Of a stretch of DNA of 64,000 nucleotides, positions 1 to 64,000 are shown piece by piece. The DNA is from Parcubacteria group bacterium GW2011_GWC1_36_108 (lineage in GTDB: Bacteria; Patescibacteriota; Minisyncoccia; Moranbacterales; GWC2-37-73), in NCBI GenBank assembly GCA_000991245.1, contig LBRD01000005.1, positions 10,944 to 74,943 of the forward strand, in the 5' to 3' direction. Within the stretch, counting starts at the first letter, position 1, and every line of letters begins with the position of its first letter. The position numbers and the translations under genes are program-made. The notes beneath the pieces are model-generated. The model was given only the letters and a program-made list of their open reading frames with translations. It did not search any database and was not told the DNA's origin.

Positions 1-1124
1 TGAACAATCTTTCCTGCTACTAAACCAACAACGCCAATTGAAAAATGTTCGCTAATGGCAAAAATAAATTTCTTATCCTTAAAGGCGTTTTCGGCTAAAA
101 CTTTAACTTCATCCACTATTTTTTCAGTAATTTTTTGTCTTTCAGAATTATTCGCTTCAAGTTCGAGCGCAAAAATACGAGCTTTTGCAACGTCTTTTTC
201 TATTATCAAATTATAAGCCAAACTGGCATGATTAATTCTGCCAGCCGCATTAATACGAGGAGCTATATAAAAAGAAACTTTTTTAGTATCCGGAATTTCA
301 TTTTCGTTTATTACTATTCTGCCAACCGTAAACAATTCCAAAAGTCCAATACGCCGCGTTTTAGAAAGAACCGTTAATCCGTATTTTACAAAAAGTCTGT
401 TTTCTCCAACAAGAGGAACGCAATCGGCAATAGTTCCAATAGCCACCAAATCAAGCATCCACTTTGAAAGATGTATTTTTTCAGGCAAAAGTTTTTGAAA
501 AACGGCTTGCACAACTTTAAAAGCCACCCCCACACCAGCCAGCTCCTTAAAGGGATAACCACAGCCATCTTGATGTGGATTTATAATAGCAAATGCATCA
601 GGCACACTTGCTGGAACATGATGATGGTCTGTAATGATAACATCCATACCAAAAGAATTTGCCTTTTCAACTTCAGCAATACTAGTGATTCCGCAATCCA
701 CAGTAATAATTAAATTTACATTTTTTTCTTTAAAAATATCAATGGCAGCACTGTTGATTCCATATCCCTCACTATGTTTATTCGGAATATATACAAAAGA
801 TTCAATCCCAAGAAGATCCAATGTTTCCTTAATAATAGCTGATGATGTTATTCCATCTGCATCATAATCACCAAAAATAGCAACTTGCTGTTTTTCATCG
901 CGAGCTCTCTTGATTCTATCAACAACTTTTTCCATATCACCAAAAGCAAACGGATCAAATGAATCCGTTTCATAATTTGGATCAATAAATTGAGATATTT
1001 CTTTTTCAGATTTCAGCCCCCGTGAAAGTAATAATTTTATGACTGATGAGTTTAGTGAGAGTGATGATCCGCCAGCTGGCAGAGATGAAATTTCCTGCGG
1101 TTCTTTAAGCGTCCATTTAGCCAT
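1..1124 (-). CDS. recJ: single-stranded-DNA-specific exonuclease RecJ (N-terminal part; C-terminus lies beyond the window start)
   Basis: Reverse translation from the ATG at 1122-1124 gives MAKWTLKEPQEISSLPAGG... with the DHH motif (LIITVDCGITS...GMDVIITDHHH) about 160 aa in. No in-frame stop occurs before position 1. Confidence 0.85.
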   Translation of the reverse strand, partial: MAKWTLKEPQEISSLPAGGSSLSLNSSVIKLLLSRGLKSEKEISQFIDPNYETDSFDPFAFGDMEKVVDRIKRARDEKQQVAIFGDYDADGITSSAIIKETLDLLGIESFVYIPNKHSEGYGINSAAIDIFKEKNVNLIITVDCGITSIAEVEKANSFGMDVIITDHHHVPASVPDAFAIINPHQDGCGYPFKELAGVGVAFKVVQAVFQKLLPEKIHLSKWMLDLVAIGTIADCVPLVGENRLFVKYGLTVLSKTRRIGLLELFTVGRIVINENEIPDTKKVSFYIAPRINAAGRINHASLAYNLIIEKDVAKARIFALELEANNSERQKITEKIVDEVKVLAENAFKDKKFIFAISEHFSIGVVGLVAGKIV

Positions 1125-1145
1125 AATAAATCATTTAACCATTTC

Positions 1146-1276
1146 AGAAGTTACGCTTTTCGAAACATTTCTTTTTTGGCCAATAGCCGCCGAGAGGGGC
1201 TTCTTGAGCTTTTGGATAGTGAGTATTTATCCAAAAGCGTGCCAAATAAGAAATAGTTGAGAAAATGCGTAAGTCC
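1146..1276 (+). repeat. R-element copy R1 (~130-bp MITE-like element with ~35-bp imperfect terminal inverted repeats and a central 10-bp-stem hairpin CTTTTGGATA/TATCCAAAAG)
   Basis: Nearly identical to the reverse complement of 61711-61840 and related to 1881-1995. Termini GAAGTTACGC...GCGTAAGTCC are inverted. It lies 22 nt upstream of the recJ ATG and 10 nt past the response-regulator stop. Confidence 0.6.
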
Positions 1277-1285
1277 TACATTTAA

Positions 1286-1864
1286 TCATTTAACCACGCT
1301 GCCACATCCAGGACAAACAAATTTCGCTTCAAATACTCGATCCTTTGGATTAATTAATTTGAGCTTAAGTACGAGTTTTGCACTACAATCCAAACAAAGA
1401 TAATTTGCTTGAAAATTAAGGTCTTTGGCTATTTTTTGAGCATCTTGAGCATAAACATCAAAATCCAGTTGATATTCCTTTCCAGCTTGAGTAAACAATG
1501 AGCTTATACGCTCCACTACTTCAATAGGGCGAGTTGTTCCTCTAACAATAAAATCTTTCACTCCCAATTTAGTTGCCCTAATTCTATCTTCTTCCCTACC
1601 CATGTGCGAAGAAATGACGACTGGAATAGTTGAAGTCATAACTGTTTTTTGCAATGATTCAACCATCGAAAATCCATCCATTCTTGGCATAACTATTCCA
1701 GTAAATATTACATCAGGAATTTCTTTTGTCGCTTTGTCTAAACCCTCTACCCCATCGTTTGCCACAATAACTTCAAAATTGGCATTTTGAAATATCTCAA
1801 CATACATTTCTCTTAGTTCAACATCATCATCAACAATAAGAACTTTTAATTTTTTATTTTCCAT
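1286..1864 (-). CDS. response regulator receiver (CheY-like) protein with a C-terminal Cys-rich zinc-ribbon-like tail
   Basis: 192 aa; LIVDDD...FTGIVMPRMDG receiver motifs; C-terminal CLDC...CPGC. Confidence 0.8.
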   Translation of the reverse strand: MENKKLKVLIVDDDVELREMYVEIFQNANFEVIVANDGVEGLDKATKEIPDVIFTGIVMPRMDGFSMVESLQKTVMTSTIPVVISSHMGREEDRIRATKLGVKDFIVRGTTRPIEVVERISSLFTQAGKEYQLDFDVYAQDAQKIAKDLNFQANYLCLDCSAKLVLKLKLINPKDRVFEAKFVCPGCGSVVK

Positions 1865-1880
1865 ATATTTTTAAAATCTT

Positions 1881-1995
1881 GTAATTGCGAGAATATTTTC
1901 TTTTTGGCCAATTGTTGGCGACAGCGACTCTTGAGCTTTTGGATATTGAGCATTCATCCAAAAGCGTGCCAAAAGGGAAATATTCTCGCAATTAC
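1881..1995 (+). repeat. R-element copy R2 (diverged; perfect 18-bp TIR GTAATTGCGAGAATATTT...AAATATTCTCGCAATTAC)
   Basis: Shares the central core ttggcgacagcgactcttgagcttttggata..atccaaaagcgtgccaaa with R1/R3. It is in the same orientation as R1, so R1 and R2 bracket the response-regulator gene. Confidence 0.55.
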
Positions 1996-2004
1996 AAAGC
2001 TGGT

Positions 2005-4062
2005 TTAAATAATTATTTTTATATCGACTGCCAAGGCTTCTCGTCCATCATTATAGATAAAAAGAGGATTAATATCAAATTCCAAAATATCCTTATTCTC
2101 AATTGCAAACTGCATCAGACCACTAATGATACTTGAAAATTCTTCTATGTTATAGGCTTGCTGACCACGTGCACCAGAAAATAAGAAACTTATCTTACTT
2201 TTTAAGATTTGATCCCTAATACTTTGAGCAGACATTGGAGGAATTAGAAAATTAACCATTTTGAAAACTTCCGTATAAATTCCACCCAAGCCATACACAA
2301 TTACTGGTCCAAAAATACTATCTTGTTTGATTCCTAAAATAAGTTCTATTTGTTTATCCTGCATTGGCTGCACAACCAAACGCTCATTTGGAAAATTAGC
2401 TCTTAGTTTTTTAGCAGCAGTTTCTAATGCTGAAGGATCTTTGACATTTAAAATAAGTGCTTGCTTATCTGATTTATGCAACACTTTATCACTATCAATC
2501 TTAATCACGACTGGGTATTGCATAATAGGTGAAATTTCAGATTCAGGTAAAATTTCAACCCAATCTACCGGATTTACAGCATATTTTTTCATAACTACAG
2601 CTGCTTCAGAAAAGTACAACGCACTTCTGTTTTGTTTTTTGGCAACAACAATAATATCTTCGACTTGTTTTTTGCGCGACACAATAATCTCATCCTTACA
2701 AATCATCTCCTTGGTTTTTTTAAAAACGCTCCACTTATAATATTTATCCCAAGCTAAAATTGCACCGTCCGGATTCGAAAAGTTTGGGATTGAGTTTGTT
2801 TTCAATTCATCAACAGCTTTTTTGATACGTCCTCCTCCGATAAATACAGTCATTATTGCAGCTGAATTTTCTTTCCTTTTTTTTATTATAACATTTGTGA
2901 TCTTTTCCACTGGCGTCTGCTGTTGCGGGGTAAGAACTGATATTATTGCACCAATTTTTTGCTTGCTTAAAATATCAATAACACTCTGATATCTATCATC
3001 CTGAGCATCTCCCAATAAATCAATAGGGTTTTCCACGGAGGCTTCCAGTGGCAAAACGCTTTGCATTAGATTTTTTGTTTTTTTGTCGAGATCAGCGAGT
3101 ACAATATTCTTTTTATCAAAAGCATCGGTTGTTAGTACGCCTGCTCCTCCAGCATTCGTAAGCACAGCGACTTTTTCATTTTTTGGAGCATCAACAAATG
3201 AAACAAGTGTGAGCAAGTTAAAAAAATCTTCCAGATCATTAGCTCTAATAACACCTGCTTTTTCAAAAGCAATATCAATAATTTCATCGCTTCCTGCCAA
3301 TGCGCCAGTATGTGACGATATGGCTATTTGTGCTTTTTCTGTTTTGCCAGCCTTCAAAATTACTATTGGCTTTATCTTGGAAACTTTCTTAGCTACTTCA
3401 ATAAACTTTCTTCCGTCTTTTATTCCTTCCAGATACATTCCGATAACTTTTGTTTCCTTATCTTTTGCGAGATATTCAAGCAATGCGGATTCATCAAGTT
3501 GCATCTTATTCCCAACTGAAATAATTTGCGAAAATCCAATATGTTCATTAGCAGCTCTATCCATCAGAGCCACTGCCAATGCGCCTGATTGTGAAATAAA
3601 AGCAATGTTTCCGGCTTTTGGCATTCCGCCAGCAAAAGAAGCATTGAGTTTAAGTTTTGGGACAATAAATCCCAAGCAATTTGGTCCTAAAATGTTTAGG
3701 TTATGTTTTTGTGCAAGTTCAGCCAAATCTTTCTCTCTTTTTATTCCTTCTGCATCAGTTTCGGAAAATCCCGCTGAAATAATAACAAAATTCTTAACTT
3801 TCTCACAACTACCAGCAATCACATCAAGCACAAACTTTGCCGGCACAGCCACCAACGCCACGTCAACAGATTTTTTTATACTATTAAGATCAGGATAACA
3901 ACGTTTTAATCTCAAAAGCTTATAAGAAGGATTCACGAAATATATTTCTCCCTTATAACCAAGTTTTACGATATTATCAACCAAAACGGTGCCTATTTTC
4001 CCTTTTTTGTTTGAAGCACCAATAATAGCGATCGATTTTGGTGCGAAAAGTTTTTCTAGCAT
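2005..4062 (-). CDS. acetyl-CoA synthetase (ADP-forming), fused alpha/beta (NDP-forming acyl-CoA synthetase family)
   Basis: 685 aa; N-terminal CoA-binding domain (SIAIIGAS...GKIG), succinyl-CoA-synthetase-like flavodoxin domain and C-terminal ATP-grasp domain. Confidence 0.8.
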   Translation of the reverse strand: MLEKLFAPKSIAIIGASNKKGKIGTVLVDNIVKLGYKGEIYFVNPSYKLLRLKRCYPDLNSIKKSVDVALVAVPAKFVLDVIAGSCEKVKNFVIISAGFSETDAEGIKREKDLAELAQKHNLNILGPNCLGFIVPKLKLNASFAGGMPKAGNIAFISQSGALAVALMDRAANEHIGFSQIISVGNKMQLDESALLEYLAKDKETKVIGMYLEGIKDGRKFIEVAKKVSKIKPIVILKAGKTEKAQIAISSHTGALAGSDEIIDIAFEKAGVIRANDLEDFFNLLTLVSFVDAPKNEKVAVLTNAGGAGVLTTDAFDKKNIVLADLDKKTKNLMQSVLPLEASVENPIDLLGDAQDDRYQSVIDILSKQKIGAIISVLTPQQQTPVEKITNVIIKKRKENSAAIMTVFIGGGRIKKAVDELKTNSIPNFSNPDGAILAWDKYYKWSVFKKTKEMICKDEIIVSRKKQVEDIIVVAKKQNRSALYFSEAAVVMKKYAVNPVDWVEILPESEISPIMQYPVVIKIDSDKVLHKSDKQALILNVKDPSALETAAKKLRANFPNERLVVQPMQDKQIELILGIKQDSIFGPVIVYGLGGIYTEVFKMVNFLIPPMSAQSIRDQILKSKISFLFSGARGQQAYNIEEFSSIISGLMQFAIENKDILEFDINPLFIYNDGREALAVDIKIII

Positions 4063-4121
4063 ATTTTTATTTTTTATTTATAATATATGTTTATTATATC
4101 AGAAAAATAAACAATTTAAAA

Positions 4122-4148
4122 ACCCGCTCTGCATTGCAGAAACGGGCT
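4122..4148 (-). terminator. hairpin plus T-run terminator downstream of the 4303-4959 gene
   Basis: On the minus strand: cccgtttctgcaatgcagagcggg followed by ttttt. Confidence 0.4.
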
Positions 4149-4302
4149 AATAAGTTTCAAGTAGTGGACTCGCCGCTATTACCACTATCCCAAGGACTTC
4201 TCCTGTTACACTTTTTCGTTGAGGGATGGTGCGGATCCCTCTGCTACTGAATTATATTCAAAGCATCGTAGTCATTTTCCTTTCTTTTAAATTAGACAGT
4301 TT

Positions 4303-4959
4303 TTAGGCTGTCATTTTCTCAACATAGTCAATGACTGCATCCATAATAATTTTGCGAACTTGCTTGCCGCTTGAATATGCGACTGGCTGCACCTTGCCGT
4401 TAACAAGAATACACCCACTCCACGCATCAAGCATGATTTGAATAATTTCCTGAGCACCATCACTGATGGAAAATTTGATTCCTGGAAGTTCCTTGATTGA
4501 AAGATCTAGACCGACATCAAGCACAAACCCCCATGACCTGACCTCCAAACGAATTCCGTCCTCCAGGCATTGAGAAGTTATCTCCTCAACAACTTCCTGC
4601 TGCCTTTTCTGCCGACCAGTTATCATAGCGTTCAGTGAATTTTGATTTGCAATCCTTATTGACTCAAGACCATTCATCCATGACAATAATGCTATTGACT
4701 TATCATCACGCAGAGCAATGCCAAGTGGAAATCTTGCCTCAATCATCCTATTCTGATCGCATCCCCAATCTCCAGATTGCACAATTGCAGAAACAAGTGT
4801 GGGATTATCAAATTCCAATCTGATATCACCCATGTGAACACGTCCTAAAATCATCGCCAGATCATTAATTGCATTTTCAGAACACTTGAATGTCATTATG
4901 ACTGTTGGACCAATTCCAGGATACCGCTTACCCATTTCTCTTAAGATCTCTGCTCTCAT
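4303..4959 (-). CDS. hypothetical protein on a GC-richer island (~45% GC) with a strong SD
   Basis: Start chosen at MRAEILREMGKRYPG, which is preceded by GGGAGG 5 nt upstream. The longer ORF-track N-terminus has no RBS. No recognisable domain. Confidence 0.6.
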   Translation of the reverse strand: MRAEILREMGKRYPGIGPTVIMTFKCSENAINDLAMILGRVHMGDIRLEFDNPTLVSAIVQSGDWGCDQNRMIEARFPLGIALRDDKSIALLSWMNGLESIRIANQNSLNAMITGRQKRQQEVVEEITSQCLEDGIRLEVRSWGFVLDVGLDLSIKELPGIKFSISDGAQEIIQIMLDAWSGCILVNGKVQPVAYSSGKQVRKIIMDAVIDYVEKMTA

Positions 4960-5046
4960 GTGAACCTCCCTTAAAAATATAATGTACAACTTGGTGCATA
5001 AGCAGCCAATCGTTAATGATAGCACAAAATCATGCTTAAGTCAAGT

Positions 5047-5086
5047 CAAAAAAATCACCATTCAATGAAGAGTGGTGATTTTTTGC
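5047..5086 (-). terminator. rho-independent terminator (bidirectional hairpin flanked by A and T runs)
   Basis: aaaaaaatcaccattcaatgaagagtggtgattttttg. Confidence 0.5.
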
Positions 5087-5106
5087 TTTATTACTAGCAT
5101 TTTCAC

Positions 5107-5823
5107 TTATCGTGTCCAGCGAAATGATTTGAAAAAATCATTAAAATCATCCGCAAAAAATTCATATTGGTATTCGCCGGTCCCGCAAACAAAAACATAA
5201 CTATTTCCTTGATGCGAAGTGATGGCCTGAGAAACTCTTGTTCTATTGCCAAGCGGGTCAGTGAAAGAAAATTCAATCATATAGGCGTCTTCTCCTCCAA
5301 TTTTGGTCCGCAATGAGGAAATTTCTTTGAAGTCTTTAATGTGCGTCGAGAGGTCACTGGCAACAGCATTGTGAATTTCTTGATCTGATTTTTGAAAATT
5401 GATCCCAACTGGATTAGACCTAACGTCACAACCGGTTCTTTGATCGCCTTTTAAGCGAAAGCCTCCCAAATATGAATCGCCATATTTTTTTTCTTCATCA
5501 TTGTCTGCAACAAAAGCATTTGGAAATTTAAAGCTAAAATCGGGACCAATGTGAGAATAAGATTCATAATTAATCTTTGAAATTCCCGCATTTATTCTAA
5601 TACCTGTAACATTAGTGTTTGACCAAGATTTTATTCCGCTAATAACACCAAGGATAATAGCTATTATCACTAAGATAAAAAATATTTTTTTAATATCCTT
5701 TTTCCATCCAGCCCAATCCACAAGAAAATGTTTTAAAGTTTTTTTTGAATCAGCTTTATTAACAGCCTCCTTTTCTTCAACTTCTATGATGATTTCATTT
5801 TCGCTATTTTTATCTTCTTCCAT
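5107..5823 (-). CDS. hypothetical membrane-anchored protein (single N-terminal TM segment, extracytoplasmic domain)
   Basis: 238 aa; hydrophobic segment IFFILVIIAIILGVISGI; lies 31 nt downstream of the giant surface-protein gene. Confidence 0.6.
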   Translation of the reverse strand: MEEDKNSENEIIIEVEEKEAVNKADSKKTLKHFLVDWAGWKKDIKKIFFILVIIAIILGVISGIKSWSNTNVTGIRINAGISKINYESYSHIGPDFSFKFPNAFVADNDEEKKYGDSYLGGFRLKGDQRTGCDVRSNPVGINFQKSDQEIHNAVASDLSTHIKDFKEISSLRTKIGGEDAYMIEFSFTDPLGNRTRVSQAITSHQGNSYVFVCGTGEYQYEFFADDFNDFFKSFRWTR

Positions 5824-5853
5824 ATAGGTAAGTCATTATATTGACTTAAGATA

Positions 5854-8800
5854 TTAGCAAGTTGTTCCAGTTACGATTCCACCTTCGATTGTGATAGTAC
5901 AAGTATCAGTAGTCAGTGGACCTTTTACTACAGTAAGCGTACTGCTAACTCCACTGTTTCCATCAACCTTAAATACTCCAGTAGCTGAAACATCTTTAAC
6001 ATCTGAAAGATCATTTCCATTAGCATCAATGTCTGCTGCCATATTCAATGTGTCAGCAAGGTTAAGTCCTCCGCTTCCAGTAAAGTCAGTTCCACTGTTT
6101 CCAAGGTTAGTCAAAACATTATCATGCATATCAATGTCACCTCTCATATCAGAATCCCCTGTTATATCAAAACCTCCCGCAGTAACAGTGAACAGACCAC
6201 CAGAAGTTATTGCTCCACCGAATAATCCGCTAGTAGCAATATTCAAACTTCCGCTACCAACAAGATTCCCGCTAAGAGTAAGCGCTGAAAGATTTGTATC
6301 TCCGTTTGATTGAATTTGCCAATCACCGTCTGTAATTGAAACATTAGCATTAGAATTACCAATATGAACTTGCGCAGCGTCTGCCCCTGCTGTTCCAAGA
6401 TTTATTGTTGAATCTGGTCCAGCAGTGTTGTCAGAATTTGTAAGACCAGTAAGGAAATTTACACTGTCAGCATAAATTGTTGACCAACGTGAACCGCTTG
6501 TTCCAAGTGATCCACCAGTAATGTCACCCTCGACGTGCAAATTAGCCTTGCCAGTTCCTGTATTTCTAATAAAAACATCAGAATCAACAGCATTGTTTGC
6601 AATATCAATATTCATGCTGTTGCTTGTTGAAAAGATGTTTCCACCTGAAAGACCTGCTGTTCCATCGCTAAGTAAGAAAGCTAACACGCTGCCTGTTGTA
6701 TTTACATTTATAGCGCTGTTTAAGTCGCTACCCACTATTGTTCCGTCTATAATTTTTGCAGAATCAACACTATCACCAGAAAGTTTTGCGTTTGTTACTG
6801 CACCATCAACAATAGAATTTGTTGTTATTGAATTATCAACCACAGCAGCTGCAAGAGTTGCTGTGCTAGCATTTCCTGTGATGTTAGCAGCTATATCAGA
6901 TGAAAAAGTTTTAATTCCATCTATTGTTTGATCTCCAATTGTGTAGACACCATTAGTAACAGTTTCAGCATTTCCTGTGATATTAGCAACTATGTCAGAT
7001 GAAAAAGTTTTAATTCCATCGATTGTCTGATCTCCGATTGTGTAAACACCATTGGTAACAGTTGCTGCATTTCCTGTAATATTAGCAACAACATCCTGCG
7101 TGAATGTATTGATGCCAGTCAAAGTGTTATTAGCAGCAGCATAAACTCCATCAGTAACGGTTGCAGCATTTCCTGTAATGTTAGCAACTATATCAGATGA
7201 AAAAGTCTTAATTCCATCTATTGTTTGATCTCCGATTGTGTAAACACCATTGGTAACAGTTGCTGCATTTCCAGTAATATTAGCAACGACATCCTGTGTG
7301 AATGTGTTGATACCAGTCAAGGTATTATTAGCAGCAGTATAAACTCCATCAGTAACGGTTGCGGCATTTCCTGTTATATTAGCAATAACATTTGAAGTAA
7401 ATGTTTTAATTCCATCGATTGTCTGATCTCCGATTGTGTAAACACCATTAGTAACTGTTCCAGCATTTCCACTCACGTTGCCAGTTACATCACCAACAAG
7501 ATCTCCAGTAAATTGAACTGCAGTTATAGTTGTAGTTGAATCGATATTACTTCCGGTTATTGTGTCATTTGCGATTTTTACACCAGTTACCGCTCCGTCA
7601 GCAATCTTTGCAGTAGTTACACTTTGATCTGCAAGCTTCACAGGAGTAATAGCACTATCTGCGATTTTTCCAGAAGTAACAGCAGCATCAAGAATTTTTG
7701 AAGTGATAACAGAATCATCTGCTAATTTTGAAGTTGTTACTGCACCATCAAGAATTTTTGCAGTAATCACGCTACCATCAGCTAATTTAATATCAGTAAT
7801 TGCACCGTCCTGGACTTTTGCTGTTGAGATTGAACCGTCAGCTAAATTAACAGCCACGATTGTTCCATCGGCAATTTTTCCAGAAGTAACAGCACCGTCA
7901 ATTATTTTTGCAGTCGAAACAGAATTGTCAGCTAATTTTATCGTAGTAATTATTCCATCTGCAAGATCAGCTACTTGAACCGTTCCGTCAACAATCTTTG
8001 CGCTAGTCACACTATCGTCTGCTAGCTTTACTGTAGTGATTGCACCATCAGCAATTTTTTCTGTTGTTATTGTTGCATCCAGGATTTTAACTGCTGTTAC
8101 TGAATCATCTGCTAATATTGCAGTTGTCACAGCCAGGTCTTGAATTTTTGAAGTACTAACTGATCCATCTGCCAATTTGATATTTGTAATAGCGCTGTCT
8201 TCAATTTTTGCTGTTGAAATTGAACCGTCAGCTAAATTAACAGCCACGATTGTTCCATCGGCAATTTTTCCAGAAGTAATTGTTCCATCTAAAATTTTTG
8301 AATTAACCACGCTACCGTCAGCCAATTTGCTTGTAAGAATAGCACCATCAGCGATTTGATTGCTTCCAACTCCACCATCAGCAATCCCAACAGTTCCGAC
8401 ACCAATAGTTATTCCTGTTCCAGCGCCGACAGTTAAGGTTACATTTCCAAGTGTTCCACCACCAATCAATCCGTCTCCAGCAGTAACACCAGTTATTGTT
8501 CCACCACCAGCAATTGAGTTAACAGTCCAAGAACCATCGTTATTATTAACAACTGTAACATTGTCTCCAGCAACAATTGATTTAACCATACTTCCGTCTG
8601 AAGCAAGTTTATTTCCTGTTATTGTTCCATCAGCAATCTGCAGCCCAGTTATTGAACCGATAATTTTTGAAGCGTCTAAGCTTGTTATCCATGCAGGGTC
8701 ATTATATGAGCCAGTTGTGTAAACACCATCAGTAACGGTGTCAGCATTTCCTGTAAGTGTTCCAACAACGCTGCCAATAAGATTACCCACGAATGAACCA

Positions 8801-9654
8801 GCAGTAACTGTTCCAGTTGTTGTGACATCTCCGCTGCTTATAACGGTCACGCCATCAGTAAAAGAAGCTGCTGTAACAGCGCCTGTAGTGTTGATAGTAA
8901 TATCTGAAGCTAATTTTGAACCCGTGATTTCATTGTCGCCAATTTTAGCGGCAGTTACCACGCCGTCTGCCAATTTTGCAGTTACAATAGCTCCGTCAGC
9001 AATTTTTATTGTTGTCACAGCGCCATCAGCCAATTTTCCATTCGTTACTGCGCCATCAACGATCTTTGCGGTCACAATTGCATCATCTGCAATTTTAACT
9101 CCCGTAACAACTCCGTCAGCAATCTTTGCTGTTGTCACGCTGCCATCAGCCAATTTAACATCAGTTATTGCACCATCAACAATTTTTGCTGTAGTCACGC
9201 TATCATCAGCCAATTTTAAAGTCACAATTGCACCATCAGCAATTTTACCAGCAGTGATTGAGCCATTTGCCAAAGAAACGCCAGCAATTGCACCATTAGC
9301 CAATTTGGCAGAAGTGATTGCACCATTTTTGATGTCTCTTGCTTTAATCGAATCTCGCAAATTTAATTTTGAATATCGTATGCCAGCATTATTTGCAATA
9401 TCCTTATTTTTTAATCGACGTGAAATGTCTACTACATATTGAACACCATTTTTTTCAGCAACCTTTATCACGCTCAATATTTTTTCAGTTCTTGTTTTAG
9501 CATTAACACCATAAAAACCTGCTCCTAAAATAAAAACAACCATAACCAAAACAGTTACGATTTTAACTTTCTTTGCATTTTTCTTCAAAACGTCAGAAAC
9601 AACCCTTCCCTTTTCTAACACTTCCTGCCCAAAAGCTTTTTTACTCATACTCAT
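5854..9654 (-). CDS. giant repetitive cell-surface protein (N-terminal membrane anchor; dozens of ~9-10-aa [KL]ADG[AS]VT[TS]AKI beta-helix-like repeats plus 33/66-aa repeats)
   Basis: 1266 aa ORF; TM segment VTVLVMVVFILGAGFYGV; extreme Thr/Gly/Ala/Val/Ile repeat composition; DNA tandem repeats of 99 and 198 bp. Confidence 0.75.
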   Translation of the reverse strand: MSMSKKAFGQEVLEKGRVVSDVLKKNAKKVKIVTVLVMVVFILGAGFYGVNAKTRTEKILSVIKVAEKNGVQYVVDISRRLKNKDIANNAGIRYSKLNLRDSIKARDIKNGAITSAKLANGAIAGVSLANGSITAGKIADGAIVTLKLADDSVTTAKIVDGAITDVKLADGSVTTAKIADGVVTGVKIADDAIVTAKIVDGAVTNGKLADGAVTTIKIADGAIVTAKLADGVVTAAKIGDNEITGSKLASDITINTTGAVTAASFTDGVTVISSGDVTTTGTVTAGSFVGNLIGSVVGTLTGNADTVTDGVYTTGSYNDPAWITSLDASKIIGSITGLQIADGTITGNKLASDGSMVKSIVAGDNVTVVNNNDGSWTVNSIAGGGTITGVTAGDGLIGGGTLGNVTLTVGAGTGITIGVGTVGIADGGVGSNQIADGAILTSKLADGSVVNSKILDGTITSGKIADGTIVAVNLADGSISTAKIEDSAITNIKLADGSVSTSKIQDLAVTTAILADDSVTAVKILDATITTEKIADGAITTVKLADDSVTSAKIVDGTVQVADLADGIITTIKLADNSVSTAKIIDGAVTSGKIADGTIVAVNLADGSISTAKVQDGAITDIKLADGSVITAKILDGAVTTSKLADDSVITSKILDAAVTSGKIADSAITPVKLADQSVTTAKIADGAVTGVKIANDTITGSNIDSTTTITAVQFTGDLVGDVTGNVSGNAGTVTNGVYTIGDQTIDGIKTFTSNVIANITGNAATVTDGVYTAANNTLTGINTFTQDVVANITGNAATVTNGVYTIGDQTIDGIKTFSSDIVANITGNAATVTDGVYAAANNTLTGINTFTQDVVANITGNAATVTNGVYTIGDQTIDGIKTFSSDIVANITGNAETVTNGVYTIGDQTIDGIKTFSSDIAANITGNASTATLAAAVVDNSITTNSIVDGAVTNAKLSGDSVDSAKIIDGTIVGSDLNSAINVNTTGSVLAFLLSDGTAGLSGGNIFSTSNSMNIDIANNAVDSDVFIRNTGTGKANLHVEGDITGGSLGTSGSRWSTIYADSVNFLTGLTNSDNTAGPDSTINLGTAGADAAQVHIGNSNANVSITDGDWQIQSNGDTNLSALTLSGNLVGSGSLNIATSGLFGGAITSGGLFTVTAGGFDITGDSDMRGDIDMHDNVLTNLGNSGTDFTGSGGLNLADTLNMAADIDANGNDLSDVKDVSATGVFKVDGNSGVSSTLTVVKGPLTTDTCTITIEGGIVTGTTC
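6880..7480 (-). repeat. in-frame 99/198-bp coding tandem repeats inside the surface-protein gene
   Basis: gtgtaaacaccattggtaacagttgctgcatttcc recurs at 7040, 7238 and 7436 (198-bp period); protein unit NGVYTIGDQTIDGIKTF...ITGNAATVT. Confidence 0.6.
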
Positions 9655-9794
9655 TTTATCTAAATTAATTATTGATAAACATTATTAATGCAATATGCCC
9701 ACATAGGGTTGACTGTCCTGTATATCACATATACCAATTTTTGTCAATTCAACACGCTGTGGTTTATATATATCAATATTAGCTATTAAAAACA

Positions 9795-9826
9795 AAAAAG
9801 CACCGCCGATAGCGGTGTTTTTTGCA
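9795..9826 (-). terminator. rho-independent terminator downstream of dnaJ (bidirectional)
   Basis: aaaaaagcaccgccgatagcggtgttttttg. Confidence 0.55.
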
Positions 9827-9846
9827 AAATAAGTTTTTTTGATGAT

Positions 9847-10920
9847 TTATAAACCAGCTTTTCCCAATTGTTCAATGATTTTTCTTTGATCTCTGGAGAC
9901 ATTTTTTGGGACATCGACGATAATTTTCAACAAATGATCCCCGCGATTCGTGCGTCCAAGACTTGGGACACCTTTTCCTTTGATGCGAAAAAGTTCTCCG
10001 GATTGTGTGCCAGCAGTAATTTTCATTTTTACAGTCTCATCTATCGTTTCCACATTTATTTTGTCCCCCAATGATGCCTGCGAAAATGAAATGTGTTCGG
10101 ATGAAAGCAAATTATTTCCTTCGCGCGTAAATTTATTGTGATTCAAAATGTGAACCGTGATATACAAATCGCCATTTTGAGCACCTCGCTCGCCAGCTTC
10201 TCCTTGACCCTGCATAGAAAGAGTTTGGCCATTTGAAATTCCAGCAGGGATATCAACAGCAACTTTGCGCGATTGTTTGACGCGACCTTCTCCTCGGCAT
10301 TTGTGACATTTTTGTGAAAAAGTTTTTCCCATTCCCTGACAAGTTGGACAAACATAAGCCTGTGAAAATGAACCGAAGAAACTGCTAACCGTTTTGTGAA
10401 TTTGCCCAGAGCCTTTGCAAGTTGAGCAGGTTTCTTGTTTTGCACCGGGTTCTCCACCGCTGCCACCACAAACGTCACAAGCAACACTTTGATAAAGATC
10501 AATCTCTCGATGAGCTCCAGAAACCATTTCTTCAAAAGTTAATTCAACGTCAACCTGAATATCATTGCCGGCTTTTCGCATATCGCGACTTCTGCCACCA
10601 CCGCCACCAAAGATATTAGAAAAAATATCCTCAAATCCCTCGCCAAAATCGAAGCCTTGCCCACCAAATCCTTGACTATTAAAACCGCCACCTCCAAAAC
10701 CTCCGCCCATTTGCTCAAAGCCACTGCCGAATTGATCATATTTTTGACGCTTGGATTTATCTGAAAGCACCTGATATGCTGCATTAATCTCCTTAAATTT
10801 CTCAGCATCACCACCAGACTTGTCTGGATGATATTTATGCGCCAATTTACGATATGCTTTCTTGATTTCATCGTCAGAAGCATTTTTATTAACACCTAGA
10901 GTTTTATAGTAGTCTGCCAT
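9847..10920 (-). CDS. dnaJ: molecular chaperone DnaJ
   Basis: J domain with HPD motif (KYHPDK), G/F-rich linker, four CxxCxGxG zinc-finger repeats and a C-terminal domain. Confidence 0.92.
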
Positions 10921-10975
10921 ATGTTTTATTTATGCTATTTTTCTTACCAATACATATTACAACTAAATAAAAAAA

Positions 10976-11002
10976 TTAGCAATCCCCTAGTGGGAGTGCT
11001 AA
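10976..11002. promoter_or_regulatory. CIRCE (HrcA operator) inverted repeat upstream of dnaJ
   Basis: TTAGCAATC-N9-GAGTGCTAA, 56 nt upstream of the dnaJ ATG. Confidence 0.7.
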
Positions 11003-11026
11003 TTCAAAAGAATACCTAGATCTTAC

Positions 11027-12088
11027 CTACTCCAAAACTTCCTTTGAAACCGTCTCGATTTTAACGCTAAGCATTTTTGTTTTAAACAAGATAAACATAA
11101 TAAATTTAATAATCAAAAACCAAGCGACACTAATAATCGAACCTATTGGATATATCGTCAAGAAAAGCACTGCTGCCAGAATAATTGAAAAAATTGGACT
11201 TTTCTCACTCCCTGTAGCATCAGTATTAAAATAGCTATTAATCTTATTGCTAACAAGGCCTGAGAATATTTCTGATATTTTTTCATTTCCAACGATTGGA
11301 ATTCCTGCCAAATCAGCAAACTGCTTTCTGCCATTTTGAAGAACGAGTTCTTGATTTTTTTGTGACATTTGAGCTTCAGCACCCAAAAAGTTTTCAATGG
11401 CTTGTTTTTTTAATGCTTCTTTTTGTGCCAAGGTCAGATTCGCTGGAAGTTGTGCATCCAACAATTGTTCATTCTCGGGAGACAATTCGCCATTTTGCAC
11501 AAAATCTTTTTGGGACTGCAAAATAAACTGATCAACAGTAAGTTCTTGATCCTTGAGGACTTCAAATTGAGGATTAACTGAAGAAAGAAATGGGATAGCA
11601 ATTTTTTTGGTAACAAAACTGGCATCAAAATGTGGAACTTTCTTTTCCCCATCAAAATTATTCACTGTCAAAAAATATTGCATTGTTATCAAAAATGCAA
11701 TTGAAATCAAAAGGTATGATTTTCCGGCGCGCAAAGATTTCCAGATGCTTATTTTCAAATTGAAATCCATATCCTCCCTAATTCTCTTGGCAGCCAAAAT
11801 CAAAAAGAATCCGCTCAACAAAATCGCCACAAATTGAAGCCAGTCAAAGGCAAAAAAAAGACTCAGTGATAATGAACCAATTAAAACAAGTTTCAAAAGA
11901 AAATCATTCTGCGAAAGCACTGCACTTAAATAAATCAAAATAATATACACAGAAAAAAACGTCATCGGCACAGCCCAAGTGCTTGAAGCAGGAATCATTA
12001 CCGCGCTCTGCACAGACTGCCAAGCCAAAAAAGCAAACACCAACATCAGAAAATTTGGAACGTAGCTTAAAATTTTTCTTTTATTCAT
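11027..12088 (-). CDS. hypothetical multi-pass membrane protein
   Basis: 353 aa with several hydrophobic helices at both termini; no recognised domain. Confidence 0.55.
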   Translation of the reverse strand: MNKRKILSYVPNFLMLVFAFLAWQSVQSAVMIPASSTWAVPMTFFSVYIILIYLSAVLSQNDFLLKLVLIGSLSLSLFFAFDWLQFVAILLSGFFLILAAKRIREDMDFNLKISIWKSLRAGKSYLLISIAFLITMQYFLTVNNFDGEKKVPHFDASFVTKKIAIPFLSSVNPQFEVLKDQELTVDQFILQSQKDFVQNGELSPENEQLLDAQLPANLTLAQKEALKKQAIENFLGAEAQMSQKNQELVLQNGRKQFADLAGIPIVGNEKISEIFSGLVSNKINSYFNTDATGSEKSPIFSIILAAVLFLTIYPIGSIISVAWFLIIKFIMFILFKTKMLSVKIETVSKEVLE

Positions 12089-12127
12089 TTAACTTTAGAA
12101 TTAAATTTTGTTTTTTAGTGCAGAGAC

Positions 12128-12736
12128 TTAATTAGGGATTGCTGGAAGATTACCTGGCAGTCCAGCGCCTGCTGGCAAACTAACATTACTCAATGATTCA
12201 AAAGTTTTTTTCATAATTTCACATTGATCTTCAAACACAACATTTGAAGGAATGTTGAAATCCACATCGCCTGCAGGAACACAACTTGATTTTTCATCAC
12301 TATTTTCAATCTCCTCTTCAATATTTGGAACAGCATCGGTTATTAAATTTTGTTGTTGTTCGGGAAGATTTGTTTTCAAACTTTCCAAACAAGAAGTTGC
12401 CATTTTGAATCCTTTTGTTTCTCCTTCCACCCAAAAATATGTTGTTTCTCCGTCAAAAATAACATTTTCTTTTTTCTTTTCAACATCAGAAACTGCTTTA
12501 AATTTTTTCCCTTGGACATATGCCACTGAGACTTCCCCGTCTTTTGAAGTTGAAGTACATTTCATTTTCGAGCCCAAGCCAATTGCTTCCTTGATGGAAT
12601 TTACAACTCCACCATTTTCAGTCGGCGCGCTTTTTTCTGCTGGCTGCACAGGAGTTTGAGTTTCTTTTTGACTTCCACATCCTGAAAAAACAAGTGCCGA
12701 GCAAACAACCACCGCTGACAAAAATATTTTTTTCAT
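12128..12736 (-). CDS. hypothetical secreted lipoprotein
   Basis: Signal peptide plus lipobox (LVFSGCGSQ). Confidence 0.65.
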   Translation of the reverse strand: MKKIFLSAVVVCSALVFSGCGSQKETQTPVQPAEKSAPTENGGVVNSIKEAIGLGSKMKCTSTSKDGEVSVAYVQGKKFKAVSDVEKKKENVIFDGETTYFWVEGETKGFKMATSCLESLKTNLPEQQQNLITDAVPNIEEEIENSDEKSSCVPAGDVDFNIPSNVVFEDQCEIMKKTFESLSNVSLPAGAGLPGNLPAIPN

Positions 12737-12738
12737 TT

Positions 12739-12883
12739 ACCCAATTAAATAAGATTTGGGTCTAACTTTTTGGCAGAACCAACTTATTCTTGTTTAAAAT
12801 TTAATATTAATTAATATATCCATTCAATACACTCAAATCTTAGTTTTAAATTTTTAATAAAATTTAAAACTATTTAACAGGGT
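12739..12883 (-). repeat. E-element, long form (E1): ~145-bp palindromic MITE-like leader element with nested stems, ending 3 nt before the lipoprotein ATG
   Basis: Terminal arms cccaattaaata...tatttaacaggg; inner complementary pair aagatttggg/ctcaaatctt; homologous to 43839-43986. Confidence 0.6.
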
Positions 12884-12907
12884 ATTTTTTATATAAATTA
12901 TTATTAA

Positions 12908-12954
12908 CATAATTATACCACAAACAAAGAGACTGACAAAATCAGTTTGTTTGT
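12908..12954 (-). promoter_or_regulatory. extended -10 promoter (TGTGGTATAAT) preceded by a hairpin, driving the E1-leader/lipoprotein transcript
   Basis: Minus strand reads caaacaaactgattttgtcagtctctttgtttgTGgTATAATtatg. The same module occurs at 52721-52770. Confidence 0.45.
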
Positions 12955-13069
12955 AATAATCAACCGGCGCCACTTGCTGACGACCGCATTCTAATGGCGC
13001 CAGGGCTTATATGAGCAATAAAATACCATACGCCATTTTTAGCCTTGCAAAGCCTTGTTTTGCCCTGCT

Positions 13070-13098
13070 ATTGACTTTTGGCTAGTTTTGGAGTATAC
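13070..13098 (+). promoter_or_regulatory. near-consensus sigma70 promoter for the 13192 gene
   Basis: TTGACT-17 nt-TATACT. Confidence 0.55.
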
Positions 13099-13191
13099 TA
13101 TTAGGTTAGTGGTAAAATCCAAAATAGTAGCACCTTGAAAACATAGGCATTTTATGCCAATCAAATATCCCACGAGGAAGGAGAAAAAACC

Positions 13192-13860
13192 ATGGCCAGA
13201 GGAAAAGGAAATGTGCACAAGATGCATGATGGCTACAAGCGACATCAGCATAGGACTTCAACACCGCAATTGTTGGCTCTCGCCAACCAGGAAGAAACTG
13301 AGAGGGCCCGTGAGCTCATGTTTGAGGATATGGCTGCGGACGAGGAACGAGAAAGTATGTATGATGCTCTTTTCGGCGTCGATGACGCTACAGACGAACA
13401 ACCCGAATGCGATTTTGGTTTTGACGATTCTCCTTATGGCGGTTTCAGCTTCGAGCTTGATCCGTTTGACAGAGATGATGATTACAGTTTTGAACCGCGA
13501 CCGGAAGATTCCTGGCAAAAAAACGACCAATATGACGCCGGCGATCGAGCCATTGGAACATTACGCTATTACATGGAGGACGTAAAGCCCGATGAAATTT
13601 CATCAAAAGATGTGGGCTGGATTGCATCAAAATATACATTCCTCTCTGCGATGGTTCTAGGTGGTTCATTTGCTGGAGAACTGTTTGAAGAACCAACAGC
13701 TATCTTCGGACGATATACAATCGCCTTAGAACAAAAGCTCAGAGAAGCCCAGATTGAATTCAAAACTTATCATGGGCTCACAGAAAAAGGTTGGCAGACG
13801 CTTAAAGAATTTCACATCCCCGGTGAAAACAATTTAGAGATGAATGGTGTTCACTGCTAG
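13192..13860 (+). CDS. hypothetical acidic protein on a GC-richer island (~48% GC)
   Basis: 222 aa; strong SD AGGAAGGAG 8 nt upstream of ATG; Asp/Glu-rich; no recognised domain. Confidence 0.6.
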   Translation: MARGKGNVHKMHDGYKRHQHRTSTPQLLALANQEETERARELMFEDMAADEERESMYDALFGVDDATDEQPECDFGFDDSPYGGFSFELDPFDRDDDYSFEPRPEDSWQKNDQYDAGDRAIGTLRYYMEDVKPDEISSKDVGWIASKYTFLSAMVLGGSFAGELFEEPTAIFGRYTIALEQKLREAQIEFKTYHGLTEKGWQTLKEFHIPGENNLEMNGVHC

Positions 13861-13881
13861 ACCAACCTTACAGCATAAAGA

Positions 13882-13916
13882 AAGAGCCCAGCGATCTAAA
13901 TCGCAGGGCTCTTTTC
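13882..13916 (+). terminator. rho-independent terminator
   Basis: gagcccagcgatctaaatcgcagggctcttttc. Confidence 0.55.
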
Positions 13917-13928
13917 ATATCCAAGCAA

Positions 13929-14396
13929 CTATTTAGTTTTTTGTTTTATCCAATTCACATATCCCCCATTTGCCTCAACTTCAATTTTCATGATGCAGGA
14001 CTGACTCATTTCCACATTTCTTTTTCCCGCAAAAAGAAACCTGGAGGAAAGAAAAGCTCGCACCTGATGAAGATACTGTGGCAAAAACTTCGCTCTTCGC
14101 TAAAATTTACACTGCGCGCCTACGTCTGCTGACGGGCGCTACGTTTCAAAATTTCTTAACGCTCATCACTCGTTTTTTGCCTACGTACTTCATATGGTGC
14201 AAAGGGAATGCAAAATGCAAGATGCAATAAGTTTTTCCTCAAGCAAATGTTCAGCAACTTTTTTCGCTTCTTTGAGGTTTTTGTGAGTGATGTAGAAGAT
14301 GATGGATTTTATATTTCTTTTAAAATCTATTTCTATACTCGCTTCTTTTTTGATAAATTCTCTCATTAAACCCACCCTGTTTGACAAATTCTTCAC
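13929..14396 (-). pseudogene. cutA: cutA (divalent-cation tolerance protein) remnant, frameshifted and truncated
   Basis: N-terminal CutA-like SIIFYITHKNLKEAKKVAEHLLEEKLIASCI runs into a stop. The CutA-like C-terminus (VLHHEN / IEVEANGGYVNWIKQKTK*) is in other frames further downstream. The 5' end overlaps the neighbouring four-helix-bundle gene. Confidence 0.4.
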
Positions 14397-14877
14397 TTAG
14401 AGTTGCGAGTTGTTTGTCGAGAAGATAATTTGTTTGATAAATGACGCAGATGGCAACATTAGCAGCTGACTCAGGATCGTTCAAATAGGACGAATAAGAC
14501 TGAAAGGACGGATTATTATAGCACAAGTTTCGCACAATTTTTGCCTGCGGAAAATCTTTCGCCCAAAGTTTCAAATTTCTTTGTCGAAGAAAATCCTCGT
14601 AGTCCAAAAGTAATTCTTCCAAACTTGCACGTGCGACGTTTGTCAATTTGAGCTCCGTCTTTTTTGAAGTTCCTGCTGCCCGACTTCCTTCAGCAATATT
14701 TTGTCTGCCACTGCGTGCCGCTTGATCCATCTGATCGCGAGTCCTGCTTTTATAATCAATGTATCTTTTTGTAAATTCAACAGTAATATCGTAGACAATC
14801 GTCGACATCTGAAAGGATTTCAGATCGCGATAGCCACCATGCGTGAACATTAAATTTTCATCAGTCCTATTTGTCAT
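14320..14877 (-). CDS. four-helix-bundle protein (23S rRNA intervening-sequence protein family, long variant)
   Basis: 185 aa; core motif SGRQNIAEGSRAAGTSKKTELKLTNVARASLEEL. Confidence 0.7.
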   Translation of the reverse strand: MTNRTDENLMFTHGGYRDLKSFQMSTIVYDITVEFTKRYIDYKSRTRDQMDQAARSGRQNIAEGSRAAGTSKKTELKLTNVARASLEELLLDYEDFLRQRNLKLWAKDFPQAKIVRNLCYNNPSFQSYSSYLNDPESAANVAICVIYQTNYLLDKQLATLSEEFVKQGGFNERIYQKRSEYRNRF

Positions 14878-14914
14878 ATTCGTCCTATTTGATTTTTGTT
14901 TTTATTATATCACA

Positions 14915-14947
14915 AAAGAGTCCCGACAAAATCGGGACTCTTTTTGG
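14915..14947 (-). terminator. rho-independent terminator after dnaK (perfect 12-bp stem)
   Basis: aaagagtcccgacaaaatcgggactctttttgggg; palindromic and flanked by A and T runs. Confidence 0.65.
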
Positions 14948-14950
14948 GGA

Positions 14951-16903
14951 TTATTTTTTGTCTTCGTCTTTTTTCTCCTCCCCTGCTTCGTCAGCAGGTT
15001 TGCCTGCCTCGGCGGCAGACGGGTCGCCTTCGACTTCAGCTTCTTTCACATCTGCGCCTTCGGCGCCGGCGTTGGCTTCGGTTTTTGCTTTTTCTGCTTC
15101 TTGAGCAGCAGCGTAAAGTTTTTCGCCAATCTTTTGCGCAGCTTGTGAAAGTGTTTCAGTTTTGGCTTTGATTTCATTCAAGTCCTCACCGTTTTTCACT
15201 TTATTAAGTTCTTCGATTGCTTCTTTGACTGGCTTTGTTTCTTCTTCAGTCACTTTGTCGCCAGCATCCTTGATAGCTTTTTCTGTGGTGTAGACAAGTG
15301 TGTCAGCCATATTGCGAGCTTCGACGAGTTCTTTCTTTTGCTTGTCTTCATCAGCATGCATCTCAGCATCTTTTTTCATTTTTTCAATTTCTTCTTTTGA
15401 AAGACCGGATGATGCTTCGATTTTGATTGATTGTGATTTTCCGGTTGCTTTGTCTTTGGCTGTCACATTCAAAATTCCGTTTGCATCGATGTCAAATTCA
15501 ACTTCAATCTGCGGCACTCCACGAGGTGCTGGTGGAATTCCATCAAGCAAGAATTTTCCAAGTGTCTTGTTTCCAGAAGCAACTTCACGTTCTCCTTGCA
15601 GCACGTGAATTTCAACACCCGGTTGATTGTCAGCTGCAGTTGAGAATGTTTGAGTTTTTGAAGTTGGCACAGTTGTGTTTCTTTCAATGAGTGGTGTTGA
15701 AATTCCTCCCATTGTTTCAATTCCTAATGTTAGCGGTGTCACATCCAAAAGCAAAACGTCTTTTACTGATCCTTCAAGCACTCCACCTTGAATAGCCGCT
15801 CCAAGCGCCACCACTTCGTCAGGGTTCACGGAAATGTTTGGTTTTTTGCCAAAGAATTTTTCAACAGTTTGAAGAACAAGTGGCATACGAGTCATTCCTC
15901 CAACCATCACAACTTCATTAATATCAGAAACGGAAAGTTTTGAATCAGCAAGTGCCTTTTTTACTGGCTCTAAAGTTTTTTGCACAAGGTCGCCAACCAA
16001 CTCTTCCAATTTTGCACGACTCATTTTCATCACTAAATGCTTTGGACCAGATGCGTCAGAAGTGATGAACGGTTGATTTATTTCAGTGTCAGCAGCTGTT
16101 GAAAGTTCAATCTTAGCTTTTTCAGCAGCTTCTTTGATACGTTGAAGTGAAAGAGGATCTTTTGAAAGATCAATTCCCTCTTGTTTTTTAAATTCATCGA
16201 TGATCCACTGAATAATGATTTGATCAAAATCGTCTCCACCAAGATGAGTGTCACCGTTTGTTGATTTTACTTCAACAGTGTCTCCTCCAACTTCCAAAAT
16301 TGAAATATCAAATGTTCCGCCGCCCAAATCGTATACTGCAATTTTTTCATCAGCTTTTTTGTCAAAACCATAAGCCAAAGCTGCAGCTGTCGGTTCATTA
16401 ATAACTCGACGAACATTAAACCCTGCAATTTCACCAGCTTCCTTGGTTGCCTTTCTTTGAGCATCGTCAAAATATGCCGGCACGGTAATCACAGCATCAG
16501 TAATTTTTTCTCCAAGTTTTTCTTCTGCATCAGCTTTTAATTTTCCTAAAATCATCGCTGAAATTTCCTGTGGAGAATAATCCTTGTCGCCCATTGTTAC
16601 CTTTACGTTTTCACCAGCATGCACGATTTTGTATGGCATCAGTTTTTCATCGCGCTGCACTTCAGCGTCGTGATAAGCTCGTCCAATTAAACGCTTGATT
16701 GAATATAGTGTGTTAGCGGGATTTGTTACTGATTGACGTTTTGCCAAAAGACCAGCCAGACGCTCACCTGTTTTTGAAATTGCCACCATTGAAGGTGTTG
16801 TGCGGTTTCCTTCTTTGTTTTCAAGGATTTCCGGTTTGCCACCAGTCACGATAGCCATTGCACTGTTTGTTGTTCCTAAATCGATTCCTAAAATTTTACT
16901 CAT
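14951..16903 (-). CDS. dnaK: molecular chaperone DnaK (Hsp70)
   Basis: [16 protein letters not shown] and the substrate-binding and lid domains. Start placed at [14 protein letters not shown], 15 codons inside the ORF-track start. Confidence 0.95.
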
Positions 16904-17146
16904 ATTTTTATAACCCCACAAATCTACAAATCTTTTACGAATATACAAATTAAATTCGTTTTTAAAATATTTGCAAAATTATAGGTTAAATTAATTATTG
17001 CTTATTATTTTTTGTTATATGTTACATGTTATATGTTTTATGTTATACTTATATTAGAGCTTGATACATCGCTATCTGCTTCGCCCTACGGGATATTTAA
17101 CTTATGCCCGTATGGGCTTTTTTATTTATAAAGTTTTCTTCAACCA

Positions 17147-17195
17147 CTTTATAAACTTTATAACTTTATAACTTTATAACTTTTTACTCTACCAC
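17147..17195. repeat. tandem octamer repeat (CTTTATAA)x4-5 between grpE and dnaK
   Basis: actttataactttataactttataactttttac; the inverse-orientation tract (TTTATAAAG)n is at 18534-18572. Confidence 0.5.
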
Positions 17196-17217
17196 CTACC
17201 ACCTAATTCCTAACAAC

Positions 17218-17778
17218 CTATTCGACCACCACTCTTGCTGCACGAATAACTTTTTCTCCAATCTTATATCCCTTAGTTAAAACTTTTTTAATCTTGTTTT
17301 TATATTTGTGATCAACTTTGCAATCCACACATTCATGATCTTCAATTGCTTCGTGATAAATTGGATCAAAATTATCTCCAACCTTCACTTCAATTTCCTC
17401 AACCCCATTTTCGGTCACAATATTTTCCAATTGTTTTTGAATATACATAATTCCAGTTACCCAAGAATTTTCTTTTTGATCTTCCGGGATATGATCAGTC
17501 GAAGCATGAAAATTATCAATTACTGGCAGAATTTCTAAAATGATACTTTGCATTGCATATTTGATTAAATCTTTTTGCGACTCCGCACTTCTTTTTTTGT
17601 AATTTTCAAAGTCAGCTTGGCAACGCTGCCATCCTTCCAAGTTTTCATTTGCTTTTTTCTTTATCTCAGCAAATTCATCCATGGCCTCATCAAGAGAAAT
17701 ATTTTCCTCAACAGATTCTACATTTTTGAGATCAATAATTTCCTCTTTTTCTTTCTTTTTTTTGTGTTCTTTTGACAT
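17218..17778 (-). CDS. grpE: nucleotide exchange factor GrpE
   Basis: 186 aa; GrpE coiled-coil plus C-terminal beta domain (ILPVIDNF...VLTKGYKIGEKVIRAARV). Confidence 0.9.
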   Translation of the reverse strand: MSKEHKKKKEKEEIIDLKNVESVEENISLDEAMDEFAEIKKKANENLEGWQRCQADFENYKKRSAESQKDLIKYAMQSIILEILPVIDNFHASTDHIPEDQKENSWVTGIMYIQKQLENIVTENGVEEIEVKVGDNFDPIYHEAIEDHECVDCKVDHKYKNKIKKVLTKGYKIGEKVIRAARVVVE

Positions 17779-17783
17779 AGGTT

Positions 17784-18527
17784 TTAAAAAATATTTACCA
17801 TTATTATTACTACCATTGATGCTCCTAAAAGTTTCTTGACGTATTCAATCATTGATTTATTTTTTGCATATTCCATTCTTTTAGGACCAATGAGTGCCAG
17901 GATTCCTTTTTCACCAGAGCTCAATCTGTATGGCGATACAATCATTGAACAATTCGCTGTGCCATCAATTGGATTTTCTTTACCGATAAAAATTCTTGTT
18001 TCTCCTTCTTTAATATTCTTTGTGAGTTGATCAAATTTTTCATCAACATAATCCAACATTTCAACTAAACGGCACATTTCATCCAATTCCTTAAATTCAG
18101 GCTCTTCCATCAATTCTCGCATTCCAAAATCTGAAAAATCATCCTTCTCAACCATTCCACTAATAGCAAAGTTTCCACTCACGTGAGAAAGCAATTTTGC
18201 AGTTGTGCGAGTTAAGCGAGTGTTCTGCGCTTTTAATTTCAAAAACTCTCTTTGCATTTTTTGTTGATCCTCTTTTGAAAGCTCTTTGTCCTTCATCACT
18301 TCTTCCACAAAATATCGATAACCCTTGTCAGTTGGAATTCTGCCAGCGCTGATATGCGGTTGATACAGATATCCATCTTCTTCCAGCGCAGTCATATCAT
18401 TTCGTATTGTTGCTGGACTAACTTTAAACTTATATTTTTGAGCCAAAATACTACTACCAACCGGAATAGCGGTTTGAGTATATTCTTCAATCACAGCTGA
18501 TAATATTTTTTCTTGTCTTGGATTCAT
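17784..18527 (-). CDS. hrcA: heat-inducible transcription repressor HrcA (short form, 247 aa)
   Basis: N-terminal winged helix RQEKILSAVIEEYTQTAIPVGSSILAQKY; CIRCE lies directly upstream. Confidence 0.85.
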   Translation of the reverse strand: MNPRQEKILSAVIEEYTQTAIPVGSSILAQKYKFKVSPATIRNDMTALEEDGYLYQPHISAGRIPTDKGYRYFVEEVMKDKELSKEDQQKMQREFLKLKAQNTRLTRTTAKLLSHVSGNFAISGMVEKDDFSDFGMRELMEEPEFKELDEMCRLVEMLDYVDEKFDQLTKNIKEGETRIFIGKENPIDGTANCSMIVSPYRLSSGEKGILALIGPKRMEYAKNKSMIEYVKKLLGASMVVIIMVNIF

Positions 18528-18533
18528 ATAAAA

Positions 18534-18572
18534 TAGTTTATAAAGTTATAAAGTTTATAAAGTTTTTAAAGC
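18534..18572. repeat. tandem repeat (TTTATAAAG)x4 in the hrcA promoter region
   Basis: gtttataaagttataaagtttataaagtttttaaag. Confidence 0.5.
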
Positions 18573-18651
18573 AATACGAGCCCAAACATTACTTTATAAA
18601 CTTTTAACTTTATGAACCTTAAGAACTTATGCATTCATTATAATCCATCCG

Positions 18652-18678
18652 TTAGCAGTCGTCAAGTCCGAGTGCTAA
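18652..18678. promoter_or_regulatory. CIRCE (HrcA operator) upstream of hrcA
   Basis: TTAGCAGTC-N9-GAGTGCTAA, 125 nt upstream of the hrcA ATG. Confidence 0.75.
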
Positions 18679-18704
18679 TTTTTAAAATAATCTATTTTTG
18701 ACAT

Positions 18705-18742
18705 AGAAAAAAGCCCCGATTCTCAGATGAGAATCGGGGCTC
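18705..18742 (-). terminator. strong rho-independent terminator closing the yidD/sORF operon
   Basis: On the minus strand: gccccgattctcatctgagaatcggggc followed by ttttttc. Confidence 0.65.
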
Positions 18743-18764
18743 CTATTATTACAAGAGATAATTG

Positions 18765-18959
18765 TTATTTACAGCGGACACAAATTCCACTGCCGGCACA
18801 ATCATGATTTCTTGTTTTGCCAGGAATCGCCCTGACAAGTAAATCGTGATTAGGACGCCCCTTCCCCTGAAAAACAAGGGCGGAAAGAAAAAGTCCCCTT
18901 GAAAAAACAACCACTTTGTTACCAACGAATACAGACGGCATTGAAACTTGTGTACTCAT
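18765..18959 (-). CDS. small Cys-containing hypothetical protein (sORF-1, 64 aa)
   Basis: GGAGG SD 6 nt upstream of ATG; C-terminal HDCAGSGICVRCK; GC-rich island. Confidence 0.45.
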   Translation of the reverse strand: MSTQVSMPSVFVGNKVVVFSRGLFLSALVFQGKGRPNHDLLVRAIPGKTRNHDCAGSGICVRCK

Positions 18960-19013
18960 AGTCTGCCTCCAAGCAACGAGATCAGCGCATTGCGCTGTAA
19001 AAAACTTTTAAAA

Positions 19014-19127
19014 TCAATCCTTCTCTCTGAACGAATCTGTATTGTCGGCAGGCACACCTCTTCTACAAATATCTTGTATGCAAAGAGCGCCATATGTAAC
19101 AACACAAACTCTGATACGTTTTTTCAT
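19014..19127 (-). CDS. small Cys-containing hypothetical peptide (sORF-2, 37 aa; not in the ORF track)
   Basis: AGGAGG SD upstream; MKKRIRVCVVTYGALCIQDICRRGVPADNTDSFREKD. Confidence 0.4.
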   Translation of the reverse strand: MKKRIRVCVVTYGALCIQDICRRGVPADNTDSFREKD

Positions 19128-19143
19128 TCTTTTTCCTCCTTTT

Positions 19144-19329
19144 TTAAGTTAACAGCTCAACCGATGCTGTTGCACCCAGAACAAAAGGTTCTTCTTCAGA
19201 AGATCTTGGAATTTCCTCGCCAACAGTTAGTTGATGAGAACATTCAACAATATCTATATTGTTAGAACTTTCTTCGCACAGCTGTTTTGTAAGAGTATTA
19301 TGACACACGTAGGTATTCCCTCCTTTCAT
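19144..19329 (-). CDS. small Cys/His-containing acidic hypothetical protein (sORF-3)
   Basis: AGGAGGG lies 9 nt upstream of an internal GTG at 19308, so the true start is probably that GTG (VCHNTLTKQLCEESS...); C-terminus is Glu-rich. Confidence 0.45.
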   Translation of the reverse strand: MKGGNTYVCHNTLTKQLCEESSNNIDIVECSHQLTVGEEIPRSSEEEPFVLGATASVELLT

Positions 19330-19336
19330 TTTTTAT

Positions 19337-19474
19337 TTAGTACTCGAGCAGGGAAAACAAGAAAGTAAAGAAACCTGGATTTCGATCTTTATCCTCATCC
19401 ACAATATCCCGCGTTACCTTCCTAAATTCCTTATCATCATAAACACCAGCGCAACCTCCTGATGACACACACAT
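19337..19474 (-). CDS. small hypothetical peptide (sORF-4, 45 aa; not in the ORF track)
   Basis: GGAGGT SD 7 nt upstream; MCVSSGGCAGVYDDKEFRKVTRDIVDEDKDRNPGFFTFLFSLLEY. Confidence 0.4.
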   Translation of the reverse strand: MCVSSGGCAGVYDDKEFRKVTRDIVDEDKDRNPGFFTFLFSLLEY

Positions 19475-19554
19475 TCTCACACCTCCATTTTCAAATTTTT
19501 AAGTCTACTATATTATATCTAAAATTCCCAATTTCGTATTTAATGTTCCAAGCT

Positions 19555-19809
19555 CTATGCTCCATGTTTCGTGTCTTTCGGAACTGGATCATATCCACCA
19601 TCATTCCAAGGATGACAACGCACAAATCTCTTTATTCCCAGCCACATTCCTTTCAAAATACCAAATCTTTCCACAGCCTGATATGTATAATGACTGCAGG
19701 ATGGATGAAAACGACAAATTCTACCTCCCCAAAACCAAGAAGGAATGCCGTGATCAAGCGAAAAAACCTTCTGATAAATCAATATTAAAAATAATATAAC
19801 TTTTTTCAT
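19555..19809 (-). CDS. yidD: membrane protein insertion efficiency factor YidD
   Basis: 84 aa; [46 protein letters not shown] matches the YidD/PF01809 signature. Confidence 0.8.
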
Positions 19810-19818
19810 TTATTTGCA

Positions 19819-19847
19819 ATACTACACCATAAAATGACTTTTGTCAA
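19819..19847 (-). promoter_or_regulatory. sigma70-type promoter for yidD plus the four sORFs
   Basis: TTGACA-17 nt-TAGTAT on the minus strand. Confidence 0.5.
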
Positions 19848-19973
19848 TATTGTAAGCCATTCTAGAAACTGGACAAAAATCTTATAATATCCTATGCTAT
19901 CAAAAAATGTTTTTATTGTTCTTTACACGGGTATTTATAATATAGTGCAACTCAAATTCAAAAGGAGATTATC

Positions 19974-20456
19974 ATGAAAAAAATTATTGGAGTAGGGCTA
20001 CTTCTTTTTACCTCTATTAAGGGTATTCCAAAAATGTACACTGTCGAAGAGTTAAAAGCAAAACCTTCTATATTTAAGGAGGTTGGGATGATAGGACCTC
20101 CCTTCGAAACTATGGAAGAAAAAGACGACGACAACATCGAAACAACAATAACCAGATTGATTCGAGAAGAAACGCCATTTTCTATTAGTGAAATTCGCCT
20201 TCATGAGATAATTTCCGAAGATTTTAACCTCATACCAAAAAGACCGGACATTTTCACTCGTTATGCGTATGCTTCACTAAAAAGTGATCCACCAAAAGAA
20301 ATCTTGGAGTTGCCAGATATTGACATTAGTTTTGCTGGTTGGCATCCACTTTGCGAAATGTATGACAAATTTACCAGAGTTGAAACGCTGCCTATTCTGA
20401 ATCATTTCAAAAGAAACTCACACTATGCAAAATTATGCCATCTCATTTTGTCATAA
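19974..20456 (+). CDS. hypothetical secreted protein
   Basis: 160 aa; AAGGAG SD; N-terminal hydrophobic signal-like segment. Confidence 0.55.
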   Translation: MKKIIGVGLLLFTSIKGIPKMYTVEELKAKPSIFKEVGMIGPPFETMEEKDDDNIETTITRLIREETPFSISEIRLHEIISEDFNLIPKRPDIFTRYAYASLKSDPPKEILELPDIDISFAGWHPLCEMYDKFTRVETLPILNHFKRNSHYAKLCHLILS

Positions 20457-20484
20457 GTTTTGTCACAACTAGCATAGTAAATCT

Positions 20485-20517
20485 CAAAAAAGCCCTCTTG
20501 ATTCCAAGAGGGTTTTT
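20485..20517. terminator. bidirectional rho-independent terminator
   Basis: aaaaaagccctcttgattccaagagggtttttc. Confidence 0.55.
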
Positions 20518-21323
20518 CATAATATAATCCTTGTGTGAGGAAAATTTTTACCCAACAATATTTTCTCGTAATTTTTCTCATTTAGACCATTGAATATCTC
20601 AACTGATTTTGATCCCTTACCGCAAAGTATGCTAATCTTTTTTATTTTACCCAAAAGACCACCTGTAGCATCAGCATTATGAGATTCTGATAATTTTATG
20701 TTTTTTTTGATATTTTTTAATGAGATATTTTCTACAAGTTCAGCATCGTTATGCAAATAGGGATCTTTAGTAAAAACACCTTCAATATCGGAAGCGAAAA
20801 ACATTTTTTTTATTTTTAATTTATCAGCCAAGTATGGAACAATGGCGTCGCCAGAACATATTGTCATCCCAAGTTTTTTATCAAAAACCATATCTCCATA
20901 CAAAATAGGAATACAATTTTTTTTCAATGATTCCTTGATTGTTAACATATTGAAATCAACAATTTTTTTATTATCATTAATAATAACTGAAGCTGTATGC
21001 ACCGAGGTAATAGGTAACCCCTCAGAAACAAAAATTTCAGTAATAGCATTGTTTAATCGTTGATTGGCATTGCGCGAAAGAAGTGCGCCTTCTATTTTTC
21101 GCTTATCGTTTCCAGTGCCATCCATAAGCGCATATTCTTTTGCCAAGGTATGACCAAAACCACCTGCCCCATGAACAAGCACTAGATCGAAGTCTTTTTC
21201 TTTTTTGGCAAAAATTATAGACTGAGCAACCTTTTTCATGAGAGAATGCCTAACAGAAAAACCTTTTTTGTTTTTGTGGGTTGCAACACTGCCACCAATT
21301 TTAAGTATATATATAGGTTTCAT
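20517..21323 (-). CDS. isopentenyl phosphate kinase / amino-acid-kinase family protein
   Basis: ILKIGGSVATHK...LVHGAGGFGH motifs; start placed at MKPIYILKIGGS. Confidence 0.7.
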   Translation of the reverse strand: MKPIYILKIGGSVATHKNKKGFSVRHSLMKKVAQSIIFAKKEKDFDLVLVHGAGGFGHTLAKEYALMDGTGNDKRKIEGALLSRNANQRLNNAITEIFVSEGLPITSVHTASVIINDNKKIVDFNMLTIKESLKKNCIPILYGDMVFDKKLGMTICSGDAIVPYLADKLKIKKMFFASDIEGVFTKDPYLHNDAELVENISLKNIKKNIKLSESHNADATGGLLGKIKKISILCGKGSKSVEIFNGLNEKNYEKILLGKNFPHTRIIL

Positions 21324-21445
21324 AATTTTATGCGCAATCAAATGATATGATAATACTCATTTTCCCTCCTTTTGTCAATATTCAAAATATGGTTTATAAT
21401 TATATTGTTACGTGGTAAACTATTGAAAAATAAAAAGAAAAAATA

Positions 21446-22354
21446 ATGAAAACTGTTGAATTTAAAAATATCACTTGGATTGACTTTGTTGATCCGGGAG
21501 CAGACGATGTTGTGTATCTGCAGGAAAATTTCGATATCCACCCGCTGGCGATTGAAGAGTTTGTCACTCCGACATATCGTCCGAAAGCTACGCAATATGA
21601 AAATTGCATTTTTCTTACAATTCACATTCCCCTTTTTAATGTTGAAACACGAACAACTTATCCAGGAGAATTAGACATTGTTCTTACTAAAGATCATTTG
21701 ATAACTGGGCAGACAAAAGAAATTTATCAACTAGATGATTTTTTCACAAAATTAGCCAACAACGAAGGGCAACGTCGTTTGTATATGAACAAAACTCCCG
21801 CTCATCTTTTGTATAGTATTCTTGAAATGCTTTTGGAATCATGCTTTCCACGCATTGATCATATCCACAGAAAATTGGAACATATTGAAGAGCAGGTTTT
21901 CAATGGGAAAGAAAAGGAAATGGTTTTCGAAATATCCGTCGTAAAACGTGATATTCTTAATTTTCGCCGAACACTCAAACCTCAACGTCATATCATTGAA
22001 TCACTGGCGCAAATGAAATCCCCTTTGATTGCTGCGGAGCTTTCAGCATATTTTCAAGATCTTACAGGTACAAACATCCGTCTTTGGAATGCGCTGGAAT
22101 CAAACAAGGAAACGATTGAGTCTATGGAGGAAACTAATAATTCTCTGCTTTCCAACAAATTGGATTTCACCATGAAAGTGCTTACCGTTTTTTCAGCAGT
22201 TATGATGCCAATGACAGTATATTCAAATATTCTTGCTATGAGCGCTGATATCCCTTTTGGCAAAAGTCCGCATGCATTTGCTATTCATGTCTCTATAATG
22301 CTTTTCATCTCACTTTGCACTATAATCGTATTCAAAAGCAGAAAATGGCTATAG
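21446..22354 (+). CDS. CorA-family divalent cation transporter (canonical GMN motif not evident)
   Basis: 302 aa; N-terminal HPLAIEEF and RPK motifs; two C-terminal TM helices. Confidence 0.6.
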   Translation: MKTVEFKNITWIDFVDPGADDVVYLQENFDIHPLAIEEFVTPTYRPKATQYENCIFLTIHIPLFNVETRTTYPGELDIVLTKDHLITGQTKEIYQLDDFFTKLANNEGQRRLYMNKTPAHLLYSILEMLLESCFPRIDHIHRKLEHIEEQVFNGKEKEMVFEISVVKRDILNFRRTLKPQRHIIESLAQMKSPLIAAELSAYFQDLTGTNIRLWNALESNKETIESMEETNNSLLSNKLDFTMKVLTVFSAVMMPMTVYSNILAMSADIPFGKSPHAFAIHVSIMLFISLCTIIVFKSRKWL

Positions 22355-22358
22355 GGGG

Positions 22359-22814
22359 CAGCTTATTAGGCTTTAGCTTATTAGCTTTTTAGAAAATGCG
22401 AAAATGCATTCGTTAGCTTATTAAGAAATACAACAGCATGATAAATTCATATAAAGATCTCATTGTTTGGCAGAGATCAATGGAGCTTGTTGTTGAAATT
22501 TATAAAGTTACTGAAGAATTTCCAATAGCGGAGTTGTATGGTATCATATCCCAAATGCGCAGAGCTGCGGTCTCGATTCCTAGCAATATAGCAGAAGGAA
22601 GAAAAAGAAGTACGAGAAAAGATTTCAGACAATTTTTAATTATAGCGTACGCCAGCGCTTCTGAATTGGAAACGCAAATTGAAATATCAAAACGCTTAAA
22701 TTTCATTGAAGTTGACAAATATACAAAAACTGATGCACTATTACTTGAGACAATAAAAATGCTAAACAAAATGATTTCCTCCCTAAAAAGCTAACGCCTA
22801 ATAAGCTAAAAAAT
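22359..22814 (+). repeat. F-element copy F1: imperfect 19-bp inverted repeat (cagcttattaggctttagc / gctaacgcctaataagcta) enclosing a four-helix-bundle ORF and abutting the cysS ATG
   Basis: Same arms as the ORF-less hairpins at 24758-24850 and 41521-41600. Confidence 0.55.
22438..22794 (+). CDS. four-helix-bundle protein (23S rRNA intervening-sequence protein family, short variant)
   Basis: 118 aa; IPSNIAEGRKRSTRKDFRQFLIIAYASASELETQIEIS. Confidence 0.8.
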   Translation: MINSYKDLIVWQRSMELVVEIYKVTEEFPIAELYGIISQMRRAAVSIPSNIAEGRKRSTRKDFRQFLIIAYASASELETQIEISKRLNFIEVDKYTKTDALLLETIKMLNKMISSLKS

Positions 22815-24245
22815 ATGTTAAGTCTATACAATACACTATCTAAAACCAAGCAGGAATTCAAGTCATTAAATCCCGGTAAAGTCGGGATGTATACTTGTGG
22901 ACCAACTGTATACAGTTATTTACACATTGGAAATATTCGAGCATATCTATTGTCAGACACCGTGCGAAGATATTTAGAATATATCGGATATGAAGTACGC
23001 CTGATTAAAAATATCACCGATGTTGGACATCTGACCGATGATGACGTTGCTCAAGGAGATTCAGGAGAAGACAAGATGGTTAAAGCTGCCGAGCGTGAGA
23101 AAAAAACTCCCGAAGAAATTGCCAGATTTTATGAAGAATATTTCAAACAAACCGAGAAGGAATTAAACATTATTCCTGCGCATTTTTTTCCACGCGCCAC
23201 TGCGCATGTTCCGCAAATGATTAAGATCATTGAAGGTCTCATTGAAAAAGGATACGCCTATGAAAAAAATGGTAACGTTTTTTTTGATGTCACAAAATTT
23301 GAGGATTACGGAAAACTTTCTGGCAACACCTTGGAAAATTTAAAAATAGGAGCAAGAATAGAAGAACATCCTGACAAAAAAAATGCTTGGGATTTTGCAC
23401 TTTGGATCAAAGCTCCAAAAGAGCATGCGATGAAATGGGAATCTCCTTGGTCAGTTGGATATCCTGGTTGGCATATTGAATGCTCCGCTATGAGCACAGA
23501 ATACCTTGGCAATACAATTGATATTCATACTGGCGGCGAAGATAACATTTTTCCTCATCAAGAAGCTGAAATTGCGCAAACAGAATGTTACACTGGTCAA
23601 AAATTTGTAAATTTTTGGGTTCATACTCGTCACCTACTAATAGATGGCAAAAAAATGAGCAAATCAAAAGGCAATTTGTTCACGCTTGAAGACATCAAAG
23701 AAAAAGGATTTTCTGCAATGGATCTGCGTTTACTGTTTCTCTCTTCTCATTATCGCAGTCAAACAAATTTCTCCTGGGAAGCTCTTGAGCAAGCACATAA
23801 AAATATTCAGAGAATTAATGATTTTGTATTAAATATTGAAGCAATCGCCTCAAGGGATTTAGTCTCACCAAAAACAATCGACACAAAAGCTGTTGTAGAA
23901 AAATTTGAAGCTGCGATGGATGATGATCTCAACACCCCCCTAGCATTAAGTATTTTTTATGGATTTATTTCTGATTGCAACAAACTTCTTGCAATAAACC
24001 ACATAGACAGCAAAAGTGCGCATAGCATTTTAACACTTTGGAAAAAAATAAATTCTGTTTTTGGATTTATACTTTCCGGTCAAGCAGAGATTCCAGAAGA
24101 AATTAAACTCTTAGTCAAGCAGCGCGAAGAGGCTAGAAACGGAAAAGATTTCAAAAAATCGGACGACCTTCGCGCCCTCATCGAAAAACATGGTTTTATT
24201 TTGGAAGATACTAAGGATGGGCAAAAAATTAGACTAGCTAGCTAG
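22815..24245 (+). CDS. cysS: cysteine--tRNA ligase
   Basis: HIGH (LHIGNIRAY), KMSKS, CGPT and zinc-binding motifs. Confidence 0.93.
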   Translation: MLSLYNTLSKTKQEFKSLNPGKVGMYTCGPTVYSYLHIGNIRAYLLSDTVRRYLEYIGYEVRLIKNITDVGHLTDDDVAQGDSGEDKMVKAAEREKKTPEEIARFYEEYFKQTEKELNIIPAHFFPRATAHVPQMIKIIEGLIEKGYAYEKNGNVFFDVTKFEDYGKLSGNTLENLKIGARIEEHPDKKNAWDFALWIKAPKEHAMKWESPWSVGYPGWHIECSAMSTEYLGNTIDIHTGGEDNIFPHQEAEIAQTECYTGQKFVNFWVHTRHLLIDGKKMSKSKGNLFTLEDIKEKGFSAMDLRLLFLSSHYRSQTNFSWEALEQAHKNIQRINDFVLNIEAIASRDLVSPKTIDTKAVVEKFEAAMDDDLNTPLALSIFYGFISDCNKLLAINHIDSKSAHSILTLWKKINSVFGFILSGQAEIPEEIKLLVKQREEARNGKDFKKSDDLRALIEKHGFILEDTKDGQKIRLAS

Positions 24246-24310
24246 GTACTAGGTTTTAGGTTCTAGGTTTTAGATATTGGGTTCTAGGTTCTGGGTTTTA
24301 GGTGTTAGGA
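24245..24310. repeat. 7-bp tandem repeat tract (TAGGTTN)x~9
   Basis: ctaggttttaggttctaggttttagatattgggttctaggttctgggttttaggtgttagga. Confidence 0.6.
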
Positions 24311-24338
24311 AATGCAAGATACTATTTTAGACAAAAAG

Positions 24339-24380
24339 AAAGGCGGGGGTTGCAGTTTATGCATCCCTCGCCTTTTTTAT
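24339..24380 (+). terminator. rho-independent terminator after cysS
   Basis: aggcgggggttgcagtttatgcatccctcgccttttttatttt. Confidence 0.5.
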
Positions 24381-24399
24381 TTTCCAATATCCAAAACAT

Positions 24400-24591
24400 T
24401 TATTCAAGATCATAAAAATCAGACTCGACACCAGCACCAGCGACGCTCAAAGATTGTTCAAAATTTGCAATACATTTTTGCAATTTCTTATTTTCCGTAT
24501 TCAGGAGGGTGTTTTTATCTTTCGAATCAGTTATTTCCTCATCCTTCTGATTTTCTACCTGATTAAGTTTAAAATCTCCAGCTTCTCTGGT
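24400..24591 (-). CDS. small acidic coiled-coil hypothetical protein (64 aa)
   Basis: Start placed at MTREAG with GGGAAGG 7 nt upstream. A promoter-like TAGTATAAATCTATATTAGTA lies further upstream. Confidence 0.4.
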   Translation of the reverse strand, partial: TREAGDFKLNQVENQKDEEITDSKDKNTLLNTENKKLQKCIANFEQSLSVAGAGVESDFYDLE

Positions 24592-24722
24592 CATAATATT
24601 ACCTTCCCTTTCCGGCATTTGCCGTTTAATTTGACAACGAACTACTAATATAGATTTATACTATTTTTTTGCGATTACGTCAAACTGTGCGCAAATCGTG
24701 CACAAATATCCATCTGGGCTGG

Positions 24723-24750
24723 GTTGATTTTACCAACATACTTGCTATAA
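24723..24750 (+). promoter_or_regulatory. sigma70-type promoter for dnaB
   Basis: TTGATT-16 nt-TATAAT. Confidence 0.5.
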
Positions 24751-24757
24751 TAAAAAA

Positions 24758-24850
24758 ACAGCTTATCAGCTTCTTAGGCATTAGCTTTTTAGAAACCTGA
24801 TAAGATATCTTTTTTCTAAAAAGCTAAGAAGCTAAAAGCCTAACGCCTAC
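24758..24850 (+). repeat. F-element copy F2: long imperfect hairpin in the dnaB leader with no ORF in its loop
   Basis: cagcttatcagcttcttaggcattagctttttagaaa - cctgataagatatcttt - tttctaaaaagctaagaagctaaaagcctaacgcctacc, then ATG 6 nt later. Confidence 0.55.
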
Positions 24851-24855
24851 CCCTT

Positions 24856-26250
24856 ATGGCTAAAGAATGGAAAGACTACAAACCAAAGCAGGCTCCGGCG
24901 CAAAATTATGATCCGCTGCGCACGCCACCACATAACAATGAGGCTGAAATGTCTATTTTGGGTTCTTTGATGTTGGAAAAAGATGCAGTTATCAAAATTG
25001 CTGATCTTTTAAAAGTTGGTGATTTTTATAAAGACATTCACAATCAGATTTATGAAGCAATGCTGGAACTTTATGAGCAGAGAGAACCTTTGGATGTTTT
25101 GAGTATTTCCAACAAGCTGGATGAAAAAAAACAATTGGAACAAATTGGCGGTTCAAGTTATTTGGCTTCCTTAGTTGGAACAGTTCCATCAGCATCCCAC
25201 ATTGTACATTATGCTAAAGTTGTTCAGAAAAAAGCATTGTTGCGCAGACTTATCAATGCTGCCAGTGAAATTATTGAAGCTGGATTCCGCGAAGGTGATG
25301 ACGTAGAAAAAATTCTCGATGAAGCTGAACAAAAACTTTTTGCTGTTTCTCAAAAATATATAAAGCAGGATTTCTTGCCAATCAAATCAATTTTGGAAGC
25401 TGCCTTTAATCGTATTGATGAGCTTCATCGCGATGGCAACAAGTTCCGCGGAATTCCAACCGGCTTTGCTGATCTTGATAATGTTCTGGCTGGCCTGCAA
25501 AAATCTGATCTTTTGATTCTTGCTGCCCGACCTTCAGTTGGAAAAACATCACTAGCACTCGACATCGCACGTCACGTGGCGGTCAGAGAAAATGCAGCAG
25601 TAGCGATGTTCTCTTTGGAAATGTCAGCCGATCAACTTGTGGATCGTATGCTTGCCGCTGAAGCCAATGTTGATTTGTGGCGACTTCGAACTGGGAGACT
25701 CAACAGTGAAGGCGAGAACAATGACTTTCAACGAATTGGCGAAGCAATGGGTATTCTTTCTGAAGCAAAATTATTCATCGATGATACTGCCAGCGCCAAC
25801 ATTATGGAAATGCGCACAATGGCACGTCGTCTTCAAGCTGATAACAACCTCGGACTTATTATTATCGATTACTTGCAATTGATGGAAGGACGCGGCGGAG
25901 ACAATCGCGTGCAGGAAATTTCTGAAATTTCTCGCGGACTAAAAAATTTGGCTCGTGAACTTAACATTCCAATCATCGCACTTTCGCAGTTATCCCGCGC
26001 CGTTGAAGCTCGCTCTCCACAAATTCCAAAACTTTCTGATCTTCGAGAGTCTGGTTCGATTGAGCAGGATGCTGATGTGGTTCTTTTCCTATACCGCGAA
26101 GATCGCGAAAAACCAGACACCCCAAACAAAGGTATTGTTAAAATCATCATCGCCAAGCATCGTAATGGTCCAGTCGGCGAAGTCAGCGCATTCTTCCAAG
26201 AAAACAGCGCGAGTTTTAGGTCACTCGAGAAAATACACCAACAAAATTAA
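24856..26250 (+). CDS. dnaB: replicative DNA helicase DnaB
   Basis: N-terminal DnaB domain; Walker A (ARPSVGKTSLALDIARHVA); RecA-like C-terminal domain. Confidence 0.93.
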   Translation: MAKEWKDYKPKQAPAQNYDPLRTPPHNNEAEMSILGSLMLEKDAVIKIADLLKVGDFYKDIHNQIYEAMLELYEQREPLDVLSISNKLDEKKQLEQIGGSSYLASLVGTVPSASHIVHYAKVVQKKALLRRLINAASEIIEAGFREGDDVEKILDEAEQKLFAVSQKYIKQDFLPIKSILEAAFNRIDELHRDGNKFRGIPTGFADLDNVLAGLQKSDLLILAARPSVGKTSLALDIARHVAVRENAAVAMFSLEMSADQLVDRMLAAEANVDLWRLRTGRLNSEGENNDFQRIGEAMGILSEAKLFIDDTASANIMEMRTMARRLQADNNLGLIIIDYLQLMEGRGGDNRVQEISEISRGLKNLARELNIPIIALSQLSRAVEARSPQIPKLSDLRESGSIEQDADVVLFLYREDREKPDTPNKGIVKIIIAKHRNGPVGEVSAFFQENSASFRSLEKIHQQN

Positions 26251-26384
26251 ATCCGAAATACGAAGCACGAAACTCGAAACAATATCAAAACTCTAATAAC
26301 AAAAATTCGAAACATTTTGAAAATTTGAATTTATTATTTAAAATTGATTTAAAATTTATAATTTAAAATTTAAAATTAAACCTC

Positions 26385-26972
26385 GTGTATCCCAAAGCAT
26401 TTCAAAAATTAATCAAGAATCTTGCTTCCCTTCCTTCGGTTGGTCCTAAAATGGCCGAGCGGTTAGTGCTTTTTCTTTTCAAGCAGGATATTGAAAAAAT
26501 TCGCGATTTTGCAGAAAATCTCTTGGAAATCAAGAATATGAAAATTTGCAAAAGGTGTTTCAACATTGCTGAAGCAGAACTTTGCGAATATTGCAAAGAT
26601 GAAAGACGCGACCAACATTCAATTTGCGTTGTTGAAGAACCACTCGACATCATTTCACTTGAACGCACCAAGGCATACACCGGACTATATCACGTTCTTG
26701 GCGGTGTCATTCAAGTTGGAGATTCTGGTGCAGAACTCAAAATTCCCGAACTTATCTCTCGCATTGAAAATGAAAAAATTACCGAGGTTATTCTGGCCAC
26801 CAATCCAACAACTGAAGGCGATGCGACCGCACTTTATCTCAAACGCAAAATTCAACCACTTGGAATAAAAATCACCCGTCTTGGACGCGGTCTTTCAACC
26901 GGAGCGGATTTGGAATATGCCGACGAACTCACTCTTTCAGAAGCATTGACAAATCGCAAGGAATTGCTATAA
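26385..26972 (+). CDS. recR: recombination protein RecR
   Basis: HhH (SLPSVGPKMAERL), C4 zinc finger (CKRCFNIAEAELCEYC) and Toprim domain. Confidence 0.88.
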   Translation: MYPKAFQKLIKNLASLPSVGPKMAERLVLFLFKQDIEKIRDFAENLLEIKNMKICKRCFNIAEAELCEYCKDERRDQHSICVVEEPLDIISLERTKAYTGLYHVLGGVIQVGDSGAELKIPELISRIENEKITEVILATNPTTEGDATALYLKRKIQPLGIKITRLGRGLSTGADLEYADELTLSEALTNRKELL

Positions 26973-27025
26973 TATCAAGTCAATTGATGCAGCACATTAA
27001 AAAAATATACGGAGGATAACGCGCC

Positions 27026-27331
27026 ATGCTCACAACAGTTCTGATTTCCAGTGGAATTTCGGTTATAGATCCAATGACTTTTGATAGTCTTGACTCTATA
27101 AAGAAATTTGTCACAGACAAATTAAGAGAAATTTTTTACAACAACTTTCCATTTGGGGACATTTTTGATCCAGAAAAAATCATTGTAGAAATTCCTAGCA
27201 ACATCGGGAACACCGTCTGTTTTCATTTTTGCCAAAGTATGGTTAAAAAAAATGACGGCCCACCCTTTATGATTGCGGATGTGACAGTTCACGGAGAAGA
27301 GCACATTGGCTGGATAAAATACATTGATTGA
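27026..27331 (+). CDS. hypothetical protein (first gene of a three-gene SD-bearing operon)
   Basis: 101 aa; GGAGG SD; no known domain. Confidence 0.5.
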   Translation: MLTTVLISSGISVIDPMTFDSLDSIKKFVTDKLREIFYNNFPFGDIFDPEKIIVEIPSNIGNTVCFHFCQSMVKKNDGPPFMIADVTVHGEEHIGWIKYID

Positions 27332-27364
27332 GTTTCTTACTAAAACAAAACTAAGGAGGACCGT

Positions 27365-27838
27365 ATGGCTAAAATTAAGCTTGATCGCAAGGATATCAAA
27401 AAATTACTACCACACCGCTTTTGGATGCTGTTTATTTCGAGTGCTATTTACGAGGAAGGTTCCAAAGAAATTATTGCATACAAAAAAATATCCTGGTGGC
27501 GCGACTTTCCTTTTCTGTTTGGACATTTTTTTACTGAAGTGTTTTATCCAGGAGTTTGTCAATATGAATGCTTTAACCAAGCAGCTGCTCTCTTGGTCAA
27601 GCTCATGAATCCGACATCAGTCAATGGCCTACCAAAGGTTGTCGGCTACGAAGGAATCAAGCATCTTACTCCGGTAAAAGCGGGAGATTATCTTGAAATT
27701 CATGTGCAACTAGATAAGGCTAAGATGGGTGTGTACTTTTTTTCTGGAGAAATATCAAAAAGGGATGCCCGTGGATTGTTGCGTGCAGTAGAAATAAAGA
27801 AGATGCAGGGAGTAGCTGATGCTCCAAAATCAAAATAA
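27365..27838 (+). CDS. hotdog-fold FabZ/FabA-like dehydratase family protein
   Basis: 157 aa; AAGGAGG SD; LPHRFWMLF motif resembling FabZ LPHRFPFLLVD, plus a FGHFF segment. Confidence 0.6.
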   Translation: MAKIKLDRKDIKKLLPHRFWMLFISSAIYEEGSKEIIAYKKISWWRDFPFLFGHFFTEVFYPGVCQYECFNQAAALLVKLMNPTSVNGLPKVVGYEGIKHLTPVKAGDYLEIHVQLDKAKMGVYFFSGEISKRDARGLLRAVEIKKMQGVADAPKSK

Positions 27839-27854
27839 CCAAAGGAGATTTGCC

Positions 27855-28310
27855 ATGCAAGAATCAATAACAATCCTCATTGGAAATCCTGCGAATGCGC
27901 TATACAAAATTGCCGCAAGTCGAGCTTCTGCAAAAACTCCTGGCGATAAAATTCTTTATCCTCATTTTGAAATACTAGCAGATAAGGAAATAGTACACGC
28001 AGGCGACATTGACCGCGTTACCGTAGTTTCCACTGGATTATCCGATGAAGAAGAATTACTGATAATGAAAGGTTTGGCAAAATATTGTGGAACAACAGGA
28101 GCCTCTGCCAGAAAATACCTTTCAGAAAAAGGCTCCGTAGCCATGAATGCAGAGAAAAGCATTAATGCAGTTGAAAGAGCAATGGGTCTTCCCGAAACCA
28201 CTTCCGAACAAAGAAAAGAGGAATGGAAAAAACTCATGGCTGCCAATGGCGACGCGATACTTTCAGCCTGCAAAGAAGGACCAAGACCGGGAGATCTTGG
28301 TTGCGACTAA
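27855..28310 (+). CDS. hypothetical protein (third gene of the operon)
   Basis: Start placed at MQESIT with AAGGAG 8 nt upstream; ~43% GC. Confidence 0.5.
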   Translation: MQESITILIGNPANALYKIAASRASAKTPGDKILYPHFEILADKEIVHAGDIDRVTVVSTGLSDEEELLIMKGLAKYCGTTGASARKYLSEKGSVAMNAEKSINAVERAMGLPETTSEQRKEEWKKLMAANGDAILSACKEGPRPGDLGCD

Positions 28311-28335
28311 TATCTCCATAAAATACTACAAAAAA

Positions 28336-28362
28336 AGCCCCACGGACTCCGCGGGGCTTTTT
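28336..28362. terminator. bidirectional rho-independent terminator (ends the + operon and rplU)
   Basis: aaaaaagccccacggactccgcggggcttttt. Confidence 0.6.
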
Positions 28363-28425
28363 CATATTCAAAGTGTATTTTGTTGTAGATTGAAAGTTGT
28401 TTGTTGTTTGTTGTATGTTACATGA

Positions 28426-28734
28426 TTACGCGATTTTCGTAATTTCCACTTCAGTAAAAAGTTGCTTGTGACCAAATTTAACTTTGTATCTTTTCTTTGG
28501 TTTGTGCTTGATACCCCAAACTTTCTTGTGACGTCCTTGCTCTACCAAAGTTCCTTCAACTTTTGCACCTTCAATGAAAGGAGTTCCGATTTTTGCATCT
28601 TTTTCATCTCCAATAAAAAGCACTTCGTCAAAAGTAATAACTGCGCCAGCTTCTCCTTCAAGCTTTTCAATCTTGATCTTGTCCCCAACAGCTACTTTGT
28701 ATTGCTTTCCGCCTGTTTTGATAATTGCTAACAT
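28426..28734 (-). CDS. rplU: 50S ribosomal protein L21
   Basis: MLAIIKTGGKQYKV...KKVWGIKHKPKKRYKVKFGH. Confidence 0.93.
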   Translation of the reverse strand: MLAIIKTGGKQYKVAVGDKIKIEKLEGEAGAVITFDEVLFIGDEKDAKIGTPFIEGAKVEGTLVEQGRHKKVWGIKHKPKKRYKVKFGHKQLFTEVEITKIA

Positions 28735-28792
28735 TTTTTTATGTATAATTTAAGCCATTTAGTTACTAAATCAGTATAACCGAAAATCAAAA

Positions 28793-30622
28793 CTATGTCA
28801 ACACAGCTTTAATCCTCCTTACGCCACTTGACGATGCTTCTTCTTTTTGAATTTTGAAATGACCCAATTCACCAGTATTTTTGGCGTGCGGTCCTCCGCA
28901 AATTTCACGACTAACCACTTCTCCGGCGTCATTTATGATTGAATATACGGTCACTTTTTCGCCATATTTTGATTCAAAAACTCCCATAGCATTTAGCTTT
29001 TTAGCTTGCTCCAAGGTCATTTCTTCATTCAAAACGTCCAATTTGGCCTCTATTGCTCTGTTCACGAGGTTTTCTATCAATATGAGCTGCTCAGGCACTA
29101 CCTTTTCCGGATGCGAGAAATCGAGCCGTAGTCGCTCTGGTGTGATGTTAGAACCTTTTTGAAATACATGATCACCCAATATTTGCCTAAGTGAAGCCAA
29201 AAGAAGATGCGCCGCGGTGTGCAATCTGGCTGTTTCCTCTCCAGAATCTGCGAGTCCACCTTTAAACATTCCGGCTGAAGCCGTGCGAGAAAGATCTTGG
29301 TGTTTTTTCATTTCATCTCCAGCTTCTTTCTCATCAACTATTACACCCTTTTCCTTGGCAATTTCAATTGTAAGTTCCAATGGAAATCCATAAGTTTGAT
29401 ACAAATCAAAAGCATCTTTTCCTGATATCGCAGTGCTGGATAATTTATTAAATTGTTTCAAGCCATTTTCCAAAGTCTTTCTAAATTTCTCTTCCTCTTT
29501 TTTCAACTCTGCAAAAATTATTTCTCTTTGCTTTTTGAGTTCTGGATAAAAATCTCCAAAATTTTGAATAACAATTTCAGCCAAACTGACTGTAAAATCT
29601 TTTTCAATTCCCAAAAGTTTTCCATAGCGCACTGCCCGACGAATGAGTCGTCGCAAAACATAACCAGCTCCAGTATTAAGAGGCGTCACGCCATCGGCAA
29701 TCATAAAAACACTGGCGCGAACATGATCAGCGATAATGCGAAATGCCTTTTTTGTTTCGTCGCTATCTTGATAACCACTGCCAGAAATTTCAGCTATTTT
29801 TTCAAAAAGTGGTTTAAATAATTCAGTTTCAAAAACCGTGTATTCCCCATCAAGGACTGTCAGTGTCCTTTCAACTCCCATTCCAGTGTCAACATTCGGT
29901 TTGGCAAGTTTTTCATATTTACCTTCAGCCGTTTTGTTAAACTCCATAAAAACATTATTCCAGACTTCCATAATTCTGAAACTATCAACCAAATCTCCAA
30001 ATTTTCCTTCGAGTTTTCCTTCTTCAGGACGCATATCATAAAACATTTCTGTGTCACCTCCGCATGGACCAGTCGCACCAGCAATCCAAAAATTATCATC
30101 GGTTCCAAGTGGAATGATGCGCACATTACTTTTTATCATTTCATCTTCGCCTGCAACCTCAACCTCCATCCCGGCATCTGCAAAAACTTTTTGCCAAGTT
30201 GCAATCGCTTCCTCATCTCGCGGAATAACATTTTCACCCTTAAAAACCGTCACATACAATCTATTTTTATCAAGTCCTAACCATTTTGGATCAGTCAAAA
30301 ATTCAAAGCTCCAAACAATTGCTTCCTTTTTGAAATAATCTCCAAAACTCCAATTCCCCATCATTTCAAAAAAAGTCAGATGACGATTGTCGCCCACATC
30401 ATCAATGTCCCCAGTGCGCACACACTTTTGCACATTAGCAACACGATTACCTCCCGGATGCTGTTCGCCTAAAAGATATGGCACCAAGGGATGCATACCG
30501 GCAGTCGTAAAAAGCGTTGAACCATCAGTTTCACGCGGAACCAAAGAAGCCGAAGGGATGATTGTGTGTCCCTTGCTTTCAAAAAAATCAAGATATTTTT
30601 TTCTAAGTTCATTTGCTGTCAT
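28793..30622 (-). CDS. alaS: alanine--tRNA ligase, short form (catalytic and editing domains only; no C-terminal C-Ala domain)
   Basis: 609 aa; N-terminal class-II core; editing-domain HxxxH/CGGxH motifs near the C-terminus (CGGPHAKNTGELG). Confidence 0.9.
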   Translation of the reverse strand: MTANELRKKYLDFFESKGHTIIPSASLVPRETDGSTLFTTAGMHPLVPYLLGEQHPGGNRVANVQKCVRTGDIDDVGDNRHLTFFEMMGNWSFGDYFKKEAIVWSFEFLTDPKWLGLDKNRLYVTVFKGENVIPRDEEAIATWQKVFADAGMEVEVAGEDEMIKSNVRIIPLGTDDNFWIAGATGPCGGDTEMFYDMRPEEGKLEGKFGDLVDSFRIMEVWNNVFMEFNKTAEGKYEKLAKPNVDTGMGVERTLTVLDGEYTVFETELFKPLFEKIAEISGSGYQDSDETKKAFRIIADHVRASVFMIADGVTPLNTGAGYVLRRLIRRAVRYGKLLGIEKDFTVSLAEIVIQNFGDFYPELKKQREIIFAELKKEEEKFRKTLENGLKQFNKLSSTAISGKDAFDLYQTYGFPLELTIEIAKEKGVIVDEKEAGDEMKKHQDLSRTASAGMFKGGLADSGEETARLHTAAHLLLASLRQILGDHVFQKGSNITPERLRLDFSHPEKVVPEQLILIENLVNRAIEAKLDVLNEEMTLEQAKKLNAMGVFESKYGEKVTVYSIINDAGEVVSREICGGPHAKNTGELGHFKIQKEEASSSGVRRIKAVLT

Positions 30623-30625
30623 ATG

Positions 30626-30662
30626 GGTAGGTGTTAGGTTTTAGTTTTTAGGTTCTAGGCTC
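30626..30662. repeat. 7-bp tandem repeat tract (TAGGNNN)x5 ending 3 nt before the alaS ATG
   Basis: taggtgttaggttttagtttttaggttctaggctctg; mRNA-sense reads ...cctaacacctacccatATG. Confidence 0.55.
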
Positions 30663-30675
30663 TGTATCAAAAAGT

Positions 30676-30900
30676 TTATTTTAGCATTTTTTGGACTTCA
30701 TTCTCAATGGCGTCCCAATCACTGCCACTAAATTTTTTCAATTGATCTTTTTTCTTGAGCATTCCCATAATATCAGCAACATCCTTTTTGTCTTTCGCTG
30801 CCCTCACAGCATCATCAATCGCATCGATTGTAAAGCCATGCAATTTAATTTCTTTTTGCTCGACAATACCCAGTATAAATCCTTTCAAATCTACGTACAT
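30676..30900 (-). CDS. small hypothetical protein (74 aa)
   Basis: ORF only; same orientation as its neighbours. Confidence 0.35.
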   Translation of the reverse strand: MYVDLKGFILGIVEQKEIKLHGFTIDAIDDAVRAAKDKKDVADIMGMLKKKDQLKKFSGSDWDAIENEVQKMLK

Positions 30901-30929
30901 ATTTTTTACTGATTATTTATTACCTTTTA

Positions 30930-31190
30930 TTACCTCCCCAAATTATTCATTTGATGTTTAAGTTTGATAATCTCAAGCTGCATTTGCTGATGATCAGCAG
31001 TCAATTTTTTCAATTGATTTTCCCTGAGAAGAGTTTCGGTTTGAAGTTGCGACTGTTTGTGTTTAAGTTCGCGCAAAACAACATCAACATCCAACATAGC
31101 ACGCTCACTTCTTTTTATGTCAGAATCTTTGAGCATTATCGCCATCTGCAACTTTTTTCTCTGCGCCAACAATTCAGGATCCATTTGCAT
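30930..31190 (-). CDS. small coiled-coil hypothetical protein (86 aa)
   Basis: Heptad-rich sequence; preceded by a CCTAANN repeat leader. Confidence 0.4.
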   Translation of the reverse strand: MQMDPELLAQRKKLQMAIMLKDSDIKRSERAMLDVDVVLRELKHKQSQLQTETLLRENQLKKLTADHQQMQLEIIKLKHQMNNLGR

Positions 31191-31193
31191 AAG

Positions 31194-31276
31194 TTTAGGA
31201 GTTAGTAATTAGAAATTAGGAATTAGGCAATAAAAATCCTGCATTTTACTACAACCTAATTCCTACAACCTACAAG
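31194..31276. repeat. TTAGNAA/CCTAANN 7-bp repeats forming an inverted repeat ending 3 nt before the ATG at 31190
   Basis: ttagtaattagaaattaggaattaggc ... acaacctaattcctacaacctac. Confidence 0.5.
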
Positions 31277-32398
31277 CTATAATATGATTCCTCCGCCCAA
31301 CACCTCATTGTCATCCGCATAAAACACAGCACTTTGCCCTGGCGTTATCGCCTTTTGTCTTTCCAAAAACTCCACTTCCAAAACGGTATTTTTTTGAGCC
31401 CCTGTTGTATGTTGCTTGTTGTATGTTGCTTGTTGTTTTATTATACCACGCACCAAAGGATGCCGGTATCTTATTTTTACATTTACCTCTAATGGCAATT
31501 TCGGCTCATCCGCAATCCAGTTTTTAAGTTCAACTGTCATTATTTTTTTAAACACTTTTTCATCTTCTTCATTATTAGTAACGATGAGTTGATTATTCTT
31601 AAAATCACGCTGGACCACAAAATATGGTCCATTGCCGCCAATATTAATTCCCTTGCGTTGACCAATAGTATAAGTTTCTAGTCCATCATGTGTGCCAATT
31701 TTTTTACCTTCGGTATTAATAATATCTCCTGGCGACAAAGCAAGATTACGTTTGATGAATTTGGTTGGAGTTTTTTCCGGTGTAAAACAAAGACCTTGCG
31801 AATCTTCCTTATCAAAAACTGGCAACTTTATTTTTTCGGCAATTTTTCTTATAGCAGGTTTTTTATATGTTCCCACGGGAAATAAAATTTTTGCGAGCTG
31901 TGCCTGCTTTAAGGAATAAAGAAAATACGTCTGATCTTTTTCTTCATCACTTGAAGTGTAGAGATGAAACTTTCCATCAATATTTTTCACTTCAGCATAA
32001 TGTCCAGTTGCCACAAAATCAGCGTCCATCTCCAACATCTTTTTAAACAAAAAATTAAATTTGATTCTTTCATTGCAAACCACGCAAGGATTTGGAGTGC
32101 GTCCAGCTTTTATTTCTGAAAGAAAATAATCCACGACTTCTTTTTTAAATTCTTGAGCAGCGTTGGAAGTATAAAGAGGGATGTCCAAAATTTGAGCCAC
32201 TTTTCGAGCATCTTGTTGAGATTCAACACTGCAACATTTGTTCTCTCTAAGTTCATCCTGTCCTGGTTCTTTCCAAAAATGCAAAAAAACACCCACGACA
32301 TCATAGCCTTGTTCTTTTAGAAGTGCGGCTGCCACCGAAGAGTCCACCCCGGCGCTCATCCCCACAATTACCCTCTTCTTGATTATATTCTTACTCAT
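31277..32398 (-). CDS. mnmA: tRNA 2-thiouridine(34) synthase MnmA
   Basis: PP-loop VIVGMSAGVDSSVAA; 14-bp in-frame tandem duplication at 31390-31420. Confidence 0.9.
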   Translation of the reverse strand: MSKNIIKKRVIVGMSAGVDSSVAAALLKEQGYDVVGVFLHFWKEPGQDELRENKCCSVESQQDARKVAQILDIPLYTSNAAQEFKKEVVDYFLSEIKAGRTPNPCVVCNERIKFNFLFKKMLEMDADFVATGHYAEVKNIDGKFHLYTSSDEEKDQTYFLYSLKQAQLAKILFPVGTYKKPAIRKIAEKIKLPVFDKEDSQGLCFTPEKTPTKFIKRNLALSPGDIINTEGKKIGTHDGLETYTIGQRKGINIGGNGPYFVVQRDFKNNQLIVTNNEEDEKVFKKIMTVELKNWIADEPKLPLEVNVKIRYRHPLVRGIIKQQATYNKQHTTGAQKNTVLEVEFLERQKAITPGQSAVFYADDNEVLGGGIIL

Positions 32399-32451
32399 AT
32401 GTACTTCATAATACCACCATTTTTCCTCATTGTAAACAAAAAACTAGCCAA

Positions 32452-32709
32452 TCAATTAGCTTTTTTGATTTGGGATATTAATTCCGATTTTTCTTCTCGT
32501 GATAATTTTTTGATACGATTTTCCTCTTTTGATGCAGTAGAGCGATTTTTGAATTTTTTTGCATAAACAAGTTCAACTGGCCGCCTACCACTCGTATATT
32601 TTGCGCCCAACTTTAAATTATTATGCTCATCAACTCTTCTTTTCAAATCTGTCGTAATGCCAGTATAAAAAGTTTTGTCAGAGCATTTCAAAATATATAT
32701 TTGCCACAT
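32452..32709 (-). CDS. GIY-YIG nuclease family protein (UPF0213/YhbQ-like)
   Basis: YILKCSDKTFYTGITTDLKRRVDEHN...GAKYTSGRRPVELVY. Confidence 0.75.
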   Translation of the reverse strand: MWQIYILKCSDKTFYTGITTDLKRRVDEHNNLKLGAKYTSGRRPVELVYAKKFKNRSTASKEENRIKKLSREEKSELISQIKKAN

Positions 32710-32898
32710 TTACTTGGAATATTTCGCCTTAAAATTATCCAGCTCCTCTTTGGGCACATTCTCCTCAATTCTTCTGACAATTTGATGAGCTCGAGTTGCA
32801 GAAATTTTACATTCTTTTGCAATATCACGAAAAAACTTACCTTCAACATGCATCTGATATATTTTTTTCCTTTCCTTTGTAAAATTATACGCTCCCAT
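32710..32898 (-). CDS. small HTH (sigma-70 region-4-like) DNA-binding protein
   Basis: FRDIAKECKISATRAHQIVRRIE; start placed at MGAYNF to avoid overlapping the helicase gene. Confidence 0.5.
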   Translation of the reverse strand: MGAYNFTKERKKIYQMHVEGKFFRDIAKECKISATRAHQIVRRIEENVPKEELDNFKAKYSK

Positions 32899-32918
32899 AA
32901 TTTTATTTTTTTTAATTT

Positions 32919-34232
32919 TTACACACAATTTTTTAAAAATGTTTTTTGGAGTTCCCGCTTTTTCAAAATTTTCATCTTGAGAACATATGTATCATTGTCA
33001 CGAGAAAGTTTCTCTAGAATTTTATTAAATTCATATACTTTTGGATTTACTTCCAAGGCTACTTTATTAATTCCTAATAATTTTATACCATCCAATGTCC
33101 TAACTCGCGAGAGTGCAACGTATCCCATTCCGTATTCAAAAGATTTAGACAAATCCATTTCAACCGCATCCAAGGTCATTCCCTGACTTTTATGCACTGT
33201 GATTGCCCAAGCAAGTCTTAGTGGTATTTGTGTTATGGTGGCAAGCGCTGATTCATTTTCTTCGATTGACCATTTCTCAGGATTTGCAATTATCGTTTTA
33301 CCAGAAAAAGTTTTTACTATCGGTGTACCAGCATGATCAAAATTAGTCACCATTCCCAATGTTCCATTAACATAACCTTTTTCAAAATTATTTTTCACAA
33401 ACATAACCACCGCACCTTTCTTGAGAAATAATGTTTCCGGAGCAAGACATCCCTTTTTTACCGCAGCTGCCACAAATTCATTTCCCTTGGAACTCATCTC
33501 AAAAATTCTAGCTTCTTCTTTTATCTTCTTAAGTTCCAAATTATTAATAGCATCAACATTTATATTATGTGTAAATAACTTGGTTGGCGTAACACTATTT
33601 TTTATATTTTTATTTTGACGTGACAAAATTAAATCTAAGGTTTTCTGATTGCAAGACTTGTTTCTGATGTCGTTTAAAATTTTAAGCATCTGTCCATCTT
33701 CTTGTCTATGTTGTTCTTCCAAATAACAAATTTTTGGAGCCATTTCTTGCCAAGCCGCAGATTCAATAACAAAGCGAGACTCTTCTCCAGATTTTGCCAC
33801 TGGTGGCAATTGAAAAAAATCTCCACACAAAATAACCTGCAATCCACCAAATGGCGAAAATGGCTCTTTAAATTTTTTGCAAATTGCATTAATAATATCG
33901 AGTTGATGCGCATGAAGCATAGACACTTCATCAATAATAAGCACGCTCGTGGTTGCAAAGCGTTGTTTATGATAATGTCTTTTTTTGAGCTTAGTATAAT
34001 CCTCTTCCGTGAATGTATCACTGATCCCCATTCCGGACCAAGAATGAATAGTTTGACCATTCATATGGGTCGCTGCAATTCCGGTTGAAGCAGTAATCGC
34101 CACACCAATACTATTCTCTTTTAGATATTCAATATATTGCTTTAACAAATATGTCTTGCCAGAGCCAGCAGGTCCCGTCAAAAAAACGTTATGTCCAAGC
34201 TTTAAAATATCGAGTGCTGTTTTTTGTTTCAT
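32919..34232 (-). CDS. PIF1/RecD-like ATP-dependent DNA helicase (AAA_30)
   Basis: Walker A FLTGPAGSGKT; LIIDEVSM; CGDFFQLPPV; C-terminal SH3-like fold. Confidence 0.8.
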   Translation of the reverse strand: MKQKTALDILKLGHNVFLTGPAGSGKTYLLKQYIEYLKENSIGVAITASTGIAATHMNGQTIHSWSGMGISDTFTEEDYTKLKKRHYHKQRFATTSVLIIDEVSMLHAHQLDIINAICKKFKEPFSPFGGLQVILCGDFFQLPPVAKSGEESRFVIESAAWQEMAPKICYLEEQHRQEDGQMLKILNDIRNKSCNQKTLDLILSRQNKNIKNSVTPTKLFTHNINVDAINNLELKKIKEEARIFEMSSKGNEFVAAAVKKGCLAPETLFLKKGAVVMFVKNNFEKGYVNGTLGMVTNFDHAGTPIVKTFSGKTIIANPEKWSIEENESALATITQIPLRLAWAITVHKSQGMTLDAVEMDLSKSFEYGMGYVALSRVRTLDGIKLLGINKVALEVNPKVYEFNKILEKLSRDNDTYVLKMKILKKRELQKTFLKNCV

Positions 34233-34320
34233 AAAATAAGCTTATCCTGTTTAGCTATTTTATTCAAGAGACAAAAAACAATCCCAATTAAATGGGACTG
34301 TTTTTGAGTTTCTGTTTTTT

Positions 34321-36417
34321 CTATTTGCTCGCATCAATCATCCTGCGAACTTCATCTAGATTTACTTGTGGACGCGTGCGCTGGGGTTTAAATTTTTTGG
34401 GAGCAATGTGCTGCATTTGCGAAAGTGACATTGGACGATCTTTTGAAACATAGGCTTTGTGTTCAACTTTTTTTTCAGCTGGCTGCGTCACTTTTTGCAC
34501 TGGCTTATTTTCTTGCACTGTTTTAATTGGTTGCCTTGTTGGTTGCTCAATTGGCGCAGCAAGATCAGCATTTTCTTCTTGCTGTCTTTGCATTTTTCTT
34601 TCTTGATTAAGTTTTTCCTTGGCAGTCATCCGTTGATATTCTTTGAGACAATCTTTGCAAAAGGTCGGCCTTTTTCCATCTGGCTGAAAAGGAATTTGAA
34701 TGTTGTCTCCACACATATCACAAATTGCATCAAATTTTGGCCTGTCATCAACTGGTTTGACGTAATAGTCAGGATTTTCCTCCTCTTGTTGCTGAATTTG
34801 GCTTGCTTGAGGCTGCGGTTGATTATATTCTCCAAGATCATCTTGATTTATAGGTGCTTTTTCAGTTGTTACCTGCGTCTGGATCACTTTTTGAGGTTGC
34901 GAAGCACCAAGGGGCTCTGGGATGCTTACAGAGGCCTGCGGCTCATTTTTTTGCTCAGCTGCGACTGGTTGCTGAATTTGAGGTTTTTGCACGGTTTGCT
35001 CAATTCTAGGGGCAAAGTTTTGATGAGCACTTTGTGCAGTCTGAGGCTGCGGAGCTTTGTATTGAACATTGTTTGGATTTTGAATAATTTGACCTGTTGG
35101 AGGCTTGTTGACCGTTTGAAAACCAGCAGCAGGCATAACACCAGCCCAACGAGAAATTTTATCTTCAACTTCTTCTTTACTAGAAGCATAACGCTCACGT
35201 GAGTTGGCAATGATCTTTTCTTCATTTTCGGCAGTATCTTCAATGTACACAGGCGGCAACACTTGAGCAGAAAAAGCATCCCCCGCAATTCCGTCAATCA
35301 TCAATTTCAGATAAATGTTATATTTTGGCAAATTCACAATATCATTTTGCACAAACACGGGCATAAATTCTTTTTCCAAAAATTCAGCATCCATCGCACC
35401 AACACGAAAAGAAATGATTGTGCCAGCATTTCCAAAAATAGCATCACGAACTTTTTCATCAATCTGAGTTATATATTGATTTGCCAAAATCAAATTGAGA
35501 CGATATTTTCGAGCCTCAGACAAAATATTAGCAAAAGATTCTGTTGCGAAGTTTTGAAACTCATCAACATACAAATAAAAATCCTTGCGCTGATCTTCTG
35601 GAATGTCCACGCGTCCCATTGCCGCCAGCTGAATCTTGGTAATCATCATAGCTCCCAAAAGCGCACCATTGTCCTCTCCAATTCGTCCTTTTGAAAGATT
35701 TATGATTAAAATCTTTCGAGTATCCATCGCATCGCGAATATCAAAAGAAGATTGAGTTTGACCAACAATATTTCTAATCAATGAGCTGGACAAAAATTGT
35801 CCAACCTTATTTTGAATCGGAGAAACAACTTCTTGCAAAACTTTATCACTCCATTTTGGAAATTCATCAACCCAGAATTGCCTGATCACAGGATCAGTAA
35901 CTTTCTCCACCACACGCTCGCGATATTTTTTGTCCACCAAAATTCTCGTCACTCCAAGCAAGGTGCTCCCAGGATATTCCAACAAAGCCAAGATTGCATT
36001 ACGCAAAATATATTCCAATCGAGGTCCCCAAGAATCAGCCCAAATCTTTTTGAAAACGCCAATGAGTCCCGATGCTACCAAATGTCTATAATCAGGATCA
36101 ACCGATTCCATCACATTAAAAGCCAGCGGATAATTTTGATCAGCCGGATTGAGGTATATAACATCATTAATACGATTTGCAGGAACCGCTTTCAAAAGTT
36201 TTTCAGCAGTGTCTCCGTGAGGATCGATATAGCAAATTCCGTGACCATTACGAATATCTTGCACCACCAAATTCTCCAGCAGGTTTGTTTTACCCATACC
36301 GGTTTTTCCGATGATATACATATGTCGAGTTCGGTCATCAGTTTTTATTCCGAAAACTCTCTCTTGATTTCTAAAGTTCGTTTTTGCAAAAAATGCAATT
36401 TCGTTGTTATTTGCCAT
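34321..36417 (-). CDS. TraD/TraG/VirD4-like (T4SS coupling-protein-like, AAA_10) P-loop ATPase with a Q/P-rich linker and C-terminal zinc ribbon
   Basis: Walker A IIGKTGMGKT; Walker B YLYVDEFQNF; C-terminal CDMCGDN...CKDC. Confidence 0.7.
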   Translation of the reverse strand: MANNNEIAFFAKTNFRNQERVFGIKTDDRTRHMYIIGKTGMGKTNLLENLVVQDIRNGHGICYIDPHGDTAEKLLKAVPANRINDVIYLNPADQNYPLAFNVMESVDPDYRHLVASGLIGVFKKIWADSWGPRLEYILRNAILALLEYPGSTLLGVTRILVDKKYRERVVEKVTDPVIRQFWVDEFPKWSDKVLQEVVSPIQNKVGQFLSSSLIRNIVGQTQSSFDIRDAMDTRKILIINLSKGRIGEDNGALLGAMMITKIQLAAMGRVDIPEDQRKDFYLYVDEFQNFATESFANILSEARKYRLNLILANQYITQIDEKVRDAIFGNAGTIISFRVGAMDAEFLEKEFMPVFVQNDIVNLPKYNIYLKLMIDGIAGDAFSAQVLPPVYIEDTAENEEKIIANSRERYASSKEEVEDKISRWAGVMPAAGFQTVNKPPTGQIIQNPNNVQYKAPQPQTAQSAHQNFAPRIEQTVQKPQIQQPVAAEQKNEPQASVSIPEPLGASQPQKVIQTQVTTEKAPINQDDLGEYNQPQPQASQIQQQEEENPDYYVKPVDDRPKFDAICDMCGDNIQIPFQPDGKRPTFCKDCLKEYQRMTAKEKLNQERKMQRQQEENADLAAPIEQPTRQPIKTVQENKPVQKVTQPAEKKVEHKAYVSKDRPMSLSQMQHIAPKKFKPQRTRPQVNLDEVRRMIDASK

Positions 36418-36504
36418 AGTTGTAACTAGCGTTGTAGTTATTGCTTATTAAAATGCATTCTTGTTTTTTTGTTGTGGGTTGTAAGTTGTGAGTTATGAGT
36501 TATT

Positions 36505-37785
36505 TTACTCTATTGGTAAGTTCGAAGGGGCGCCACCACGCTTGGCTTCCACTCGAGAAACTGATGGTGCGATCACATTCATATCTGGCAAGTGAAAGAT
36601 TGTTGCCAACTCCTCAGTACTCATTACCATCTGAACACCATCCCCGCTTCTGTTTCGATATCGACGCAAAATTTTGCGTTGACGATAACGCAAACGATTT
36701 CGTTGATTAACCCAATTTGCAAAAGTTTTAGACATATTGTCCGGCTTAAAGCCATTCATATTGTCATCATTAAATTGTTTTAAACTACCCCAAAAACCAG
36801 AAACTCCGTGAGATTTGTCAAAATTTTCTCTAAGACCAAGATATATGTATCGTCCTTTAACACTAAATTGCCATTTTCCAAGATTTTCCTCAACAGCTTT
36901 GAGCACATCTCTTTCTCCTGGAGAAAGACGGGTATCAAGCGGTTGCTCATCTTTCTTTTTTTCCGATGCAAATTCAACTGGCGAATGAGTAGCTTTAAAC
37001 AAGTTGCTAATAACATCAACAAAGTCTTTCCAAAATCTTTCCAGAATAGAATCGCTCTTTTTTTCGTTGCCTTTTAGTTTTTCAACTAATTCTTTTCCTT
37101 TTGTCGAAGCCCAAGATGGTGAATTTGGTGCAATAATCCATTGAAGCCACATCTGTTGCCCTGGACCAAGTTTACCCATAACTTCAAAAAGCCCAGCTAG
37201 TGGATCAATCATAGTGCCAGTGATATCTTCTTCAAATGCCTTATAAGATCGAATAGGATAAGCCAAATGCTTACTTGTAGGAGCAATATCAGCTCCCCAT
37301 AAATCCCATTTCCCGTTAGGAATAATTTTTGGCACATCATCAACATAATCAGGAACTTCAATTATTTCAACGTCAGGATATTGAGCATACAAAGCTGCCT
37401 CGACAAGATTACGATATTTTTTCATCGAACGAATATACAAGTGTACATCGCCAGCATTACTTACTATTTCCAAACTCATATAATCAGTGAACATACCACT
37501 GATATATACTTCAGCAATATCAAAACCTTTTTCAACTCCAGCAAAGGTTGTGAAAAGTGCCTCCATAGGCTTGGGACTTTTTTCAATATTTTTTGGCGGG
37601 ATAAGCTCCAAAAGCACCCAGTCAGCTGAAGCCCAAAAAGCATCCTGCACATGCCTCAGCCAATAAATTTTAAACGTAAAAAATAAAAGCGGCGGCAAAA
37701 TAATGAACCATACATAGCTCATCACCTGCGACGCCGTTTTTATATCTGTACCTATTCCAATTATTGAAGATGAAATAATGTCCAT
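36505..37785 (-). CDS. hypothetical membrane protein co-oriented 88 nt downstream of the T4CP-like ATPase
   Basis: 426 aa; N-terminal TM helix; Arg-rich C-terminus. Confidence 0.55.
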   Translation of the reverse strand: MDIISSSIIGIGTDIKTASQVMSYVWFIILPPLLFFTFKIYWLRHVQDAFWASADWVLLELIPPKNIEKSPKPMEALFTTFAGVEKGFDIAEVYISGMFTDYMSLEIVSNAGDVHLYIRSMKKYRNLVEAALYAQYPDVEIIEVPDYVDDVPKIIPNGKWDLWGADIAPTSKHLAYPIRSYKAFEEDITGTMIDPLAGLFEVMGKLGPGQQMWLQWIIAPNSPSWASTKGKELVEKLKGNEKKSDSILERFWKDFVDVISNLFKATHSPVEFASEKKKDEQPLDTRLSPGERDVLKAVEENLGKWQFSVKGRYIYLGLRENFDKSHGVSGFWGSLKQFNDDNMNGFKPDNMSKTFANWVNQRNRLRYRQRKILRRYRNRSGDGVQMVMSTEELATIFHLPDMNVIAPSVSRVEAKRGGAPSNLPIE

Positions 37786-37829
37786 TTTGTTGTATTTATT
37801 TTAGCGATACTAATACATGAATGAATGCG

Positions 37830-37905
37830 TATGTTGCGAATATGCCAATGACACGAATTTTTGCATTATTTGCATATTCGCGTATTTGCATGAATTTGCA
37901 TAATT
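37830..37905 (-). promoter_or_regulatory. array of ATGCAAAT direct repeats plus ATTCGCGTATT motif upstream of the 36505-37785 gene
   Basis: mRNA-sense: atgcaaattcatgcaaatacgcgaatatgcaaataatgcaaaaattcg. Confidence 0.4.
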
Positions 37906-37912
37906 CGTATCT

Positions 37913-38971
37913 TTATTTCTTTATTGAATATGTTCCACTTTTTGATTTGGCGAAGTAGTTATTCAAGTTTATCACAATAGTTGATTTTTTCACATGTCTT
38001 ATTTCCAAAACCTTGGTAAGAATTTCTTCTCTGCTGAGCGTTCCATCTTTTTTCTTCAAGATTTCTTCAATCACATCTTTCACTGTTCCACTTTTATATC
38101 CCCATTCAACCAAAGCATAAATTCCCCTTCCAACCAAAACGAAATTTTTATCTTTAATCAATTCATTATGCACGGTTTGAGCGTGAGTTTTCTTTCTGTT
38201 TAAATGATACTGATCAATCTTTTTTGCAATATCTCGAAAATGAAGTGGGCGAGATGCCTCCTTCAAAACCAAGTAAGCCTTTTCTCTTGTGCCCTTAGGT
38301 GAAATTTCTTTCCATTTTGCAAGCCCCCATTTTGAAAAAGTGTTTTGCTTGATCTCATCAGAAACTTCCAAATAATGTGTGAACATTTCCTTGGTTAAAT
38401 CAAATGATGACAATTCATTTTTCATCAGTGCAAGCAATTCTTCAGCTGAAAGAGGTTTTTTTTGTGTTTTTAAAATTGCAACTGCAGCATTTTTAACTGC
38501 ACGCCATTTTTCAATATCAAAATCAGGTAATGAATATGAAAAAGCCAATTCACCTTTGATTTCATTGTTTGCAATATTATCGAAACATTCCAAGAAAAAA
38601 GAAACTGAAGACTCTTCGCTTCTTTGTCCTTTTCCAAGTGCAAACAATAGCTCCTTCTCCCCCATTATACCACCATTGCTAGCAAGTGCCAACATAACTT
38701 TTTCTTGTATTTGCAAAAACAAAGTGTCGTTCTTTTTTTCTTTAACTTTTTTCAGAACTTCACGAATAACTTGTCTAACTCTTTCGCGAGTTATGCTATA
38801 TTTTTTTCCAATTTCTTCCAAAGTCATTGAATGAGAATTAAAAACACCCCAACGACTGAAGATTATCTCCTGAGAACGCTCAGAAAAATCAGCCACAATC
38901 TCCCTGAGTGCGTCTGAAAAAAATCCTGTCTTAATTTCTACCCCTTTATTTTCAACAATTGCTTTTTCCAT
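37913..38971 (-). CDS. sigma-70 region-4 / HARE-HTH domain protein (putative transcription factor)
   Basis: LTLEEIGKKYSITRERVRQVIREVLKKV (region 4); C-terminal PLHFRDIAKKI...VGRGIYALVEWG HARE-HTH-like. Confidence 0.6.
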   Translation of the reverse strand: MEKAIVENKGVEIKTGFFSDALREIVADFSERSQEIIFSRWGVFNSHSMTLEEIGKKYSITRERVRQVIREVLKKVKEKKNDTLFLQIQEKVMLALASNGGIMGEKELLFALGKGQRSEESSVSFFLECFDNIANNEIKGELAFSYSLPDFDIEKWRAVKNAAVAILKTQKKPLSAEELLALMKNELSSFDLTKEMFTHYLEVSDEIKQNTFSKWGLAKWKEISPKGTREKAYLVLKEASRPLHFRDIAKKIDQYHLNRKKTHAQTVHNELIKDKNFVLVGRGIYALVEWGYKSGTVKDVIEEILKKKDGTLSREEILTKVLEIRHVKKSTIVINLNNYFAKSKSGTYSIKK

Positions 38972-39110
38972 ATGCTTTACGACTAAATTTGAATATATTA
39001 GGTTTCAAATTATATTAACACATATTAAAATTTTGTCAATAGGCAACAAAAAAATCAAGGGGTCCGGTAGAGACTCCTTGATTTGACACTAAATTTAATT
39101 CTTTTTTGCA

Positions 39111-41513
39111 CTATCTCCGCATTTTGACATCCAAATCCTTTTCCAGCTTATTTGTAATGGCCAACATAACATCATCAATTTCTTTTCCAGTCAATGTCCG
39201 GTCCTGTGCTCCCAAGATTATATGGAAAGCAAAGCTTGAAGTGTCATCTGCAAAATCAATAGCATCAAAAAGATCAACATCCAAAACAAGATCCTTGCCA
39301 GCTGATTGAATAACCATCAAAATTTCATCAATGCGCACATCTTTTTGTGCAAGCAAGGAAATATCCCTAGTCACAATTGGATGCTTTCGAATTGGCGTGT
39401 ACTCTCGCTCATCATCAGAAATTTGTGAAAGTTTATCCATATCAAATTCAAACATTACAACCCTAGTGTCGATATCAAAACCTTCCAAGACAAATGGATT
39501 TATTTCCCCAACATATCCAAAAGATTTTTCACTGCCTTGAATTTTTATTTCGCCAGCACGACTTTGATGCCACAATGAAAGCGGTGTTTCAATTGGAACT
39601 CCCCCGAACGTGTCGTAATAATGGTCAATAATTCCAAGTTGCGCCAAAATATGATCAACTGCAGCCTTGGCCTCAAAAAATCCCGACTCATGTCGCTTAT
39701 CCATTTTTTCTTCCTTAGCGTTTTTTTTCTTTAGCACCATTGCACCTACTAACATTCTTTTTTCTTCAGGCAAAACTTCCCCGTTTGACCAATATACTTT
39801 TCCGATTTCGAAAATATTAAACTCATTAAAATTTTTCAGATTTTCTTTAACATTTTTAAGTATGTTTGGAATCAAGCTGACGCGAAGCTGTGATTGCTCC
39901 GGACTCATTGGCATTTCCAATTCCAAATGTTTTACCTCACCAAGCTGAGCAAACTCAGCATCTTTGGCAGAATAAAAAGAATAATTATACACTTCAGAAA
40001 AACCTTGCCCAGTCAAAATATTTTTTAAAGCACGCTCAAAAATCCTGCTTTCATTTTGCTTGGCAGCTGTTACAGCAACTGATGGAGCAATATTTTCAAC
40101 CTTATCATATCCATAGATTCTTCCGATTTCTTCAATTAAATCTTCCTGACTTTTAAGATCAATTCTAAAAGTTGGAATTTCAGCCAAAAGAATGTCCTTC
40201 TCAATTTTCGCTTTCACGCCCAAAGATGTCAGAATTTTTTCACTCATTTTTGGAGGAACAGCAACACCCAACAATCTATCAACGTAAGCAAGGCTAAGCT
40301 CAACTGTCCATGGTTTTATTTTTTCTTGATATTCATCAATCATACCCTCAAAAGTTGCACCTGCAGTGTGCTCCAAAATTTCAATTACACGTACCATGGC
40401 TTTTTCAGCCAAATTTGGATCGAGCTCTTTTTCAAATCGTGAAGATGCATCAGTAAAAAGTCCCAAACGAGATCTGGTTTTTCGAATTGAAAGAGGTTTG
40501 AAATTTGCAGCCTCAAGAATGATATTGGTTGAATGCTGCGAAATTCCAGAATCTTTTCCACCCATAATTCCAGCCAAGGCCAAAGCTCCATTTTTACCAG
40601 CAATAACAATGTCATCATTGGTCAATTTAATCTTGCTGTCATCGAGCAAAACAATTTCTTCATCTTTTTTCCCAGTTCTAACAACAATTTCATTGCCAAT
40701 CACATCGCCATCAAAAGCATGCAGCGGTTGTCCCAATTCCAACATAACGTAATTAGTGGCATCAACCACATTATTAATTGCGCTTAGTCCACAAGCTTCC
40801 AAGCGCGCTCTCATCCAGTCTGGAGAAGCTTTCACTTGAATACCACTAAGAACTGCGCCGATATATCTTTTGCAAAGATCTTTATTTTCAATTTCAACTT
40901 TCAAGTTCTTAGCTTTCTTGCTTTCCAAAACCAACCCGTCATAGTCATAATCCATTTCTCCACCCTCCAATGCCAAAACTTCTCTGGCCATCGCAACATG
41001 ACTCACGGCATCATGCGCGCGATCTGGCAAAACTTTAATATCCAAAACTTCATCAATATTATTAAAAACTTCTCGCAATTGTGTTCCAATTTCAATGTTT
41101 TTATCCAAAAGTAATATTCCGGCATGGCTAATTCCCAGTCCAAGTTCATCTTCAGCACAAAGCATCCCGTGAGATTTTTCTCCTCTAATTTCACTTTCTT
41201 TGATTTCAAAATTTCCAGGCAAAATACTACCAACAGTTGCTACGGGAACTTTATCTCCTACTGAGATATTATTAGCACCGCAAACAATATCTAAAACTTC
41301 CTTACCAATGTTAACCTTGGTTAGTTGCAACTTGTCCGCATTGGGGTGTTTTGATATTTCCAAAATTTCCCCAACCACCACTCCAGCAAAATCTGATCCA
41401 ACTTTTTCAACCGATTCAACTTCAAAAGAATGCAGCGTGATAAGATTAGCAATTTCAGCAGCAGTTTTTTTTGTATCAGAAAGCTCTTTGAGCCAATTAT
41501 AACTATATTTCAT
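39111..41513 (-). CDS. pheT: phenylalanine--tRNA ligase beta subunit
   Basis: 800 aa with tRNA-binding, B3/B4, B5 and FDX-ACB domains. Confidence 0.92.
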   Translation of the reverse strand: MKYSYNWLKELSDTKKTAAEIANLITLHSFEVESVEKVGSDFAGVVVGEILEISKHPNADKLQLTKVNIGKEVLDIVCGANNISVGDKVPVATVGSILPGNFEIKESEIRGEKSHGMLCAEDELGLGISHAGILLLDKNIEIGTQLREVFNNIDEVLDIKVLPDRAHDAVSHVAMAREVLALEGGEMDYDYDGLVLESKKAKNLKVEIENKDLCKRYIGAVLSGIQVKASPDWMRARLEACGLSAINNVVDATNYVMLELGQPLHAFDGDVIGNEIVVRTGKKDEEIVLLDDSKIKLTNDDIVIAGKNGALALAGIMGGKDSGISQHSTNIILEAANFKPLSIRKTRSRLGLFTDASSRFEKELDPNLAEKAMVRVIEILEHTAGATFEGMIDEYQEKIKPWTVELSLAYVDRLLGVAVPPKMSEKILTSLGVKAKIEKDILLAEIPTFRIDLKSQEDLIEEIGRIYGYDKVENIAPSVAVTAAKQNESRIFERALKNILTGQGFSEVYNYSFYSAKDAEFAQLGEVKHLELEMPMSPEQSQLRVSLIPNILKNVKENLKNFNEFNIFEIGKVYWSNGEVLPEEKRMLVGAMVLKKKNAKEEKMDKRHESGFFEAKAAVDHILAQLGIIDHYYDTFGGVPIETPLSLWHQSRAGEIKIQGSEKSFGYVGEINPFVLEGFDIDTRVVMFEFDMDKLSQISDDEREYTPIRKHPIVTRDISLLAQKDVRIDEILMVIQSAGKDLVLDVDLFDAIDFADDTSSFAFHIILGAQDRTLTGKEIDDVMLAITNKLEKDLDVKMRR

Positions 41514-41520
41514 AAAAATA

Positions 41521-41600
41521 GCTTCTCAGCCTTTAGCTTCTTAGCTTCTTAGAAAATTCAGGACACCTGAAAAGCTAAAAAGCTAACGCCTAAAAAGCTG
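41521..41600 (-). repeat. F-element copy F3 in the pheT leader
   Basis: mRNA-sense: cagctttttaggcgttagctttttagctttt-caggtgtcctga-attttctaagaagctaagaagctaaaggctgagaagctattttt-ATG. Confidence 0.5.
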
Positions 41601-42632
41601 TTAAAATTGTTTAATAAATCTTAAATCTCCAGAGTGAAAAAGTCTAACATCGTCTATTTTATATTTCATCATCGCCAATCGTTCCAAGCCAAATCCCCAG
41701 GCAAATCCCTGATATTTATTTCTTGGATAGCCCACAGCTTCAAAAACATTTTGGTTCACAATTCCAGCTCCACCAAGCTCCAGCCAGCCAGCCCATTTGC
41801 ATGATGAACAACCTTTGCCACCACACACCAAGCAATTAATATCAAATTCAAAACTTGGTTCTGTAAATGGAAAATAACTTGGACGAAGTCTAATCTCAAC
41901 ATCAGCCTTGAAGAATTTTGAGAAAAACTGTTCAGCCACAAATTTCAAATTTCCCACCGTGATGTCTTCGCCAACCATTAAGGCTTCGAATTGATGAAAA
42001 GTGTGATCATGAGTTGTGTCAGTTGATTCGCGACGAAAAACTCGCCCCGGAGCAATAATACGAAATGGTGGCGTGTGCTTTTCCATAAAGCGAATCTGCA
42101 CATCAGAAGTTTGCGTGCGCATCACGACTTTTTCATCTTTGCCTTCATCTTTTAGCCAGAAGGTATCTTGCATATCGCGAGCTGGATGATCCTTAGGGAT
42201 ATTAAGAGCATCAAAATTATAAAATTCTGTTTCCACTTCTGGCCCATCTGCAATTTCAAATCCCATTGAATTAAAAATATCTTCTATTTCATATTGAATT
42301 TTGCTCAGCGGATGAAGATGACCTCGCTGCAATTTTTTAGCCGGCATCGTCACATCAATTTTTTCCGCCGCAAAATCAAAACTTTTTTCCTTAAGTTCTT
42401 TTTCTTTTTCAGCAAGAACGCTTTCAACTTCAATTTTTGTTGCATTTGCAATTTGTCCCACTGTTTTTCGCTCCTGCTCAGTCAAGTCCTTAAGACTCTT
42501 GAGAATGTTTGTAAATTCACTTTTTCTTCCCAAAAATTTAATTCTCAAGTCATTAAGTTGGGCCAAGGATTCTACGGCGAGAATTTCAGCCAAAGCATCT
42601 TCTTTAATTTTGTTTATTTTTTCTTCGAGCAT
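41601..42632 (-). CDS. pheS: phenylalanine--tRNA ligase alpha subunit
   Basis: Class-II motifs 1-3 (FPFTEPSFEFD, GFGLERLAMMKY). Confidence 0.92.
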   Translation of the reverse strand: MLEEKINKIKEDALAEILAVESLAQLNDLRIKFLGRKSEFTNILKSLKDLTEQERKTVGQIANATKIEVESVLAEKEKELKEKSFDFAAEKIDVTMPAKKLQRGHLHPLSKIQYEIEDIFNSMGFEIADGPEVETEFYNFDALNIPKDHPARDMQDTFWLKDEGKDEKVVMRTQTSDVQIRFMEKHTPPFRIIAPGRVFRRESTDTTHDHTFHQFEALMVGEDITVGNLKFVAEQFFSKFFKADVEIRLRPSYFPFTEPSFEFDINCLVCGGKGCSSCKWAGWLELGGAGIVNQNVFEAVGYPRNKYQGFAWGFGLERLAMMKYKIDDVRLFHSGDLRFIKQF

Positions 42633-42633
42633 A

Positions 42634-43836
42634 TTATTTCTTGAAAATTATTTTTACAAAGCCCAGTTTTCCTATTTTCAAAACCTTGCCATCAAATTCT
42701 TTCGTGACCAGTATTTGTGGATCAAGCAATTTTTCATCATCAACTGACACACCGCCTTGCTCAATTTTGCGACGAGCATCTCCCATACTAGAAGCATTTT
42801 CTGATTTCACAACAAGTTCTGACAATTTCATTTCTTCAGAAACTTCAAACTCGGCAATTTCAGTTGGGATTTCTTTTTTGGAAAATGTGTTAATAAAATA
42901 TTCTCTTGCACTTCTTGCTAATTCTTCTCCGTGATATATTGCTGTGATTTCTCCAGCCAACCTAAGTTTTGCATCGCGAGGATTCAATATTTCCTCCTTC
43001 ATCTCTTTTTCAATTTGAGCAACATCTTCCATTGGAATGCGAGTGCAATGAACAAAATATTTTCCGATAAGTTCATCTCCCATACTCATCACTTTGCCAA
43101 ACATTGAATTGGCATCGTCAGTCAGGTTAATAGTATTTCCCCACGAAGAACTCATCTTGCGTCCGTCAAGACCCTCAATCAAATCAGTCATCATAACATC
43201 TTGAGGTTTTTGCTTGTATTTTTTTTGCATCTCGCGACCAGCCAAAAGATTGAAACGTTGATCAGTTCCACCGAGTTCTAAATCGGCTTTTAATACCACA
43301 CTGTCATAACCTTGCATCAAAGGATACAAGAGCTCGCGGAGCGATATGCGTGTCCCCTTTTCTAATCTTTTTTTAATATTATCCCGCGCAATAAATTCAG
43401 CTAAAGAAAAAATATCAGCTTGCTCAGAAATTTCATTGTATGTTAGTTTTCCGAGCCAATCAGAATTTTTAACAACTTCAACTTTACTCATATCCAAAAT
43501 TTTTCCAGCTTGCTCGAAATATGTTTCCATATTTTTTTCAACAACCTCACGCTCAAGCATTGGCCTCTCACTTTCCTTGTCAGAAGTGTCCCCAATCACA
43601 CCAGTAAAGTCGCCAATCAAAAAAACAATTTGATGTCCCAGCTCTTGCAAATCTCTGAGCTTCAAAAGAGGCACAGCTCGACCCAAGTGAATATTTGGAC
43701 TAGTAGGATCAGTGCCGAATTTAATACGCAATTTCTCATCACTAAGAAGCCTCTTTTTAAGATTTTCACAATCAATAACTTCATTAACTCCACGAGTCAA
43801 AATTTCTTCAATTACTTTTTCTTGTTGTTTTTCCAT
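42634..43836 (-). CDS. tyrS: tyrosine--tRNA ligase (with C-terminal S4 domain)
   Basis: GTDPTSPNIHLGRAVPLLKL (HIGH region matching TyrS GFDPTADSLHLGHLVPLL); KMSSS; C-terminal S4 GDARRKIEQGGVSVD. Confidence 0.85.
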   Translation of the reverse strand: MEKQQEKVIEEILTRGVNEVIDCENLKKRLLSDEKLRIKFGTDPTSPNIHLGRAVPLLKLRDLQELGHQIVFLIGDFTGVIGDTSDKESERPMLEREVVEKNMETYFEQAGKILDMSKVEVVKNSDWLGKLTYNEISEQADIFSLAEFIARDNIKKRLEKGTRISLRELLYPLMQGYDSVVLKADLELGGTDQRFNLLAGREMQKKYKQKPQDVMMTDLIEGLDGRKMSSSWGNTINLTDDANSMFGKVMSMGDELIGKYFVHCTRIPMEDVAQIEKEMKEEILNPRDAKLRLAGEITAIYHGEELARSAREYFINTFSKKEIPTEIAEFEVSEEMKLSELVVKSENASSMGDARRKIEQGGVSVDDEKLLDPQILVTKEFDGKVLKIGKLGFVKIIFKK

Positions 43837-43838
43837 TT

Positions 43839-43986
43839 ACCCTGTTAAATAAGATTTGGGCTTTTTAAAAAAGAAAACCCACCTATTAAAGTTAATTTTT
43901 TAATTTTATTCACAACATTATTTAATTCAAGAACCCAAATCTTAATTTTAAATTTTTTAAGGAAATTTAAAATTATTTAACAGGGT
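43839..43986 (-). repeat. E-element, long form (E2), ending 3 nt before the tyrS ATG
   Basis: Perfect 12-bp TIR ccctgttaaata...tatttaacaggg; inner stem aagatttggg/cccaaatctt; ~125-bp AT-rich interior. Confidence 0.6.
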
Positions 43987-44017
43987 GAATAATCTTAAAT
44001 TTTCATTACTAATATAG

Positions 44018-44050
44018 ATTTATAATACCAATTTACACAACTTTTTGCAA
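44018..44050 (-). promoter_or_regulatory. sigma70-type promoter for the E2-leader/tyrS transcript
   Basis: Minus strand: TTGCAA-17 nt-TATTAT. Includes the shared 17-mer tataaatctatattagt also found at 24653-24669. Confidence 0.45.
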
Positions 44051-44091
44051 CACCCAGCCTTGGCTTCACAAAAGGTCAAATCGACAAGGGG

Positions 44092-44120
44092 TTGACTAAC
44101 TTATCAAAAAGATGTATAAT
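44092..44120 (+). promoter_or_regulatory. consensus sigma70 promoter for the GGDEF gene
   Basis: TTGACT-17 nt-TATAAT; a 9-bp perfect inverted repeat tgtgggaaaattgtttcccaca lies in the leader. Confidence 0.55.
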
Positions 44121-44196
44121 TATATATTGTGGGAAAATTGTTTCCCACAGCAAATTATAGAACCTTTACAATTTTATATACCAAGGAGGATTCAAA

Positions 44197-45003
44197 GTGG
44201 AAAATTATTCACAATTAGACATTAGCGTATTCGAACCGTTAGAAAGAAAGTGGTTATGCATCAACCCATGGTGGCGCCGTACGATACGATTGTTTATTTC
44301 AATGATTTTATCTTTTCTTGTTTTCACTGTACCCATGCTATTTTTTATTGAGATAAAACAACATGCATTGCTTTTTTTAACACAATTTATATTGGGAACA
44401 ATTGCATTCTACATCGTTTCAATTCTACTAACAGCAGTTGCAAGAAATCGCAGAACCCTCGCAACATTGTACATAAAACTGAAGGATTTTTCCCTTCGAG
44501 ATTCCTTGACGGGGTTATACAATGACAGAAAGTTCATGACTGAAAAACTGGAATGCATGTCAACGTATGCGAAAGCAAACAATGAATCTGTAGCGATTTT
44601 TTTTGCTGATCTCGATGACCTCAAAGAAATAAACGACAATTACTCGCATCTAGCGGGTGACAGTGCTATCGTAGCAACAGCAAAACGCATGGGCAATGCA
44701 TTTAGGGATAATGATTTCTTGTTTCGCTTCGGAGGAGATGAATTTTTTGCTATAACATTATTAAAAAACACCCCCGAAAACGAGGCGGAGGAAGAAGTAG
44801 CAAAAATTACTCAGAGAATAACGGATTCTGTAAGTACAAAACCAGTGCGTTATGGTGAAGACAAGATACTGTTATCAATTTCCATTGGCGCACACATCCT
44901 AAATCCCGAAAACACAATTGGGAGAGAACTTTTAATTGTAGACAAAAAAATGTACGCAATCAAAAAAGATAGGAAGCTAGGAGGAAAAGCAACAAGAAAG
45001 TAA
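44197..45003 (+). CDS. membrane-anchored GGDEF-domain diguanylate cyclase
   Basis: GTG start with AAGGAGG SD; two or three N-terminal TM helices; RFGGDEF active-site motif. Confidence 0.8.
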   Translation: MENYSQLDISVFEPLERKWLCINPWWRRTIRLFISMILSFLVFTVPMLFFIEIKQHALLFLTQFILGTIAFYIVSILLTAVARNRRTLATLYIKLKDFSLRDSLTGLYNDRKFMTEKLECMSTYAKANNESVAIFFADLDDLKEINDNYSHLAGDSAIVATAKRMGNAFRDNDFLFRFGGDEFFAITLLKNTPENEAEEEVAKITQRITDSVSTKPVRYGEDKILLSISIGAHILNPENTIGRELLIVDKKMYAIKKDRKLGGKATRK

Positions 45004-45011
45004 ACCATACA

Positions 45012-45047
45012 AGCCGGCATAGTGCTAAATCACTATGCCGGCTTTTT
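45012..45047 (+). terminator. rho-independent terminator
   Basis: agccggcatagtgctaaatcactatgccggcttttta. Confidence 0.6.
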
Positions 45048-45067
45048 AATTTGTGTAAAAAATATCT

Positions 45068-45340
45068 CTATAAAAGTCCTAGTCTTTTCTTGGCTTCAAA
45101 TATTTGATGATCATTCATTTGACCAGACTTTTTCATTTGCTCAAGAGTTTTGAGAATGTCAGCTTTGTTTTTTTGAATATTATCCGGAGTCATTACCTTT
45201 TTCATTAAGGCTTCCCTTTCACTTGGACTCATTTTTTCCAATTTTTTCATCGCCATCCTTTGCATAAATCCCATATTTTCAGGATCCATAGGATTAGCAT
45301 TTTTATCTTTTTTCTTTTTGAAAGCATCTAAAATACCCAT
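45068..45340 (-). CDS. small Lys/Met-rich hypothetical protein (90 aa)
   Basis: ORF only. Confidence 0.35.
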   Translation of the reverse strand: MGILDAFKKKKDKNANPMDPENMGFMQRMAMKKLEKMSPSEREALMKKVMTPDNIQKNKADILKTLEQMKKSGQMNDHQIFEAKKRLGLL

Positions 45341-45407
45341 ATTGTTACAAATTTTTAATTTTTAATAAAAACCTGGATTCCCGCCTCCGCGGGAATGACA
45401 AGATGAA

Positions 45408-46310
45408 TTACTTCTTGTATTTAAGTGTTAATTCATAACTTGTTACCAACAGCGCGGTTGCGATAAAAACTGAAGAATACGTTCCGAAAGTAACTCCAAC
45501 CAAAAGCGCCAGTGCAAAAAACTTGATTGATGCTCCACCAAACAAATATATCGCCAACAAAGTTATGATCACAGTAAGAGAAGTGTTGATTGAACGCACA
45601 AGTGTTTCATTTAAACTTTGATTGACCACTTCTGGAAATGGAACTTTCTGTGAACTTTTAAGCAAATTTTCTCGCGTTCGGTCATATACCACGATGGTGT
45701 CGTGAACAGAAAAACCAAGAATTGTAAGCAGCGCTGCAATAAAAGGAATACCGATTTCAACTCCATAAAAATGTCCGAGCACTGAGAAAACTCCCATTGT
45801 AATCAAGATGTCATGAGAAAGTGCAATTACTGCACCTGCACCATATTTCCAAGATTCAACTGGACGAGACACTTTGCGAAAAGCCCAAGCAATATATGCC
45901 ATAATGGCCATAATTGCCAATAACAGGGCGTTTACTGATTTTGATTTTAATTCGCCAGAAACTGAAGAGTTGAAAAAATCAACACTGGATTGAGTAGCAC
46001 CGGAATATTTCTCACTAATTTTTCCCCAAACATCACTGTTTGTTTTGTCATCTTCAGAAGCATAGCGGATTACCATTGAATTATTTTCTAATCCCTGCAA
46101 GGCTAAACTTTTTAACTCCAAATCCTTAAGTGTTTCCGTAACATCCTCCTTGGAAGGAACTTGCTCGGCAAATTTAACCACCATTCGGGTTCCACCAGTA
46201 AAATCAATGTCATATTTCAACCCCCAAACTGCCAAGCTTAAAATACACAGGACAGTTAGAATGCCAGAGAAGATATAGGCGTATTTGGTTTTTCCAATAA
46301 TATTAAACAT
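45408..46310 (-). CDS. secF: protein translocase subunit SecF
   Basis: 300 aa; six TM segments; SecF signature. Confidence 0.9.
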   Translation of the reverse strand: MFNIIGKTKYAYIFSGILTVLCILSLAVWGLKYDIDFTGGTRMVVKFAEQVPSKEDVTETLKDLELKSLALQGLENNSMVIRYASEDDKTNSDVWGKISEKYSGATQSSVDFFNSSVSGELKSKSVNALLLAIMAIMAYIAWAFRKVSRPVESWKYGAGAVIALSHDILITMGVFSVLGHFYGVEIGIPFIAALLTILGFSVHDTIVVYDRTRENLLKSSQKVPFPEVVNQSLNETLVRSINTSLTVIITLLAIYLFGGASIKFFALALLVGVTFGTYSSVFIATALLVTSYELTLKYKK

Positions 46311-46423
46311 GAGATAAAATTTTTATAATTTTTTAATTTTGTAATTTTTAAATAATGTTTTAATTTCTTAATTTTTAAAAATTATAAAATTTGTATTTAT
46401 TTATAAAATTAAAAATTAAAAAT

Positions 46424-48097
46424 TTAATCCAATATATCAGATTTTTTTACTCCTACCATCCACATTCTATTATGGATCCAGTCACTAATGATAACTTTAA
46501 GCATTGTTCTGGTAATTATCACAGCAGTAAACATTGAAACCACAACTCCAATAAAAAGTGCGGCTGCAAAACCTTTCACAAAACCCGTACCCATAAGATA
46601 CAAAATTCCAGCGGTCAGCAAGGATGAAATGTTGCCGTCGCGAATTGATGTCCAAGCACGTTTGAATCCTTCTTCAAGTGAATTCGCAATCGTTCTTCCA
46701 CCACGTATTTCTTCTTTGGTTCTTTCAAAAATCAAAATATTAGCATCGACCGCCATACCAATTGAAAGCACGAATCCTGCAATACCGGAAAGTGTCAGGG
46801 TAATTCCTGTCATTTTGAAAATAGTTATCATCACTGCAGTATAAATAAGCAAAGCTAATGATGCGACAAGTCCTAGGAAGCGATAGAAGATAAGCATAAA
46901 AACAACAACTGCTCCGAGGCCTATTGCTCCAGCAATCAAAATACTTCTAAGCGAATCTGCTCCAAGAGTTGCTTCAACGCTTTGTTGACCAACCAATGTC
47001 AAAGGAACTGGCAGCGCACCTTGATTTAATCTGTCAGAAATATCCTTGGCTTCTTTGAATGTGTAATTTCCTGTAATCACCGCTTGCCCGTTTGTGATTT
47101 CAACTTGAACGGTTGGTGCTATCTGCAATTGTCCATCCAAGAAAATTGCGATTTCTTTTCCTAGATTTTTTTTGGTTAGTTCTGCGAAAAGCTTTGTGCC
47201 TTCTTCGTCAAATTGAAGAGAAACTTCCGGTTCTCCAAGACCTTGCCCGTTTGAATATTGCGCTGTTGCACTTTTTAAGTTTTTTCCGGTAAGCGCCGTT
47301 GTTTGATATTTGAACTGTTCATATTGAGAAGGATCTTTTTTTGCAAAAAGAATGTGCGCACCATGAACTTCCAAATTTTCTCCTTCCCCACGAGATTCAA
47401 TAAATTTAATAATGTGCCAACCATATTGAGATTCCACCAAATCAGGATAAATTTCTCCTGATTTCAAATTGCTTTCGAATAGAATCTTATCAAATTCTGG
47501 CACAAAAGCACCTTTTTTCACGAAATCCAAATCTCCGCCCTTATCCTTGGAGCCGGGATCTTCACTATTATCCTTGGCAAGCTGAGCAAAATCTCCACCA
47601 TTTTTGACTTCATCGAAAATTTTCTGTGCTTTTTCTTTTGCCTGCGTGTTCATCTGATCAAACATTTGTTGAACTTGCGGATCGACAGGACCTTCTTCTT
47701 TAAATTCCAATAACGGAGCGTCTTTAATTTTAGCCTTAGCTTCTTCAATATCTTTAATACCGGGAAGTTCAACAATGATACGATTTTCTCCACTGCTCTT
47801 GGCAATTTGCACCAATGGCTCCCCCACACCAAAAGCATTCACGCGTCTTTCAATGACAGTCTGCGCGCCCTCCATTGCTTCTGCCACTTTTGATGGATCA
47901 ATATTCGAAACATCCGCTTTATATTCCAAATGAAATCCTCCTTGCAAATCAAGTCCCAATTTCAATTTAAACTTATTCAGTGCGTCATAAAGTGGCGTTA
48001 TTTTTGAAACTGCCTGTGGATATGCAACAAGACCAGCAACCACTGCCAAAACGATTACCCCAGCAAATTTCAATTGTAATTTTTTCTTTATATTCAT
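46424..48097 (-). CDS. secD: protein translocase subunit SecD carrying an embedded parvulin-type PPIase domain in the periplasmic P1 region
   Basis: LGLDLQGG and RRVNAFGVGEPLVQ (P1 base); then NGGDFAQLAKDNSEDPGSKDKGGDLDFVKKGAFVPEFDKILF...SQYGWHIIKF (matching PpiC [27 protein letters not shown]...TQFGYHIIKV); then the P1 base resumes (EPEVSLQFDEEGTKLFAELTKKNLGKEIAIFLDG) and six TM helices. Confidence 0.88.
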   Translation of the reverse strand: MNIKKKLQLKFAGVIVLAVVAGLVAYPQAVSKITPLYDALNKFKLKLGLDLQGGFHLEYKADVSNIDPSKVAEAMEGAQTVIERRVNAFGVGEPLVQIAKSSGENRIIVELPGIKDIEEAKAKIKDAPLLEFKEEGPVDPQVQQMFDQMNTQAKEKAQKIFDEVKNGGDFAQLAKDNSEDPGSKDKGGDLDFVKKGAFVPEFDKILFESNLKSGEIYPDLVESQYGWHIIKFIESRGEGENLEVHGAHILFAKKDPSQYEQFKYQTTALTGKNLKSATAQYSNGQGLGEPEVSLQFDEEGTKLFAELTKKNLGKEIAIFLDGQLQIAPTVQVEITNGQAVITGNYTFKEAKDISDRLNQGALPVPLTLVGQQSVEATLGADSLRSILIAGAIGLGAVVVFMLIFYRFLGLVASLALLIYTAVMITIFKMTGITLTLSGIAGFVLSIGMAVDANILIFERTKEEIRGGRTIANSLEEGFKRAWTSIRDGNISSLLTAGILYLMGTGFVKGFAAALFIGVVVSMFTAVIITRTMLKVIISDWIHNRMWMVGVKKSDILD

Positions 48098-48138
48098 AAA
48101 TTTAATTTTATATCATTTTTTTCAAATAGGCAATATTT

Positions 48139-48174
48139 TAAAAAATGCCCACCAGTCTAATGACTAGCGGGCAT
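48139..48174 (-). terminator. rho-independent terminator after the 48193-48666 gene
   Basis: Minus strand: atgcccgctagtcattagactggtgggcat followed by tttttt. Confidence 0.55.
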
Positions 48175-48192
48175 AAATGGCTTGGGAGTAAA

Positions 48193-48666
48193 CTACGCAG
48201 ACAACTGCTCTGACAACTGCCTTATGTTGTACAGCCTAACTTCGGATGGAAAGTTGATAAATTTAATCCTGTGACGTAATTGCAACTCATCAACATACCA
48301 TTTTTCCAGCATTATGCCGAGAGCTTCGCCCATCTCAGAAAAACTCATCTTGGAGATATTGTAATGCAGAGCATCGCAATATGCAAGATGGCACGAAACA
48401 ACTTTTCGAACTCTCTCGATTTCAGTTATCTCATCTCCAACCTTCTTGAAAAACTTACGCCTGAATAAATTCCTGCGAATCCATTCCAGCAAATAAGAAC
48501 ACGGGACCTTCCAGGGTAAAGGAACATTATTCAACTCCTGACACACCTTAAGCAATGTTGTCTCCTCTTTTGCCATTCGATCTAAAGCTTCTTTACTCTC
48601 ATTAATAAGAAGTTTAAATAGATCTTCAAGTTGATTTTTACGCACTTGCACTTCATTTTGCAGCAT
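48193..48666 (-). CDS. hypothetical protein; stand-alone unit with a strong SD and its own terminator, GC-richer
   Basis: 157 aa; GGGAGG 4 nt upstream of ATG. Confidence 0.55.
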   Translation of the reverse strand: MLQNEVQVRKNQLEDLFKLLINESKEALDRMAKEETTLLKVCQELNNVPLPWKVPCSYLLEWIRRNLFRRKFFKKVGDEITEIERVRKVVSCHLAYCDALHYNISKMSFSEMGEALGIMLEKWYVDELQLRHRIKFINFPSEVRLYNIRQLSEQLSA

Positions 48667-48788
48667 AAATCCTCCCTTTTGTAATTCAATTTTTTAAATT
48701 ACGCTATATTTTTTCTTCTGTAAATGTACTTTTAATGATTAAATACTAATTCAATTGAGGATTTATGGCAAGTTATGCTGAGTTTTGT

Positions 48789-49253
48789 TTAATTATCTTG
48801 TTTTAATGCAACTGCAACTTCTTTGATAACTGTTCTTGAGCCGTCATTACTAAGACGCTCAAGAACTTCTCGATATGTCAGCCAGGCGTAAGCTTTGTTT
48901 TCAAAATCAATTTTTACTTTTTCCGTTTGCGTTTCAGCGGCATAATATACGGCGTTTTTAAAAATATAAATTCCTTTGTTTTGTAAAATTCTTTCTTTTT
49001 TCTCATTACCTTTAGCGGTATAAAAATAATGCACGGATTCGCGAAAATTAGGCAAAATTTCAAGGTCATCAATGCTCGTTTCCTCAAAAACCTCACGTCT
49101 GAGTGTTTGCTCTTCGCTTTCACCATTTTCCATATGCCCTTTTGGAAAATCCCATTGCCAGCTGCGGTATTGCACCAAGAGAAACAAGGTTTTATCCTCG
49201 CTTTTTCTATATATAACGCATCCTACTGATTTTTCAAATGATAAATATTTCAT
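48789..49253 (-). CDS. NUDIX hydrolase
   Basis: Nudix box GHMENGESEEQTLRREVFEETSI; start placed at MKYLSF just past the secA stop. Confidence 0.78.
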   Translation of the reverse strand: MKYLSFEKSVGCVIYRKSEDKTLFLLVQYRSWQWDFPKGHMENGESEEQTLRREVFEETSIDDLEILPNFRESVHYFYTAKGNEKKERILQNKGIYIFKNAVYYAAETQTEKVKIDFENKAYAWLTYREVLERLSNDGSRTVIKEVAVALKQDN

Positions 49254-49255
49254 TT

Positions 49256-51904
49256 TTATTTTCCACAACAGTTTTTGTATTTTTTGCCGCTTCCACATAA
49301 ACATAGGTCATTTCTGCCGATATTATCCTTTTTGACAAATGGCTTCTGCGCTGCAGCAGCTTCATTGTTGCCAACTTGTTCTTTTGCAGTCTCATTGCTA
49401 AATTGAGCAGGACTATCCTCGGCTCCGTGAAATTGAATATTTTTGGGTGCAGCTTCTTTTTGGACTGAAGGCTCAGCTGAAACCATTGAGACCTTGAAAA
49501 TTGTTCGCACGGTTGTCGAACGCATATTTTCCATCAAATGAGAAAACATATGAAAAGCTTCTCTTTTGTATTCAATAAGAGGGTCGCGTTGTCCATATCC
49601 ACGAAGTCCAATTCCTTGACGCAAATAATCAATTTCATCAAGATGATTCATCCAAAGCGTGTCTATGGTTTGCAAAATAATTGCCTTTTCAATTTGTCTT
49701 AAAGTTTGCGCACCAATCTCTGTTTCCTTTTGGATATATACTTCCTTGGCTTTTCCCATGACATATTCCATCATCAAGGAAATTTTTTCCACAGTGTTTT
49801 TAGATTTGTCATCCCTAATTTGTTCAAGTTTTTTACTGTCATTTTCAGAAAAGGGAAAAATGTTTTGCAATTCGTTTGTGATAGTTTTAATATCCCAAGC
49901 ATATTCTTCTCCGGTGCAGTGCACCGAAATATTACGTTCAACCTCCTCTTCAACATATTGCATAATTTCAGCTTTCACATCATCCGAGGCTAAAATTTCT
50001 TTACGTTTTTTATATACAACTTCACGCTGTTTATTCATCACATCGTCATAATCTAAAACATGTTTTCGAATATCAAAATTGTAACCCTCAATTTTAGATT
50101 GAGCACTTTCAATGGTGCGAGAAATAATAGCATTTTGAATCGGCTGATCTTCTGGCAATCCAAGAGTGTCCATCATACTTTTAAGCCTATCCCCTCCAAA
50201 TCTTCGCATCAACTCATCTTCCAATGACACATAGAATTGTGATGCTCCCGGATCTCCTTGACGACCAGCTCGTCCTCGAAGTTGATTATCGATGCGGCGT
50301 GCTTCATGTCTTTCTGTACCGATAATATAAAGTCCTCCAACTTCTTTAACTCCTTCTCCAAGTTTAATATCAGTTCCACGACCAGCCATGTTTGTTGCAA
50401 TAGTCACCGCGCCAAGTTGTCCAGCGCCTGCAATAATAGCTGCTTCTCTTTCGTGATGTTTAGCATTTAAAACTTCATGCTTTATTCCTTCACGTTCAAG
50501 CAGCGCACTAAGATATTCCGATTTTTCAATAGCAATAGTTCCAACCAAAAATGGCTGACCTTTTTTATGATTTTCTTTGATAAGTTGAGCAATCGCATCA
50601 AATTTTCCCTTTTCAGTTTTATAAACGACATCAGGCAAATCTTTTCTAATCAAAGTTTTGTTTGTTGGAATTTCCATCACATCAATTTTGTAAACTTTTG
50701 CAAATTCTTCAGCACTGGTTGATGCTGTTCCTGTCATTCCGGCCAGCTTTTTATACATTCTGAAATAATTTTGAAAAGTGATTGTCGCCAAGGTGCGAGA
50801 TTCTTTTTGAACTTCAACGCCTTCTTTCGCTTCAATTGCTTGATGAAGACCATCGCTATAACGACGTCCCTCCATAAGTCGTCCTGTAAAATCATCAACA
50901 ATAATAACCTGTCCGTCTTTTACGACATATTCCTTATCAAGTTTAAACAAAACTTCAGCGCGCAGTGATTGCTCCAAATGATGAACGTAATTTATTTTTC
51001 CAAGTTCATAAATGTTGCCAACTCCAAGATCTTTTTCAACTTTTGCAATTCCATTTTCCGTCAGCGTCACGGCTTTCATTTTTTCATCCACTTCATAATC
51101 TTCTTTTTCCCTAAGACGTGGAACAAGTTGAGCAAAGCGTTGATATAATTTTGTTGATTCGCTGTCTGGAGCTGAAATAATAAGCGGGGTGCGAGCCTCA
51201 TCAATCAAAATTGAATCGACTTCATCAACAATAGCGTAATTAAGTTCTCTTTGTGACATTTGCTCCAAACTTTGCACCATATTGTCACGAAGATAATCAA
51301 AACCAAATTCATTGTTTGTTCCATAGGTAATATCACAGGCATAAGCCTCACGCCTGGTTATTTCAATCAAATTTTCCATCTCCACGCTCACTTCGTCGCC
51401 ATCAAAAACTTGCGGTTCATACAAATATGAAACGTCATGCATAATGCACGCAGTTGAAAGTCCAAGAGCGTTATAAATCGAACCCATCCAATTGCAATCG
51501 CGCTTAGCCAGATAATCATTCACTGTCACGACGTGCACACCTTTTCCTTCAATAGCATTAAGATAAATTGGCAAAGTTGATGTTAAAGTTTTTCCTTCGC
51601 CAGTTTTCATTTCCGTTATCGTTCCTTTGTGAAGAGCAATCCCGCCAATCATCTGCACGTCAAAATGTCTCGTTCCGTTTACACGCTTGGCAACTTCTCG
51701 CACCACCGCAAAAGCCTCTGGCAAAATTTCATCGAGGGTTTCTCCTTTGGAAACTCTCTCTTTAAATTCCTTGGCTTTTCCTTTCAAATCTTCATCAGAA
51801 AGAGCAATCATTTTTTCTTCAAAGGAATTGATTTTTGTTACGATCGGTTTAAGTTTATTTATCTCCCGTTCATTTGAACCGAATATTTTGCTGAATAATG
51901 TCAT
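49256..51904 (-). CDS. secA: preprotein translocase ATPase SecA
   Basis: 882 aa; DEAD-like motor; C-terminal zinc-binding CLCGSGKKYKNCCG. Confidence 0.96.
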   Translation of the reverse strand: MTLFSKIFGSNEREINKLKPIVTKINSFEEKMIALSDEDLKGKAKEFKERVSKGETLDEILPEAFAVVREVAKRVNGTRHFDVQMIGGIALHKGTITEMKTGEGKTLTSTLPIYLNAIEGKGVHVVTVNDYLAKRDCNWMGSIYNALGLSTACIMHDVSYLYEPQVFDGDEVSVEMENLIEITRREAYACDITYGTNNEFGFDYLRDNMVQSLEQMSQRELNYAIVDEVDSILIDEARTPLIISAPDSESTKLYQRFAQLVPRLREKEDYEVDEKMKAVTLTENGIAKVEKDLGVGNIYELGKINYVHHLEQSLRAEVLFKLDKEYVVKDGQVIIVDDFTGRLMEGRRYSDGLHQAIEAKEGVEVQKESRTLATITFQNYFRMYKKLAGMTGTASTSAEEFAKVYKIDVMEIPTNKTLIRKDLPDVVYKTEKGKFDAIAQLIKENHKKGQPFLVGTIAIEKSEYLSALLEREGIKHEVLNAKHHEREAAIIAGAGQLGAVTIATNMAGRGTDIKLGEGVKEVGGLYIIGTERHEARRIDNQLRGRAGRQGDPGASQFYVSLEDELMRRFGGDRLKSMMDTLGLPEDQPIQNAIISRTIESAQSKIEGYNFDIRKHVLDYDDVMNKQREVVYKKRKEILASDDVKAEIMQYVEEEVERNISVHCTGEEYAWDIKTITNELQNIFPFSENDSKKLEQIRDDKSKNTVEKISLMMEYVMGKAKEVYIQKETEIGAQTLRQIEKAIILQTIDTLWMNHLDEIDYLRQGIGLRGYGQRDPLIEYKREAFHMFSHLMENMRSTTVRTIFKVSMVSAEPSVQKEAAPKNIQFHGAEDSPAQFSNETAKEQVGNNEAAAAQKPFVKKDNIGRNDLCLCGSGKKYKNCCGK

Positions 51905-51924
51905 AAAAATTAGTTTAAAAGTTT

Positions 51925-51970
51925 ACCCCGTGAAATTGCTTCGCACCAGCAAAGCTGGATTTCACTGGGT
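51925..51970 (-). repeat. E-element, short form (E5), 21 nt upstream of the secA ATG
   Basis: ccccgtgaaat-tgcttcgcaccagcaaagctgg-atttcactggg. Relative to E3/E4, the arm change T:A to G:C is compensatory. Confidence 0.5.
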
Positions 51971-52124
51971 AAATAAAGTTATAAAGTTCATAAGGCAAAT
52001 TGAACACAAACCAAAACCCTATTTTATAGGGCTAACATTTTATACGTCTTTAGTGTTTGTTTCTTTGCTTATTCTATATCAAAAAACCCCTCCCGTAAAG
52101 GAAGGGTCTGGTTTGTAAAATTTG

Positions 52125-52643
52125 CTAAAATGATTGCAGCACGATTGATCCATCGGGGGCGACGTCGGTGCAGGTTCCGCGTAGGAATGCTTTTTTTCCA
52201 ATAGTAAGCATTGTTTTGATTTTATCAGCAATTTGACTGTCTGATTTCACAATCACACGCACGGGATATGCGGCGTCATTGTCCAAATTACCTTTGGCAT
52301 ATGTGCCCCCGGTTGGAATGCCCTCTATGATTTGCACACTCCAAAACAAATTTGTGTTGGGTGTCATTGTTTTGTTTTTGCATTGTTCCCATTGCGATCT
52401 AATAAGTTTTTTTCTTTCTTCAGAAGTTTCTTGCACAGCTGGAGCTTTCTTTGGCTCAACAGTTTTGCTTTGACTTGGATTTGCAACTGTAGGGTTTAAA
52501 GATTTTACCTCAGCGCTTGCTTGAATCGTTTTGGGAGCAACAGCAACAGGGGCAGGTTTTTTCTTAGCAAAAAGAAGAAATGCTCCAGAAACAACTCCCA
52601 AAAAAATAACAAAACCTAGGACGATTTTTATTTTTGTATCCAT
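52125..52643 (-). CDS. hypothetical secreted/membrane-anchored protein
   Basis: 172 aa; N-terminal TM or signal segment; Pro/Ala/Val-rich linker. Confidence 0.55.
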   Translation of the reverse strand: MDTKIKIVLGFVIFLGVVSGAFLLFAKKKPAPVAVAPKTIQASAEVKSLNPTVANPSQSKTVEPKKAPAVQETSEERKKLIRSQWEQCKNKTMTPNTNLFWSVQIIEGIPTGGTYAKGNLDNDAAYPVRVIVKSDSQIADKIKTMLTIGKKAFLRGTCTDVAPDGSIVLQSF

Positions 52644-52651
52644 TTTTCTTG

Positions 52652-52690
52652 CCCCGTTAAATTGCGGTAATCCGCACTATTTAACTGGGG
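52652..52690 (-). repeat. E-element, short form (E3), hairpin ending 8 nt before the ATG
   Basis: gccccgttaaattgCggtaatccGcactatttaactgggg. Confidence 0.6.
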
Positions 52691-52720
52691 TTGCTTTTTA
52701 AAAAATTACTATTTTTTAAT

Positions 52721-52770
52721 GATTACATTATACCACAAAAAACAAAAGAAAGCTTTTCGACTTTCTTTTG
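52721..52770 (-). promoter_or_regulatory. hairpin plus extended -10 promoter (TGTGGTATAAT) for the E3-leader transcript
   Basis: Minus strand: caaaagaaagtcgaaaagctttcttttgttttttGTGGTATAATg. Confidence 0.45.
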
Positions 52771-52946
52771 TTTAATACAAAGTTAATTGAATCTGTTTTA
52801 TATCATTCCCGTGAAAACGGGAATCCAGGGCTAGGCATAACTCTGGATCCCCAGTCAAGCTGAGGATGACAAGATGCCATTATAATTAAGTTAACCAAAC
52901 AAGGAATATTGCTTAATACTCTTACAATTGCGTAAGTTTTTATAAC

Positions 52947-53309
52947 CTAGAAACGTGCGCTTTCATCAAGCACGACTTTCTTTTTAAGTGAAATTGCACC
53001 TCGTTTTTTTAGTGTTCTAAGTTTATCTTTAAGATGTGTAACTTGCGCTTGCAATTCATCAACAACCATATCAATTGAAGCTTCGATGCTCTCAGTGGTG
53101 TTGTCAGCACGAAACATATTGCGAGGAGTGTGCAGCATAACTTCTACACGAAATTTTCCTTTTTTGTCCAAATCAATCTCAACTTCACTCTTCATAATAT
53201 TATCAACAAACTTATCCAGCGTGCTAAGTCTCTTTTCGATGTATTCCTTAGTAGTCACGTCGATCTCAACTCCCTTGAAAAAAAATCTCATGTTTTCTGT
53301 TGTGCTCAT
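52947..53309 (-). CDS. hpf: ribosome hibernation promoting factor (HPF/RaiA family)
   Basis: 120 aa; typical sigma-54-modulation / S30EA family layout. Confidence 0.8.
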   Translation of the reverse strand: MSTTENMRFFFKGVEIDVTTKEYIEKRLSTLDKFVDNIMKSEVEIDLDKKGKFRVEVMLHTPRNMFRADNTTESIEASIDMVVDELQAQVTHLKDKLRTLKKRGAISLKKKVVLDESARF

Positions 53310-53351
53310 ACGGTTTTTTATATTAATAATTAAATTACAATTTTTTTATTT

Positions 53352-53392
53352 TTCGCATATTTGCGTCATTCGCATCCATTCGCGTATTCATA
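53352..53392 (-). promoter_or_regulatory. TTCGCAT/ATTCGCGTATT repeat cluster upstream of hpf
   Basis: ttcgcatatttgcgtcattcgcatccattcgcgtattcat; shares the 10-mer ttcgcgtatt with 37880-37889. Confidence 0.4.
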
Positions 53393-53400
53393 TAATCGTC

Positions 53401-54330
53401 TCAAAATCCCAAATAATTCACTTCCTCTGTCAGTTGAATTCCAAACTGATCTCGCACTTGTTGTTTAACAAAACTCACCAGCATTATAACATCCGAAGCT
53501 GTTGCCTCGCCAGCATTGATAATATAGTTTGCATGTTTTTCACTGACTTGCGCTCCGCCGATTTGTTTTCCCAAAAGTCCTGCCTGCTCAATAACCCAAC
53601 CTGCTGGCAAAGTTTTATTTCTCACGGGAACGCCTTTTTCTTTTTCAAATTCCTGACACAATTTTTCATTTTCAACCACCGGATTCATAAAATATGAACC
53701 GGCGCTTTTGGTTCCATTTAATCCCCTTGCCGATCTCGTCATTATAGTTTCTGTAACAATTTTTTGAACTTCTGCAATATCACCTTTTTGCAAAGCAAGT
53801 GTAGTTGAAATAACTATCAAATTTTTATTTTCTTTAAAAATACTTGTTCTGTATGCAAAATTACATTGCTCATTTTCAAAAGAAACTAATTCCATTTTTT
53901 CAGTGTCATATGCTGTCACAGTCTTGATACAAGATTTTATTTCTACTGAAAAAGCACCGGCATTTCCTCTCACAGCACCACCAACTGTTCCAGGAATTCC
54001 AGCTAATTTTTCCAAACCGGAAAGCCCCTGACCAGATGTCGTATTTACAATTTTAATAAGAGGTACTCCAGATTGAACCTCAATCATTTCGCCATCAATA
54101 GAAATTTCATTCATCTTTATCTTAATGATAAGACCATCAAAACCATCATCACTAACAAGCAAATTTGTTCCGCCACCCAAAATATAAAAATCTATTTTTT
54201 TGTCTTTAGCAAATTCTAATGCTTCTTTCAGTTCTTCAACCGAAAAAACTTCCGCATAAAATTTTGCATCTCCCCCAATGCGAAACGAAGTAAACGGTGC
54301 TAATGAGATATTTTCTTTTATTTCTATCAT
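53401..54330 (-). CDS. murB: UDP-N-acetylenolpyruvoylglucosamine reductase MurB
   Basis: FAD-binding FTSFRIGGDAKFYAE...ILGGGTNLLV; start placed at MIEIKENI, so the 81-aa ORF-track extension is treated as spurious. Confidence 0.85.
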   Translation of the reverse strand: MIEIKENISLAPFTSFRIGGDAKFYAEVFSVEELKEALEFAKDKKIDFYILGGGTNLLVSDDGFDGLIIKIKMNEISIDGEMIEVQSGVPLIKIVNTTSGQGLSGLEKLAGIPGTVGGAVRGNAGAFSVEIKSCIKTVTAYDTEKMELVSFENEQCNFAYRTSIFKENKNLIVISTTLALQKGDIAEVQKIVTETIMTRSARGLNGTKSAGSYFMNPVVENEKLCQEFEKEKGVPVRNKTLPAGWVIEQAGLLGKQIGGAQVSEKHANYIINAGEATASDVIMLVSFVKQQVRDQFGIQLTEEVNYLGF

Positions 54331-54349
54331 GATTTTTTTATTTAAATTA

Positions 54350-57073
54350 TTATCTCTTGGCTTCGGCTTTTCTCCCTTCTTCAAAAACAAACACTGCAAC
54401 CATGGCGACAAACACTGCCACCCAATCTTGCCACATAATTGGTGCCATATGCAAATATTTTTGCAAAAATGGTAGATACATAAACAAAAGAAGCATTGCA
54501 GTAGAAATAACAGCAGCACCGATAGCATATTTGTTTTTGAAAAAACCGATTGTAAAAACTGAAAGTGTTTCACTGCGAGCTTGCATCAAGTTGACCATCT
54601 GAGTCATTGCAAGCACTGCATATGCCACTGTTGTTGACCTAATATATAATACGCTATTGGGATCAATTTTATTACCAAAATCCCAGCCTCCTCTTTTCAT
54701 TGAAAGAATAAACGCAATCACGGCGCCAGTTGCCATAATAAGACCCACCCGCAGCAATCGCCACACACCAGCTGAATCAATGACTTTTTCTTTTGCGCTA
54801 AATGGTTTTCTTTTCATCACATTTGGTTCTGATGGTTCCAAGCCGAGTGAAAAAGAAGGGAAGATGTCAGTTCCGAGATCAATAGCCAGAATTTGCACTG
54901 CTGTTATTGGCACAGGTATTTGCAATAAAACTCCAATGATTACAGTGAAAAATTCACTCACATTTGAAGTAAAAACATAGTATACAAATTTTCTCAAATT
55001 TTGATAGATGGTTCTTCCCTCTTTTATTGCTCGCACAATTGAAGCAAAGTTATCATCAAGCAAAATCATATCAGAAGCTTCTTTTGCCACATCCGTTCCA
55101 ATGACCCCCATTGCAACTCCAATATCAGCTCGCTTCAGTGCGGGTGCATCATTCACGCCATCTCCCGTCATTGCAATAACAGCGCCACTTTTTTTAAGTA
55201 AAGTTGCAATACGCAATTTTTGCTCTGGAGCAATTCGCGCAAAAGCCACCTCTTTTTCCAAAATTTTTGCAATCAATTCGTCGTCAGATAGCAAATCGAG
55301 CGCTCTTCCGTTTATAACTTCGGCGTTTGTTGATTTTAAAAGTCCAACCTTTTTGGCTATAGCCTCTGCAGTAATTTCATAATCCCCCGTTATCATAATC
55401 ACTTTTATTCCTGATTTGATGCACTCTTCAATTGCGCTGCGCACGTCGGCGCGTGGAGGATCAATCATTCCCATCATTCCAACCCAAACCAAATCCTTTT
55501 CAGCTTCCAAGGAAAACTTATCCCGAGCAACATCATCCAAATCTCTTTGAGCAAAAGCCAAGACTCGGAGTGCCTGTTTGCTCATTGCGTCATAACTACT
55601 TTTGGCTTTCTGTTTTTCTGCAGGAGTAAATGGAATTATTTGATCGCCGACAAGTTTGTGTGTGCAAAGATCAAGCAAAACGTCCGGCGAACCTTTTACA
55701 AATGATGTTTTTTTGCCAGAAATATTATTAGAATACACAACACTCATCCTCATCCGATCAGAAGAAAAAGGATTTTCATCAATTTTTTCCCAACCATTTC
55801 GAAAAAAATCAGTTTCGTTTTGATATTTTTTTGCTACCACCAGCAATGCAGCTTCGGTCGGATCTCCGGTAATAGAAATTAATCCATTTTTTTCCATCAG
55901 ACCACTATCATTACAAAGCGTTCCAATTCGAAACAATGTTTCAAGTTGAGAATATTTTTTAACATCAATTTTTCGTCCAAAGGAATAAAAATCTCCTTTT
56001 TCCTGATAACCTTCGCCATCCACAGTCAATTCATCATCGCCCACAATAATATTTGTGACCATTAGTTCATTGCGCGTGATTGTGCCGGTTTTGTCCGAGC
56101 AAATTATAGAAACGGAAGCAAGTGTTTCCACGGCGTTTAATTTTTTGGCCAGCACATTATATTTTAAAAGTTTTTTCATTCCAAGCGAAAGAGCCACAGA
56201 AATAGCCGCGGGAAGACCCTCTGGCACAACAGAAACAGCCAAAGCAAATGCAAAGAGAAAATTTTCATACAATGATATTTCGCTATAATATCCAGCTATC
56301 ATAACCAGCGTGCCGATAAGGACTGCCAGAATTGAAACATCTCGACCAAGAGTTCGCATTTGTTTTTGAAGTGGAGTTTCCTCTTCCTTAACTTCACTGA
56401 CCATATGCGCAATATTTCCAAGCTGGGTTTTCATCCCCGTACCCGTCACTAAAACAGTAGCGCTTCCTCTAGTGAGTGACGTTCCCATAAAAATCATATT
56501 ATCCATATCCGCCAATACTAAACCTTGCTCAGTAATTGCTCCTGAATTTTTTCTACTAGACTTAGATTCTCCGGTAAAAATAAACTCATTAGCGTAAACA
56601 TCATAACTTTCCAGCAAATATCCATCAGCTGCCACAGAATCTCCAGAAGTTAGCACAATAATATCTCCCGGAACAAGAAAAGAAGCGTCGATTTCTTGTC
56701 GCTGTCCGTCACGCAAAACAATTGCTTTGTCTGATGCTAAGCGGCGGATGTTTTCCAGAGTACGCTCTGCTTTATATTCTTGAAAAAAACCAATGGTTGC
56801 ATTAATACTGATGATCAAGAAAATTATCGTCATATCGCGATATTCCCCAAACAAAAAAGCCAGAACGCCAGCCACTAGCAAAATCCAAACTAACGCGTCA
56901 TTAAATTGATTTAGTAAAAGTGAAAACCAACTCCAAGATTGTTTTTTCTGCACTGCATTTTTTCCATATTTTTTCAATCTTTCTTCCGCTTCCTTACTGG
57001 TCAACCCCGAAACAGTCGCCGAAAATTTCTCCAAAACTTCCTGCTCGGTCAAATTGTATATTTGTTTTTCCAT
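54350..57073 (-). CDS. cation-transporting P-type ATPase (P2/P3-type, Ca2+/Mg2+-like)
   Basis: DKTGTIT phosphorylation motif, TGES-like actuator, GDGVNDAPAL hinge and ~10 TM helices. Confidence 0.9.
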   Translation of the reverse strand: MEKQIYNLTEQEVLEKFSATVSGLTSKEAEERLKKYGKNAVQKKQSWSWFSLLLNQFNDALVWILLVAGVLAFLFGEYRDMTIIFLIISINATIGFFQEYKAERTLENIRRLASDKAIVLRDGQRQEIDASFLVPGDIIVLTSGDSVAADGYLLESYDVYANEFIFTGESKSSRKNSGAITEQGLVLADMDNMIFMGTSLTRGSATVLVTGTGMKTQLGNIAHMVSEVKEEETPLQKQMRTLGRDVSILAVLIGTLVMIAGYYSEISLYENFLFAFALAVSVVPEGLPAAISVALSLGMKKLLKYNVLAKKLNAVETLASVSIICSDKTGTITRNELMVTNIIVGDDELTVDGEGYQEKGDFYSFGRKIDVKKYSQLETLFRIGTLCNDSGLMEKNGLISITGDPTEAALLVVAKKYQNETDFFRNGWEKIDENPFSSDRMRMSVVYSNNISGKKTSFVKGSPDVLLDLCTHKLVGDQIIPFTPAEKQKAKSSYDAMSKQALRVLAFAQRDLDDVARDKFSLEAEKDLVWVGMMGMIDPPRADVRSAIEECIKSGIKVIMITGDYEITAEAIAKKVGLLKSTNAEVINGRALDLLSDDELIAKILEKEVAFARIAPEQKLRIATLLKKSGAVIAMTGDGVNDAPALKRADIGVAMGVIGTDVAKEASDMILLDDNFASIVRAIKEGRTIYQNLRKFVYYVFTSNVSEFFTVIIGVLLQIPVPITAVQILAIDLGTDIFPSFSLGLEPSEPNVMKRKPFSAKEKVIDSAGVWRLLRVGLIMATGAVIAFILSMKRGGWDFGNKIDPNSVLYIRSTTVAYAVLAMTQMVNLMQARSETLSVFTIGFFKNKYAIGAAVISTAMLLLFMYLPFLQKYLHMAPIMWQDWVAVFVAMVAVFVFEEGRKAEAKR

Positions 57074-57244
57074 TTGAAATAATTTAAAAAGATTTGTTTT
57101 TATTGATTTAATTATACCTTTAATAAATCATTTTTTCTACTTGACATTTAGGCAAAATAGGAGTATAATATGAAAATGGTGCCAAACCATAACTAAAAAG
57201 CTTCCAGAGCAATCTGAAAGCTTTTTTATTTAATTTGCCCAATA

Positions 57245-58030
57245 TTAAAGCAATCTTGCTGTTAGGTGCCCTATTCCATAGGGGGCTTCGTAACTTAATA
57301 GTTCAAAATTATATTTTTTTTCATGCAAAATTCCCAAGAGGATTACAATTGAGCGCAGGCCGCATTCTGCAGCTTCAGCAATGGTTTGCTCTTCCATATT
57401 CATCAAGCTTACCAAGTCTCCACTTCCCAAAAAGCGTATCACTGAATGATCAAATGCTTCAGCGCTTGGAGAAAAACCTGCGGGCGCATTTGGAGTAAGC
57501 TTATGAGAAAGATCTGCACTGGCAATAACAGCCACTCTCGGGCTTTTTGGATTGTCTAAAACTTTTTGGATAATTTCGCCATAACGATAATGGCGATCAT
57601 AATTCATAAGAGAAAAAGAAAGATGCACAATCCTTGGTTTAATGTTTTTTGTAAGATGATAAAGAGGGATAATAGCACCGTGATCCAAAAAACCAGGATG
57701 GAGTTTTGCCGGAAACTCTTCACTCATAAGACAGTTGTATGCTATTTTGTCAGCAATTTCAATATTGTTTTTATAACTAACAACTTCATCGTCGCCAAAT
57801 TGTGCAAGACTTCCCTTTAATTCACTTTCTGAATTAATAACAAAAGCATATGGCTCCAAATAAGCATGCGGAGAAATAACAATTATCGTGTCAGGATCAG
57901 CTGCTTCCAAGCCAAGTCGAAGAGACTCAAGAGCATTGAGTGTTTTTTCAAGAAGCTTTAAATCATCAGCATTTCCGATGCTAGGAATGCTTGTTGGTGG
58001 ATGCGGAACAATTGCAGAAAATACAATCAT
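57245..58030 (-). CDS. MEMO1 / LigB-family protein (AmmeMemoRadiSam protein B-like)
   Basis: IVISPHAYLEPYAF and VIASADLSHK motifs. Confidence 0.6.
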   Translation of the reverse strand: MIVFSAIVPHPPTSIPSIGNADDLKLLEKTLNALESLRLGLEAADPDTIIVISPHAYLEPYAFVINSESELKGSLAQFGDDEVVSYKNNIEIADKIAYNCLMSEEFPAKLHPGFLDHGAIIPLYHLTKNIKPRIVHLSFSLMNYDRHYRYGEIIQKVLDNPKSPRVAVIASADLSHKLTPNAPAGFSPSAEAFDHSVIRFLGSGDLVSLMNMEEQTIAEAAECGLRSIVILLGILHEKKYNFELLSYEAPYGIGHLTARLL

Positions 58031-58038
58031 ATTTCTTG

Positions 58039-58077
58039 CCCCGTTAAATTGTGGTAATCCACACTATTTAACTGGGG
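58039..58077 (-). repeat. E-element, short form (E4), ending 8 nt before the ATG
   Basis: gccccgttaaattgTggtaatccAcactatttaactgggg. It differs from E3 only by the paired C to T and G to A substitutions (plus A/T in the spacer). Confidence 0.6.
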
Positions 58078-58133
58078 TTGTCTTAAATGTCAGCAAAGAT
58101 AGTACAAACGGGTGCTTATTAATATTACTATTT

Positions 58134-58943
58134 TTATTTTTTACCTCCATTGATTACTAACATTGCCTTATCCTTAATTGATTTTGGAGCATCGGGATGA
58201 TTTTTGCCAGAAGGATATGCCCAAATGGCATCGAACAAAACTTTTTCATCATATCGATAATTCTCTCCCCTTTTCGTCCCTGGGTCGTTGGTAATAAATT
58301 CTTTTGTTTTTGCGTCATAATCAACAAGCACAAGCATATGTGTGATTGGTCCCGGCTCCGTGAAGTTCGGATTTTTAAGAGCGCGCCCAAAAATTGGAAC
58401 CAAAATAATATTTTGTTTTGCAAGTTCTTTTTTCAAATCATCCAAAATAAAGCTCTTACTGATTGTGAAATTTTTAAAACCATAAAAATCAACGAGAATC
58501 TTACCAACATCTGAAACATCCGTGTCAATAAAATATCCGAAAGTTTTTTCTTCAAATTTCGAGATATCAAATATTTCTTGCTGAGCATCATTCGGCGAAG
58601 AAAAAGATTTACCTTTAATCCACCTCATTGCCATAGCCACCGATGCCTCCTCGCAACCATTTTGGTTTCGCTCATCACTCCAATCGCCCAACGGAGCTTG
58701 CGAAGTAAACGGGACTTTGTTTTTTTCTACTGGCTTAATTTGAACTTGTTCTTCCTTTTGTTTTTCAACTAACTGACTTTTTTTCTCATTTTCATTTTGA
58801 ACATTTTTTTCTTCTGGCAAAATTTGCCTTTGATCATTAACGTCTTGTTTTTCTTGCGCAAAATTTTCGCCCCGAAAAAACAAACCCGCAAATAATGCTG
58901 CAATTAAAAATACTATTCCAAAAAAAATCTTTCGCTTATTCAT
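58134..58943 (-). CDS. membrane-anchored papain-like peptidase C39-like domain protein
   Basis: N-terminal TM helix; catalytic-like Q...NGCEEASVAMAMRW and HMLVLVDYD. Confidence 0.55.
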   Translation of the reverse strand: MNKRKIFFGIVFLIAALFAGLFFRGENFAQEKQDVNDQRQILPEEKNVQNENEKKSQLVEKQKEEQVQIKPVEKNKVPFTSQAPLGDWSDERNQNGCEEASVAMAMRWIKGKSFSSPNDAQQEIFDISKFEEKTFGYFIDTDVSDVGKILVDFYGFKNFTISKSFILDDLKKELAKQNIILVPIFGRALKNPNFTEPGPITHMLVLVDYDAKTKEFITNDPGTKRGENYRYDEKVLFDAIWAYPSGKNHPDAPKSIKDKAMLVINGGKK

Positions 58944-59019
58944 AAATCAATTATACATCTTAACAATAAATGCGCCACATAAAACAAAAAGATATCCGAA
59001 GATATCTTTTTGCATTCAA

Positions 59020-59955
59020 TTATCCAATGAGACTTTTGTAGTTTTCAGCCCAATAGAGAATTTGATTTGCATACCAATCATATTGATATGAAGTTGTGCC
59101 AGAAAGATACAATTTGGCTGCTCTTTTTTCGGCAAGCCTGTTGTGATCCGTCACTCCATAAACATCAGAAAGTTTGAGAGCCACAGCGACTGCAGCATCT
59201 TTCTCGTTCCATGGATCAGGATTTTCCTTCCCTACGACAGCTGAGATGCGATCTTTATATTCCATCCAAGTGTCTGGCATAAATTGTGGAATTCCCATTG
59301 CACCGCCTGTTCCAGCATATGAGCCTGGGTTACATGAGACATTCAATTTTTTGTAGTCATATCCTAAGCTTCCTGCAACATCCTTAATGATCTCTCTACG
59401 CTCTTGGAAAGTTTTCCATGCTCGCGTACTGAGGTAACCATTTTGATGATTGGCTTTTGCACCTTCTTCCACTTCCTGATAGGTACATTCTCCATGATTT
59501 CTGCCTAGGTCAGATTCGACCACTAACAAACCTATAATGAAATTTTTTCGAACACCTGTAGCTTCAGCTGCAAATTCAGCAGCTTTTTCTATCTCAGCAG
59601 GATCAGTGACGACCTTGGGGACAGCTGAGTTTGTTGAGATAAGTTGAATCAACTTTTTCTCATTTTTATCCTCTTTTTTTGTTTCAACCTCTGCATTTGC
59701 AGCAGGATTTTCAATTGTAACCTTTCTTACTTTGGTTATTTTTTCTTTCGAAAATCTTAACAGACTTTGCACTGGCGACTCAGATGCTTGTGCATCAGGA
59801 GTAAGCAAGAACAAGGAGCAAATAGCCACAAATAAAGCCACATTGCGCCCAGATAAAACACTTTTTGTAATACTAATAAGTTTGTTTTTAATAATTACTT
59901 CTTTGCTTGCTTTATCGACAAAACAAACAATTTTTATTTTTAGGCTCTGCAGCAA
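59020..59955 (-). CDS. lytic transglycosylase (SLT domain) with signal peptide
   Basis: GAMGIPQFMPDTW plus an ES-containing catalytic region (VVESDLGRN). Confidence 0.75.
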   Translation of the reverse strand: MLQSLKIKIVCFVDKASKEVIIKNKLISITKSVLSGRNVALFVAICSLFLLTPDAQASESPVQSLLRFSKEKITKVRKVTIENPAANAEVETKKEDKNEKKLIQLISTNSAVPKVVTDPAEIEKAAEFAAEATGVRKNFIIGLLVVESDLGRNHGECTYQEVEEGAKANHQNGYLSTRAWKTFQERREIIKDVAGSLGYDYKKLNVSCNPGSYAGTGGAMGIPQFMPDTWMEYKDRISAVVGKENPDPWNEKDAAVAVALKLSDVYGVTDHNRLAEKRAAKLYLSGTTSYQYDWYANQILYWAENYKSLIG

Positions 59956-60112
59956 AATAATTTGTGCAATTCGTGCTCAGATTTGCGTCAGATTTGTTCT
60001 AAAAAAATCTGAAAGATATCGAGATACCTTGAAGATTTTTTTAGGCAAAGATGACGTGAAGATGAGTTGCGAGGTATATAAATTATTTTACTGCAGAGAC
60101 TTAGACTAAAAC

Positions 60113-60140
60113 AAAAAAGAGTTCCATACGGAACCTTTTT
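60113..60140. terminator. bidirectional rho-independent terminator
   Basis: aaaaaagagttccatacggaacctttttc. Confidence 0.5.
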
Positions 60141-60226
60141 CATATTGTCACAAACTAGTATAAGATATAACGTGTTTTTTGTCAATCCCGAGCTACCAAT
60201 TTTTAATCAAACAATGTGCGTTGTTT

Positions 60227-61168
60227 TTACAATTTCTTTTTTCGCATAACATACATCGGCCTATTGATAACCTCCTTGTGAATATTGGCAATATAAAGCG
60301 CCATCAGTCCGATAGAAATCAAGATAATTCCAACCAAAAAGACCAAAAGGATTGCTAAATTTTCCGCATCGGAAAATGTTGATGCAAACGGAGTGCGAAA
60401 AAAATATTTACCCAATAAAATATAAAAACCTGCCAAACCAGAAACTAAGGTAATCACAATTCCCAGATTTCCAGCTAATTGTAATGGAAACAAGCTCAAT
60501 GAAACAAAGCTGTTCATCGCTAATTTAAAAAGCTTCCAAAAACTATAACTAGCATTTCCATGAATTCTTTCATTGGCATTAAAATTAATATACGCGCGCC
60601 TGAATCCCAACCAATCAACCAGTGCTCTTGTCATTCTATTTGTTTCCGTAAGACGATTAAATTCATCAACAACAACTCTATCAAGTAAGCGATAATCTGT
60701 AGCATTGGGAATAATTTCAATTTCAGCAATTTTGTTAATTACCTTATAAAAAATATTCGAACCTATTTTCTTAAAAAATCCGTTGCTTTTATTCTTATTT
60801 CTAATTCCCACAACCACTTCGGCGCCATTTTCCCATTTAGCAATAAATTCAGGAATAAGTTCGACTGGATGTTGCAAATCACCGTCAAGCATAATGCAAG
60901 CGTCCCCATCGCAATTATTCAAGCCTGCCGTGGTGGCAACTTCTTTGCCGAAATTTCTTGAAAAATCAATAAATTTAACGTCTTGATCTACCTGGGCCAA
61001 TTTTTCCATTTCACCAATAGTATTATCTAAACTGCCATCATTAATAAAAAGAATATTAAAAACATATTTATCGGAGCATTTTTTAAAAACTTCTTGCAAC
61101 TCAATATAAATAAGAGGAATGTTTTTTTCCTCATTATAAGCCGGAATAATAATCGAGATTTTTTTCAT
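60227..61168 (-). CDS. family-2 glycosyltransferase (polyprenol-phosphate sugar transferase-like, C-terminal TM helices)
   Basis: ISIIIPAYNEE, DGSLDNT and DGDLQHP motifs; two C-terminal TM helices. Confidence 0.85.
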   Translation of the reverse strand: MKKISIIIPAYNEEKNIPLIYIELQEVFKKCSDKYVFNILFINDGSLDNTIGEMEKLAQVDQDVKFIDFSRNFGKEVATTAGLNNCDGDACIMLDGDLQHPVELIPEFIAKWENGAEVVVGIRNKNKSNGFFKKIGSNIFYKVINKIAEIEIIPNATDYRLLDRVVVDEFNRLTETNRMTRALVDWLGFRRAYINFNANERIHGNASYSFWKLFKLAMNSFVSLSLFPLQLAGNLGIVITLVSGLAGFYILLGKYFFRTPFASTFSDAENLAILLVFLVGIILISIGLMALYIANIHKEVINRPMYVMRKKKL

Positions 61169-61285
61169 AATCCTTTTGCTTCATTTATCAGTATTAAAAG
61201 TATATCACAATTAAGCGTTCAGTAAAGCACTTTGGATACATACAAAAAAGCGTCACTAAGACGCTTTTTAATGGAAACCGATAAT

Positions 61286-61501
61286 TTATCTCATATTACC
61301 ACCACACATTTTGCATATTCCTTTGTGAATCACGACTTCATTAATTGCGGAAACACCAACAAGAACATATATTATCTTGGAAACAAGTGCCATCTGTCCC
61401 CCAAATAGCATCCCAATTTCCCACCCAAACAGTCCCAACAAGAGCCAATTAAGACCACCGATCACGAGCAATGTAAACGTGACCATATGTAAGCTTTTCA
61501 T
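61286..61501 (-). CDS. DUF378-family small membrane protein
   Basis: LLVIGGLNWLLLGLFGW...KIIYVLVGVSAI. Confidence 0.55.
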   Translation of the reverse strand: MKSLHMVTFTLLVIGGLNWLLLGLFGWEIGMLFGGQMALVSKIIYVLVGVSAINEVVIHKGICKMCGGNMR

Positions 61502-61710
61502 ATATTTTTAACCTTGTTACATTCCAAAAATTGGTAATGTTTAACCAGGTTGTATACAATTTTAAAATCTACGCTTCTAAACAGGCGTCGACCACATCCT
61601 GAATAGTTTGTTATTAATATACAATTAAAAATGCTTTTGCTTTCAAAACAAAAGACAGGTTTTAACCTGCCTTTATGTCTTATGCTTTTTCTATCCAAAC
61701 TATAAATTTA

Positions 61711-61840
61711 GGACTTACGCATTTTCTCAACTATTTCTTATTTGGCACGCTTTTGGATAAATACTCACTATCCAAAAGCTCAAGAGTCGCTGTCGCCAAC
61801 TACTGGCCAAAAAAGAAATGATTCGAAATGCGTAACTTCT
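61711..61840 (-). repeat. R-element copy R3 (reverse orientation; >90% identical to R1)
   Basis: Reverse complement reads agaagttacgcatttcgaatcatttcttttttggccagtagttggcgacagcgactcttgagcttttggatagtgagtatttatccaaaagcgtgccaaataagaaatagttgagaaaatgcgtaagtcc. Confidence 0.6.
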
Positions 61841-61847
61841 GATATTA

Positions 61848-62546
61848 TTAGTTCGAAATTAGCTTATTTAACCATCCAAACAAACTAATTCCTTCTTGTG
61901 CATTCAAAAGTAATGTCTCAATTTCTTGATTAGCTTGTTCTAAAACTTTAACTTGCTGTGTTAATTGCTGTTGATCTCCTTCGTTTGAAAGTTGTGTCTT
62001 AAGCTGATTAAGTTGACGAATTTGTTCCTTGTTTTGATTTAATGTTTCTTGGGACGTTTTTATCTCACCGTAGTTTGGTCCAACAAAAAATTTAGCAACG
62101 CCTCCACGACTCTCTATCTTTTCAATGCTTTTTTCAAGTTTAACTTGATTTTGATTCTGATTCTGAGCAATAACTTTTACCTGTTGTCCAATTCCTCCAG
62201 TTCTGTCAGCTAATTGAATCATTGCCTGAACTGCATTAGCAACCATACTTCTTTTTTGTGCTGCATTAGCGCCAGCATTTGAGTTTCCATTACCTGCCGA
62301 ATTTACAGCACCACCCATTGTTGGTTGAGCAGCATTTTTATCTTGAGTTTGAACTTGTGTAGTTTCTCCTTGATTCATCACTTTGTTTTGTTCCTGGGTT
62401 GGAGAAGTTTTTTCAACTTGACCAGTTGGAGCCTGTACTACTGTTGGCTCAACTTTTGCTTCTTGTTTTGGAGCTGTGTTTGCTGCTTGAGCCTGAAGAA
62501 CAAATCCAAACATCAGCAGCGATGCTGCGAACATTGTTTTTTTCAT
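61848..62546 (-). CDS. secreted Q/N/T-rich coiled-coil hypothetical protein
   Basis: Signal peptide MKKTMFAASLLMFGFVLQAQA; low-complexity mature region. Confidence 0.5.
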   Translation of the reverse strand: MKKTMFAASLLMFGFVLQAQAANTAPKQEAKVEPTVVQAPTGQVEKTSPTQEQNKVMNQGETTQVQTQDKNAAQPTMGGAVNSAGNGNSNAGANAAQKRSMVANAVQAMIQLADRTGGIGQQVKVIAQNQNQNQVKLEKSIEKIESRGGVAKFFVGPNYGEIKTSQETLNQNKEQIRQLNQLKTQLSNEGDQQQLTQQVKVLEQANQEIETLLLNAQEGISLFGWLNKLISN

Positions 62547-62648
62547 TGTTTTTATATTAAATAATTACTACATTAATTATACATCTTTTTTGATATTAAG
62601 TAAATCATTTTTTATTACAAAACGAATTTTCAATTACAAACCAACTAT

Positions 62649-63629
62649 TTATTTCAAGTATTTTTCAATATTTTCTTTGTGCTCTTCAAATGTTTTTGCG
62701 CAATAAATTTGCTTATTACTATCGTGAATATAAAACAAACAATCAGTTTCTATAGGATTAACAATAGCTTCAATTGCATCAAGCCCAGGGTTGCCAATCG
62801 GATATGGCGGAAGTCCCTTGTATTTATATGTGTTATATGGAGAATCAATATTGACGATGTCCGTGGATTTGATTGGTGCCCACCAACCAGTATCTGTTTT
62901 GCCTCGCGCATATTGCACTGTCGCATCAATTTCCAGATTCATATCTTGATTAAGCCTATTCCAAAGTATTCCAGCAATAAGTGGCATATCATCTTTTCCT
63001 GCAGCTTCTCTTTGCACAATTGAAGCTAATTTAAGTCCAGTTGTCCATTTGATGTTCTGCTGGACAAACTGACTAATATATGGGGCGAATTGCTCATCAA
63101 AACGCCGAGTCATCCTATTAGCAATATCAAATCCTTTTTCATCAACCGGAATCAAATATGTATCTGGAAAATATGTGCCTTCAATATAATCAATATTCAT
63201 TTTCGTGTATTCCGTATTCCACTTGTCCAATTCTTCATCGCTCCAGCCAAATGTGTCCGCCAGCTTTTCCCCAATTTGTTCTTTTCTATAACCTTCTGGA
63301 ATAACAACCCATTTCATGTCAGGAGCAAAAGTGAGTTTTCCAGCCAATTGCCAAGCACTCATATTTTTTGAAACATTGTAACCACCAGCTTTAATATCTC
63401 CTTTTTTGAAAAATCGAACCAGCTTAAATGCAACTTTATTTTTTATAAAGCCCTGATTTTTCAACTTATCCAAAGTTTGTGTTTCAGTTTGATTGCGATT
63501 CACAATAAAAACTTTTTTCTCCTCTAGAGATTGTGACGCACCAAAAAATAAAAAGTATATAAGAAAAATACCCCCAATTGCAATCGCAATCAGCCCCGCA
63601 ATTGCACCAATTTTCTTCTTATTTTCCAT
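62649..63629 (-). CDS. mltG: endolytic murein transglycosylase MltG (YceG family)
   Basis: N-terminal TM; LASIVQREAAGKDDMPLIAGILWNRL...PYNTYKYKGLPPYPIGNPG. Confidence 0.85.
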   Translation of the reverse strand: MENKKKIGAIAGLIAIAIGGIFLIYFLFFGASQSLEEKKVFIVNRNQTETQTLDKLKNQGFIKNKVAFKLVRFFKKGDIKAGGYNVSKNMSAWQLAGKLTFAPDMKWVVIPEGYRKEQIGEKLADTFGWSDEELDKWNTEYTKMNIDYIEGTYFPDTYLIPVDEKGFDIANRMTRRFDEQFAPYISQFVQQNIKWTTGLKLASIVQREAAGKDDMPLIAGILWNRLNQDMNLEIDATVQYARGKTDTGWWAPIKSTDIVNIDSPYNTYKYKGLPPYPIGNPGLDAIEAIVNPIETDCLFYIHDSNKQIYCAKTFEEHKENIEKYLK

Positions 63630-63631
63630 TT

Positions 63632-64000
63632 CTACTCTTTTTTATTAAATCCCTCTAAGGATTTAAGAATTTCCAAAGGAATTGCAAAAATGACAGTGTT
63701 GGACTGATCCGAACTAAGATCATTTAAAGTGCTCAAAGTACGCAAGTGCAATGCTCCATCAGCCTTGTTAAGAACATTTGCCGCCTTGGCCAAATTTTCC
63801 GCAGCAATAACTTCTCCTTCAGCTTTAATAATAACCGATCTTTTTTCTCTTTCAGCTTCTGCCTGTTTTCCGATAACTCTTTTCATTTCTTCAGGCAAAG
63901 TAACATCCTTGAGTTCAACAGAATGAACTTCAATTCCCCAAGCATCCGTGGCTTTGTCTACGCTTAATCTAATTTTTTCAGCGATGGTGTCACGATTAGA
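63632..64000 (-). CDS. SPFH/band-7 (HflK/C / stomatin-like) protein, C-terminal part (N-terminus beyond the window end)
   Basis: PEEMKRVIGKQAEAEREKRSVIIKAEGEVIAAENLAKAANVL. The minus-strand reading frame is open to position 64000. Confidence 0.7.
   Translation of the reverse strand, partial: SNRDTIAEKIRLSVDKATDAWGIEVHSVELKDVTLPEEMKRVIGKQAEAEREKRSVIIKAEGEVIAAENLAKAANVLNKADGALHLRTLSTLNDLSSDQSNTVIFAIPLEILKSLEGFNKKE

Follow-up and report, generated by a model that had tools for sequence, protein, structure and literature searches.

What are the four small open reading frames that lie on the minus strand between yidD and hrcA in this member of Candidatus Moranbacteria (CPR): genuine genes, and if so of what kind, or incidental frames in a tolerated gap? 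We studied them within a window of 64 kb, the whole stretch of DNA that was analysed. The initial annotation had proposed a yidD-led unit with four tandem Cys-containing ORFs (sORF-4 to sORF-1, in 5' to 3' order) and had offered RiPP-like precursors, zinc-ribbon or other metal-binding mini-proteins, and membrane-insertion substrates of YidD as their possible nature. All four are already in GenBank as hypothetical proteins. Searches of Pfam, NCBIfam, PHROG and Rfam gave no family match for any of them, and no function-bearing homologue was found in any library.

On the minus strand a promoter-like site is followed by yidD, four consecutive small ORFs each with an SD (Shine–Dalgarno) sequence, and a strong terminator, beyond which lies the CIRCE-controlled hrcA-grpE-dnaK operon (Table 1). 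The promoter-like site was found where it had been claimed, in a stretch 94% identical with that of the relative L004, and would serve as the yidD promoter. The identification of yidD was likewise confirmed: its product covers profile positions 1–67 of 67 in PF01809 with 91.7 bits (gathering cutoff 27) and is therefore full-length, and its pN/pS is 0.08–0.09 against L004 and L123. Exactly this YidD occurs in about 40 assemblies. Classically, yidD is found in an rpmH-rnpA-yidD-yidC cluster. The present unit resembles such systems in opening with a full-length YidD, but its yidD lies away from rnpA and yidC, neither of which is in the window annotation, and what follows it is a set of unrelated small ORFs that includes no membrane protein.

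Table 1. Features of the yidD-hrcA region, in window positions and in the order in which they occur on the minus strand
Feature	Positions	Strand	Basis or remark
Candidate sigma-70-like promoter TTGACA-17-TAGTAT, upstream of yidD	19819..19847	-	Consensus scan, 10/12 matches
yidD, 84 aa, putative membrane protein insertion efficiency factor	19555..19809	-	PF01809, E = 2.5e-26
Conserved box TTGGGAATTTTAGATATAAT in the yidD-sORF-4 spacer	19512..19531	-	0-1 mismatch in L004 and L012 lineages
sORF-4, 45 aa, acidic mini-protein, invariant N-terminal C-x5-C	19337..19474	-	GGAGG 7 nt before ATG
sORF-3, 61 aa from ATG, very acidic	19144..19329	-	Public gene call; SD serves GTG 19308
sORF-2, 37 aa, basic mini-protein, conserved core VVTYGALCIQDICRRGVPADN (C-x4-C)	19014..19127	-	GGAGG 7 nt before ATG
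Leader of the sORF-1 slot: 6-bp GC hairpin (18983-18997, CAGCGC-AAT-GCGCTG), then ATCTCGTTGCTTGGAGG (SD)	18960..19013	-	
sORF-1, 64 aa, basic orphan, C-terminal H-x-C-x5-C-x2-C-K	18765..18959	-	GGAGG 6 nt before ATG
Intrinsic terminator closing the unit	18709..18744	-	16-pair stem (8 GC), 4-nt loop, TTTTTT tail
CIRCE operator TTAGCACTC-N9-GACTGCTAA overlapping the hrcA promoter TTGACG-17-TATAAT	18637..18678	-	Promoter 11/12 matches

The small ORFs, all on the same strand and at the coordinates first proposed, are separated from one another by 7, 16 and 54 nt, within the range of 7–54 nt given before. A GGAGG stands 6–10 nt upstream of a start codon in every one of them. The claim of one well-placed SD per ORF therefore holds, except that in sORF-3 the SD belongs to the GTG at 19308 (54 aa) and not to the ATG at 19329 (61 aa), which has none. 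As the initial annotation had noted, an SD is missing from most of the window's long core genes. The region contains, without overlap, four ORFs of 37 aa or more that have a strong SD, whereas the maximum in dinucleotide shuffles of the region was two, reached in 14 of 5000. Over the whole window, only seven small ORFs of this type lie clear of long genes, and sORF-1 to sORF-4 are four of them.

A terminator scan found none between yidD and sORF-4, so co-transcription of the sORFs with yidD is plausible. The spacer between them is merely 79–83% identical in the L004 and L012 lineages around a conserved box, TTGGGAATTTTAGATATAAT, which with its TATAAT as a -10 element may be an internal promoter or operator; a separate promoter for the sORFs may thus exist there. 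The promoter scan made no call at this box. The terminator that closes the unit is present as described, but its stem is longer than the 12 bp originally given and the structure is stronger (-27.4 kcal/mol, z = -6.8). It has the GC-rich stem-loop and T-run of a rho-independent terminator, is approximately 90% conserved in L012/L123 and is missing from L004. Further downstream, a CIRCE copy at 18678–18652 (TTAGCACTC-GGACTTGAC-GACTGCTAA) overlaps the -35 element of the hrcA promoter and has one mismatch to TTAGCACTC-N9-GAGTGCTAA, the consensus inverted repeat upstream of hrcA-grpE-dnaK. The genes for HrcA, GrpE and HSP70 come next, and judged by this operator and gene order the right-hand neighbour of the slot is a CIRCE/HrcA-controlled heat-shock operon.

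Codon usage in frame is host-like for all four sORFs, with scores of +0.19 to +0.39 bits/codon compared with -0.05 for a stop-free antisense control. sORF-4 (GenBank US57_C0009G0018) is the sole member of the four with a multi-genome family, having orthologues in three other lineages (L004, L012/L123 and L009; phmmer best-hit E of 3.5e-28 to 1.9e-05). Its pN/pS is 0.17 in frame as against 1.3 and 3.0 off frame, and the changes at codon positions 1, 2 and 3 number 4, 2 and 12, a pattern that is clearly that of a protein-coding gene. The Cys-bearing N-terminus is invariant rather than variable in the family. An AF2 model (pLDDT 67.6) has residues 1–13 disordered and helices 14–31 and 33–44 arranged as a helical hairpin, and sORF-4 would accordingly be described as a conserved acidic two-helix protein preceded by its cysteine motif. 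When tblastx was used to look for frameshifted remnants of some larger gene or for cryptic homology with other gaps, solely sORF-4 orthologues and shared non-coding junctions were recovered. P0006, a tandem-repeat surface-type protein of 1243 aa, was rejected as a relative of sORF-4, as its seven weak matches of 26% identity add up to a spurious E-value.

For sORF-2 (US57_C0009G0020), whose orthologue is restricted to L004, pN/pS is 0.30 in frame versus 1.72 and 0.48 off frame, with 5, 7 and 13 changes at the three codon positions. It is probably protein-coding and would contribute its conserved C-x4-C core to the set. The protein-level conservation on which the initial annotation had made its proposal depend is therefore found in sORF-4 and probably in sORF-2. 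The coding status of sORF-3 is ambiguous on the same measures. Its orthologue, again in L004 only, differs by one in-frame 3-nt indel; pN/pS is 0.42 in frame and 0.49 in the +1 frame, the codon-position changes (8, 6 and 9) have no third-position excess, and Cys18 and His31 are not conserved, both being lost in L004. Its codon-usage score is +0.36 to +0.39 bits/codon and public assemblies already call it as a gene. sORF-3 would be translated, under weak constraint and possibly in decay.

No relative of sORF-1 was found among 16,466 local ORFs, viral contigs or plasmids, and it forms a singleton cluster. L004 has an unrelated ORF of 81 aa in its place, and L012 one of 75 aa. Translation of sORF-1 is suggested by its SD, by a codon-usage score of +0.19 and by the conserved slot, and the ORF would be a young orphan with a Cys/His motif at the C-terminus; the AF2 single-sequence model was unusable (pLDDT 52.5). 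A motif family spotted by eye ('V.[HQ]GK ... C-x3-C-x3-C'), which would have linked sORF-1 with the final ORF in many of the gaps, was discarded when phmmer against the 16,466-ORF background returned all of its members as singletons. The leader of the sORF-1 slot contains a 23-mer (18966–18988), present once in the window, that is identical in the L004 and L012 lineages despite differing ORFs on either side. In L012 the leader stem is symmetrically extended to 8 bp with pairing preserved. This junction is conserved among the closest lineages only, and the idea that its hairpin is a thermodynamically special element was dropped (z = -0.4).

The yidD...CIRCE/hrcA arrangement is shared by relatives. 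A CIRCE 27-mer, invariant in six Moranbacteria genomes, recovered 51 metagenome loci when used as an anchor. The arrangement was present in 28 non-redundant loci, with YidD identities of 57–96% and gaps of 196–1970 nt, and it recurs in L138. At the nucleotide level, yidD and hrcA are 91–95% identical with those of L004 and L123, sORF-4 is 87% (L004) and 67% (L123) identical, sORF-3 and sORF-2 are 86% and 85% identical with their L004 counterparts but give no alignment to L123, and sORF-1 cannot be aligned to either. The L004 gap holds one extra inserted ORF, and in L012 another Cys-rich ORF stands in for sORF-3 and sORF-2. The content of the gap is swapped even between genomes with 95% identical yidD, and in some relatives the gap is merely 196–436 nt long with few ORFs or none. 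The pS of sORF-4 against L123 is 0.74, compared with 0.19–0.44 for the flanking genes, a contrast based on 43 codons; on balance this raised value points to an allele replacement at sORF-4. The recurrent small-ORF families are confined to the yidD-hrcA slot.

The initial annotation had suggested a search of related genomes for yidD-linked sORF arrays, and arrays of small Cys-motif ORFs do occur there. Across the 28 relatives, the gap is a fast-turnover slot that holds varied small, SD-led, mostly basic ORFs with Cys motifs. In the SD-led ORFs of the gaps, Cys makes up 5.7% of the residues and CxxC occurs 0.94 times per 100 aa; at least four Cys are present in 72% of them. The corresponding values for off-frame and antisense ORFs of the same gaps are 3.1%, 0.14 and 17%, and long genes have 0.8% Cys and 0.04 CxxC per 100 aa. 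A net positive charge is found in 69% of the class, and a TM-like segment in 4 of 83. The window's own peptides contain Cys, as claimed, but at two or three residues each they are not especially Cys-rich, and CxxC occurs in sORF-1 alone. The claim that the segment is a GC-rich island of ~47% failed outright. GC content is 38.2% over 18705–19847 and 36.9% over the window, with sORF-1 alone reaching 43.6%, and the gaps of relatives average 1.5 points over their flanks and fall below them in 5 of 21 cases. The GC figures do not bear out an argument for foreign DNA from composition, and it was abandoned.

Taken as a whole, these data are best explained by a lineage-specific accessory small-protein cassette, a reading to which we give a probability of roughly 0.55 in its entirety (one unit, a conserved turnover slot and Cys-motif mini-proteins). 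yidD and four separately translated small soluble proteins would form one expression unit closed by the strong terminator, and the unit would occupy an accessory-gene slot, conserved throughout Candidatus Moranbacteria, from yidD to the CIRCE/hrcA heat-shock operon. Slowly evolving genes would flank this slot while whole ORFs and alleles inside it are replaced, most likely through recombination events at conserved short junctions, for instance the sORF-1 leader or the terminator/CIRCE region. Its fillers would be heterogeneous, lineage-restricted cytoplasmic mini-proteins of 35–130 aa, mostly basic, each with its own strong SD. Because Cys pairs are enriched, many of them would probably be small binding modules, either metal-binding and zinc-knuckle-like or thiol-based.

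That last suggestion transfers only weakly to the four proteins of the window, since two or three Cys each would not suffice for a classical Cys4 zinc site within a monomer. The locus class as a whole resembles the zinc-ribbon and zinc-knuckle mini-proteins of bacteria, archaea and phages (CxxC...CxxC) in being rich in CxxC pairs and basic residues, and an ORF of a relative, L004_148, gave a weak zinc-ribbon-type match (Cas12f1-like_TNB, E = 0.0047, below the curated cutoff). By contrast, the window's four have one Cys pair or triad each. The idea that they are zinc ribbons found no backing: none has two CxxC (or C/H) knuckles, a four-ligand site is possible in sORF-1 only, there is no zinc-ribbon match among Pfam or other HMMs, and the AF2 models are either of low confidence (sORF-1) or a helical hairpin (sORF-4). 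Nor did membrane insertion by YidD fare better. TM-like or signal-like segments are absent from all four, the top 19-residue Kyte–Doolittle means being -0.10 (sORF-4), 0.34 (sORF-3), 1.06 (sORF-2) and 1.49 (sORF-1) against a threshold of 1.6.

Among the alternatives, the one that survives best is that the ORFs, in part or in their entirety, are not functional genes, the gap being a tolerated zone of junk or decay, a long yidD 3' region in which ORFs come and go, with sORF-4 as its sole real gene. The similar in-frame and off-frame pN/pS values of sORF-3 and its lack of codon periodicity, the orphan status of sORF-1, and the replacement of gap content between genomes with nearly identical yidD are all in keeping with this, as are the shortest gaps, from which the content of the slot appears dispensable. 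We nevertheless consider it unlikely. Four strong, well-spaced SDs occur in a genome that rarely uses them, an array absent from 5000 shuffles; the codon usage of all four is host-like; the Cys and CxxC enrichment over 28 loci is limited to the SD-led frame; constraint on sORF-2 is frame-specific; and the sORF-1 slot shows perfect conservation of its leader and SD.

The slot might instead be a recombination hotspot in which cargo of mobile or conflict-related origin is parked, for example small regulators derived from phages, proteins with an anti-defence role or peptides resembling toxins and antitoxins. Phage genomes commonly encode small basic proteins with CxxC. The cassette-like turnover between conserved flanking genes and the raised pS of sORF-4 against L123 would suit such cargo, and in its use of SDs the unit is like the other accessory or hypothetical genes of the window and unlike its core genes. 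We judge this quite unlikely, as a phage or plasmid origin was discarded (no phage DNA match, no PHROG match, and no viral-contig or plasmid relative for sORF-1), the gap contains neither an integrase or transposase nor a repeat boundary, the GC content and codon usage resemble those of the host, and the recurrent families are found in this slot only. Like variable-region hotspots and integron-like cassettes, the slot has conserved flanks between which whole ORFs are replaced, and a short junction upstream of the sORF-1 position is perfectly conserved. Unlike integron arrays, however, the slot has no attC-like border repeats, no integrase is present in the window annotation, the sORF-1 leader is not repeated between cassettes, and just one slot was seen. 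A separate and more ambitious reading, to which we would give long odds, makes the gap a dedicated diversification locus: a conserved expression scaffold of promoter box, SD-leader hairpin and terminator would swap in strongly translated, constantly changing Cys-motif mini-proteins as post-translationally modified peptides or as effector/immunity molecules in CPR episymbiosis. If that were true, sORF-4 might represent a precursor of the follower type, and the conserved leader might be a recombination or regulatory site.

Cys-rich RiPP precursors include the SCIFF/ranthipeptides and the sactipeptides, and bottromycin-type precursors have an N-terminal core and a follower peptide. The sORFs could be precursors of this kind, or of bacteriocins, matured in trans by enzymes from other parts of the genome, with Cys thioethers or heterocycles or with an N-terminal core in sORF-4 (CVSSGGCAG) before a C-terminal follower. 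Their small size (40–65 aa, as in the known families), their Cys/Ser/Gly-rich termini with Cys near the end, and their rapid diversification fit. In sORF-4 a Cys/Ser/Gly N-terminus, modelled as disordered, leads into an acidic tail that is helical and conserved, and this layout would recall such precursors. As the initial annotation had already observed, no RiPP-type modifying enzyme is nearby. In the Pfam annotation of all called genes of the window we found no maturase, leader protease or exporter, and radical-SAM/SPASM, YcaO, LanB/C/M, cyclodehydratase and ABC exporter genes were absent both from the 64 kb and from ~4 kb either side of yidD in relatives. The sole loosely RiPP-related gene, a Peptidase_C39_2 at 58134–58943, could be counted in favour but is 39 kb off and unlinked. 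No sORF matched a precursor family (SCIFF, NHLP, Nif11 and similar) in NCBIfam or Pfam, a double-glycine or signal-type leader is absent, and the four are not paralogous tandem copies of one another. There is no leader/core pattern of conservation, the Cys end of sORF-4 being its conserved part. The RiPP reading is thus unsupported, and we regard it as very unlikely.

A large structured non-coding RNA, or several cis-regulatory RNA elements, might account for the region and leave the ORFs incidental, but this is highly improbable. An 861-nt stretch folds at z = -6.1, 300-nt windows across 18800–19300 reach z = -2 to -3.5, and the extension of the leader stem in L012 preserves pairing. A sliding z-scan, however, located the signal at the terminator and the repeats of the hrcA 5'UTR, with values of ~0 across sORF-4; elsewhere in the window, z falls to between -5 and -7.5 in other intergenic regions. 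The single-ncRNA interpretation was rejected on this ground together with the coding signatures and the Rfam result: the Rfam 15 covariance models gave 0 matches at gathering score over the whole window, none was credible at a permissive E-value, and the sub-threshold hits were driven by the terminator hairpin. The leader fold is unexceptional, and nucleotide conservation ends at the closest relatives, whereas protein-level and third-position patterns persist. Scarcely credible, finally, is that the ORFs are regulatory leader peptides controlling downstream expression by ribosome stalling, like the Cys-responsive attenuator sORFs of mycobacteria, which are likewise short Cys-containing ORFs inside operons but are leaderless, have consecutive Cys codons and lie upstream of the genes they regulate (bioRxiv 10.1101/834739), whereas the present ones are SD-led, have scattered Cys without consecutive codon runs, are atypical of leader peptides both in their lengths (37–64 aa) and in the conservation of sORF-4 as a protein, and end at a strong terminator with no cysteine-metabolism genes downstream and with hrcA under its own promoter and CIRCE operator.

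Nothing, then, favours reading the four sORFs as membrane proteins, as zinc ribbons or as precursors of antibiotic-like peptides; they look like real small genes that belong to a group-wide gene-swapping slot. If the accessory-cassette reading is right, the locus is a clean and well-bounded case of how small genes are born, replaced and lost in an ultra-small CPR genome, with sORF-4 as an example of an orphan mini-protein that became fixed. SD-led translation in these genomes would then mark accessory small genes more than core genes, and the fixed flanks (yidD and CIRCE-hrcA), together with the unusually strong translation signals, would make the slot a convenient natural setting in which to follow the origin of orphan mini-proteins and to see which of them become fixed.

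The promoter, yidD, four small ORFs, Shine–Dalgarno sites (SDs) and terminator described by the initial annotation were all found on the minus strand, and that description proved largely right. Its GC-rich island was wrong: GC is 38.2% over 18705-19847 and 36.9% window-wide, and sORF-1 alone reaches 43.6%. The four small ORFs, numbered sORF-4 to sORF-1 towards hrcA, do not overlap one another. Each has GGAGG 6-10 nt ahead of a start codon as claimed, although the SD of sORF-3 belongs to the GTG at 19308 rather than the ATG at 19329. Directly downstream of the terminator lies CIRCE (the operator of the hrcA-grpE-dnaK heat-shock operon) overlapping a TTGACG-17-TATAAT promoter, and then hrcA-grpE-dnaK itself.

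Features of the yidD unit and nucleotide identity to two relatives' yidD loci (L004, the closest relative, and L123)
Feature	Position	Strand	Description	L004	L123
Promoter-like site	19847-19819	-	TTGACA-17-TAGTAT, upstream of yidD		
yidD	19809-19555	-	84 aa; PF01809, E = 2.5e-26	94%	95%
sORF-4	19474-19337	-	45 aa	87%	67%
sORF-3	19329 or 19308 to 19144	-	61 or 54 aa	86%	none
sORF-2	19127-19014	-	37 aa	85%	none
sORF-1 leader				95%	89%
sORF-1	18959-18765	-	64 aa	none	none
Intrinsic terminator	18744-18709	-	strong; 16-pair stem, -27.4 kcal/mol, z = -6.8	none	90%
hrcA, first 400 nt				91%	94%

Most long core genes of the window lack an SD, as had been noted. Across all 64 kb, only seven strong-SD small ORFs fall outside long genes when both strands are counted, four of which are these, and 5000 dinucleotide shuffles of the region never gave more than two strong-SD ORFs against the four observed. 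Thus the array is real rather than a product of chance. Window-wide, strong SDs (e.g. 13192, 19974, 27365, 44197 and 48666) fall chiefly on hypothetical or accessory genes and are mostly absent from tRNA synthetases, chaperones and Sec components, a distribution which suggests that translation is initiated here under two different regimes. One strong-SD gene, 19974-20456 (+; 160 aa), lies upstream of yidD in divergent orientation, and its only family match is a sub-threshold NUDIX (E = 0.26).

Because the 861 nt after yidD fold far better than shuffles (z = -6.1), a structured-RNA reading was tested first. In a sliding 300-nt scan, the strong folding came from the terminator and from the hrcA 5'UTR (z = -5 to -9), values were weaker at sORF-1/sORF-2 (-2 to -3.5), and sORF-4 showed no signal; elsewhere in the window, intergenic regions reached -5 to -7.5. 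Rfam gave no match at gathering score across the window, and its sub-threshold matches in the region were terminator-driven. A single large ncRNA was therefore ruled out. AT-rich arrays built from ACTTTATAA and its inverse, with strong fold z-scores, occur in the hrcA 5'UTR (18529-18608), between grpE and dnaK (17146-17166) and upstream of secA (51979-51996); nine matches were counted where 0.3 would be expected. They may represent a regulatory or terminator-like element common to genes for chaperones and secretion.

The four small ORFs are likely proteins overall, with differences between them. All score positive for host codon usage in frame (0.19-0.39 bits/codon; stop-free antisense -0.05, true genes mean 0.47, 5th percentile 0.19). 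Public entries already include the exact peptides, as hypothetical proteins of Moranbacteria GW2011_GWC2_37_73 and of TPA MAGs; at 90% identity each of them clusters alone. sORF-4 is a real gene: against L004, pN/pS is 0.17 in frame and 1.3 and 3.0 off frame, and changes at codon positions 1/2/3 number 4/2/12. It has orthologs in L004, in L012/L123 (one lineage) and more distantly in L009, and every member of the family keeps M1, C2, G7, C8 and an acidic core, RDIVDE. In a single-sequence AF2 model (pLDDT 67.6), the Cys/Gly N-terminus is disordered and two helices follow. Searched exhaustively with HMMER, 1.8 billion representatives yielded one true match, the L012-type ortholog, and a second that was spurious, its score inflated by repeats. 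sORF-2, with one ortholog (L004), a third-position excess, a conserved C-x4-C core and pN/pS of 0.30 in frame against 1.72 and 0.48 off frame, is probably coding. sORF-3 is doubtful: its only ortholog (L004) keeps the frame through a 3-nt indel, but frame-specific constraint is absent (pN/pS 0.42 vs 0.49), one Cys and one His are not kept, and its coding status is ambiguous. sORF-1 is an orphan, with no relatives among local ORFs, deposited clusters, viral contigs or plasmids and an unusable AF2 model (pLDDT 52.5). Both the L004 and L012 lineages share the 23-nt leader/SD before it without a mismatch, but there it leads into ORFs of 81 and 75 aa that are unrelated to sORF-1.

The content between yidD and hrcA also turns over in other ways. 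In L012, a different ORF family stands in place of sORF-3 and sORF-2, and L004 carries an insertion ahead of sORF-4 encoding an extra basic Cys-rich ORF. This ORF (4382-4546, gap 148-312; 54 aa, highly basic, five Cys, MANKKNK...CPH...C...CECCPHRK) lies between sORF-4 and a conserved box that follows yidD; its match to the Cas12f1-like_TNB zinc ribbon is weak and below threshold, and it has a distant relative in L088. Synonymous divergence of sORF-4 from L123 is 0.74 over only 43 codons, against 0.19-0.44 for yidD, hrcA and grpE, which suggests allele replacement more than mere relaxation.

By its YidD relatives, the window belongs to Candidatus Moranbacteria (Patescibacteria/CPR). The order yidD, gap, hrcA was found at every Moranbacteria locus spanning both genes. 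Since the 27-nt CIRCE/-35 element is invariant, we used it as an anchor and retrieved 51 metagenome loci; the combined set, with redundancy removed, came to 28 yidD...CIRCE gaps, 196-1970 nt long (YidD identity 57-96%). Nucleotide alignment of the gaps fails beyond the closest relatives. In nearly all of them, small ORFs led by an SD run in the same direction as yidD, so that the proposed search of relatives did recover recurrent yidD-linked arrays. The strong-SD gap ORFs (n = 58) contain 5.7% Cys and 0.94 CxxC per 100 aa, and 72% have at least four Cys; the corresponding values are 3.1%, 0.14 and 17% for off-frame and antisense ORFs of the same gaps, and 0.8%, 0.04 and 29% for long genes of the same loci. 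As a class, the SD-led gap ORFs are Cys-motif proteins, 69% net basic and largely without TM segments. By phmmer they form several recurrent families, with the sORF-4 family in four lineages and a "C.G.M....C.GC.F...C" family in seven. The latter has just seven members in a large protein database, none with a Pfam domain, and the only new member whose flanks could be read also lies between yidD and hrcA. Full-text literature searching brought up no account of a locus of this kind. Short motifs of the CCTAAC/CCTACCC type (TAGG/TTAGG when read from the opposite strand) form tandem arrays in the first ~40 nt past the yidD stop in L004, L006, L008 and L088, and recur just upstream of dnaB (24856), alaS (30622, -) and cysS (22815), possibly as a lineage-specific intergenic signal.

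None of the specific functions offered by the initial annotation found support. For zinc ribbons, the CxxC enrichment is real class-wide, but each peptide of the window has a single Cys pair or triad, and neither HMM searches nor fold models gave support. RiPP-like precursors were not borne out: no maturase or exporter occurs within 64 kb, in line with the reported absence of a modifying enzyme nearby, profile searches matched no precursor family, the four ORFs are not paralogous, and the sORF-4 family has no leader/core pattern. Maturation in trans, by enzymes encoded elsewhere in the genome, is an unlikely alternative. The sORFs lack the hydrophobic segment of YidD/YidC membrane-insertion substrates. 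Leader-peptide attenuation does not fit the anatomy, because the terminator and an independent hrcA promoter come after the array. Searches for phage or plasmid cargo gave no matches.

Elsewhere in the window, 22438-22794 (+) and 14320-14877 (-) both match 23S_rRNA_IVP. The former also weakly matches bAvd, the fold of a DGR accessory protein; since the annotation of the window shows no reverse transcriptase, a diversity-generating retroelement is unlikely here. Two pairs of unrelated genes (12736 and 43836, minus strand; 52643 and 58030) are each preceded by near-identical 22-nt leaders, CAAATCTTATTTAA..GGGTAA-ATG and.CAATTTAACGGGGCAAGAAA.-ATG, which could be modules of a 5' leader or promoter that are used repeatedly. 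The stretch 32919-36417 (-) encodes a 698-aa TrwB/TraG-like coupling protein that contains a zinc finger, an adjoining PIF1/AAA_30 helicase and then a GIY-YIG protein, and may be a conjugative or mobile element remnant.

Taken together, the best-supported reading is that yidD and hrcA of Moranbacteria flank a conserved slot for accessory genes, which would be expressed with yidD or just after it and in which lineage-restricted Cys-motif mini-proteins, presumably strongly translated, are gained, replaced and lost. We infer that these proteins are small binding modules that work inside the cell through metals or thiols. The slot is a fresh instance of a known phenomenon, that of small orphan genes in variable regions.

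Follow-up and report, generated by a model that had tools for sequence, protein, structure and literature searches.

A four-helix-bundle protein gene between inverted arrays of 7-8-nt units at the corA-cysS junction of a Parcubacteria bacterium

To our knowledge, no function is known for the four-helix-bundle (4HB) proteins of the TIGR02436/PF05635 family, which are discussed almost solely as the odd open reading frame (ORF) of rRNA intervening sequences (IVSs). What is the gene for such a protein doing between corA and cysS in Parcubacteria group bacterium GW2011_GWC1_36_108, enclosed by the two arms of a palindrome? The arrangement lies at 22359-22814 of the 64-kb stretch of DNA that was analysed (the window) and consists of a 4HB gene and two inverted arrays of 7-8-nt units; it is inserted at an operon junction, in the same orientation as its neighbours (Table 1). 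On balance, this element is probably a non-ribosomal cassette of the rRNA-IVS type, looped out of the transcript by the pairing of its arms.

The first-pass annotation had described a family of palindromes directly before cysS, dnaB and pheT (the F hairpins), and these do lie there and share units of 7-8 nt (AGCTTNTT / AGGCNTT), although their arms are tandem arrays of such units and not unique sequence. Around the cysS copy the inverted repeat is real, but it is longer than the 19 bp first given, matching at 24/25 with one 8-nt unit (cttattag) bulged, and it forms, as in an IVS, a stem around the ORF. The distance between the arms, read from the sequence, is indeed 390 nt, and what they enclose is the 118-aa 4HB gene (TIGR02436/PF05635) that had been recognized, with its last codons in the right arm: SSLKS and the stop are encoded by tcc tcc cta aaa agc TAA, and the arm begins at cta. 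That arm ends 7 nt upstream of the cysS ATG, and in the minimum-free-energy fold of 22340-22830 a long-range stem closes around the 4HB ORF. Behind the left arm, the spacer has a small local hairpin of its own (aatgc..gcatt) and contains another left-arm unit, which is incomplete (gttagcttattaag); at locus L010 the counterpart of this segment is present in duplicated form. The gene order corA-4HB-cysS is conserved in relatives. Downstream of cysS, the trailer is an array of the left-arm type (24243-24273 forms a TAG chain, 5 units long), for which the only nearby partner is the outer portion of the right arm at dnaB; at L010, the left arm overlapping the cysS stop is of the F type, with its partner 1.2 kb away, before dnaB. 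The cysS start has no Shine-Dalgarno sequence, as is the case for most genes of the window, and since only ~10/48 of them were found to have one in the scan, its absence was rejected as a special mark of the elements.

Table 1. Features of the corA-cysS junction and of the two ORF-less F hairpins (positions in the window)
Feature	Position	Strand	Remarks
corA	21446-22354	+	PF01544, E 2e-50; upstream gene of the junction
corA stop (TAG)	22352-22354		left arm of the cysS copy begins 5 nt later
Left arm, cysS copy	22360-22392	+	agcttatt-aggcttt-agcttatt-agcttttt-ag; repeat family D9
TAG chain in left arm	22367-22392		four TAG, 7-8-nt spacing
Spacer, left arm to 4HB ATG	22393-22437	+	no Shine-Dalgarno in Shine-Dalgarno scan
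4HB ORF	22438-22794	+	118 aa, PF05635 E 1e-39; cargo in the loop
Right arm, cysS copy	22783-22807	+	ctaaaaagct-aacgcct-aataagct; four-CTA chain; repeat family I17
cysS	22815-24245	+	PF01406, E 1e-103; downstream gene of the junction
cysS trailer	24243-24311	+	TAG-first array of TAGGTTY units, starting at the cysS stop; repeat family D7
Promoter-like site	24724-24751	+	TTGATT-16-TGcTATAAT; 10/12 match, extended -10
dnaB 5' leader F hairpin, ORF-less	24760-24849	+	arms 24760-24792 and 24816-24849
dnaB	24856-26250	+	Pfam assignment
pheT	39111-41513	-	Pfam assignment
pheS-pheT F hairpin, ORF-less	41520-41599	-	arms 41520-41552 and 41567-41599
pheS	41601-42632	-	Pfam assignment

These repeats are far from the chance level of the window. 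The 12-mer CTAAAAAGCTAA occurs 14 times with at most one mismatch, against 1.0 expected (0/100 shuffles reached 14), and chains of at least four TAG or CTA at 7-8-nt spacing number 8, against 0.11 in shuffles, all 8 lying at gene ends or between genes. The hairpins are identical in three independent assemblies. The further F copies for which a search had been proposed did not appear in the 64-kb window, where only the three loci, within 20 kb, were recovered, plus chance matches in coding DNA (2403, 28993 and 32456).

The other two F hairpins are the arms of the cysS copy without its cargo, one of them a 5'-terminal stem-loop and the other an intra-operon bridge. At dnaB the hairpin ends 6 nt upstream of the ATG and folds at -27.7 kcal/mol (z = -4.7; 0/200 shuffles as good), with a better fold on the non-transcribed strand; the promoter-like site before it, judging from its sequence, would set the transcription start of dnaB a few nt before the hairpin. 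The same order, TGCTATAAT and then the hairpin, recurs at loci L014 and L015, where the position directly after the promoter is kept but the units are different. The pheS-pheT hairpin fills the whole 87-nt spacer, from 1 nt past the pheS stop to 6 nt short of the pheT ATG, folds on the transcribed strand at -39.5 kcal/mol (z = -6.4; 0/200 shuffles as good), and is followed by AUUUUUA. It does stand before an ATG, as had been noted, but it is no leader, since it belongs to an intra-operon junction on the minus strand and is not promoter-proximal; loops of 12-17 nt had been given for both copies, which holds for pheT (~14 nt) but not for dnaB (~23 nt). Solo arms also occur, for instance in the unstructured alaS leader.

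Hairpins without an ORF and of the same make also occur at other junctions, and several of their unit types coexist in one genome. The pheS-pheT junction, which measures 1-13 nt in many relatives, may be empty, occupied by a hairpin alone, or occupied by a hairpin with a cargo gene, either 4HB (L103, L115), GxxExxY (L096) or Nudix (L100). In the hrcA leader and the grpE trailer, ORF-less hairpins have been exchanged, at an unchanged position, for others of unrelated units between close strains with ~93-97% identical coding DNA, a turnover that resembles replacement at the level of DNA more than compensatory evolution of an RNA. Such hairpins may be decayed cassettes, precursors of cassettes or independent insertions. 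Across loci, the match between their units and the arms of the 4HB gene of the same locus is mixed (p 0.13), and at L068, L015 and the pheT copy of the window ORF-less hairpins and the resident cassette share units (ranking 2 of 78).

Is the ORF-in-hairpin layout peculiar to this junction? It proved to be the rule for the 4HB family: counting a flanking inverted repeat when it lay above the 95th percentile of a displaced control, 72/77 4HB loci of the Patescibacteria (CPR) are flanked by inverted arrays of tandem 7-8-nt units, and 11/12 plasmid loci from Cyanobacteria, Bacteroidota and Gemmatimonadota, inside cas6-cas4, cas10-cmr3, parA-parB and RNR operons, repeat this layout with different heptamers. 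The left arm of the CPR arrays is TAG-first and the right arm CTA-first, a polarity that was rejected on logic as evidence of ORF-arm co-orientation, because a TAG array and a CTA array, reverse-complemented together, read alike. Successive units lie 7 nt apart in 149 cases and 8 nt apart in 89, the mode being 4-5 units per arm (1 in shuffled sequence), with TAG invariant and the rest of the unit variable. They differ between loci, while the arms of one locus are mutually complementary; in sampled duplex folding an arm pairs with its own partner at -38.6 kcal/mol, with a foreign one at -30.3 and with a shuffled one at -22.0 (Mann-Whitney p 2e-9). The number of units and their order are not constant between the arms or among relatives, and at L015 and L029 both arms have switched together to TAGGAAT/CTAATTC. 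In at least four phyla, one and the same protein family is surrounded by this architecture, the unit sequences being unrelated; they differ greatly (TAGCTTG, GGGAACA, GGTGACA, CTCTGCC) around a conserved protein core and, in cyanobacteria, form arrays of 7-15 units.

The fit of the CPR cassettes to their junctions is close. The upstream neighbour is co-stranded in 76/77 loci and the downstream one in 65/78, with median gaps of 47 nt from the upstream stop to the 4HB ATG and of 28 nt from the 4HB stop to the next start. The first TAG of the array is the upstream gene's own stop codon in 29/56 loci, for the right array the median start is 4 nt short of where the 4HB stop codon ends and the median end 5 nt short of the next start, and the arrays fill the space between the upstream stop codon and ~5 nt short of the next start. 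Three cassettes precede tRNA genes instead of ORFs, and two of the cyanobacterial ones run antisense to the operon around them. An Rfam search of the related loci placed none of 80 CPR cassettes in rRNA, and the present one sits between corA and cysS, not in a 23S or 16S helix, yet it has the tandem repeats of an IVS in the form of 7- or 8-nt units, 4-5 per arm. No Rfam family reaches its gathering score in the whole window, and an rRNA context, self-splicing introns and T-box leaders were rejected from the lack of Rfam matches in the window and the 80 related loci.

The 4HB protein itself is a clear member of its family, with 135.4 bits against PF05635 (cut-off 33.8; residues 6-111) and 132.1 bits against TIGR02436 (cut-off 24), a family that comprises 22,306 cluster representatives at E ≤ 1e-3 (50%-identity clusters). 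Its PDB relatives are 2GSC (XCC0516, 5 chains; E 1e-23) and 2RLD (E 5e-6). The ORF matches 4HB families only, with no HUH (Y1) transposase match, stays at 23.9 bits with the Avd model NF033474, far under its cut-off of 80, and has no reverse-transcriptase domain among the nine genes called around it (L001). The protein is under strong purifying selection, with dN/dS of 0.03-0.1 against its orthologs at dS > 1.5, a divergence despite which the F-type arms persist in the window, L010 and L012-L014. This, and the retention at the same junction across species with saturated synonymous sites, fits badly with the “selfish” cassette of the first-pass annotation, whose interpretation is, overall, partly supported. 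In its favour stand the generality of the ORF-in-hairpin layout, the likeness to IVS anatomy, the ORF-less hairpins of other junctions, the varying states of the pheS-pheT junction, and a corA-cysS cassette allele that departs from the host phylogeny. Genomes carry several divergent 4HB paralogs, those within a locus being 29-63% identical to the query. The most closely related 4HB proteins share arm types, so that ORF and arms appear to travel together.

An IVS-type cassette at this position would be transcribed with its host operon, since there is no room for a promoter or terminator of its own. In the transcript, pairing of the arms would extrude the inserted gene as a loop, so that only a few nt separated the stop codon upstream from the start codon downstream, a geometry equal to that of the uninterrupted junction of relatives (TAA-n-ATG). 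The predicted stem of ~25-35 bp is the kind of substrate that RNase III cuts in rRNA IVSs, and such a cut would free a 4HB mRNA, after which the leader of the downstream gene would be short, poor in G and free of start codons; the repetitiveness of the arms might allow the long-range helix to nucleate in many registers and to tolerate the gain or loss of units. The shared transcript, the pairing in vivo and the RNase III cut are steps that we infer; a signature search restricted to the 64-kb window found no RNase III gene in it. Sense-strand arm mismatches are of the G-U type in 66 cases and of the A-C type in 60, an absence of asymmetry (in a test weakened by unit shuffling) that leaves no strand-specific RNA signature and, together with the better fold of the dnaB hairpin on its non-transcribed strand, does not favour RNA over DNA pairing at the level of fine structure. 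Furthermore, the cassettes at tRNA genes, the antisense cassettes and the solo arms indicate that the bridging of stop and start is not the whole story, and it counts against the looping-out model that it assigns no role to a strongly conserved protein.

The arrays could instead be the terminal repeats of small non-autonomous elements, that is, DNA-level mobile palindromes of the REP/BIME, ERIC or Correia/nemis kind that insert at stop/start junctions and carry the 4HB gene as passive cargo or as a RAYT-like maintainer or spreader of the hairpins that have its own unit type, an explanation that we consider unlikely, though well within consideration. It would accommodate the empty, hairpin-only and cargo-bearing states of the pheS-pheT junction, the hairpin replacements at hrcA and grpE, the three F-type copies within 20 kb, the units shared by ORF-less hairpins and resident cassettes at L068, L015 and the pheT copy, the joint travel of ORF and arms, and the multiple divergent paralogs per genome. 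The cassette allele at corA-cysS is also incongruent with the host phylogeny; however, the exchanged tract takes in cysS as well, so ordinary homologous recombination is enough to explain it. No transposase or recombinase lies in or beside the cassettes, and the 4HB fold has no known catalytic activity. Inverted repeats are present as in a MITE, but inspection of the three copies, and of filled against empty pheS-pheT junctions, revealed no target-site duplication, and no transposition footprint or near-identical copies at different sites were seen, the within-locus paralogs being old; the overall match of units to own-locus arms, moreover, is not significant. An explanation that does give the protein a task is that a pentameric 4HB ring binds the arms of its own cassette, each subunit taking up one of the periodic 7-8-nt units, in the manner of TRAP, which binds spaced (G/U)AG triplets; by competing with the pairing of the arms, the ring would control translation of its own gene and of the downstream one, its candidate ligand being the (UAGCUUNU)4-5 arrays as RNA or DNA. 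Strong purifying selection without an enzymatic motif, the five chains in the crystals of solved homologs (2GSC, 2RLD), the mode of 4-5 units per arm, the constant TAG within variable units, the tracking of protein relatedness by arm type, and the nucleic-acid-binding role of the relative Avd in diversity-generating retroelements (through a weak NF033474 match) agree with it, as does the description of 4HB homologs as a pentameric toroid (PMC4990558). Arrays of 7-15 units in cyanobacteria, units that diverge greatly against a conserved protein core, and the several ORF-less unit types of one genome speak against such binding, and shared ancestry alone predicts the co-inheritance of arms and protein, which makes this a rather improbable reading. 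Similarly doubtful is a broader proposal, in which the 4HB protein, as a pentameric ring that recognises unit arrays, is the specificity factor of a widespread system, each paralog matching the units of its own arms and of ORF-less hairpins of that type elsewhere in the genome, either for TRAP-like control of pairing, processing and translation at operon junctions or for a RAYT-like role in which hairpins are maintained or spread without a nuclease fold.

Could the palindromes have no function at all? Slippage-prone repeats and quasi-palindromes in AT-rich spacers, associated with 4HB genes incidentally, would vary in unit number and order between arms and relatives, turn over rapidly as at the pheS-pheT and hrcA junctions, and lack a G-U bias, all of which is seen. 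Nevertheless, one protein family shares this architecture in at least four phyla with unrelated units, the arrays are fitted exactly between stop codon and start codon, F-type arms survive saturated synonymous divergence and arms change in concert, so that absence of function is strongly disfavoured and, in our estimation, very improbable. The least probable reading, to a degree that makes it almost negligible, takes the elements for intrinsic terminators or attenuators, or for degenerate T-box leaders of aminoacyl-tRNA synthetase genes. The synthetase genes cysS, pheT and alaS do account for 3/5 of the CTA-type leaders in the window, and the pheT hairpin has AUUUUUA behind it, but a terminator scan that took in the hairpins of cysS and dnaB was negative for both. 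An intrinsic terminator has a GC-rich stem and a U-tract, whereas the stems here are rich in AT and no U-tract follows the copies at cysS and dnaB. The window contains no match to the T-box or any other Rfam model, and the same elements precede dnaB and many unrelated genes.

The layout around the 4HB gene offers a concrete handle on a very large family of unknown function. Should the rRNA IVS prove to be just one of the settings of a general cassette, in which inverted heptamer arrays and a 4HB gene fit exactly from stop to start, the biology of the family would be open to experiment, the heptamer arrays of cyanobacteria would be tied to a defined gene, and it would be seen how reduced CPR genomes tolerate insertions within tightly coupled operons. 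It would also explain the presence of 4HB genes in cas and other operons, and hence their scoring as CRISPR-associated (PMC10910872). The specificity-factor proposal, if true, would provide this family of more than 22,000 50%-identity clusters with a function and account for both the rRNA IVS ORF and heptamer arrays such as STRRs. The rRNA IVS class is known, whereas the limited literature searched contained no account of 4HB cassettes outside rRNA that have inverted heptamer arrays and sit at operon junctions.

How does the cassette compare with known systems? In a REPtron, a RAYT gene lies between inverted REP sequences and REP/BIME hairpins are dispersed in the genome. The likeness lies in a small gene within inverted palindromic repeats and in ORF-less copies at transcribed intergenic sites of the same genome, as the dnaB and pheS-pheT hairpins with their shared F units illustrate; the cargo here, however, is a four-helix bundle and not a HUH tyrosine transposase, and the arms are locus-specific tandem 7-8-nt arrays and not one conserved REP. 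Correia/nemis sequences of Neisseria and ERIC sequences of enterobacteria are short palindromic insertions, co-transcribed with their neighbours and strain-polymorphic, and the nemis hairpins are RNase III substrates that alter mRNA fate; unlike the elements described here, made of tandem units and with no duplication seen, they have a fixed consensus, target-site duplications and no cargo. The STRR heptamers of heterocystous cyanobacteria form tandem intergenic arrays in Nostoc, Anabaena and Calothrix and have been described as dispersed repeats of unknown function. The plasmid arrays flanking cyanobacterial 4HB genes (GGGAACA, GGTGACA, TAGGGAG) look like members of this class, and we know of no report of STRRs as inverted pairs around 4HB genes. 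The bAvd protein of diversity-generating retroelements is a homologous four-helix-bundle pentamer that binds nucleic acids there; the 4HB score is far under the Avd cut-off, and the cassette has corA and cysS as neighbours, without a reverse transcriptase.

The closest counterpart is the 23S rRNA IVS with an S23p ORF of Coxiella burnetii and Leptospira, whose loop encodes a protein of the same family (PMC4990558), and 23S_rRNA_IVP (4HB) ORFs have also been found in CPR rRNA insertions (PMC11270868). In Coxiella, a 28-bp stem of terminal inverted repeats, with tandem GACAGAT heptamers in its 5' part, holds the S23p ORF in its loop, and RNase III cuts at mid-stem, at the first repeat (PMC4990558). 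The present cassette differs in lying between protein-coding genes and not in an rRNA helix, in arms that abut stop and start codons, in an ORF that is strongly conserved and probably translated, whereas the Coxiella S23p is decaying and untranslated, and in a cleavage by RNase III that is known there and putative here. Nonetheless, the parallel with the rRNA IVS drawn in the first-pass annotation holds for the terminal inverted repeats, the tandem heptamers and the ORF in the loop (PMC4990558), and both share a stem of ~25-30 bp, tandem heptamers of varying copy number on the 5' side and an insertion whose looping out restores, or in the mRNA would restore, the geometry of the host RNA.

Genes for four-helix-bundle (4HB) proteins of the TIGR02436/PF05635 family are generally framed, in CPR genomes, by two inverted arrays of 7-8-nt units. 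A scan of species-representative genomes yielded 80 CPR loci whose 4HB protein is 58-87% identical to that of the window. When the 120 nt upstream of each 4HB start were compared with the surroundings of its stop, the inverted repeat in 72 of the 77 usable loci outscored the 95th percentile of a control taken 1.2 kb away; an ORF between inverted arms, which the first-pass annotation had seen at cysS, is thus a general arrangement. Inverted-repeat scores averaged 35.6, whereas the displaced control averaged 16.5 and arms paired across different loci 23.6, and the duplex energies followed the same order (own arms -38.6, foreign arms -30.3 and shuffled arms -22.0 kcal/mol; p 2e-9). In the left arm, TAG triplets follow one another every 7 nt in 149 cases and every 8 nt in 89, CTA triplets form the corresponding chain in the right arm, and both arms most often hold 4-5 units (one in shuffled sequence). 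The unit consensus is TAG-[C/G]-T-T-N-T, with variable positions that differ among loci (TAGCTTG, TAGGTTG, TAGTTTG, TAGGAAT and others) and are shared by both arms at a given locus. Since the TAG-first order reads the same on the reverse complement, it is uninformative about ORF orientation.

The window (G+C 36.9%; host Candidatus Moranbacteria, Patescibacteria/CPR) has three palindromes of one unit type, here called F-type, and Pfam supports the genes that had been assigned around them, including the 118-aa protein, which NCBIfam places in TIGR02436 as "four helix bundle protein". The positions proposed for the palindromes hold, and so does the observation that the right arm of the cysS copy contains the last codons of the 4HB ORF and its TAA. 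Other points had to be revised: the cysS arms match at 24/25 positions with one unit bulged out, instead of 17/19; the loop of 12-17 nt is right for the pheT copy and too short for that of dnaB; the pheT copy is not a promoter-proximal leader but occupies the entire pheS-pheT spacer inside the operon; and the arms, rightly described as inverted, are built of tandem 7-8-nt units (AGCTTNTT, AGGCNTT). These palindromic elements are not due to chance: the core 12-mer of the F arms occurs 14 times in the window (1.0 expected), chains of at least four TAG/CTA at 7-8-nt spacing occur eight times (0.11 in shuffles), the short hairpins have fold z-scores of -4.7 and -6.4, a long-range stem encloses the cysS cassette in the minimum-free-energy fold, and the palindrome sequence is identical in three independent assemblies. 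That cysS, dnaB and pheT lack a Shine-Dalgarno sequence was rejected as a special trait, as only ~10 of 48 window genes have one.

Coordinates of the genes and repeat elements in the window
Feature	Position	Strand	Remarks
corA	21446-22354	+	Pfam
4HB gene, 118 aa	22438-22794	+	PF05635 (Pfam)
cysS	22815-24245	+	Pfam
dnaB	24856-26250	+	Pfam
pheT	39111-41513	-	Pfam
pheS	41601-42632	-	Pfam
cysS palindrome, left / right arm	22360-22392 / 22783-22807	+	390 nt between arms, including the 4HB gene
dnaB palindrome, left / right arm	24760-24792 / 24816-24849	+	~23 nt between arms
pheS/pheT palindrome, left / right arm	41520-41552 / 41567-41599	minus-strand operon	~14 nt between arms
hrcA-leader hairpin	18528-18625		CTTTATAA units, z -4.4
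Arrays after grpE	17135-17220		related to the hrcA-leader units
ORF-less hairpin	31191-31279		TAGGTTG/TAGGAAT units
Gene before this hairpin	31277-32398	-	
86-aa ORF after this hairpin	30930-31190	-	
Array after cysS (D7)	24243-24311	+	TAGGTTY
Array before alaS (D7)	30626-30660	-	CTA
Further palindrome family	52644-52695; 58031-58082		ccccgttaaattgcggtaatccgcactatttaactgggg, directly upstream of two genes
Second 4HB gene	14320-14892	-	TIGR02436 + TIGR04258 "suffix" domain
Its inverted repeat (I10)	14860-14892 / 14481-14513		85% complementary
Window-end inverted repeats (I1-I3)	1136-1284; 1895-1982; 61703-61850		
CIRCE-like, upstream of hrcA	~18652-18678		TTAGCAGTC-N9-GAGTGCTAA
CIRCE-like, upstream of gene 9847-10920	~10976-11002		TTAGCAATC-N9-GAGTGCTAA
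1266-aa ORF	5854-9654	-	mostly 99-nt and 30-nt tandem repeats (D1-D6)

The placement of the cassettes inside operons is exact, from stop codon to start codon. The upstream gene lies on the strand of the cassette in 76/77 loci and the downstream gene in 65/78, and the median gaps, 47 nt between the upstream stop and the 4HB ATG and 28 nt between the 4HB stop and the following start, leave no space for an own promoter or terminator. The left array takes the stop codon of the upstream gene as its first TAG in 29 of 56 loci. For the right array, the median start lies 4 nt ahead of where the 4HB stop codon ends, and the median end 5 nt ahead of the next start codon. An rRNA context was found for none of the 80 CPR cassettes; three of them have tRNA genes directly downstream. 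The window also contains an ORF-less hairpin that runs from the stop of one minus-strand gene, formed by the first TAG of its array, to the start of an 86-aa ORF.

The pheS-pheT junction is polymorphic among relatives, with hairpin-only, cargo-bearing and short states, in agreement with the earlier idea of ORF-bearing and ORF-less versions. It measures only 1-13 nt in many relatives and holds a hairpin of unrelated units in the nearest one by PheS (88% identical); elsewhere it contains a 4HB cassette whose arms are TAG/CTA (L103, L115), a GxxExxY (TIGR04256) gene between arms (L096) or a Nudix gene between TAGC.../...GCTA arms (L100). In the dnaB leader of the window and of two relatives (L014, L015), a hairpin directly follows a TGcTATAAT promoter and ends ~6 nt before the start, with differing units in both arms; the two arms change in concert. 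The locus of another strain (L002, 1-3700) with hrcA and grpE coding DNA ~93-97% identical to the window has unrelated palindromes (ACATATA units) in place of the hrcA-leader and post-grpE arrays, the hrcA position being kept. The ccccgttaaattgcggtaatccgcactatttaactgggg family recurs in L002 (near 500 and near 1300), in the leader of dnaK and within a stretch annotated as grpE. The arrays after cysS and before alaS are direct repeats on the plus strand and their genes lie on opposite strands, so in RNA form the 3' end of cysS would be complementary to the 5' leader of alaS; folded by itself, that leader is unstructured (-0.8 kcal/mol, z +1.45).

At the corA-cysS junction, the gene order corA-4HB-cysS is kept in relatives with 4HB proteins 64-87% identical, and F-type arms are retained despite saturated neutral sites. 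Among closer orthologs the 4HB gene has a dN/dS of 0.03-0.1 at dS >1.5; the protein is therefore functional and under purifying selection. Judging from sequence identities, the cassette is incongruent with the host tree. L015, which stands nearest to the window by CorA (98%) and DnaB (100% over 115 aa), has a 4HB only 72% identical to that of the window and arms of TAGGAAT/CTAATTC; its nearest 4HB match (85%) is in L029, with the same arm type and a CorA 74% identical, and the best matches to the 4HB of the window come from hosts that are more distant and have F-type arms. Nucleotide identity between L015 and window 21300-25200 is 82-92% in corA, 87-94% in dnaB, 66-70% in the 4HB gene and 57-92% in cysS (CysS protein, 80%), and because the divergent tract also spans cysS, homologous recombination of the whole segment would suffice as an explanation of the incongruence.

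The architecture extends to other phyla. A protein-level plasmid search recovered 4HB genes in Cyanobacteria, Bacteroidota and Gemmatimonadota, and inverted tandem-heptamer arrays flank the gene on both sides in 11 of 12 inspected loci (the twelfth has one array), with left/right units TAGGGAG/CTCCCTA in Nostoc edaphicum, GGGAACA/TGTTCCC in Nostoc sp. C052, GGTGACA/TGTCACC in Anabaena sp. 90, TTCAAGG/CCTTGAA in Riemerella, GGGCAGGA/CTCCTGCC in Gemmatirosa and TTAGCTT/AAAGCTA in Pseudanabaena. The 5' array is invariably the G-rich one. These cassettes, too, lie within operons: in antisense orientation between the genes of the two RNR subunits, as parA-4HB-parB and, on cyanobacterial plasmids L172, L178 and L180, with heptamer arrays as cas6-4HB-cas4 (twice) and cas10-4HB-cmr3. 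Such cassettes probably explain why "23S rRNA IVP" is counted among CRISPR-associated domains (PMC10910872).

Other 4HB genes and repeats were also observed. The second 4HB gene of the window has its own inverted repeat, whose downstream arm lies within the ORF, between the 4HB and suffix domains, and its frame appears to continue through the right arm into additional coding sequence. Many 4HB cluster representatives (P0125, P0147, P0150 and others) have 250-630 aa with an N-terminal 4HB domain, and these may be the cassette ORF fused by read-through to the host gene downstream, or errors of gene calling across the short right arm. Two same-strand, mutually divergent 4HB paralogs occur within 5 kb in L079 (2501-2860 and 3595-4071, each with own arms), L016, L048 and L072. 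The window ends are joined by near-perfect inverted repeats ~60 kb apart (83 nt at 99%, 88 nt at 89%), each with a small palindrome gcttttggata..tatccaaaagc (D18).

How is a gene tolerated at such junctions? By analogy with rRNA intervening sequences (IVSs), we lean towards an IVS-type cassette: the arms would pair within the polycistronic transcript, the pairing would loop the gene out, regaining the stop-start closeness of the uninterrupted junction, and RNase III would process the stem. Nonetheless, arm mismatches have no G-U bias, one strain's ORF-less hairpins are wholly replaced in another, and looping-out gives the conserved 4HB protein no role. A mobile palindrome system acting at the DNA level, with the 4HB protein perhaps RAYT-like, seems a rather unlikely account, and even less probable is a TRAP-like one, in which a 4HB pentamer would read the periodic units; the nearest solved structures to the 118-aa protein, 2GSC and 2RLD, have five chains in each deposit. 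Neutral slippage products are very improbable and terminators or T-box leaders scarcely credible, both being poorly supported. The main rivals are compatible with looping-out.

Our literature search found no description of the 4HB family as one generally framed by inverted 7-8-nt arrays, of the stop-to-start placement of these cassettes in operons, of their ORF-less counterparts or of their occurrence across phyla. Already known are the rRNA IVS with its ORF product, S23p, many non-rRNA paralogs, and 4HB ORFs in 16S and 23S insertions of CPR (PMC11270868). In the Coxiella IVS, inverted repeats at the termini make up a 28-bp stem that RNase III cleaves at the first repeat, the loop contains the S23p ORF, and GACAGAT heptamers in tandem, variable in copy number, lie 5' of it (PMC4990558); it therefore shares the anatomy of the cassettes, i.e., an inverted-repeat stem, an ORF in the loop and tandem heptamers.

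Follow-up and report, generated by a model that had tools for sequence, protein, structure and literature searches.

Gene content of the locus

Five consecutive minus-strand open reading frames (ORFs) lie between positions 32452 and 37785 of the window, the 64-kb stretch of DNA that was analyzed, and all five were recovered with the boundaries given in the initial annotation (Table 1). Four of the five domain calls made there still stand. The GIY-YIG and PIF1 calls were confirmed by Pfam, and the PIF1 helicase also matched the PHROG Dda-like helicase (E value, 1.8e-72). The 426-aa product, described as an N-terminally anchored membrane protein, carries one TM-like segment (approximately residues 20 to 43) and belongs to the DUF8128 family. 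The 698-aa product had been called a TraD/VirD4/AAA_10-like ATPase; its VirD4/TrwB-like motor was borne out by Pfam matches to TrwB_AAD_bind (1.3e-11) and TraG-D_C, both above the Pfam cut-offs, and to DUF87, but no AAA_10 or CagE domain was found by Pfam. The exception was a 62-aa helix-turn-helix (HTH) protein: the ORF is present (62 aa from the first ATG, 72 aa from TTG), but all of its Pfam matches are below threshold (HTH_38, 18.9 bits versus a 27-bit cut-off). Upstream of the membrane-protein gene, the repeat array that had been noted was again found, and beyond it lies a gene for a 352-aa protein with Sigma70 region 4 at residues 30 to 78 (2.3e-10) and a HARE-HTH domain at residues 230 to 290 (8.4e-15), as had been proposed. 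Since a Pfam scan found no sigma region 2, this protein is not a canonical sigma factor. The reported lack of T4SS genes nearby holds for the ORFs scanned within the window.

Table 1. Features of the locus and the basis on which each was assigned
Feature	Coordinates	Strand	Basis
Promoter-like site, TTGACA-16-TAATAT with TG extension	39012..39039	-	consensus scan
Operon gene 1, sigma-r4/HARE-HTH protein, 352 aa	37913..38971	-	Pfam
Repeat array, three ATGCAAAT and one ATGCAAAA	37859..37901	-	read from sequence
Operon gene 2, DUF8128 (PF26449) protein, 426 aa	36505..37785	-	family match
Operon gene 3, VirD4/TrwB-type ATPase, 698 aa	34321..36417	-	Pfam, NCBIfam, Foldseek
CxxC-x17-CxxC treble-clef zinc ribbon, ATPase residues 559-593	34639..34743	-	Pfam, NCBIfam
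Intrinsic-terminator-like hairpin	34274..34305	-	AAAAACAGTCCCA-TTTAAT-TGGGATTGTTTTT, then T-run
PIF1/Dda-like SF1B helicase, 437 aa, outside operon module	32919..34232	-	Pfam PIF1, 1.6e-38
Small ORF, outside operon module	32710..32928	-	sub-threshold HTH matches
Stand-alone GIY-YIG protein, 85 aa, outside operon module	32452..32709	-	Pfam, 1.4e-17

A conserved three-gene operon followed by a strain-variable insert

Synteny was examined in 80 Moranbacteria-level (GTDB) species loci and in distant metagenome loci. The ATPase gene lies directly downstream of the DUF8128 gene in 74 of 76 testable GTDB-species loci, and the two are adjacent in about 50 of 69 distant metagenome loci, so the pair is a syntenic unit, as initially suspected. 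The sigma-r4/HARE gene, which had been set outside the module, is in fact its third conserved member: it immediately precedes the DUF8128 gene in 73 of 75 GTDB-species loci and in 36 of 64 distant loci. Of the 71 GTDB-species loci at which all three genes could be tested, 68 have them side by side, and the conserved order is sigma-r4/HARE-HTH, DUF8128, and VirD4/TrwB-type ATPase. The unit is kept at 28 to 40% DUF8128 identity while the flanking genes change, and the three genes are thus conserved together across Patescibacteria lineages despite changing flanks. The sigma-r4/HARE gene was also found, with different flanking genes, at loci L086 and L087 and on the P0253 contig; at L087 it overlaps the DUF8128 gene. 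In distant lineages, DUF8128 lacks an adjacent ATPase gene at 16 of 69 loci and an adjacent sigma-r4/HARE gene at 26 of 64. The operon neighbors include aminoacyl-tRNA synthetases, SecA, SecDF, DnaK, and MnmA, and together with the conservation of the motor they give the operon a housekeeping character and a core-gene context.

The remaining genes, which had been grouped with this pair, behaved differently. The PIF1 helicase occurs at 3 of the 80 species loci (L003, L008, and L009) and is a lineage-specific insert. GIY-YIG likewise occurs at 3 of the 80 (L003, L007, and a weak opposite-strand match in L058), and no homolog of the small ORF was present at any of the 163 related loci (0 of the 80 species loci). 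Given this rarity at relatives' loci, the helicase, HTH, and GIY-YIG genes cannot be retained as conserved partners. A terminator-like hairpin lies 16 nt after the ATPase stop codon, before the PIF1 start, and probably marks the 3' end of the operon. What had been taken for a five-gene cluster is a deeply conserved three-gene operon of Candidate Phyla Radiation (CPR) bacteria, followed downstream of its terminator by an unrelated, strain-variable helicase and nuclease insert.

Upstream of the operon, a promoter-like site lies about 40 nt before the sigma-r4/HARE gene and is a candidate operon promoter; promoter-like sites in the region are as numerous as in shuffled sequences, however, and the site is therefore weak evidence for a promoter. 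The repeat array sits in the 127-nt spacer upstream of DUF8128, where the three exact ATGCAAAT copies span positions 37868 to 37901 and the ATGCAAAA variant was read directly from the sequence. Only four 8-mer clusters of this kind occur in the window, versus 0.04 expected per shuffle, and the array is thus nonrandom. The array lies partly within a 10-bp inverted repeat (GCGAATATGC / GCATATTCGC), and the spacer RNA has a folding energy of -27.3 kcal/mol (z = -2.77). The array unit is not conserved, since the closest relatives, L001 and L004, carry TACGAAAC units at the same place.

The ATPase is a coupling-protein-type motor

The ATPase is a soluble protein that consists of a motor (approximately residues 1 to 425), a variable Q/P-rich linker, a C-terminal zinc ribbon, and a basic tail. 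Walker A (GKTGMGKT, residues 37 to 44) and Walker B (YLYVDEFQ, residues 281 to 288) are present as first reported and are invariant among orthologs. The ribbon was confirmed as well (zf_Tbcl_2, 1.8e-10 by Pfam; TIGR04272, 2.5e-11 by NCBIfam), and the CxxC...CxxC pattern is retained in 87 of 108 full-length orthologs from CPR loci. Orthologs are 48 to 72% identical across lineages, even where DUF8128 is only about 30% identical; the protein is 100% identical to P0443 of "Ca. Moranbacteria bacterium GW2011_GWC2_37_73," and all 8,000 scored candidates in a homolog search were at E values of 1e-10 or below. In the structural model, Walker A and Walker B are separated by a helical insertion, and the ribbon region (residues 560 to 610, approximately) reaches block-mean pLDDT values of 84 to 93. 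The model as a whole is poor (mean pLDDT, 59), so that inferences on the AAD and on a hexamer are weak.

The best PDB matches by both sequence (TrwB and DotL) and structure (TrwB, DotL, and Cagβ by Foldseek) are type IV coupling proteins, a group including TrwB of R388, VirD4, TraD, DotL, and Cagβ, with which the ATPase shares the Walker motifs and the helical insertion between them. Unlike these proteins, it has no N-terminal TM domain of its own (no TM segment was found in the 698 aa), the anchor being supplied by the separate DUF8128 protein; its gene adjoins neither a T4SS nor a relaxase gene; it carries the C-terminal treble-clef ribbon; and it is encoded on the chromosome among core genes and shows unusually high conservation. 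It scores far below the cut-offs of the TraD and VirD4 NCBIfam equivalogs. FtsK/SpoIIIE, HerA, and the archaeal CedB/CedD translocases are membrane-associated DNA pumps of the same ATPase superfamily, but their matches are far weaker (NCBIfam, 1e-7 for CedD and 8.5e-4 for CedB). HerA appears among the Foldseek matches, lower in the list, whereas neither FtsK nor VirB4 is among the best 50, and Pfam detected no FtsK alpha or gamma domain.

DUF8128 and the ATPase as two halves of one ancestral protein

Of the two proteins, only DUF8128 carries the membrane helix, and the TM-like segment recurs in 174 of 206 DUF8128 homologs. The domain itself is alpha/beta (AF2 model pLDDT, 87.8) and ends in a conserved motif, EELAxxxHxP...AP...R.EAK.G.P..LP. 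By Foldseek, the only significant PDB matches of the model were chains of the R388 T4SS, including TrwK/VirB4 (E values of 7e-5 to 2e-3), and it also matched the VirB4-like gp155 of Bacillus phage G (9e-7); outside the fused proteins described below, significant structural matches were thus only to VirB4-type proteins. VirB4 proteins such as TrwK and gp155 are likewise built of two parts, with an alpha/beta domain at the N terminus and a HerA/FtsK-superfamily motor after it. However, the TM-scores of these matches are low (0.33 to 0.37), no similarity to two VirB4-like sequences emerged at the profile level, and the motor of the window ATPase resembles coupling proteins instead.

DUF8128 had been regarded as a separate membrane partner. 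The pairing is conserved, but DUF8128 is better seen as an N-terminal half that has become detached from the ATPase. Plasmids and phages of Bacillaceae carry fused proteins to which both halves are homologous, and from N to C terminus the two regions follow each other there as the window genes do. In an 883-aa "DUF87" protein of Shouchella clausii plasmid NZ_CP012476.1, residues 55 to 187 match DUF8128 residues 101 to 250 (3e-10) and residues 348 to 704 match ATPase residues 32 to 374 (2e-40). On the phrog_5156 profile, DUF8128 maps to positions 28 to 358 and the ATPase to positions 407 to 805. The N-terminal half of phage G gp156 matches the DUF8128 profile (hhalign probability, 98.5%) and the DUF8128 model (Foldseek, 9e-17), and its C-terminal half matches the ATPase (2e-45). 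A 913-aa protein of phage JL matches both halves in separate searches and the DUF8128 model structurally by Foldseek. Records of phages G, JL, and SPO1 all match the ATPase motor; for SPO1 gp27.4, a motor-domain homolog, the motor part was compared. Judging from these sequence correspondences, the two window proteins derive from one ancestral protein, of which each represents one half. The fused forms differ from the window genes in being single polypeptides and in residing on mobile elements next to a Replic_Relax or VirB4-like gene, and no sigma/HARE partner was seen beside them. The Shouchella protein has no TM-like segment and gp156 has internal hydrophobic segments only; with no N-terminal membrane helix in either, not every member of the family is membrane anchored.

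Possible functions of the operon

Genetic data are available for "Ca. Southlakia epibionticum" of the Saccharimonadia (Wang et al. 2023, PMC10633639), where SEML1_0294 and SEML1_0293 have the same order and strand as the window operon. SEML1_0294 (349 aa, Sigma70_r4 and HARE-HTH) matches the 352-aa window protein in architecture, lies directly upstream of SEML1_0293, and was called essential by Tn-seq; its family is flagged as core and Patescibacteria enriched (PMC10633639). SEML1_0293, likewise core and Patescibacteria enriched, has a TrwB domain at residues 402 to 719 and was called nonessential, with normalized reads falling from 5,817 to 1,372 (PMC10633639, Tables S1 and S2). It is longer than the 698-aa window ATPase (921 aa), its motor begins only at about residue 361 to 402, and it is apparently a fused DUF8128-ATPase form. 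An essential sigma/HARE gene beside a dispensable ATPase gene suggests that the main role of the sigma/HARE protein is a different one.

We considered the possibility that the DUF8128/ATPase pair serves the VirB4-type T4SS of Patescibacteria as its dedicated coupling protein, being encoded at a separate locus and delivering DNA or protein substrates to it. VirB4-type T4SSs are present in 80% of Patescibacteria genomes, and T4CP-like genes often lie far from virB4 (only 148 of 5,713 are near it) (PMC12102498). The motor is T4CP-like, the T4SS cluster of S. epibionticum has no recognizable coupling protein (PMC10633639), the fused Shouchella gene lies beside the relaxase-like Replic_Relax gene on a plasmid with a full monoderm T4SS, and the modeled VirB4-like fold of DUF8128 could mediate docking. 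However, the T4SS of S. epibionticum is essential, as is a second T4CP-like protein, SEML1_0142 (PMC10633639), whereas SEML1_0293 is not. Moreover, T4CP-like genes occur in 2,918 of 3,035 Patescibacteria genomes, about 500 more than have VirB4 (2,417), relaxases are nearly absent from the group (PMC12102498), and the fused form occurs in lytic phages of Bacillus in which no T4SS channel is annotated. We therefore consider this role unlikely.

A housekeeping chromosomal DNA pump, acting in FtsK/SpoIIIE-like segregation or dimer resolution and guided by the winged-helix sigma/HARE protein, would suit the core-genome context, the very high conservation of the motor, the membrane anchoring, and the gradual fall in Tn-seq reads for a nonessential gene, and the multi-winged-helix partner recalls the FtsK gamma domain. 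It is nonetheless improbable, as S. epibionticum already has a canonical, essential FtsK (SEML1_0096, with 4TM, alpha, motor, and gamma domains) (PMC10633639) and the motor resembles TrwB, DotL, and Cagβ.

It is also quite improbable that the key pairing is that of sigma-r4/HARE with DUF8128, the membrane protein tethering or regulating an essential transcription-related factor and the ATPase being secondary. In ECF sigma/anti-sigma operons, the sigma gene is followed by the gene for a single-pass membrane protein, which the present gene order resembles by analogy; the sigma/HARE gene is essential in S. epibionticum, and its adjacency to DUF8128 persists in 9 of 55 distant loci with no adjacent ATPase gene. 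Yet the plasmid and phage DUF8128 domains are fused covalently to the ATPase and to no sigma-like domain, ATPase adjacency is the more frequent in distant loci, and the protein lacks sigma region 2.

A single minimal DNA-translocation, DNA-uptake, or defense module of all five genes (GIY-YIG, HTH, PIF1, ATPase, and membrane protein), although co-oriented, closely spaced, and plausible as a combination of DNA motor, helicase, and nuclease, is very improbable and is largely refuted by synteny, given the rarity of the three genes beside the ATPase-DUF8128 pair, the intervening hairpin, the housekeeping gene such as MnmA found directly after the ATPase gene in most related genomes, the similar GIY-YIG gene on the other side of the operon in L086, and a PADLOC HMM check that called no system and gave only weak, partial-domain matches (ATPase, mad8, 9e-19; helicase, PDC-S68, PDC-M16A, and RecD-like).

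On balance, we favor a split coupling-type motor operon in which DUF8128 is the anchor of an accessory machine, and we are confident of the identity and architecture of the three genes. The ancestral protein would have joined an N-terminal alpha/beta domain of VirB4-matching fold to a coupling-protein-type motor half. DUF8128 would be anchored in the membrane by its one N-terminal helix, the positive-inside rule placing the large domain in the cytoplasm, and would dock the ATPase, probably through the C-terminal EELAxxxHxP motif, which is next to the motor in fused proteins. The ATPase may form a TrwB-like hexameric ring and use ATP at the membrane to move or recruit a substrate, DNA being the most likely one, with the zinc ribbon and basic tail as the putative substrate- or partner-binding end. 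The multi-winged-helix sigma-r4/HARE protein may be a DNA-binding or regulatory partner or merely the co-transcribed, essential first gene. That the product handles DNA as an accessory system not strictly dependent on a T4SS is a tentative proposal. In Patescibacteria, the operon appears to be an accessory machine, inherited vertically and exapted, rather than the essential coupling protein of their T4SS.

A three-gene operon is conserved at the locus

All five minus-strand ORFs of the cluster were located as the initial annotation had placed them. The GIY-YIG nuclease matched PF01541 over residues 1 to 72 (64.2 bits against a cut-off of 22.6 bits; E = 1.4e-17), and the PIF1/RecD-family helicase matched PF05970 (133 bits; E = 1.6e-38), Pif1_2B_dom (31.5 bits), and a PHROG Dda-like helicase (1.8e-72), in agreement with the names these genes had been given. 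For the putative small HTH protein, the ORF itself stood and the HTH domain scores were sub-threshold only.

Conservation of the cluster was examined in 80 loci from different GTDB species, with DUF8128 (the membrane protein) as the anchor, at 46 to 89% identity; gene neighbors were checked by tblastn and by jackhmmer, and both gave the same picture. The ATPase gene lay directly downstream of the DUF8128 gene in 74 of 76 testable loci, and the ATPase/membrane-protein pair thus behaves as the syntenic unit that had been proposed. The sigma-r4/HARE-HTH gene, which had been left outside the module, was found directly upstream of DUF8128 in 73 of 75 testable loci and is a core member. All three genes occurred together in 68 of 71 fully testable loci, the 3 exceptions being offset artefacts of the adjacency window used. 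The proposal that the five genes form one module did not hold, as the helicase and the nuclease were each found in 3 of 80 related loci and the small HTH gene in none of the 80. The conserved unit is an ancient Patescibacteria operon that encodes a split, membrane-anchored, coupling-protein-type ATPase together with a sigma-r4/HARE-HTH protein.

In most related genomes, MnmA directly follows the ATPase, and in the window an intrinsic-terminator-like hairpin lies 16 nt past the ATPase stop codon, ahead of the PIF1 start. Because they are rare in relatives, because MnmA is usually next, and because of this hairpin, the helicase, HTH, and nuclease genes are regarded as a strain-variable insert outside the module. 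The helicase and nuclease, which made the locus resemble a defence or uptake island, are incidental on sequence comparison. Among PADLOC-DB v2 component HMMs, there were only partial matches (mad8 for the ATPase, and PDC-S68, PDC-M16A, and RecD-like for the PIF1 P-loop region), and the GIY-YIG, HTH, and DUF8128 proteins had no match; with no full system matched, the suggestion of a defence module found no support. The window neighbors are housekeeping genes (aminoacyl-tRNA synthetases, DnaB, DnaK/DnaJ/GrpE/HrcA, SecA, SecDF, MurB, and MnmA). Domains of a type IV secretion system (T4SS), pilus, or relaxase were absent from the 26 main, larger ORFs scanned, and the absence of pilus and T4SS genes noted earlier holds for those 26. 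An Rfam search of the window gave no match.

Other observations were made on these genes and their surroundings. In locus L086, where DUF8128 is 37% identical to the window protein, the sigma/HARE gene is immediately preceded by an 85-aa GIY-YIG gene. In the window, the GIY-YIG gene is on the other flank of the operon, and small GIY-YIG genes seem to shift position around the operon. Within the window, a PpiC-type rotamase (PPIase) domain is inserted at residues 148 to 235 of a SecD homolog, between SecD_1st and P1-head, an unusual fusion, and two large uncharacterized proteins are encoded amid otherwise housekeeping genes (see the table).

The ATPase has a coupling-protein-type motor and no membrane anchor

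The description of the 698-aa ATPase as T4SS-coupling-protein-like was borne out by matches above the Pfam cut-offs to TrwB_AAD_bind (44.5 bits against 20.5; E = 1.3e-11) and TraG-D_C (28.2 bits against 22); DUF87 was also matched, and orthologs bear a T4SS-DNA_transf domain as well. The Walker A and Walker B motifs were present as reported and were invariant among orthologs. Pfam and NCBIfam both recovered the C-terminal ribbon that had been read from the sequence, a CxxC-x17-CxxC treble-clef zinc ribbon (E = 1.8e-10). The AAA_10-like label was not sustained, since neither AAA_10 nor CagE_TrbE_VirB was matched and TIGR00929 scored 15 bits against a cut-off of 643 bits. The motor domain of VirB4 is of the AAA_10/CagE type, whereas the window ATPase lacks those matches and shares the VirD4/TrwB-type nucleotide-binding domain of type IV coupling proteins by family HMMs. 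It scored far under the NCBIfam equivalog or subfamily cut-offs for SXT_TraD (53 versus 366 bits), conj_TOL_TraD (39 versus 648), and the CD1115 family (35 versus 250).

Against PDB sequences, phmmer retrieved TrwB (2.3e-7) and DotL. A structure model built from a close-homolog alignment was poor (mean pLDDT, 59); in a Foldseek search with it, TrwB ranked first (TMt of about 0.46), followed by DotL and Cagβ and then by DndH and HerA, and VirB4 was absent from the best 50 matches. The same low-confidence model places a helical block at about residues 108 to 232, between Walker A and Walker B. Walker A begins at residue 37, and no TM-like segment was detected in the ATPase. Type IV coupling proteins, in contrast, carry a TM domain N-terminally in their own chain and are genomically associated with a T4SS (VirB4), a relaxase, or both; for the window ATPase, the TM helix is in the separate upstream DUF8128 protein, and neither type of gene was among the 26 ORFs scanned.

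A stand-alone 395-aa motor, 42% identical to the window ATPase (E = 5e-101), is encoded among transposases on an alphaproteobacterial plasmid of Sulfitobacter mediterraneus (NZ_CP081110.1), with no DUF8128 gene nearby. This copy suggests horizontal spread of a CPR-type motor.

DUF8128 and the ATPase correspond to the halves of a single protein

Precomputed annotation assigned PF26449 (DUF8128) to the database protein 100% identical to the window membrane protein and to all of its listed homologs (at least 120); a local Pfam scan gave no match, and the Pfam copy used probably lacked the PF26449 model. A TM-like segment occurs at about residues 20 to 43, and 174 of 206 homologs have one. Since this is the only TM-like segment of the window pair and the ATPase has none, DUF8128 would supply the anchor that canonical coupling proteins carry N-terminally.

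Four lines of evidence agree in pairing DUF8128 and the ATPase as the halves of a single protein. An 883-aa "DUF87" protein of a Shouchella clausii plasmid matches DUF8128 at residues 55 to 187 (E = 3e-10) and the window ATPase at residues 348 to 704 (E = 2e-40). In phrog_5156 (824 profile positions), DUF8128 aligns at 28 to 358 and the ATPase at 407 to 805. Bacillus phage G gp156 (825 aa) matches the DUF8128 profile over its N-terminal half with 98.5% probability, the EELAxxxHxP motif at the C terminus of DUF8128 included, and the ATPase over its C-terminal half (E = 2e-45). Finally, gp156 was the first match in BFVD of the DUF8128 model (Foldseek; E = 9e-17). Domain order in the fusions is the same as gene order in the window. 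Longer DUF8128 members (540 to 691 aa) were considered as possible ATPase fusions and rejected, their C-terminal extensions having no Pfam domain.

On the Shouchella plasmid, the T4SS is of the monoderm type and complete; its AAA_10 VirB4 is a separate protein, and conjugal-transfer proteins and a lytic transglycosylase are encoded as well. The fused protein adjoins a Replic_Relax gene, which is the position expected of a coupling protein. Motor-domain homologs were also found in phage G, in SPO1-type phages, and on haloarchaeal, Streptomyces, Bradyrhizobium, and Sulfitobacter plasmids. In phage G, a lytic jumbo phage, the VirB4-like gp155 gene lies directly upstream of the fused gp156 gene, and the eight neighboring genes shown include none annotated as a T4SS channel gene. 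A Pontibacillus sp. megaplasmid (NZ_CP062975.1) apparently carries a copy in decay, in which the DUF8128-like ORF is full length and has a TM helix near its N terminus, and the ATPase that follows is in fragments. Genes for a sigma-factor-like HTH protein and a JAB-domain protein are located a few kilobases downstream.

In the DUF8128 model (pLDDT, 87.8; pTM, 0.82), alpha/beta domains come after a long helix at the N terminus. Its significant Foldseek matches in the PDB were confined to chains of the R388 T4SS, including TrwK/VirB4 (ranks 1 to 13; E = 7e-5 to 2e-3), and it also matched phage G gp155 (P-loop at residues 331 to 547; E = 9e-7). VirB4 has an N-terminal alpha/beta domain, and the resemblance of DUF8128 to VirB4-type chains has low TM-scores, 0.33 to 0.37. 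Because DUF8128 has no Walker A motif, we infer a match to the N-terminal domain of VirB4. Alignment with hhalign to two VirB4-like proteins gave no signal, and the DUF8128 profile retrieved nothing from PDB sequences even at E ≤ 10. A VirB4-NTD-like fold is likely but unproven, as judged from the predicted model.

The unit persists in distant relatives

At 37 to 40% DUF8128 identity, the three-gene unit is kept and the neighbors differ, with SecDF upstream and EF-P or AspRS downstream; in one locus (L087), the first two genes, sigma/HARE and DUF8128, overlap. In a metagenome scan seeded with the most distant DUF8128 members (28 to 39% identical to the window protein), the ATPase adjoined DUF8128 in about 50 of 69 loci and sigma/HARE did so in 36 of 64. 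The motor was 48 to 72% identical where DUF8128 and the sigma/HARE protein were at about 30%. Some DUF8128 sub-branches have no adjacent ATPase. In such metagenome loci (L097 to L108 and L126 to L161), several keep the sigma/HARE gene upstream, and the downstream genes, judged by eye, resemble those for a GT4-type glycosyltransferase, a Dus-type enzyme, or a split ComEC beside pilM. DUF8128 formed 1656 clusters at the 50% level (E ≤ 0.001), and the ATPase search yielded at least 8000 candidates at E ≤ 1e-10, a threshold passed by every scored candidate. The window itself is Candidatus Moranbacteria (CPR/Patescibacteria) DNA, and strain GW2011_GWC2_37_73 encodes a protein 100% identical to the window ATPase.

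Repeat arrays and leader elements

The repeat array that had been noticed upstream of the membrane-protein gene is real and non-random; it comprises three exact copies of ATGCAAAT and one variant, and the window holds four such 8-mer clusters versus 0.04 expected per shuffle. The closest relatives of the window locus, L001 and L004, have TACGAAAC-type units in its place, around a shared ACGCGAAT core, and from these sequences the copies seem to have changed their unit in concert from one genome to another. A role as a conserved operator of the module was rejected, as no related locus has the ATGCAAAT array and another unit takes its place in the closest relatives. Since the other short arrays of the window are also intergenic, a putative operator-type role is plausible. 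Two of these form an inverted pair flanking hrcA and grpE and may be a non-CIRCE heat-shock operator.

The 127-nt spacer RNA that spans the ATGCAAAT array folds at -27.3 kcal/mol (z = -2.77), and 2 of 200 shuffles were as stable; the fold is built around a 10-bp inverted repeat, GCGAATATGC/GCATATTCGC, which overlaps the third ATGCAAAT copy. Of the 54 loci L027 to L080, from a more distant Moranbacteria clade, 41 have a CAACG motif in the 70 nt or so before the DUF8128 start, in most of them as the invariant loop (CAACGN) of a hairpin (seen in L027 to L079) on a 4- to 7-bp stem, 5 to 36 nt upstream of the start. Covariation of the stem was strong. Across 35 distinct sequences, 88.6% of stem cells were paired versus 47.5% in shuffles, with none of 500 shuffles reaching the observed value; the covariation score was 0.94 versus 0.12 to 0.32 in slid controls. 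All five pairs had changed on both sides, and G·U pairs were on the sense strand. The hairpin belongs to no Rfam family (only tRNAs were matched in five hairpin-carrying loci) and is absent from the window. The hairpin is probably a leader element in the RNA of the DUF8128-ATPase genes, as yet uncatalogued.

Coordinates of genes, repeats, and structural elements in the window and in related loci
Feature	Location	Strand	Remarks
1266-aa ORF	5854-9654	-	Fragmentary Pfam matches only (BppL_N, Asp23)
353-aa ORF	11027-12088	-	No Pfam match
GTTATAAA(G) tandem array	17146-17183		Between grpE and dnaK
grpE	17218-17778		
hrcA	17784-18527		
CTTTATAA(A) tandem array	18538-18564		Reverse complement of GTTATAAA type; just upstream of hrcA
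GIY-YIG nuclease	32452-32709	-	
Small HTH	32710-32928	-	
PIF1 helicase	32919-34232	-	
Terminator-like hairpin	34305-34274		
ATPase	34321-36417	-	
DUF8128	36505-37785	-	
Spacer RNA	37786-37912	-	
ATGCAAAT array	37859-37901		
Sigma-r4/HARE-HTH	37913-38971	-	
TAGCTTCT x3	41519-41549		pheS-pheT spacer, immediately upstream of pheT start (41513)
SecD-PPIase	46424-48097	-	
CAACG hairpin	L049:1345-1366		
CAACG hairpin	L040:9974-9995		
CAACG hairpin	L036:9963-9984		
GIY-YIG gene	L086:6634-6891		
Stand-alone motor	L081:5953-7140		S. mediterraneus plasmid
DUF8128-like ORF and ATPase fragments	L083:5902-9169		Pontibacillus megaplasmid

The sigma-r4/HARE-HTH protein and published genetics

In the sigma-r4/HARE protein, only sigma region 4 (residues 30 to 78) and a HARE-HTH domain were detected, and NCBIfam sigma matches cover region 4 only, far below cut-offs; sigma-70 family sigma factors, in contrast, have regions 2 and 4. 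The same architecture is found in SEML1_0294 of Ca. Southlakia epibionticum, which in the Tn-seq tables of Wang et al. 2023 (PMC10633639) is an essential 349-aa Sigma70_r4 plus HARE-HTH protein encoded immediately upstream of SEML1_0293, on the same strand. According to those tables, SEML1_0293 (921 aa; TrwB domain at 402 to 719, P-loop domain from residue 361) is flagged as core and Patescibacteria enriched and is called non-essential, although its normalized reads drop from 5817 to 1372 over the passages. Ahead of these domains there is room for some 360 to 400 N-terminal residues, a region of the size of DUF8128 that, from the lengths, may correspond to it. The tables also list an essential canonical FtsK (SEML1_0096) and an essential second T4CP-like protein (SEML1_0142). 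As reported by Quiñonero-Coronel et al. 2025 (PMC12102498), 5713 VirD4-like proteins occur in 2918 of 3035 Patescibacteria genomes, 148 of the 5713 genes are near virB4, VirB4 is present in 2417 genomes, and relaxases are almost absent; exaptation of VirD4-like proteins for other functions was raised there as a possibility. The searchable main text of neither paper describes the partner genes, and a literature search returned nothing on PF26449, on DUF8128, or on HARE-HTH together with Patescibacteria.

Proposed function

In the mechanism that we propose, DUF8128 would be membrane anchored, its large domain facing the cytoplasm, and would dock a TrwB-like hexamer of the ATPase. The motor would then spend ATP recruiting or moving a substrate at the membrane, most plausibly DNA, with the zinc ribbon and basic tail of the ATPase as the putative substrate- or partner-binding end, and the multi-winged-helix sigma-r4/HARE protein may be a DNA-binding or regulatory partner of the motor.

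We argue for an exapted accessory role of the pair, because S. epibionticum, in the published data, can do without the homolog but not without its T4SS or another T4CP-like protein, because T4CP-like genes outnumber VirB4-positive genomes in the published survey, and because the locus sits among housekeeping genes. The same three observations oppose the reading of the pair as the coupling protein of the Patescibacteria T4SS. It is also conceivable, if improbable, that DUF8128 and the motor represent a third, unrecognized lineage of T4SS-type ATPases, with a VirB4-like NTD and a VirD4-like motor, that was domesticated by a Patescibacteria ancestor into a T4SS-independent membrane machine working with the essential, RNA-polymerase-related sigma-r4/HARE-HTH protein. 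Such a lineage would be either an evolutionary intermediate or a hybrid, and the machine might, for example, pass DNA, either chromosomal or incoming, or nascent transcripts on to the membrane in an epibiotic lifestyle. Replacement of FtsK by the pair is weakened by the canonical essential FtsK that S. epibionticum keeps in the published tables.

VirD4-like "orphan" ATPases are, by the genome counts in PMC12102498, among the most widespread Patescibacteria-enriched proteins. Here the ATPase is identified as half of a split protein whose missing half is the uncharacterized DUF8128, which gives the question of its function a testable anatomy. The two genes share a conserved operon with a sigma-r4/HARE-HTH gene, whose product the published Tn-seq tables call essential in the one genetically tractable member, and single-chain relatives of the pair occupy the coupling-protein position of a Bacillaceae conjugative plasmid and occur in large Bacillus phages. 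That the helicase and nuclease are incidental matters to those mining CPR genomes for defence systems. Through this operon, one of the most widespread uncharacterized proteins enriched in CPR genomes becomes open to direct study.
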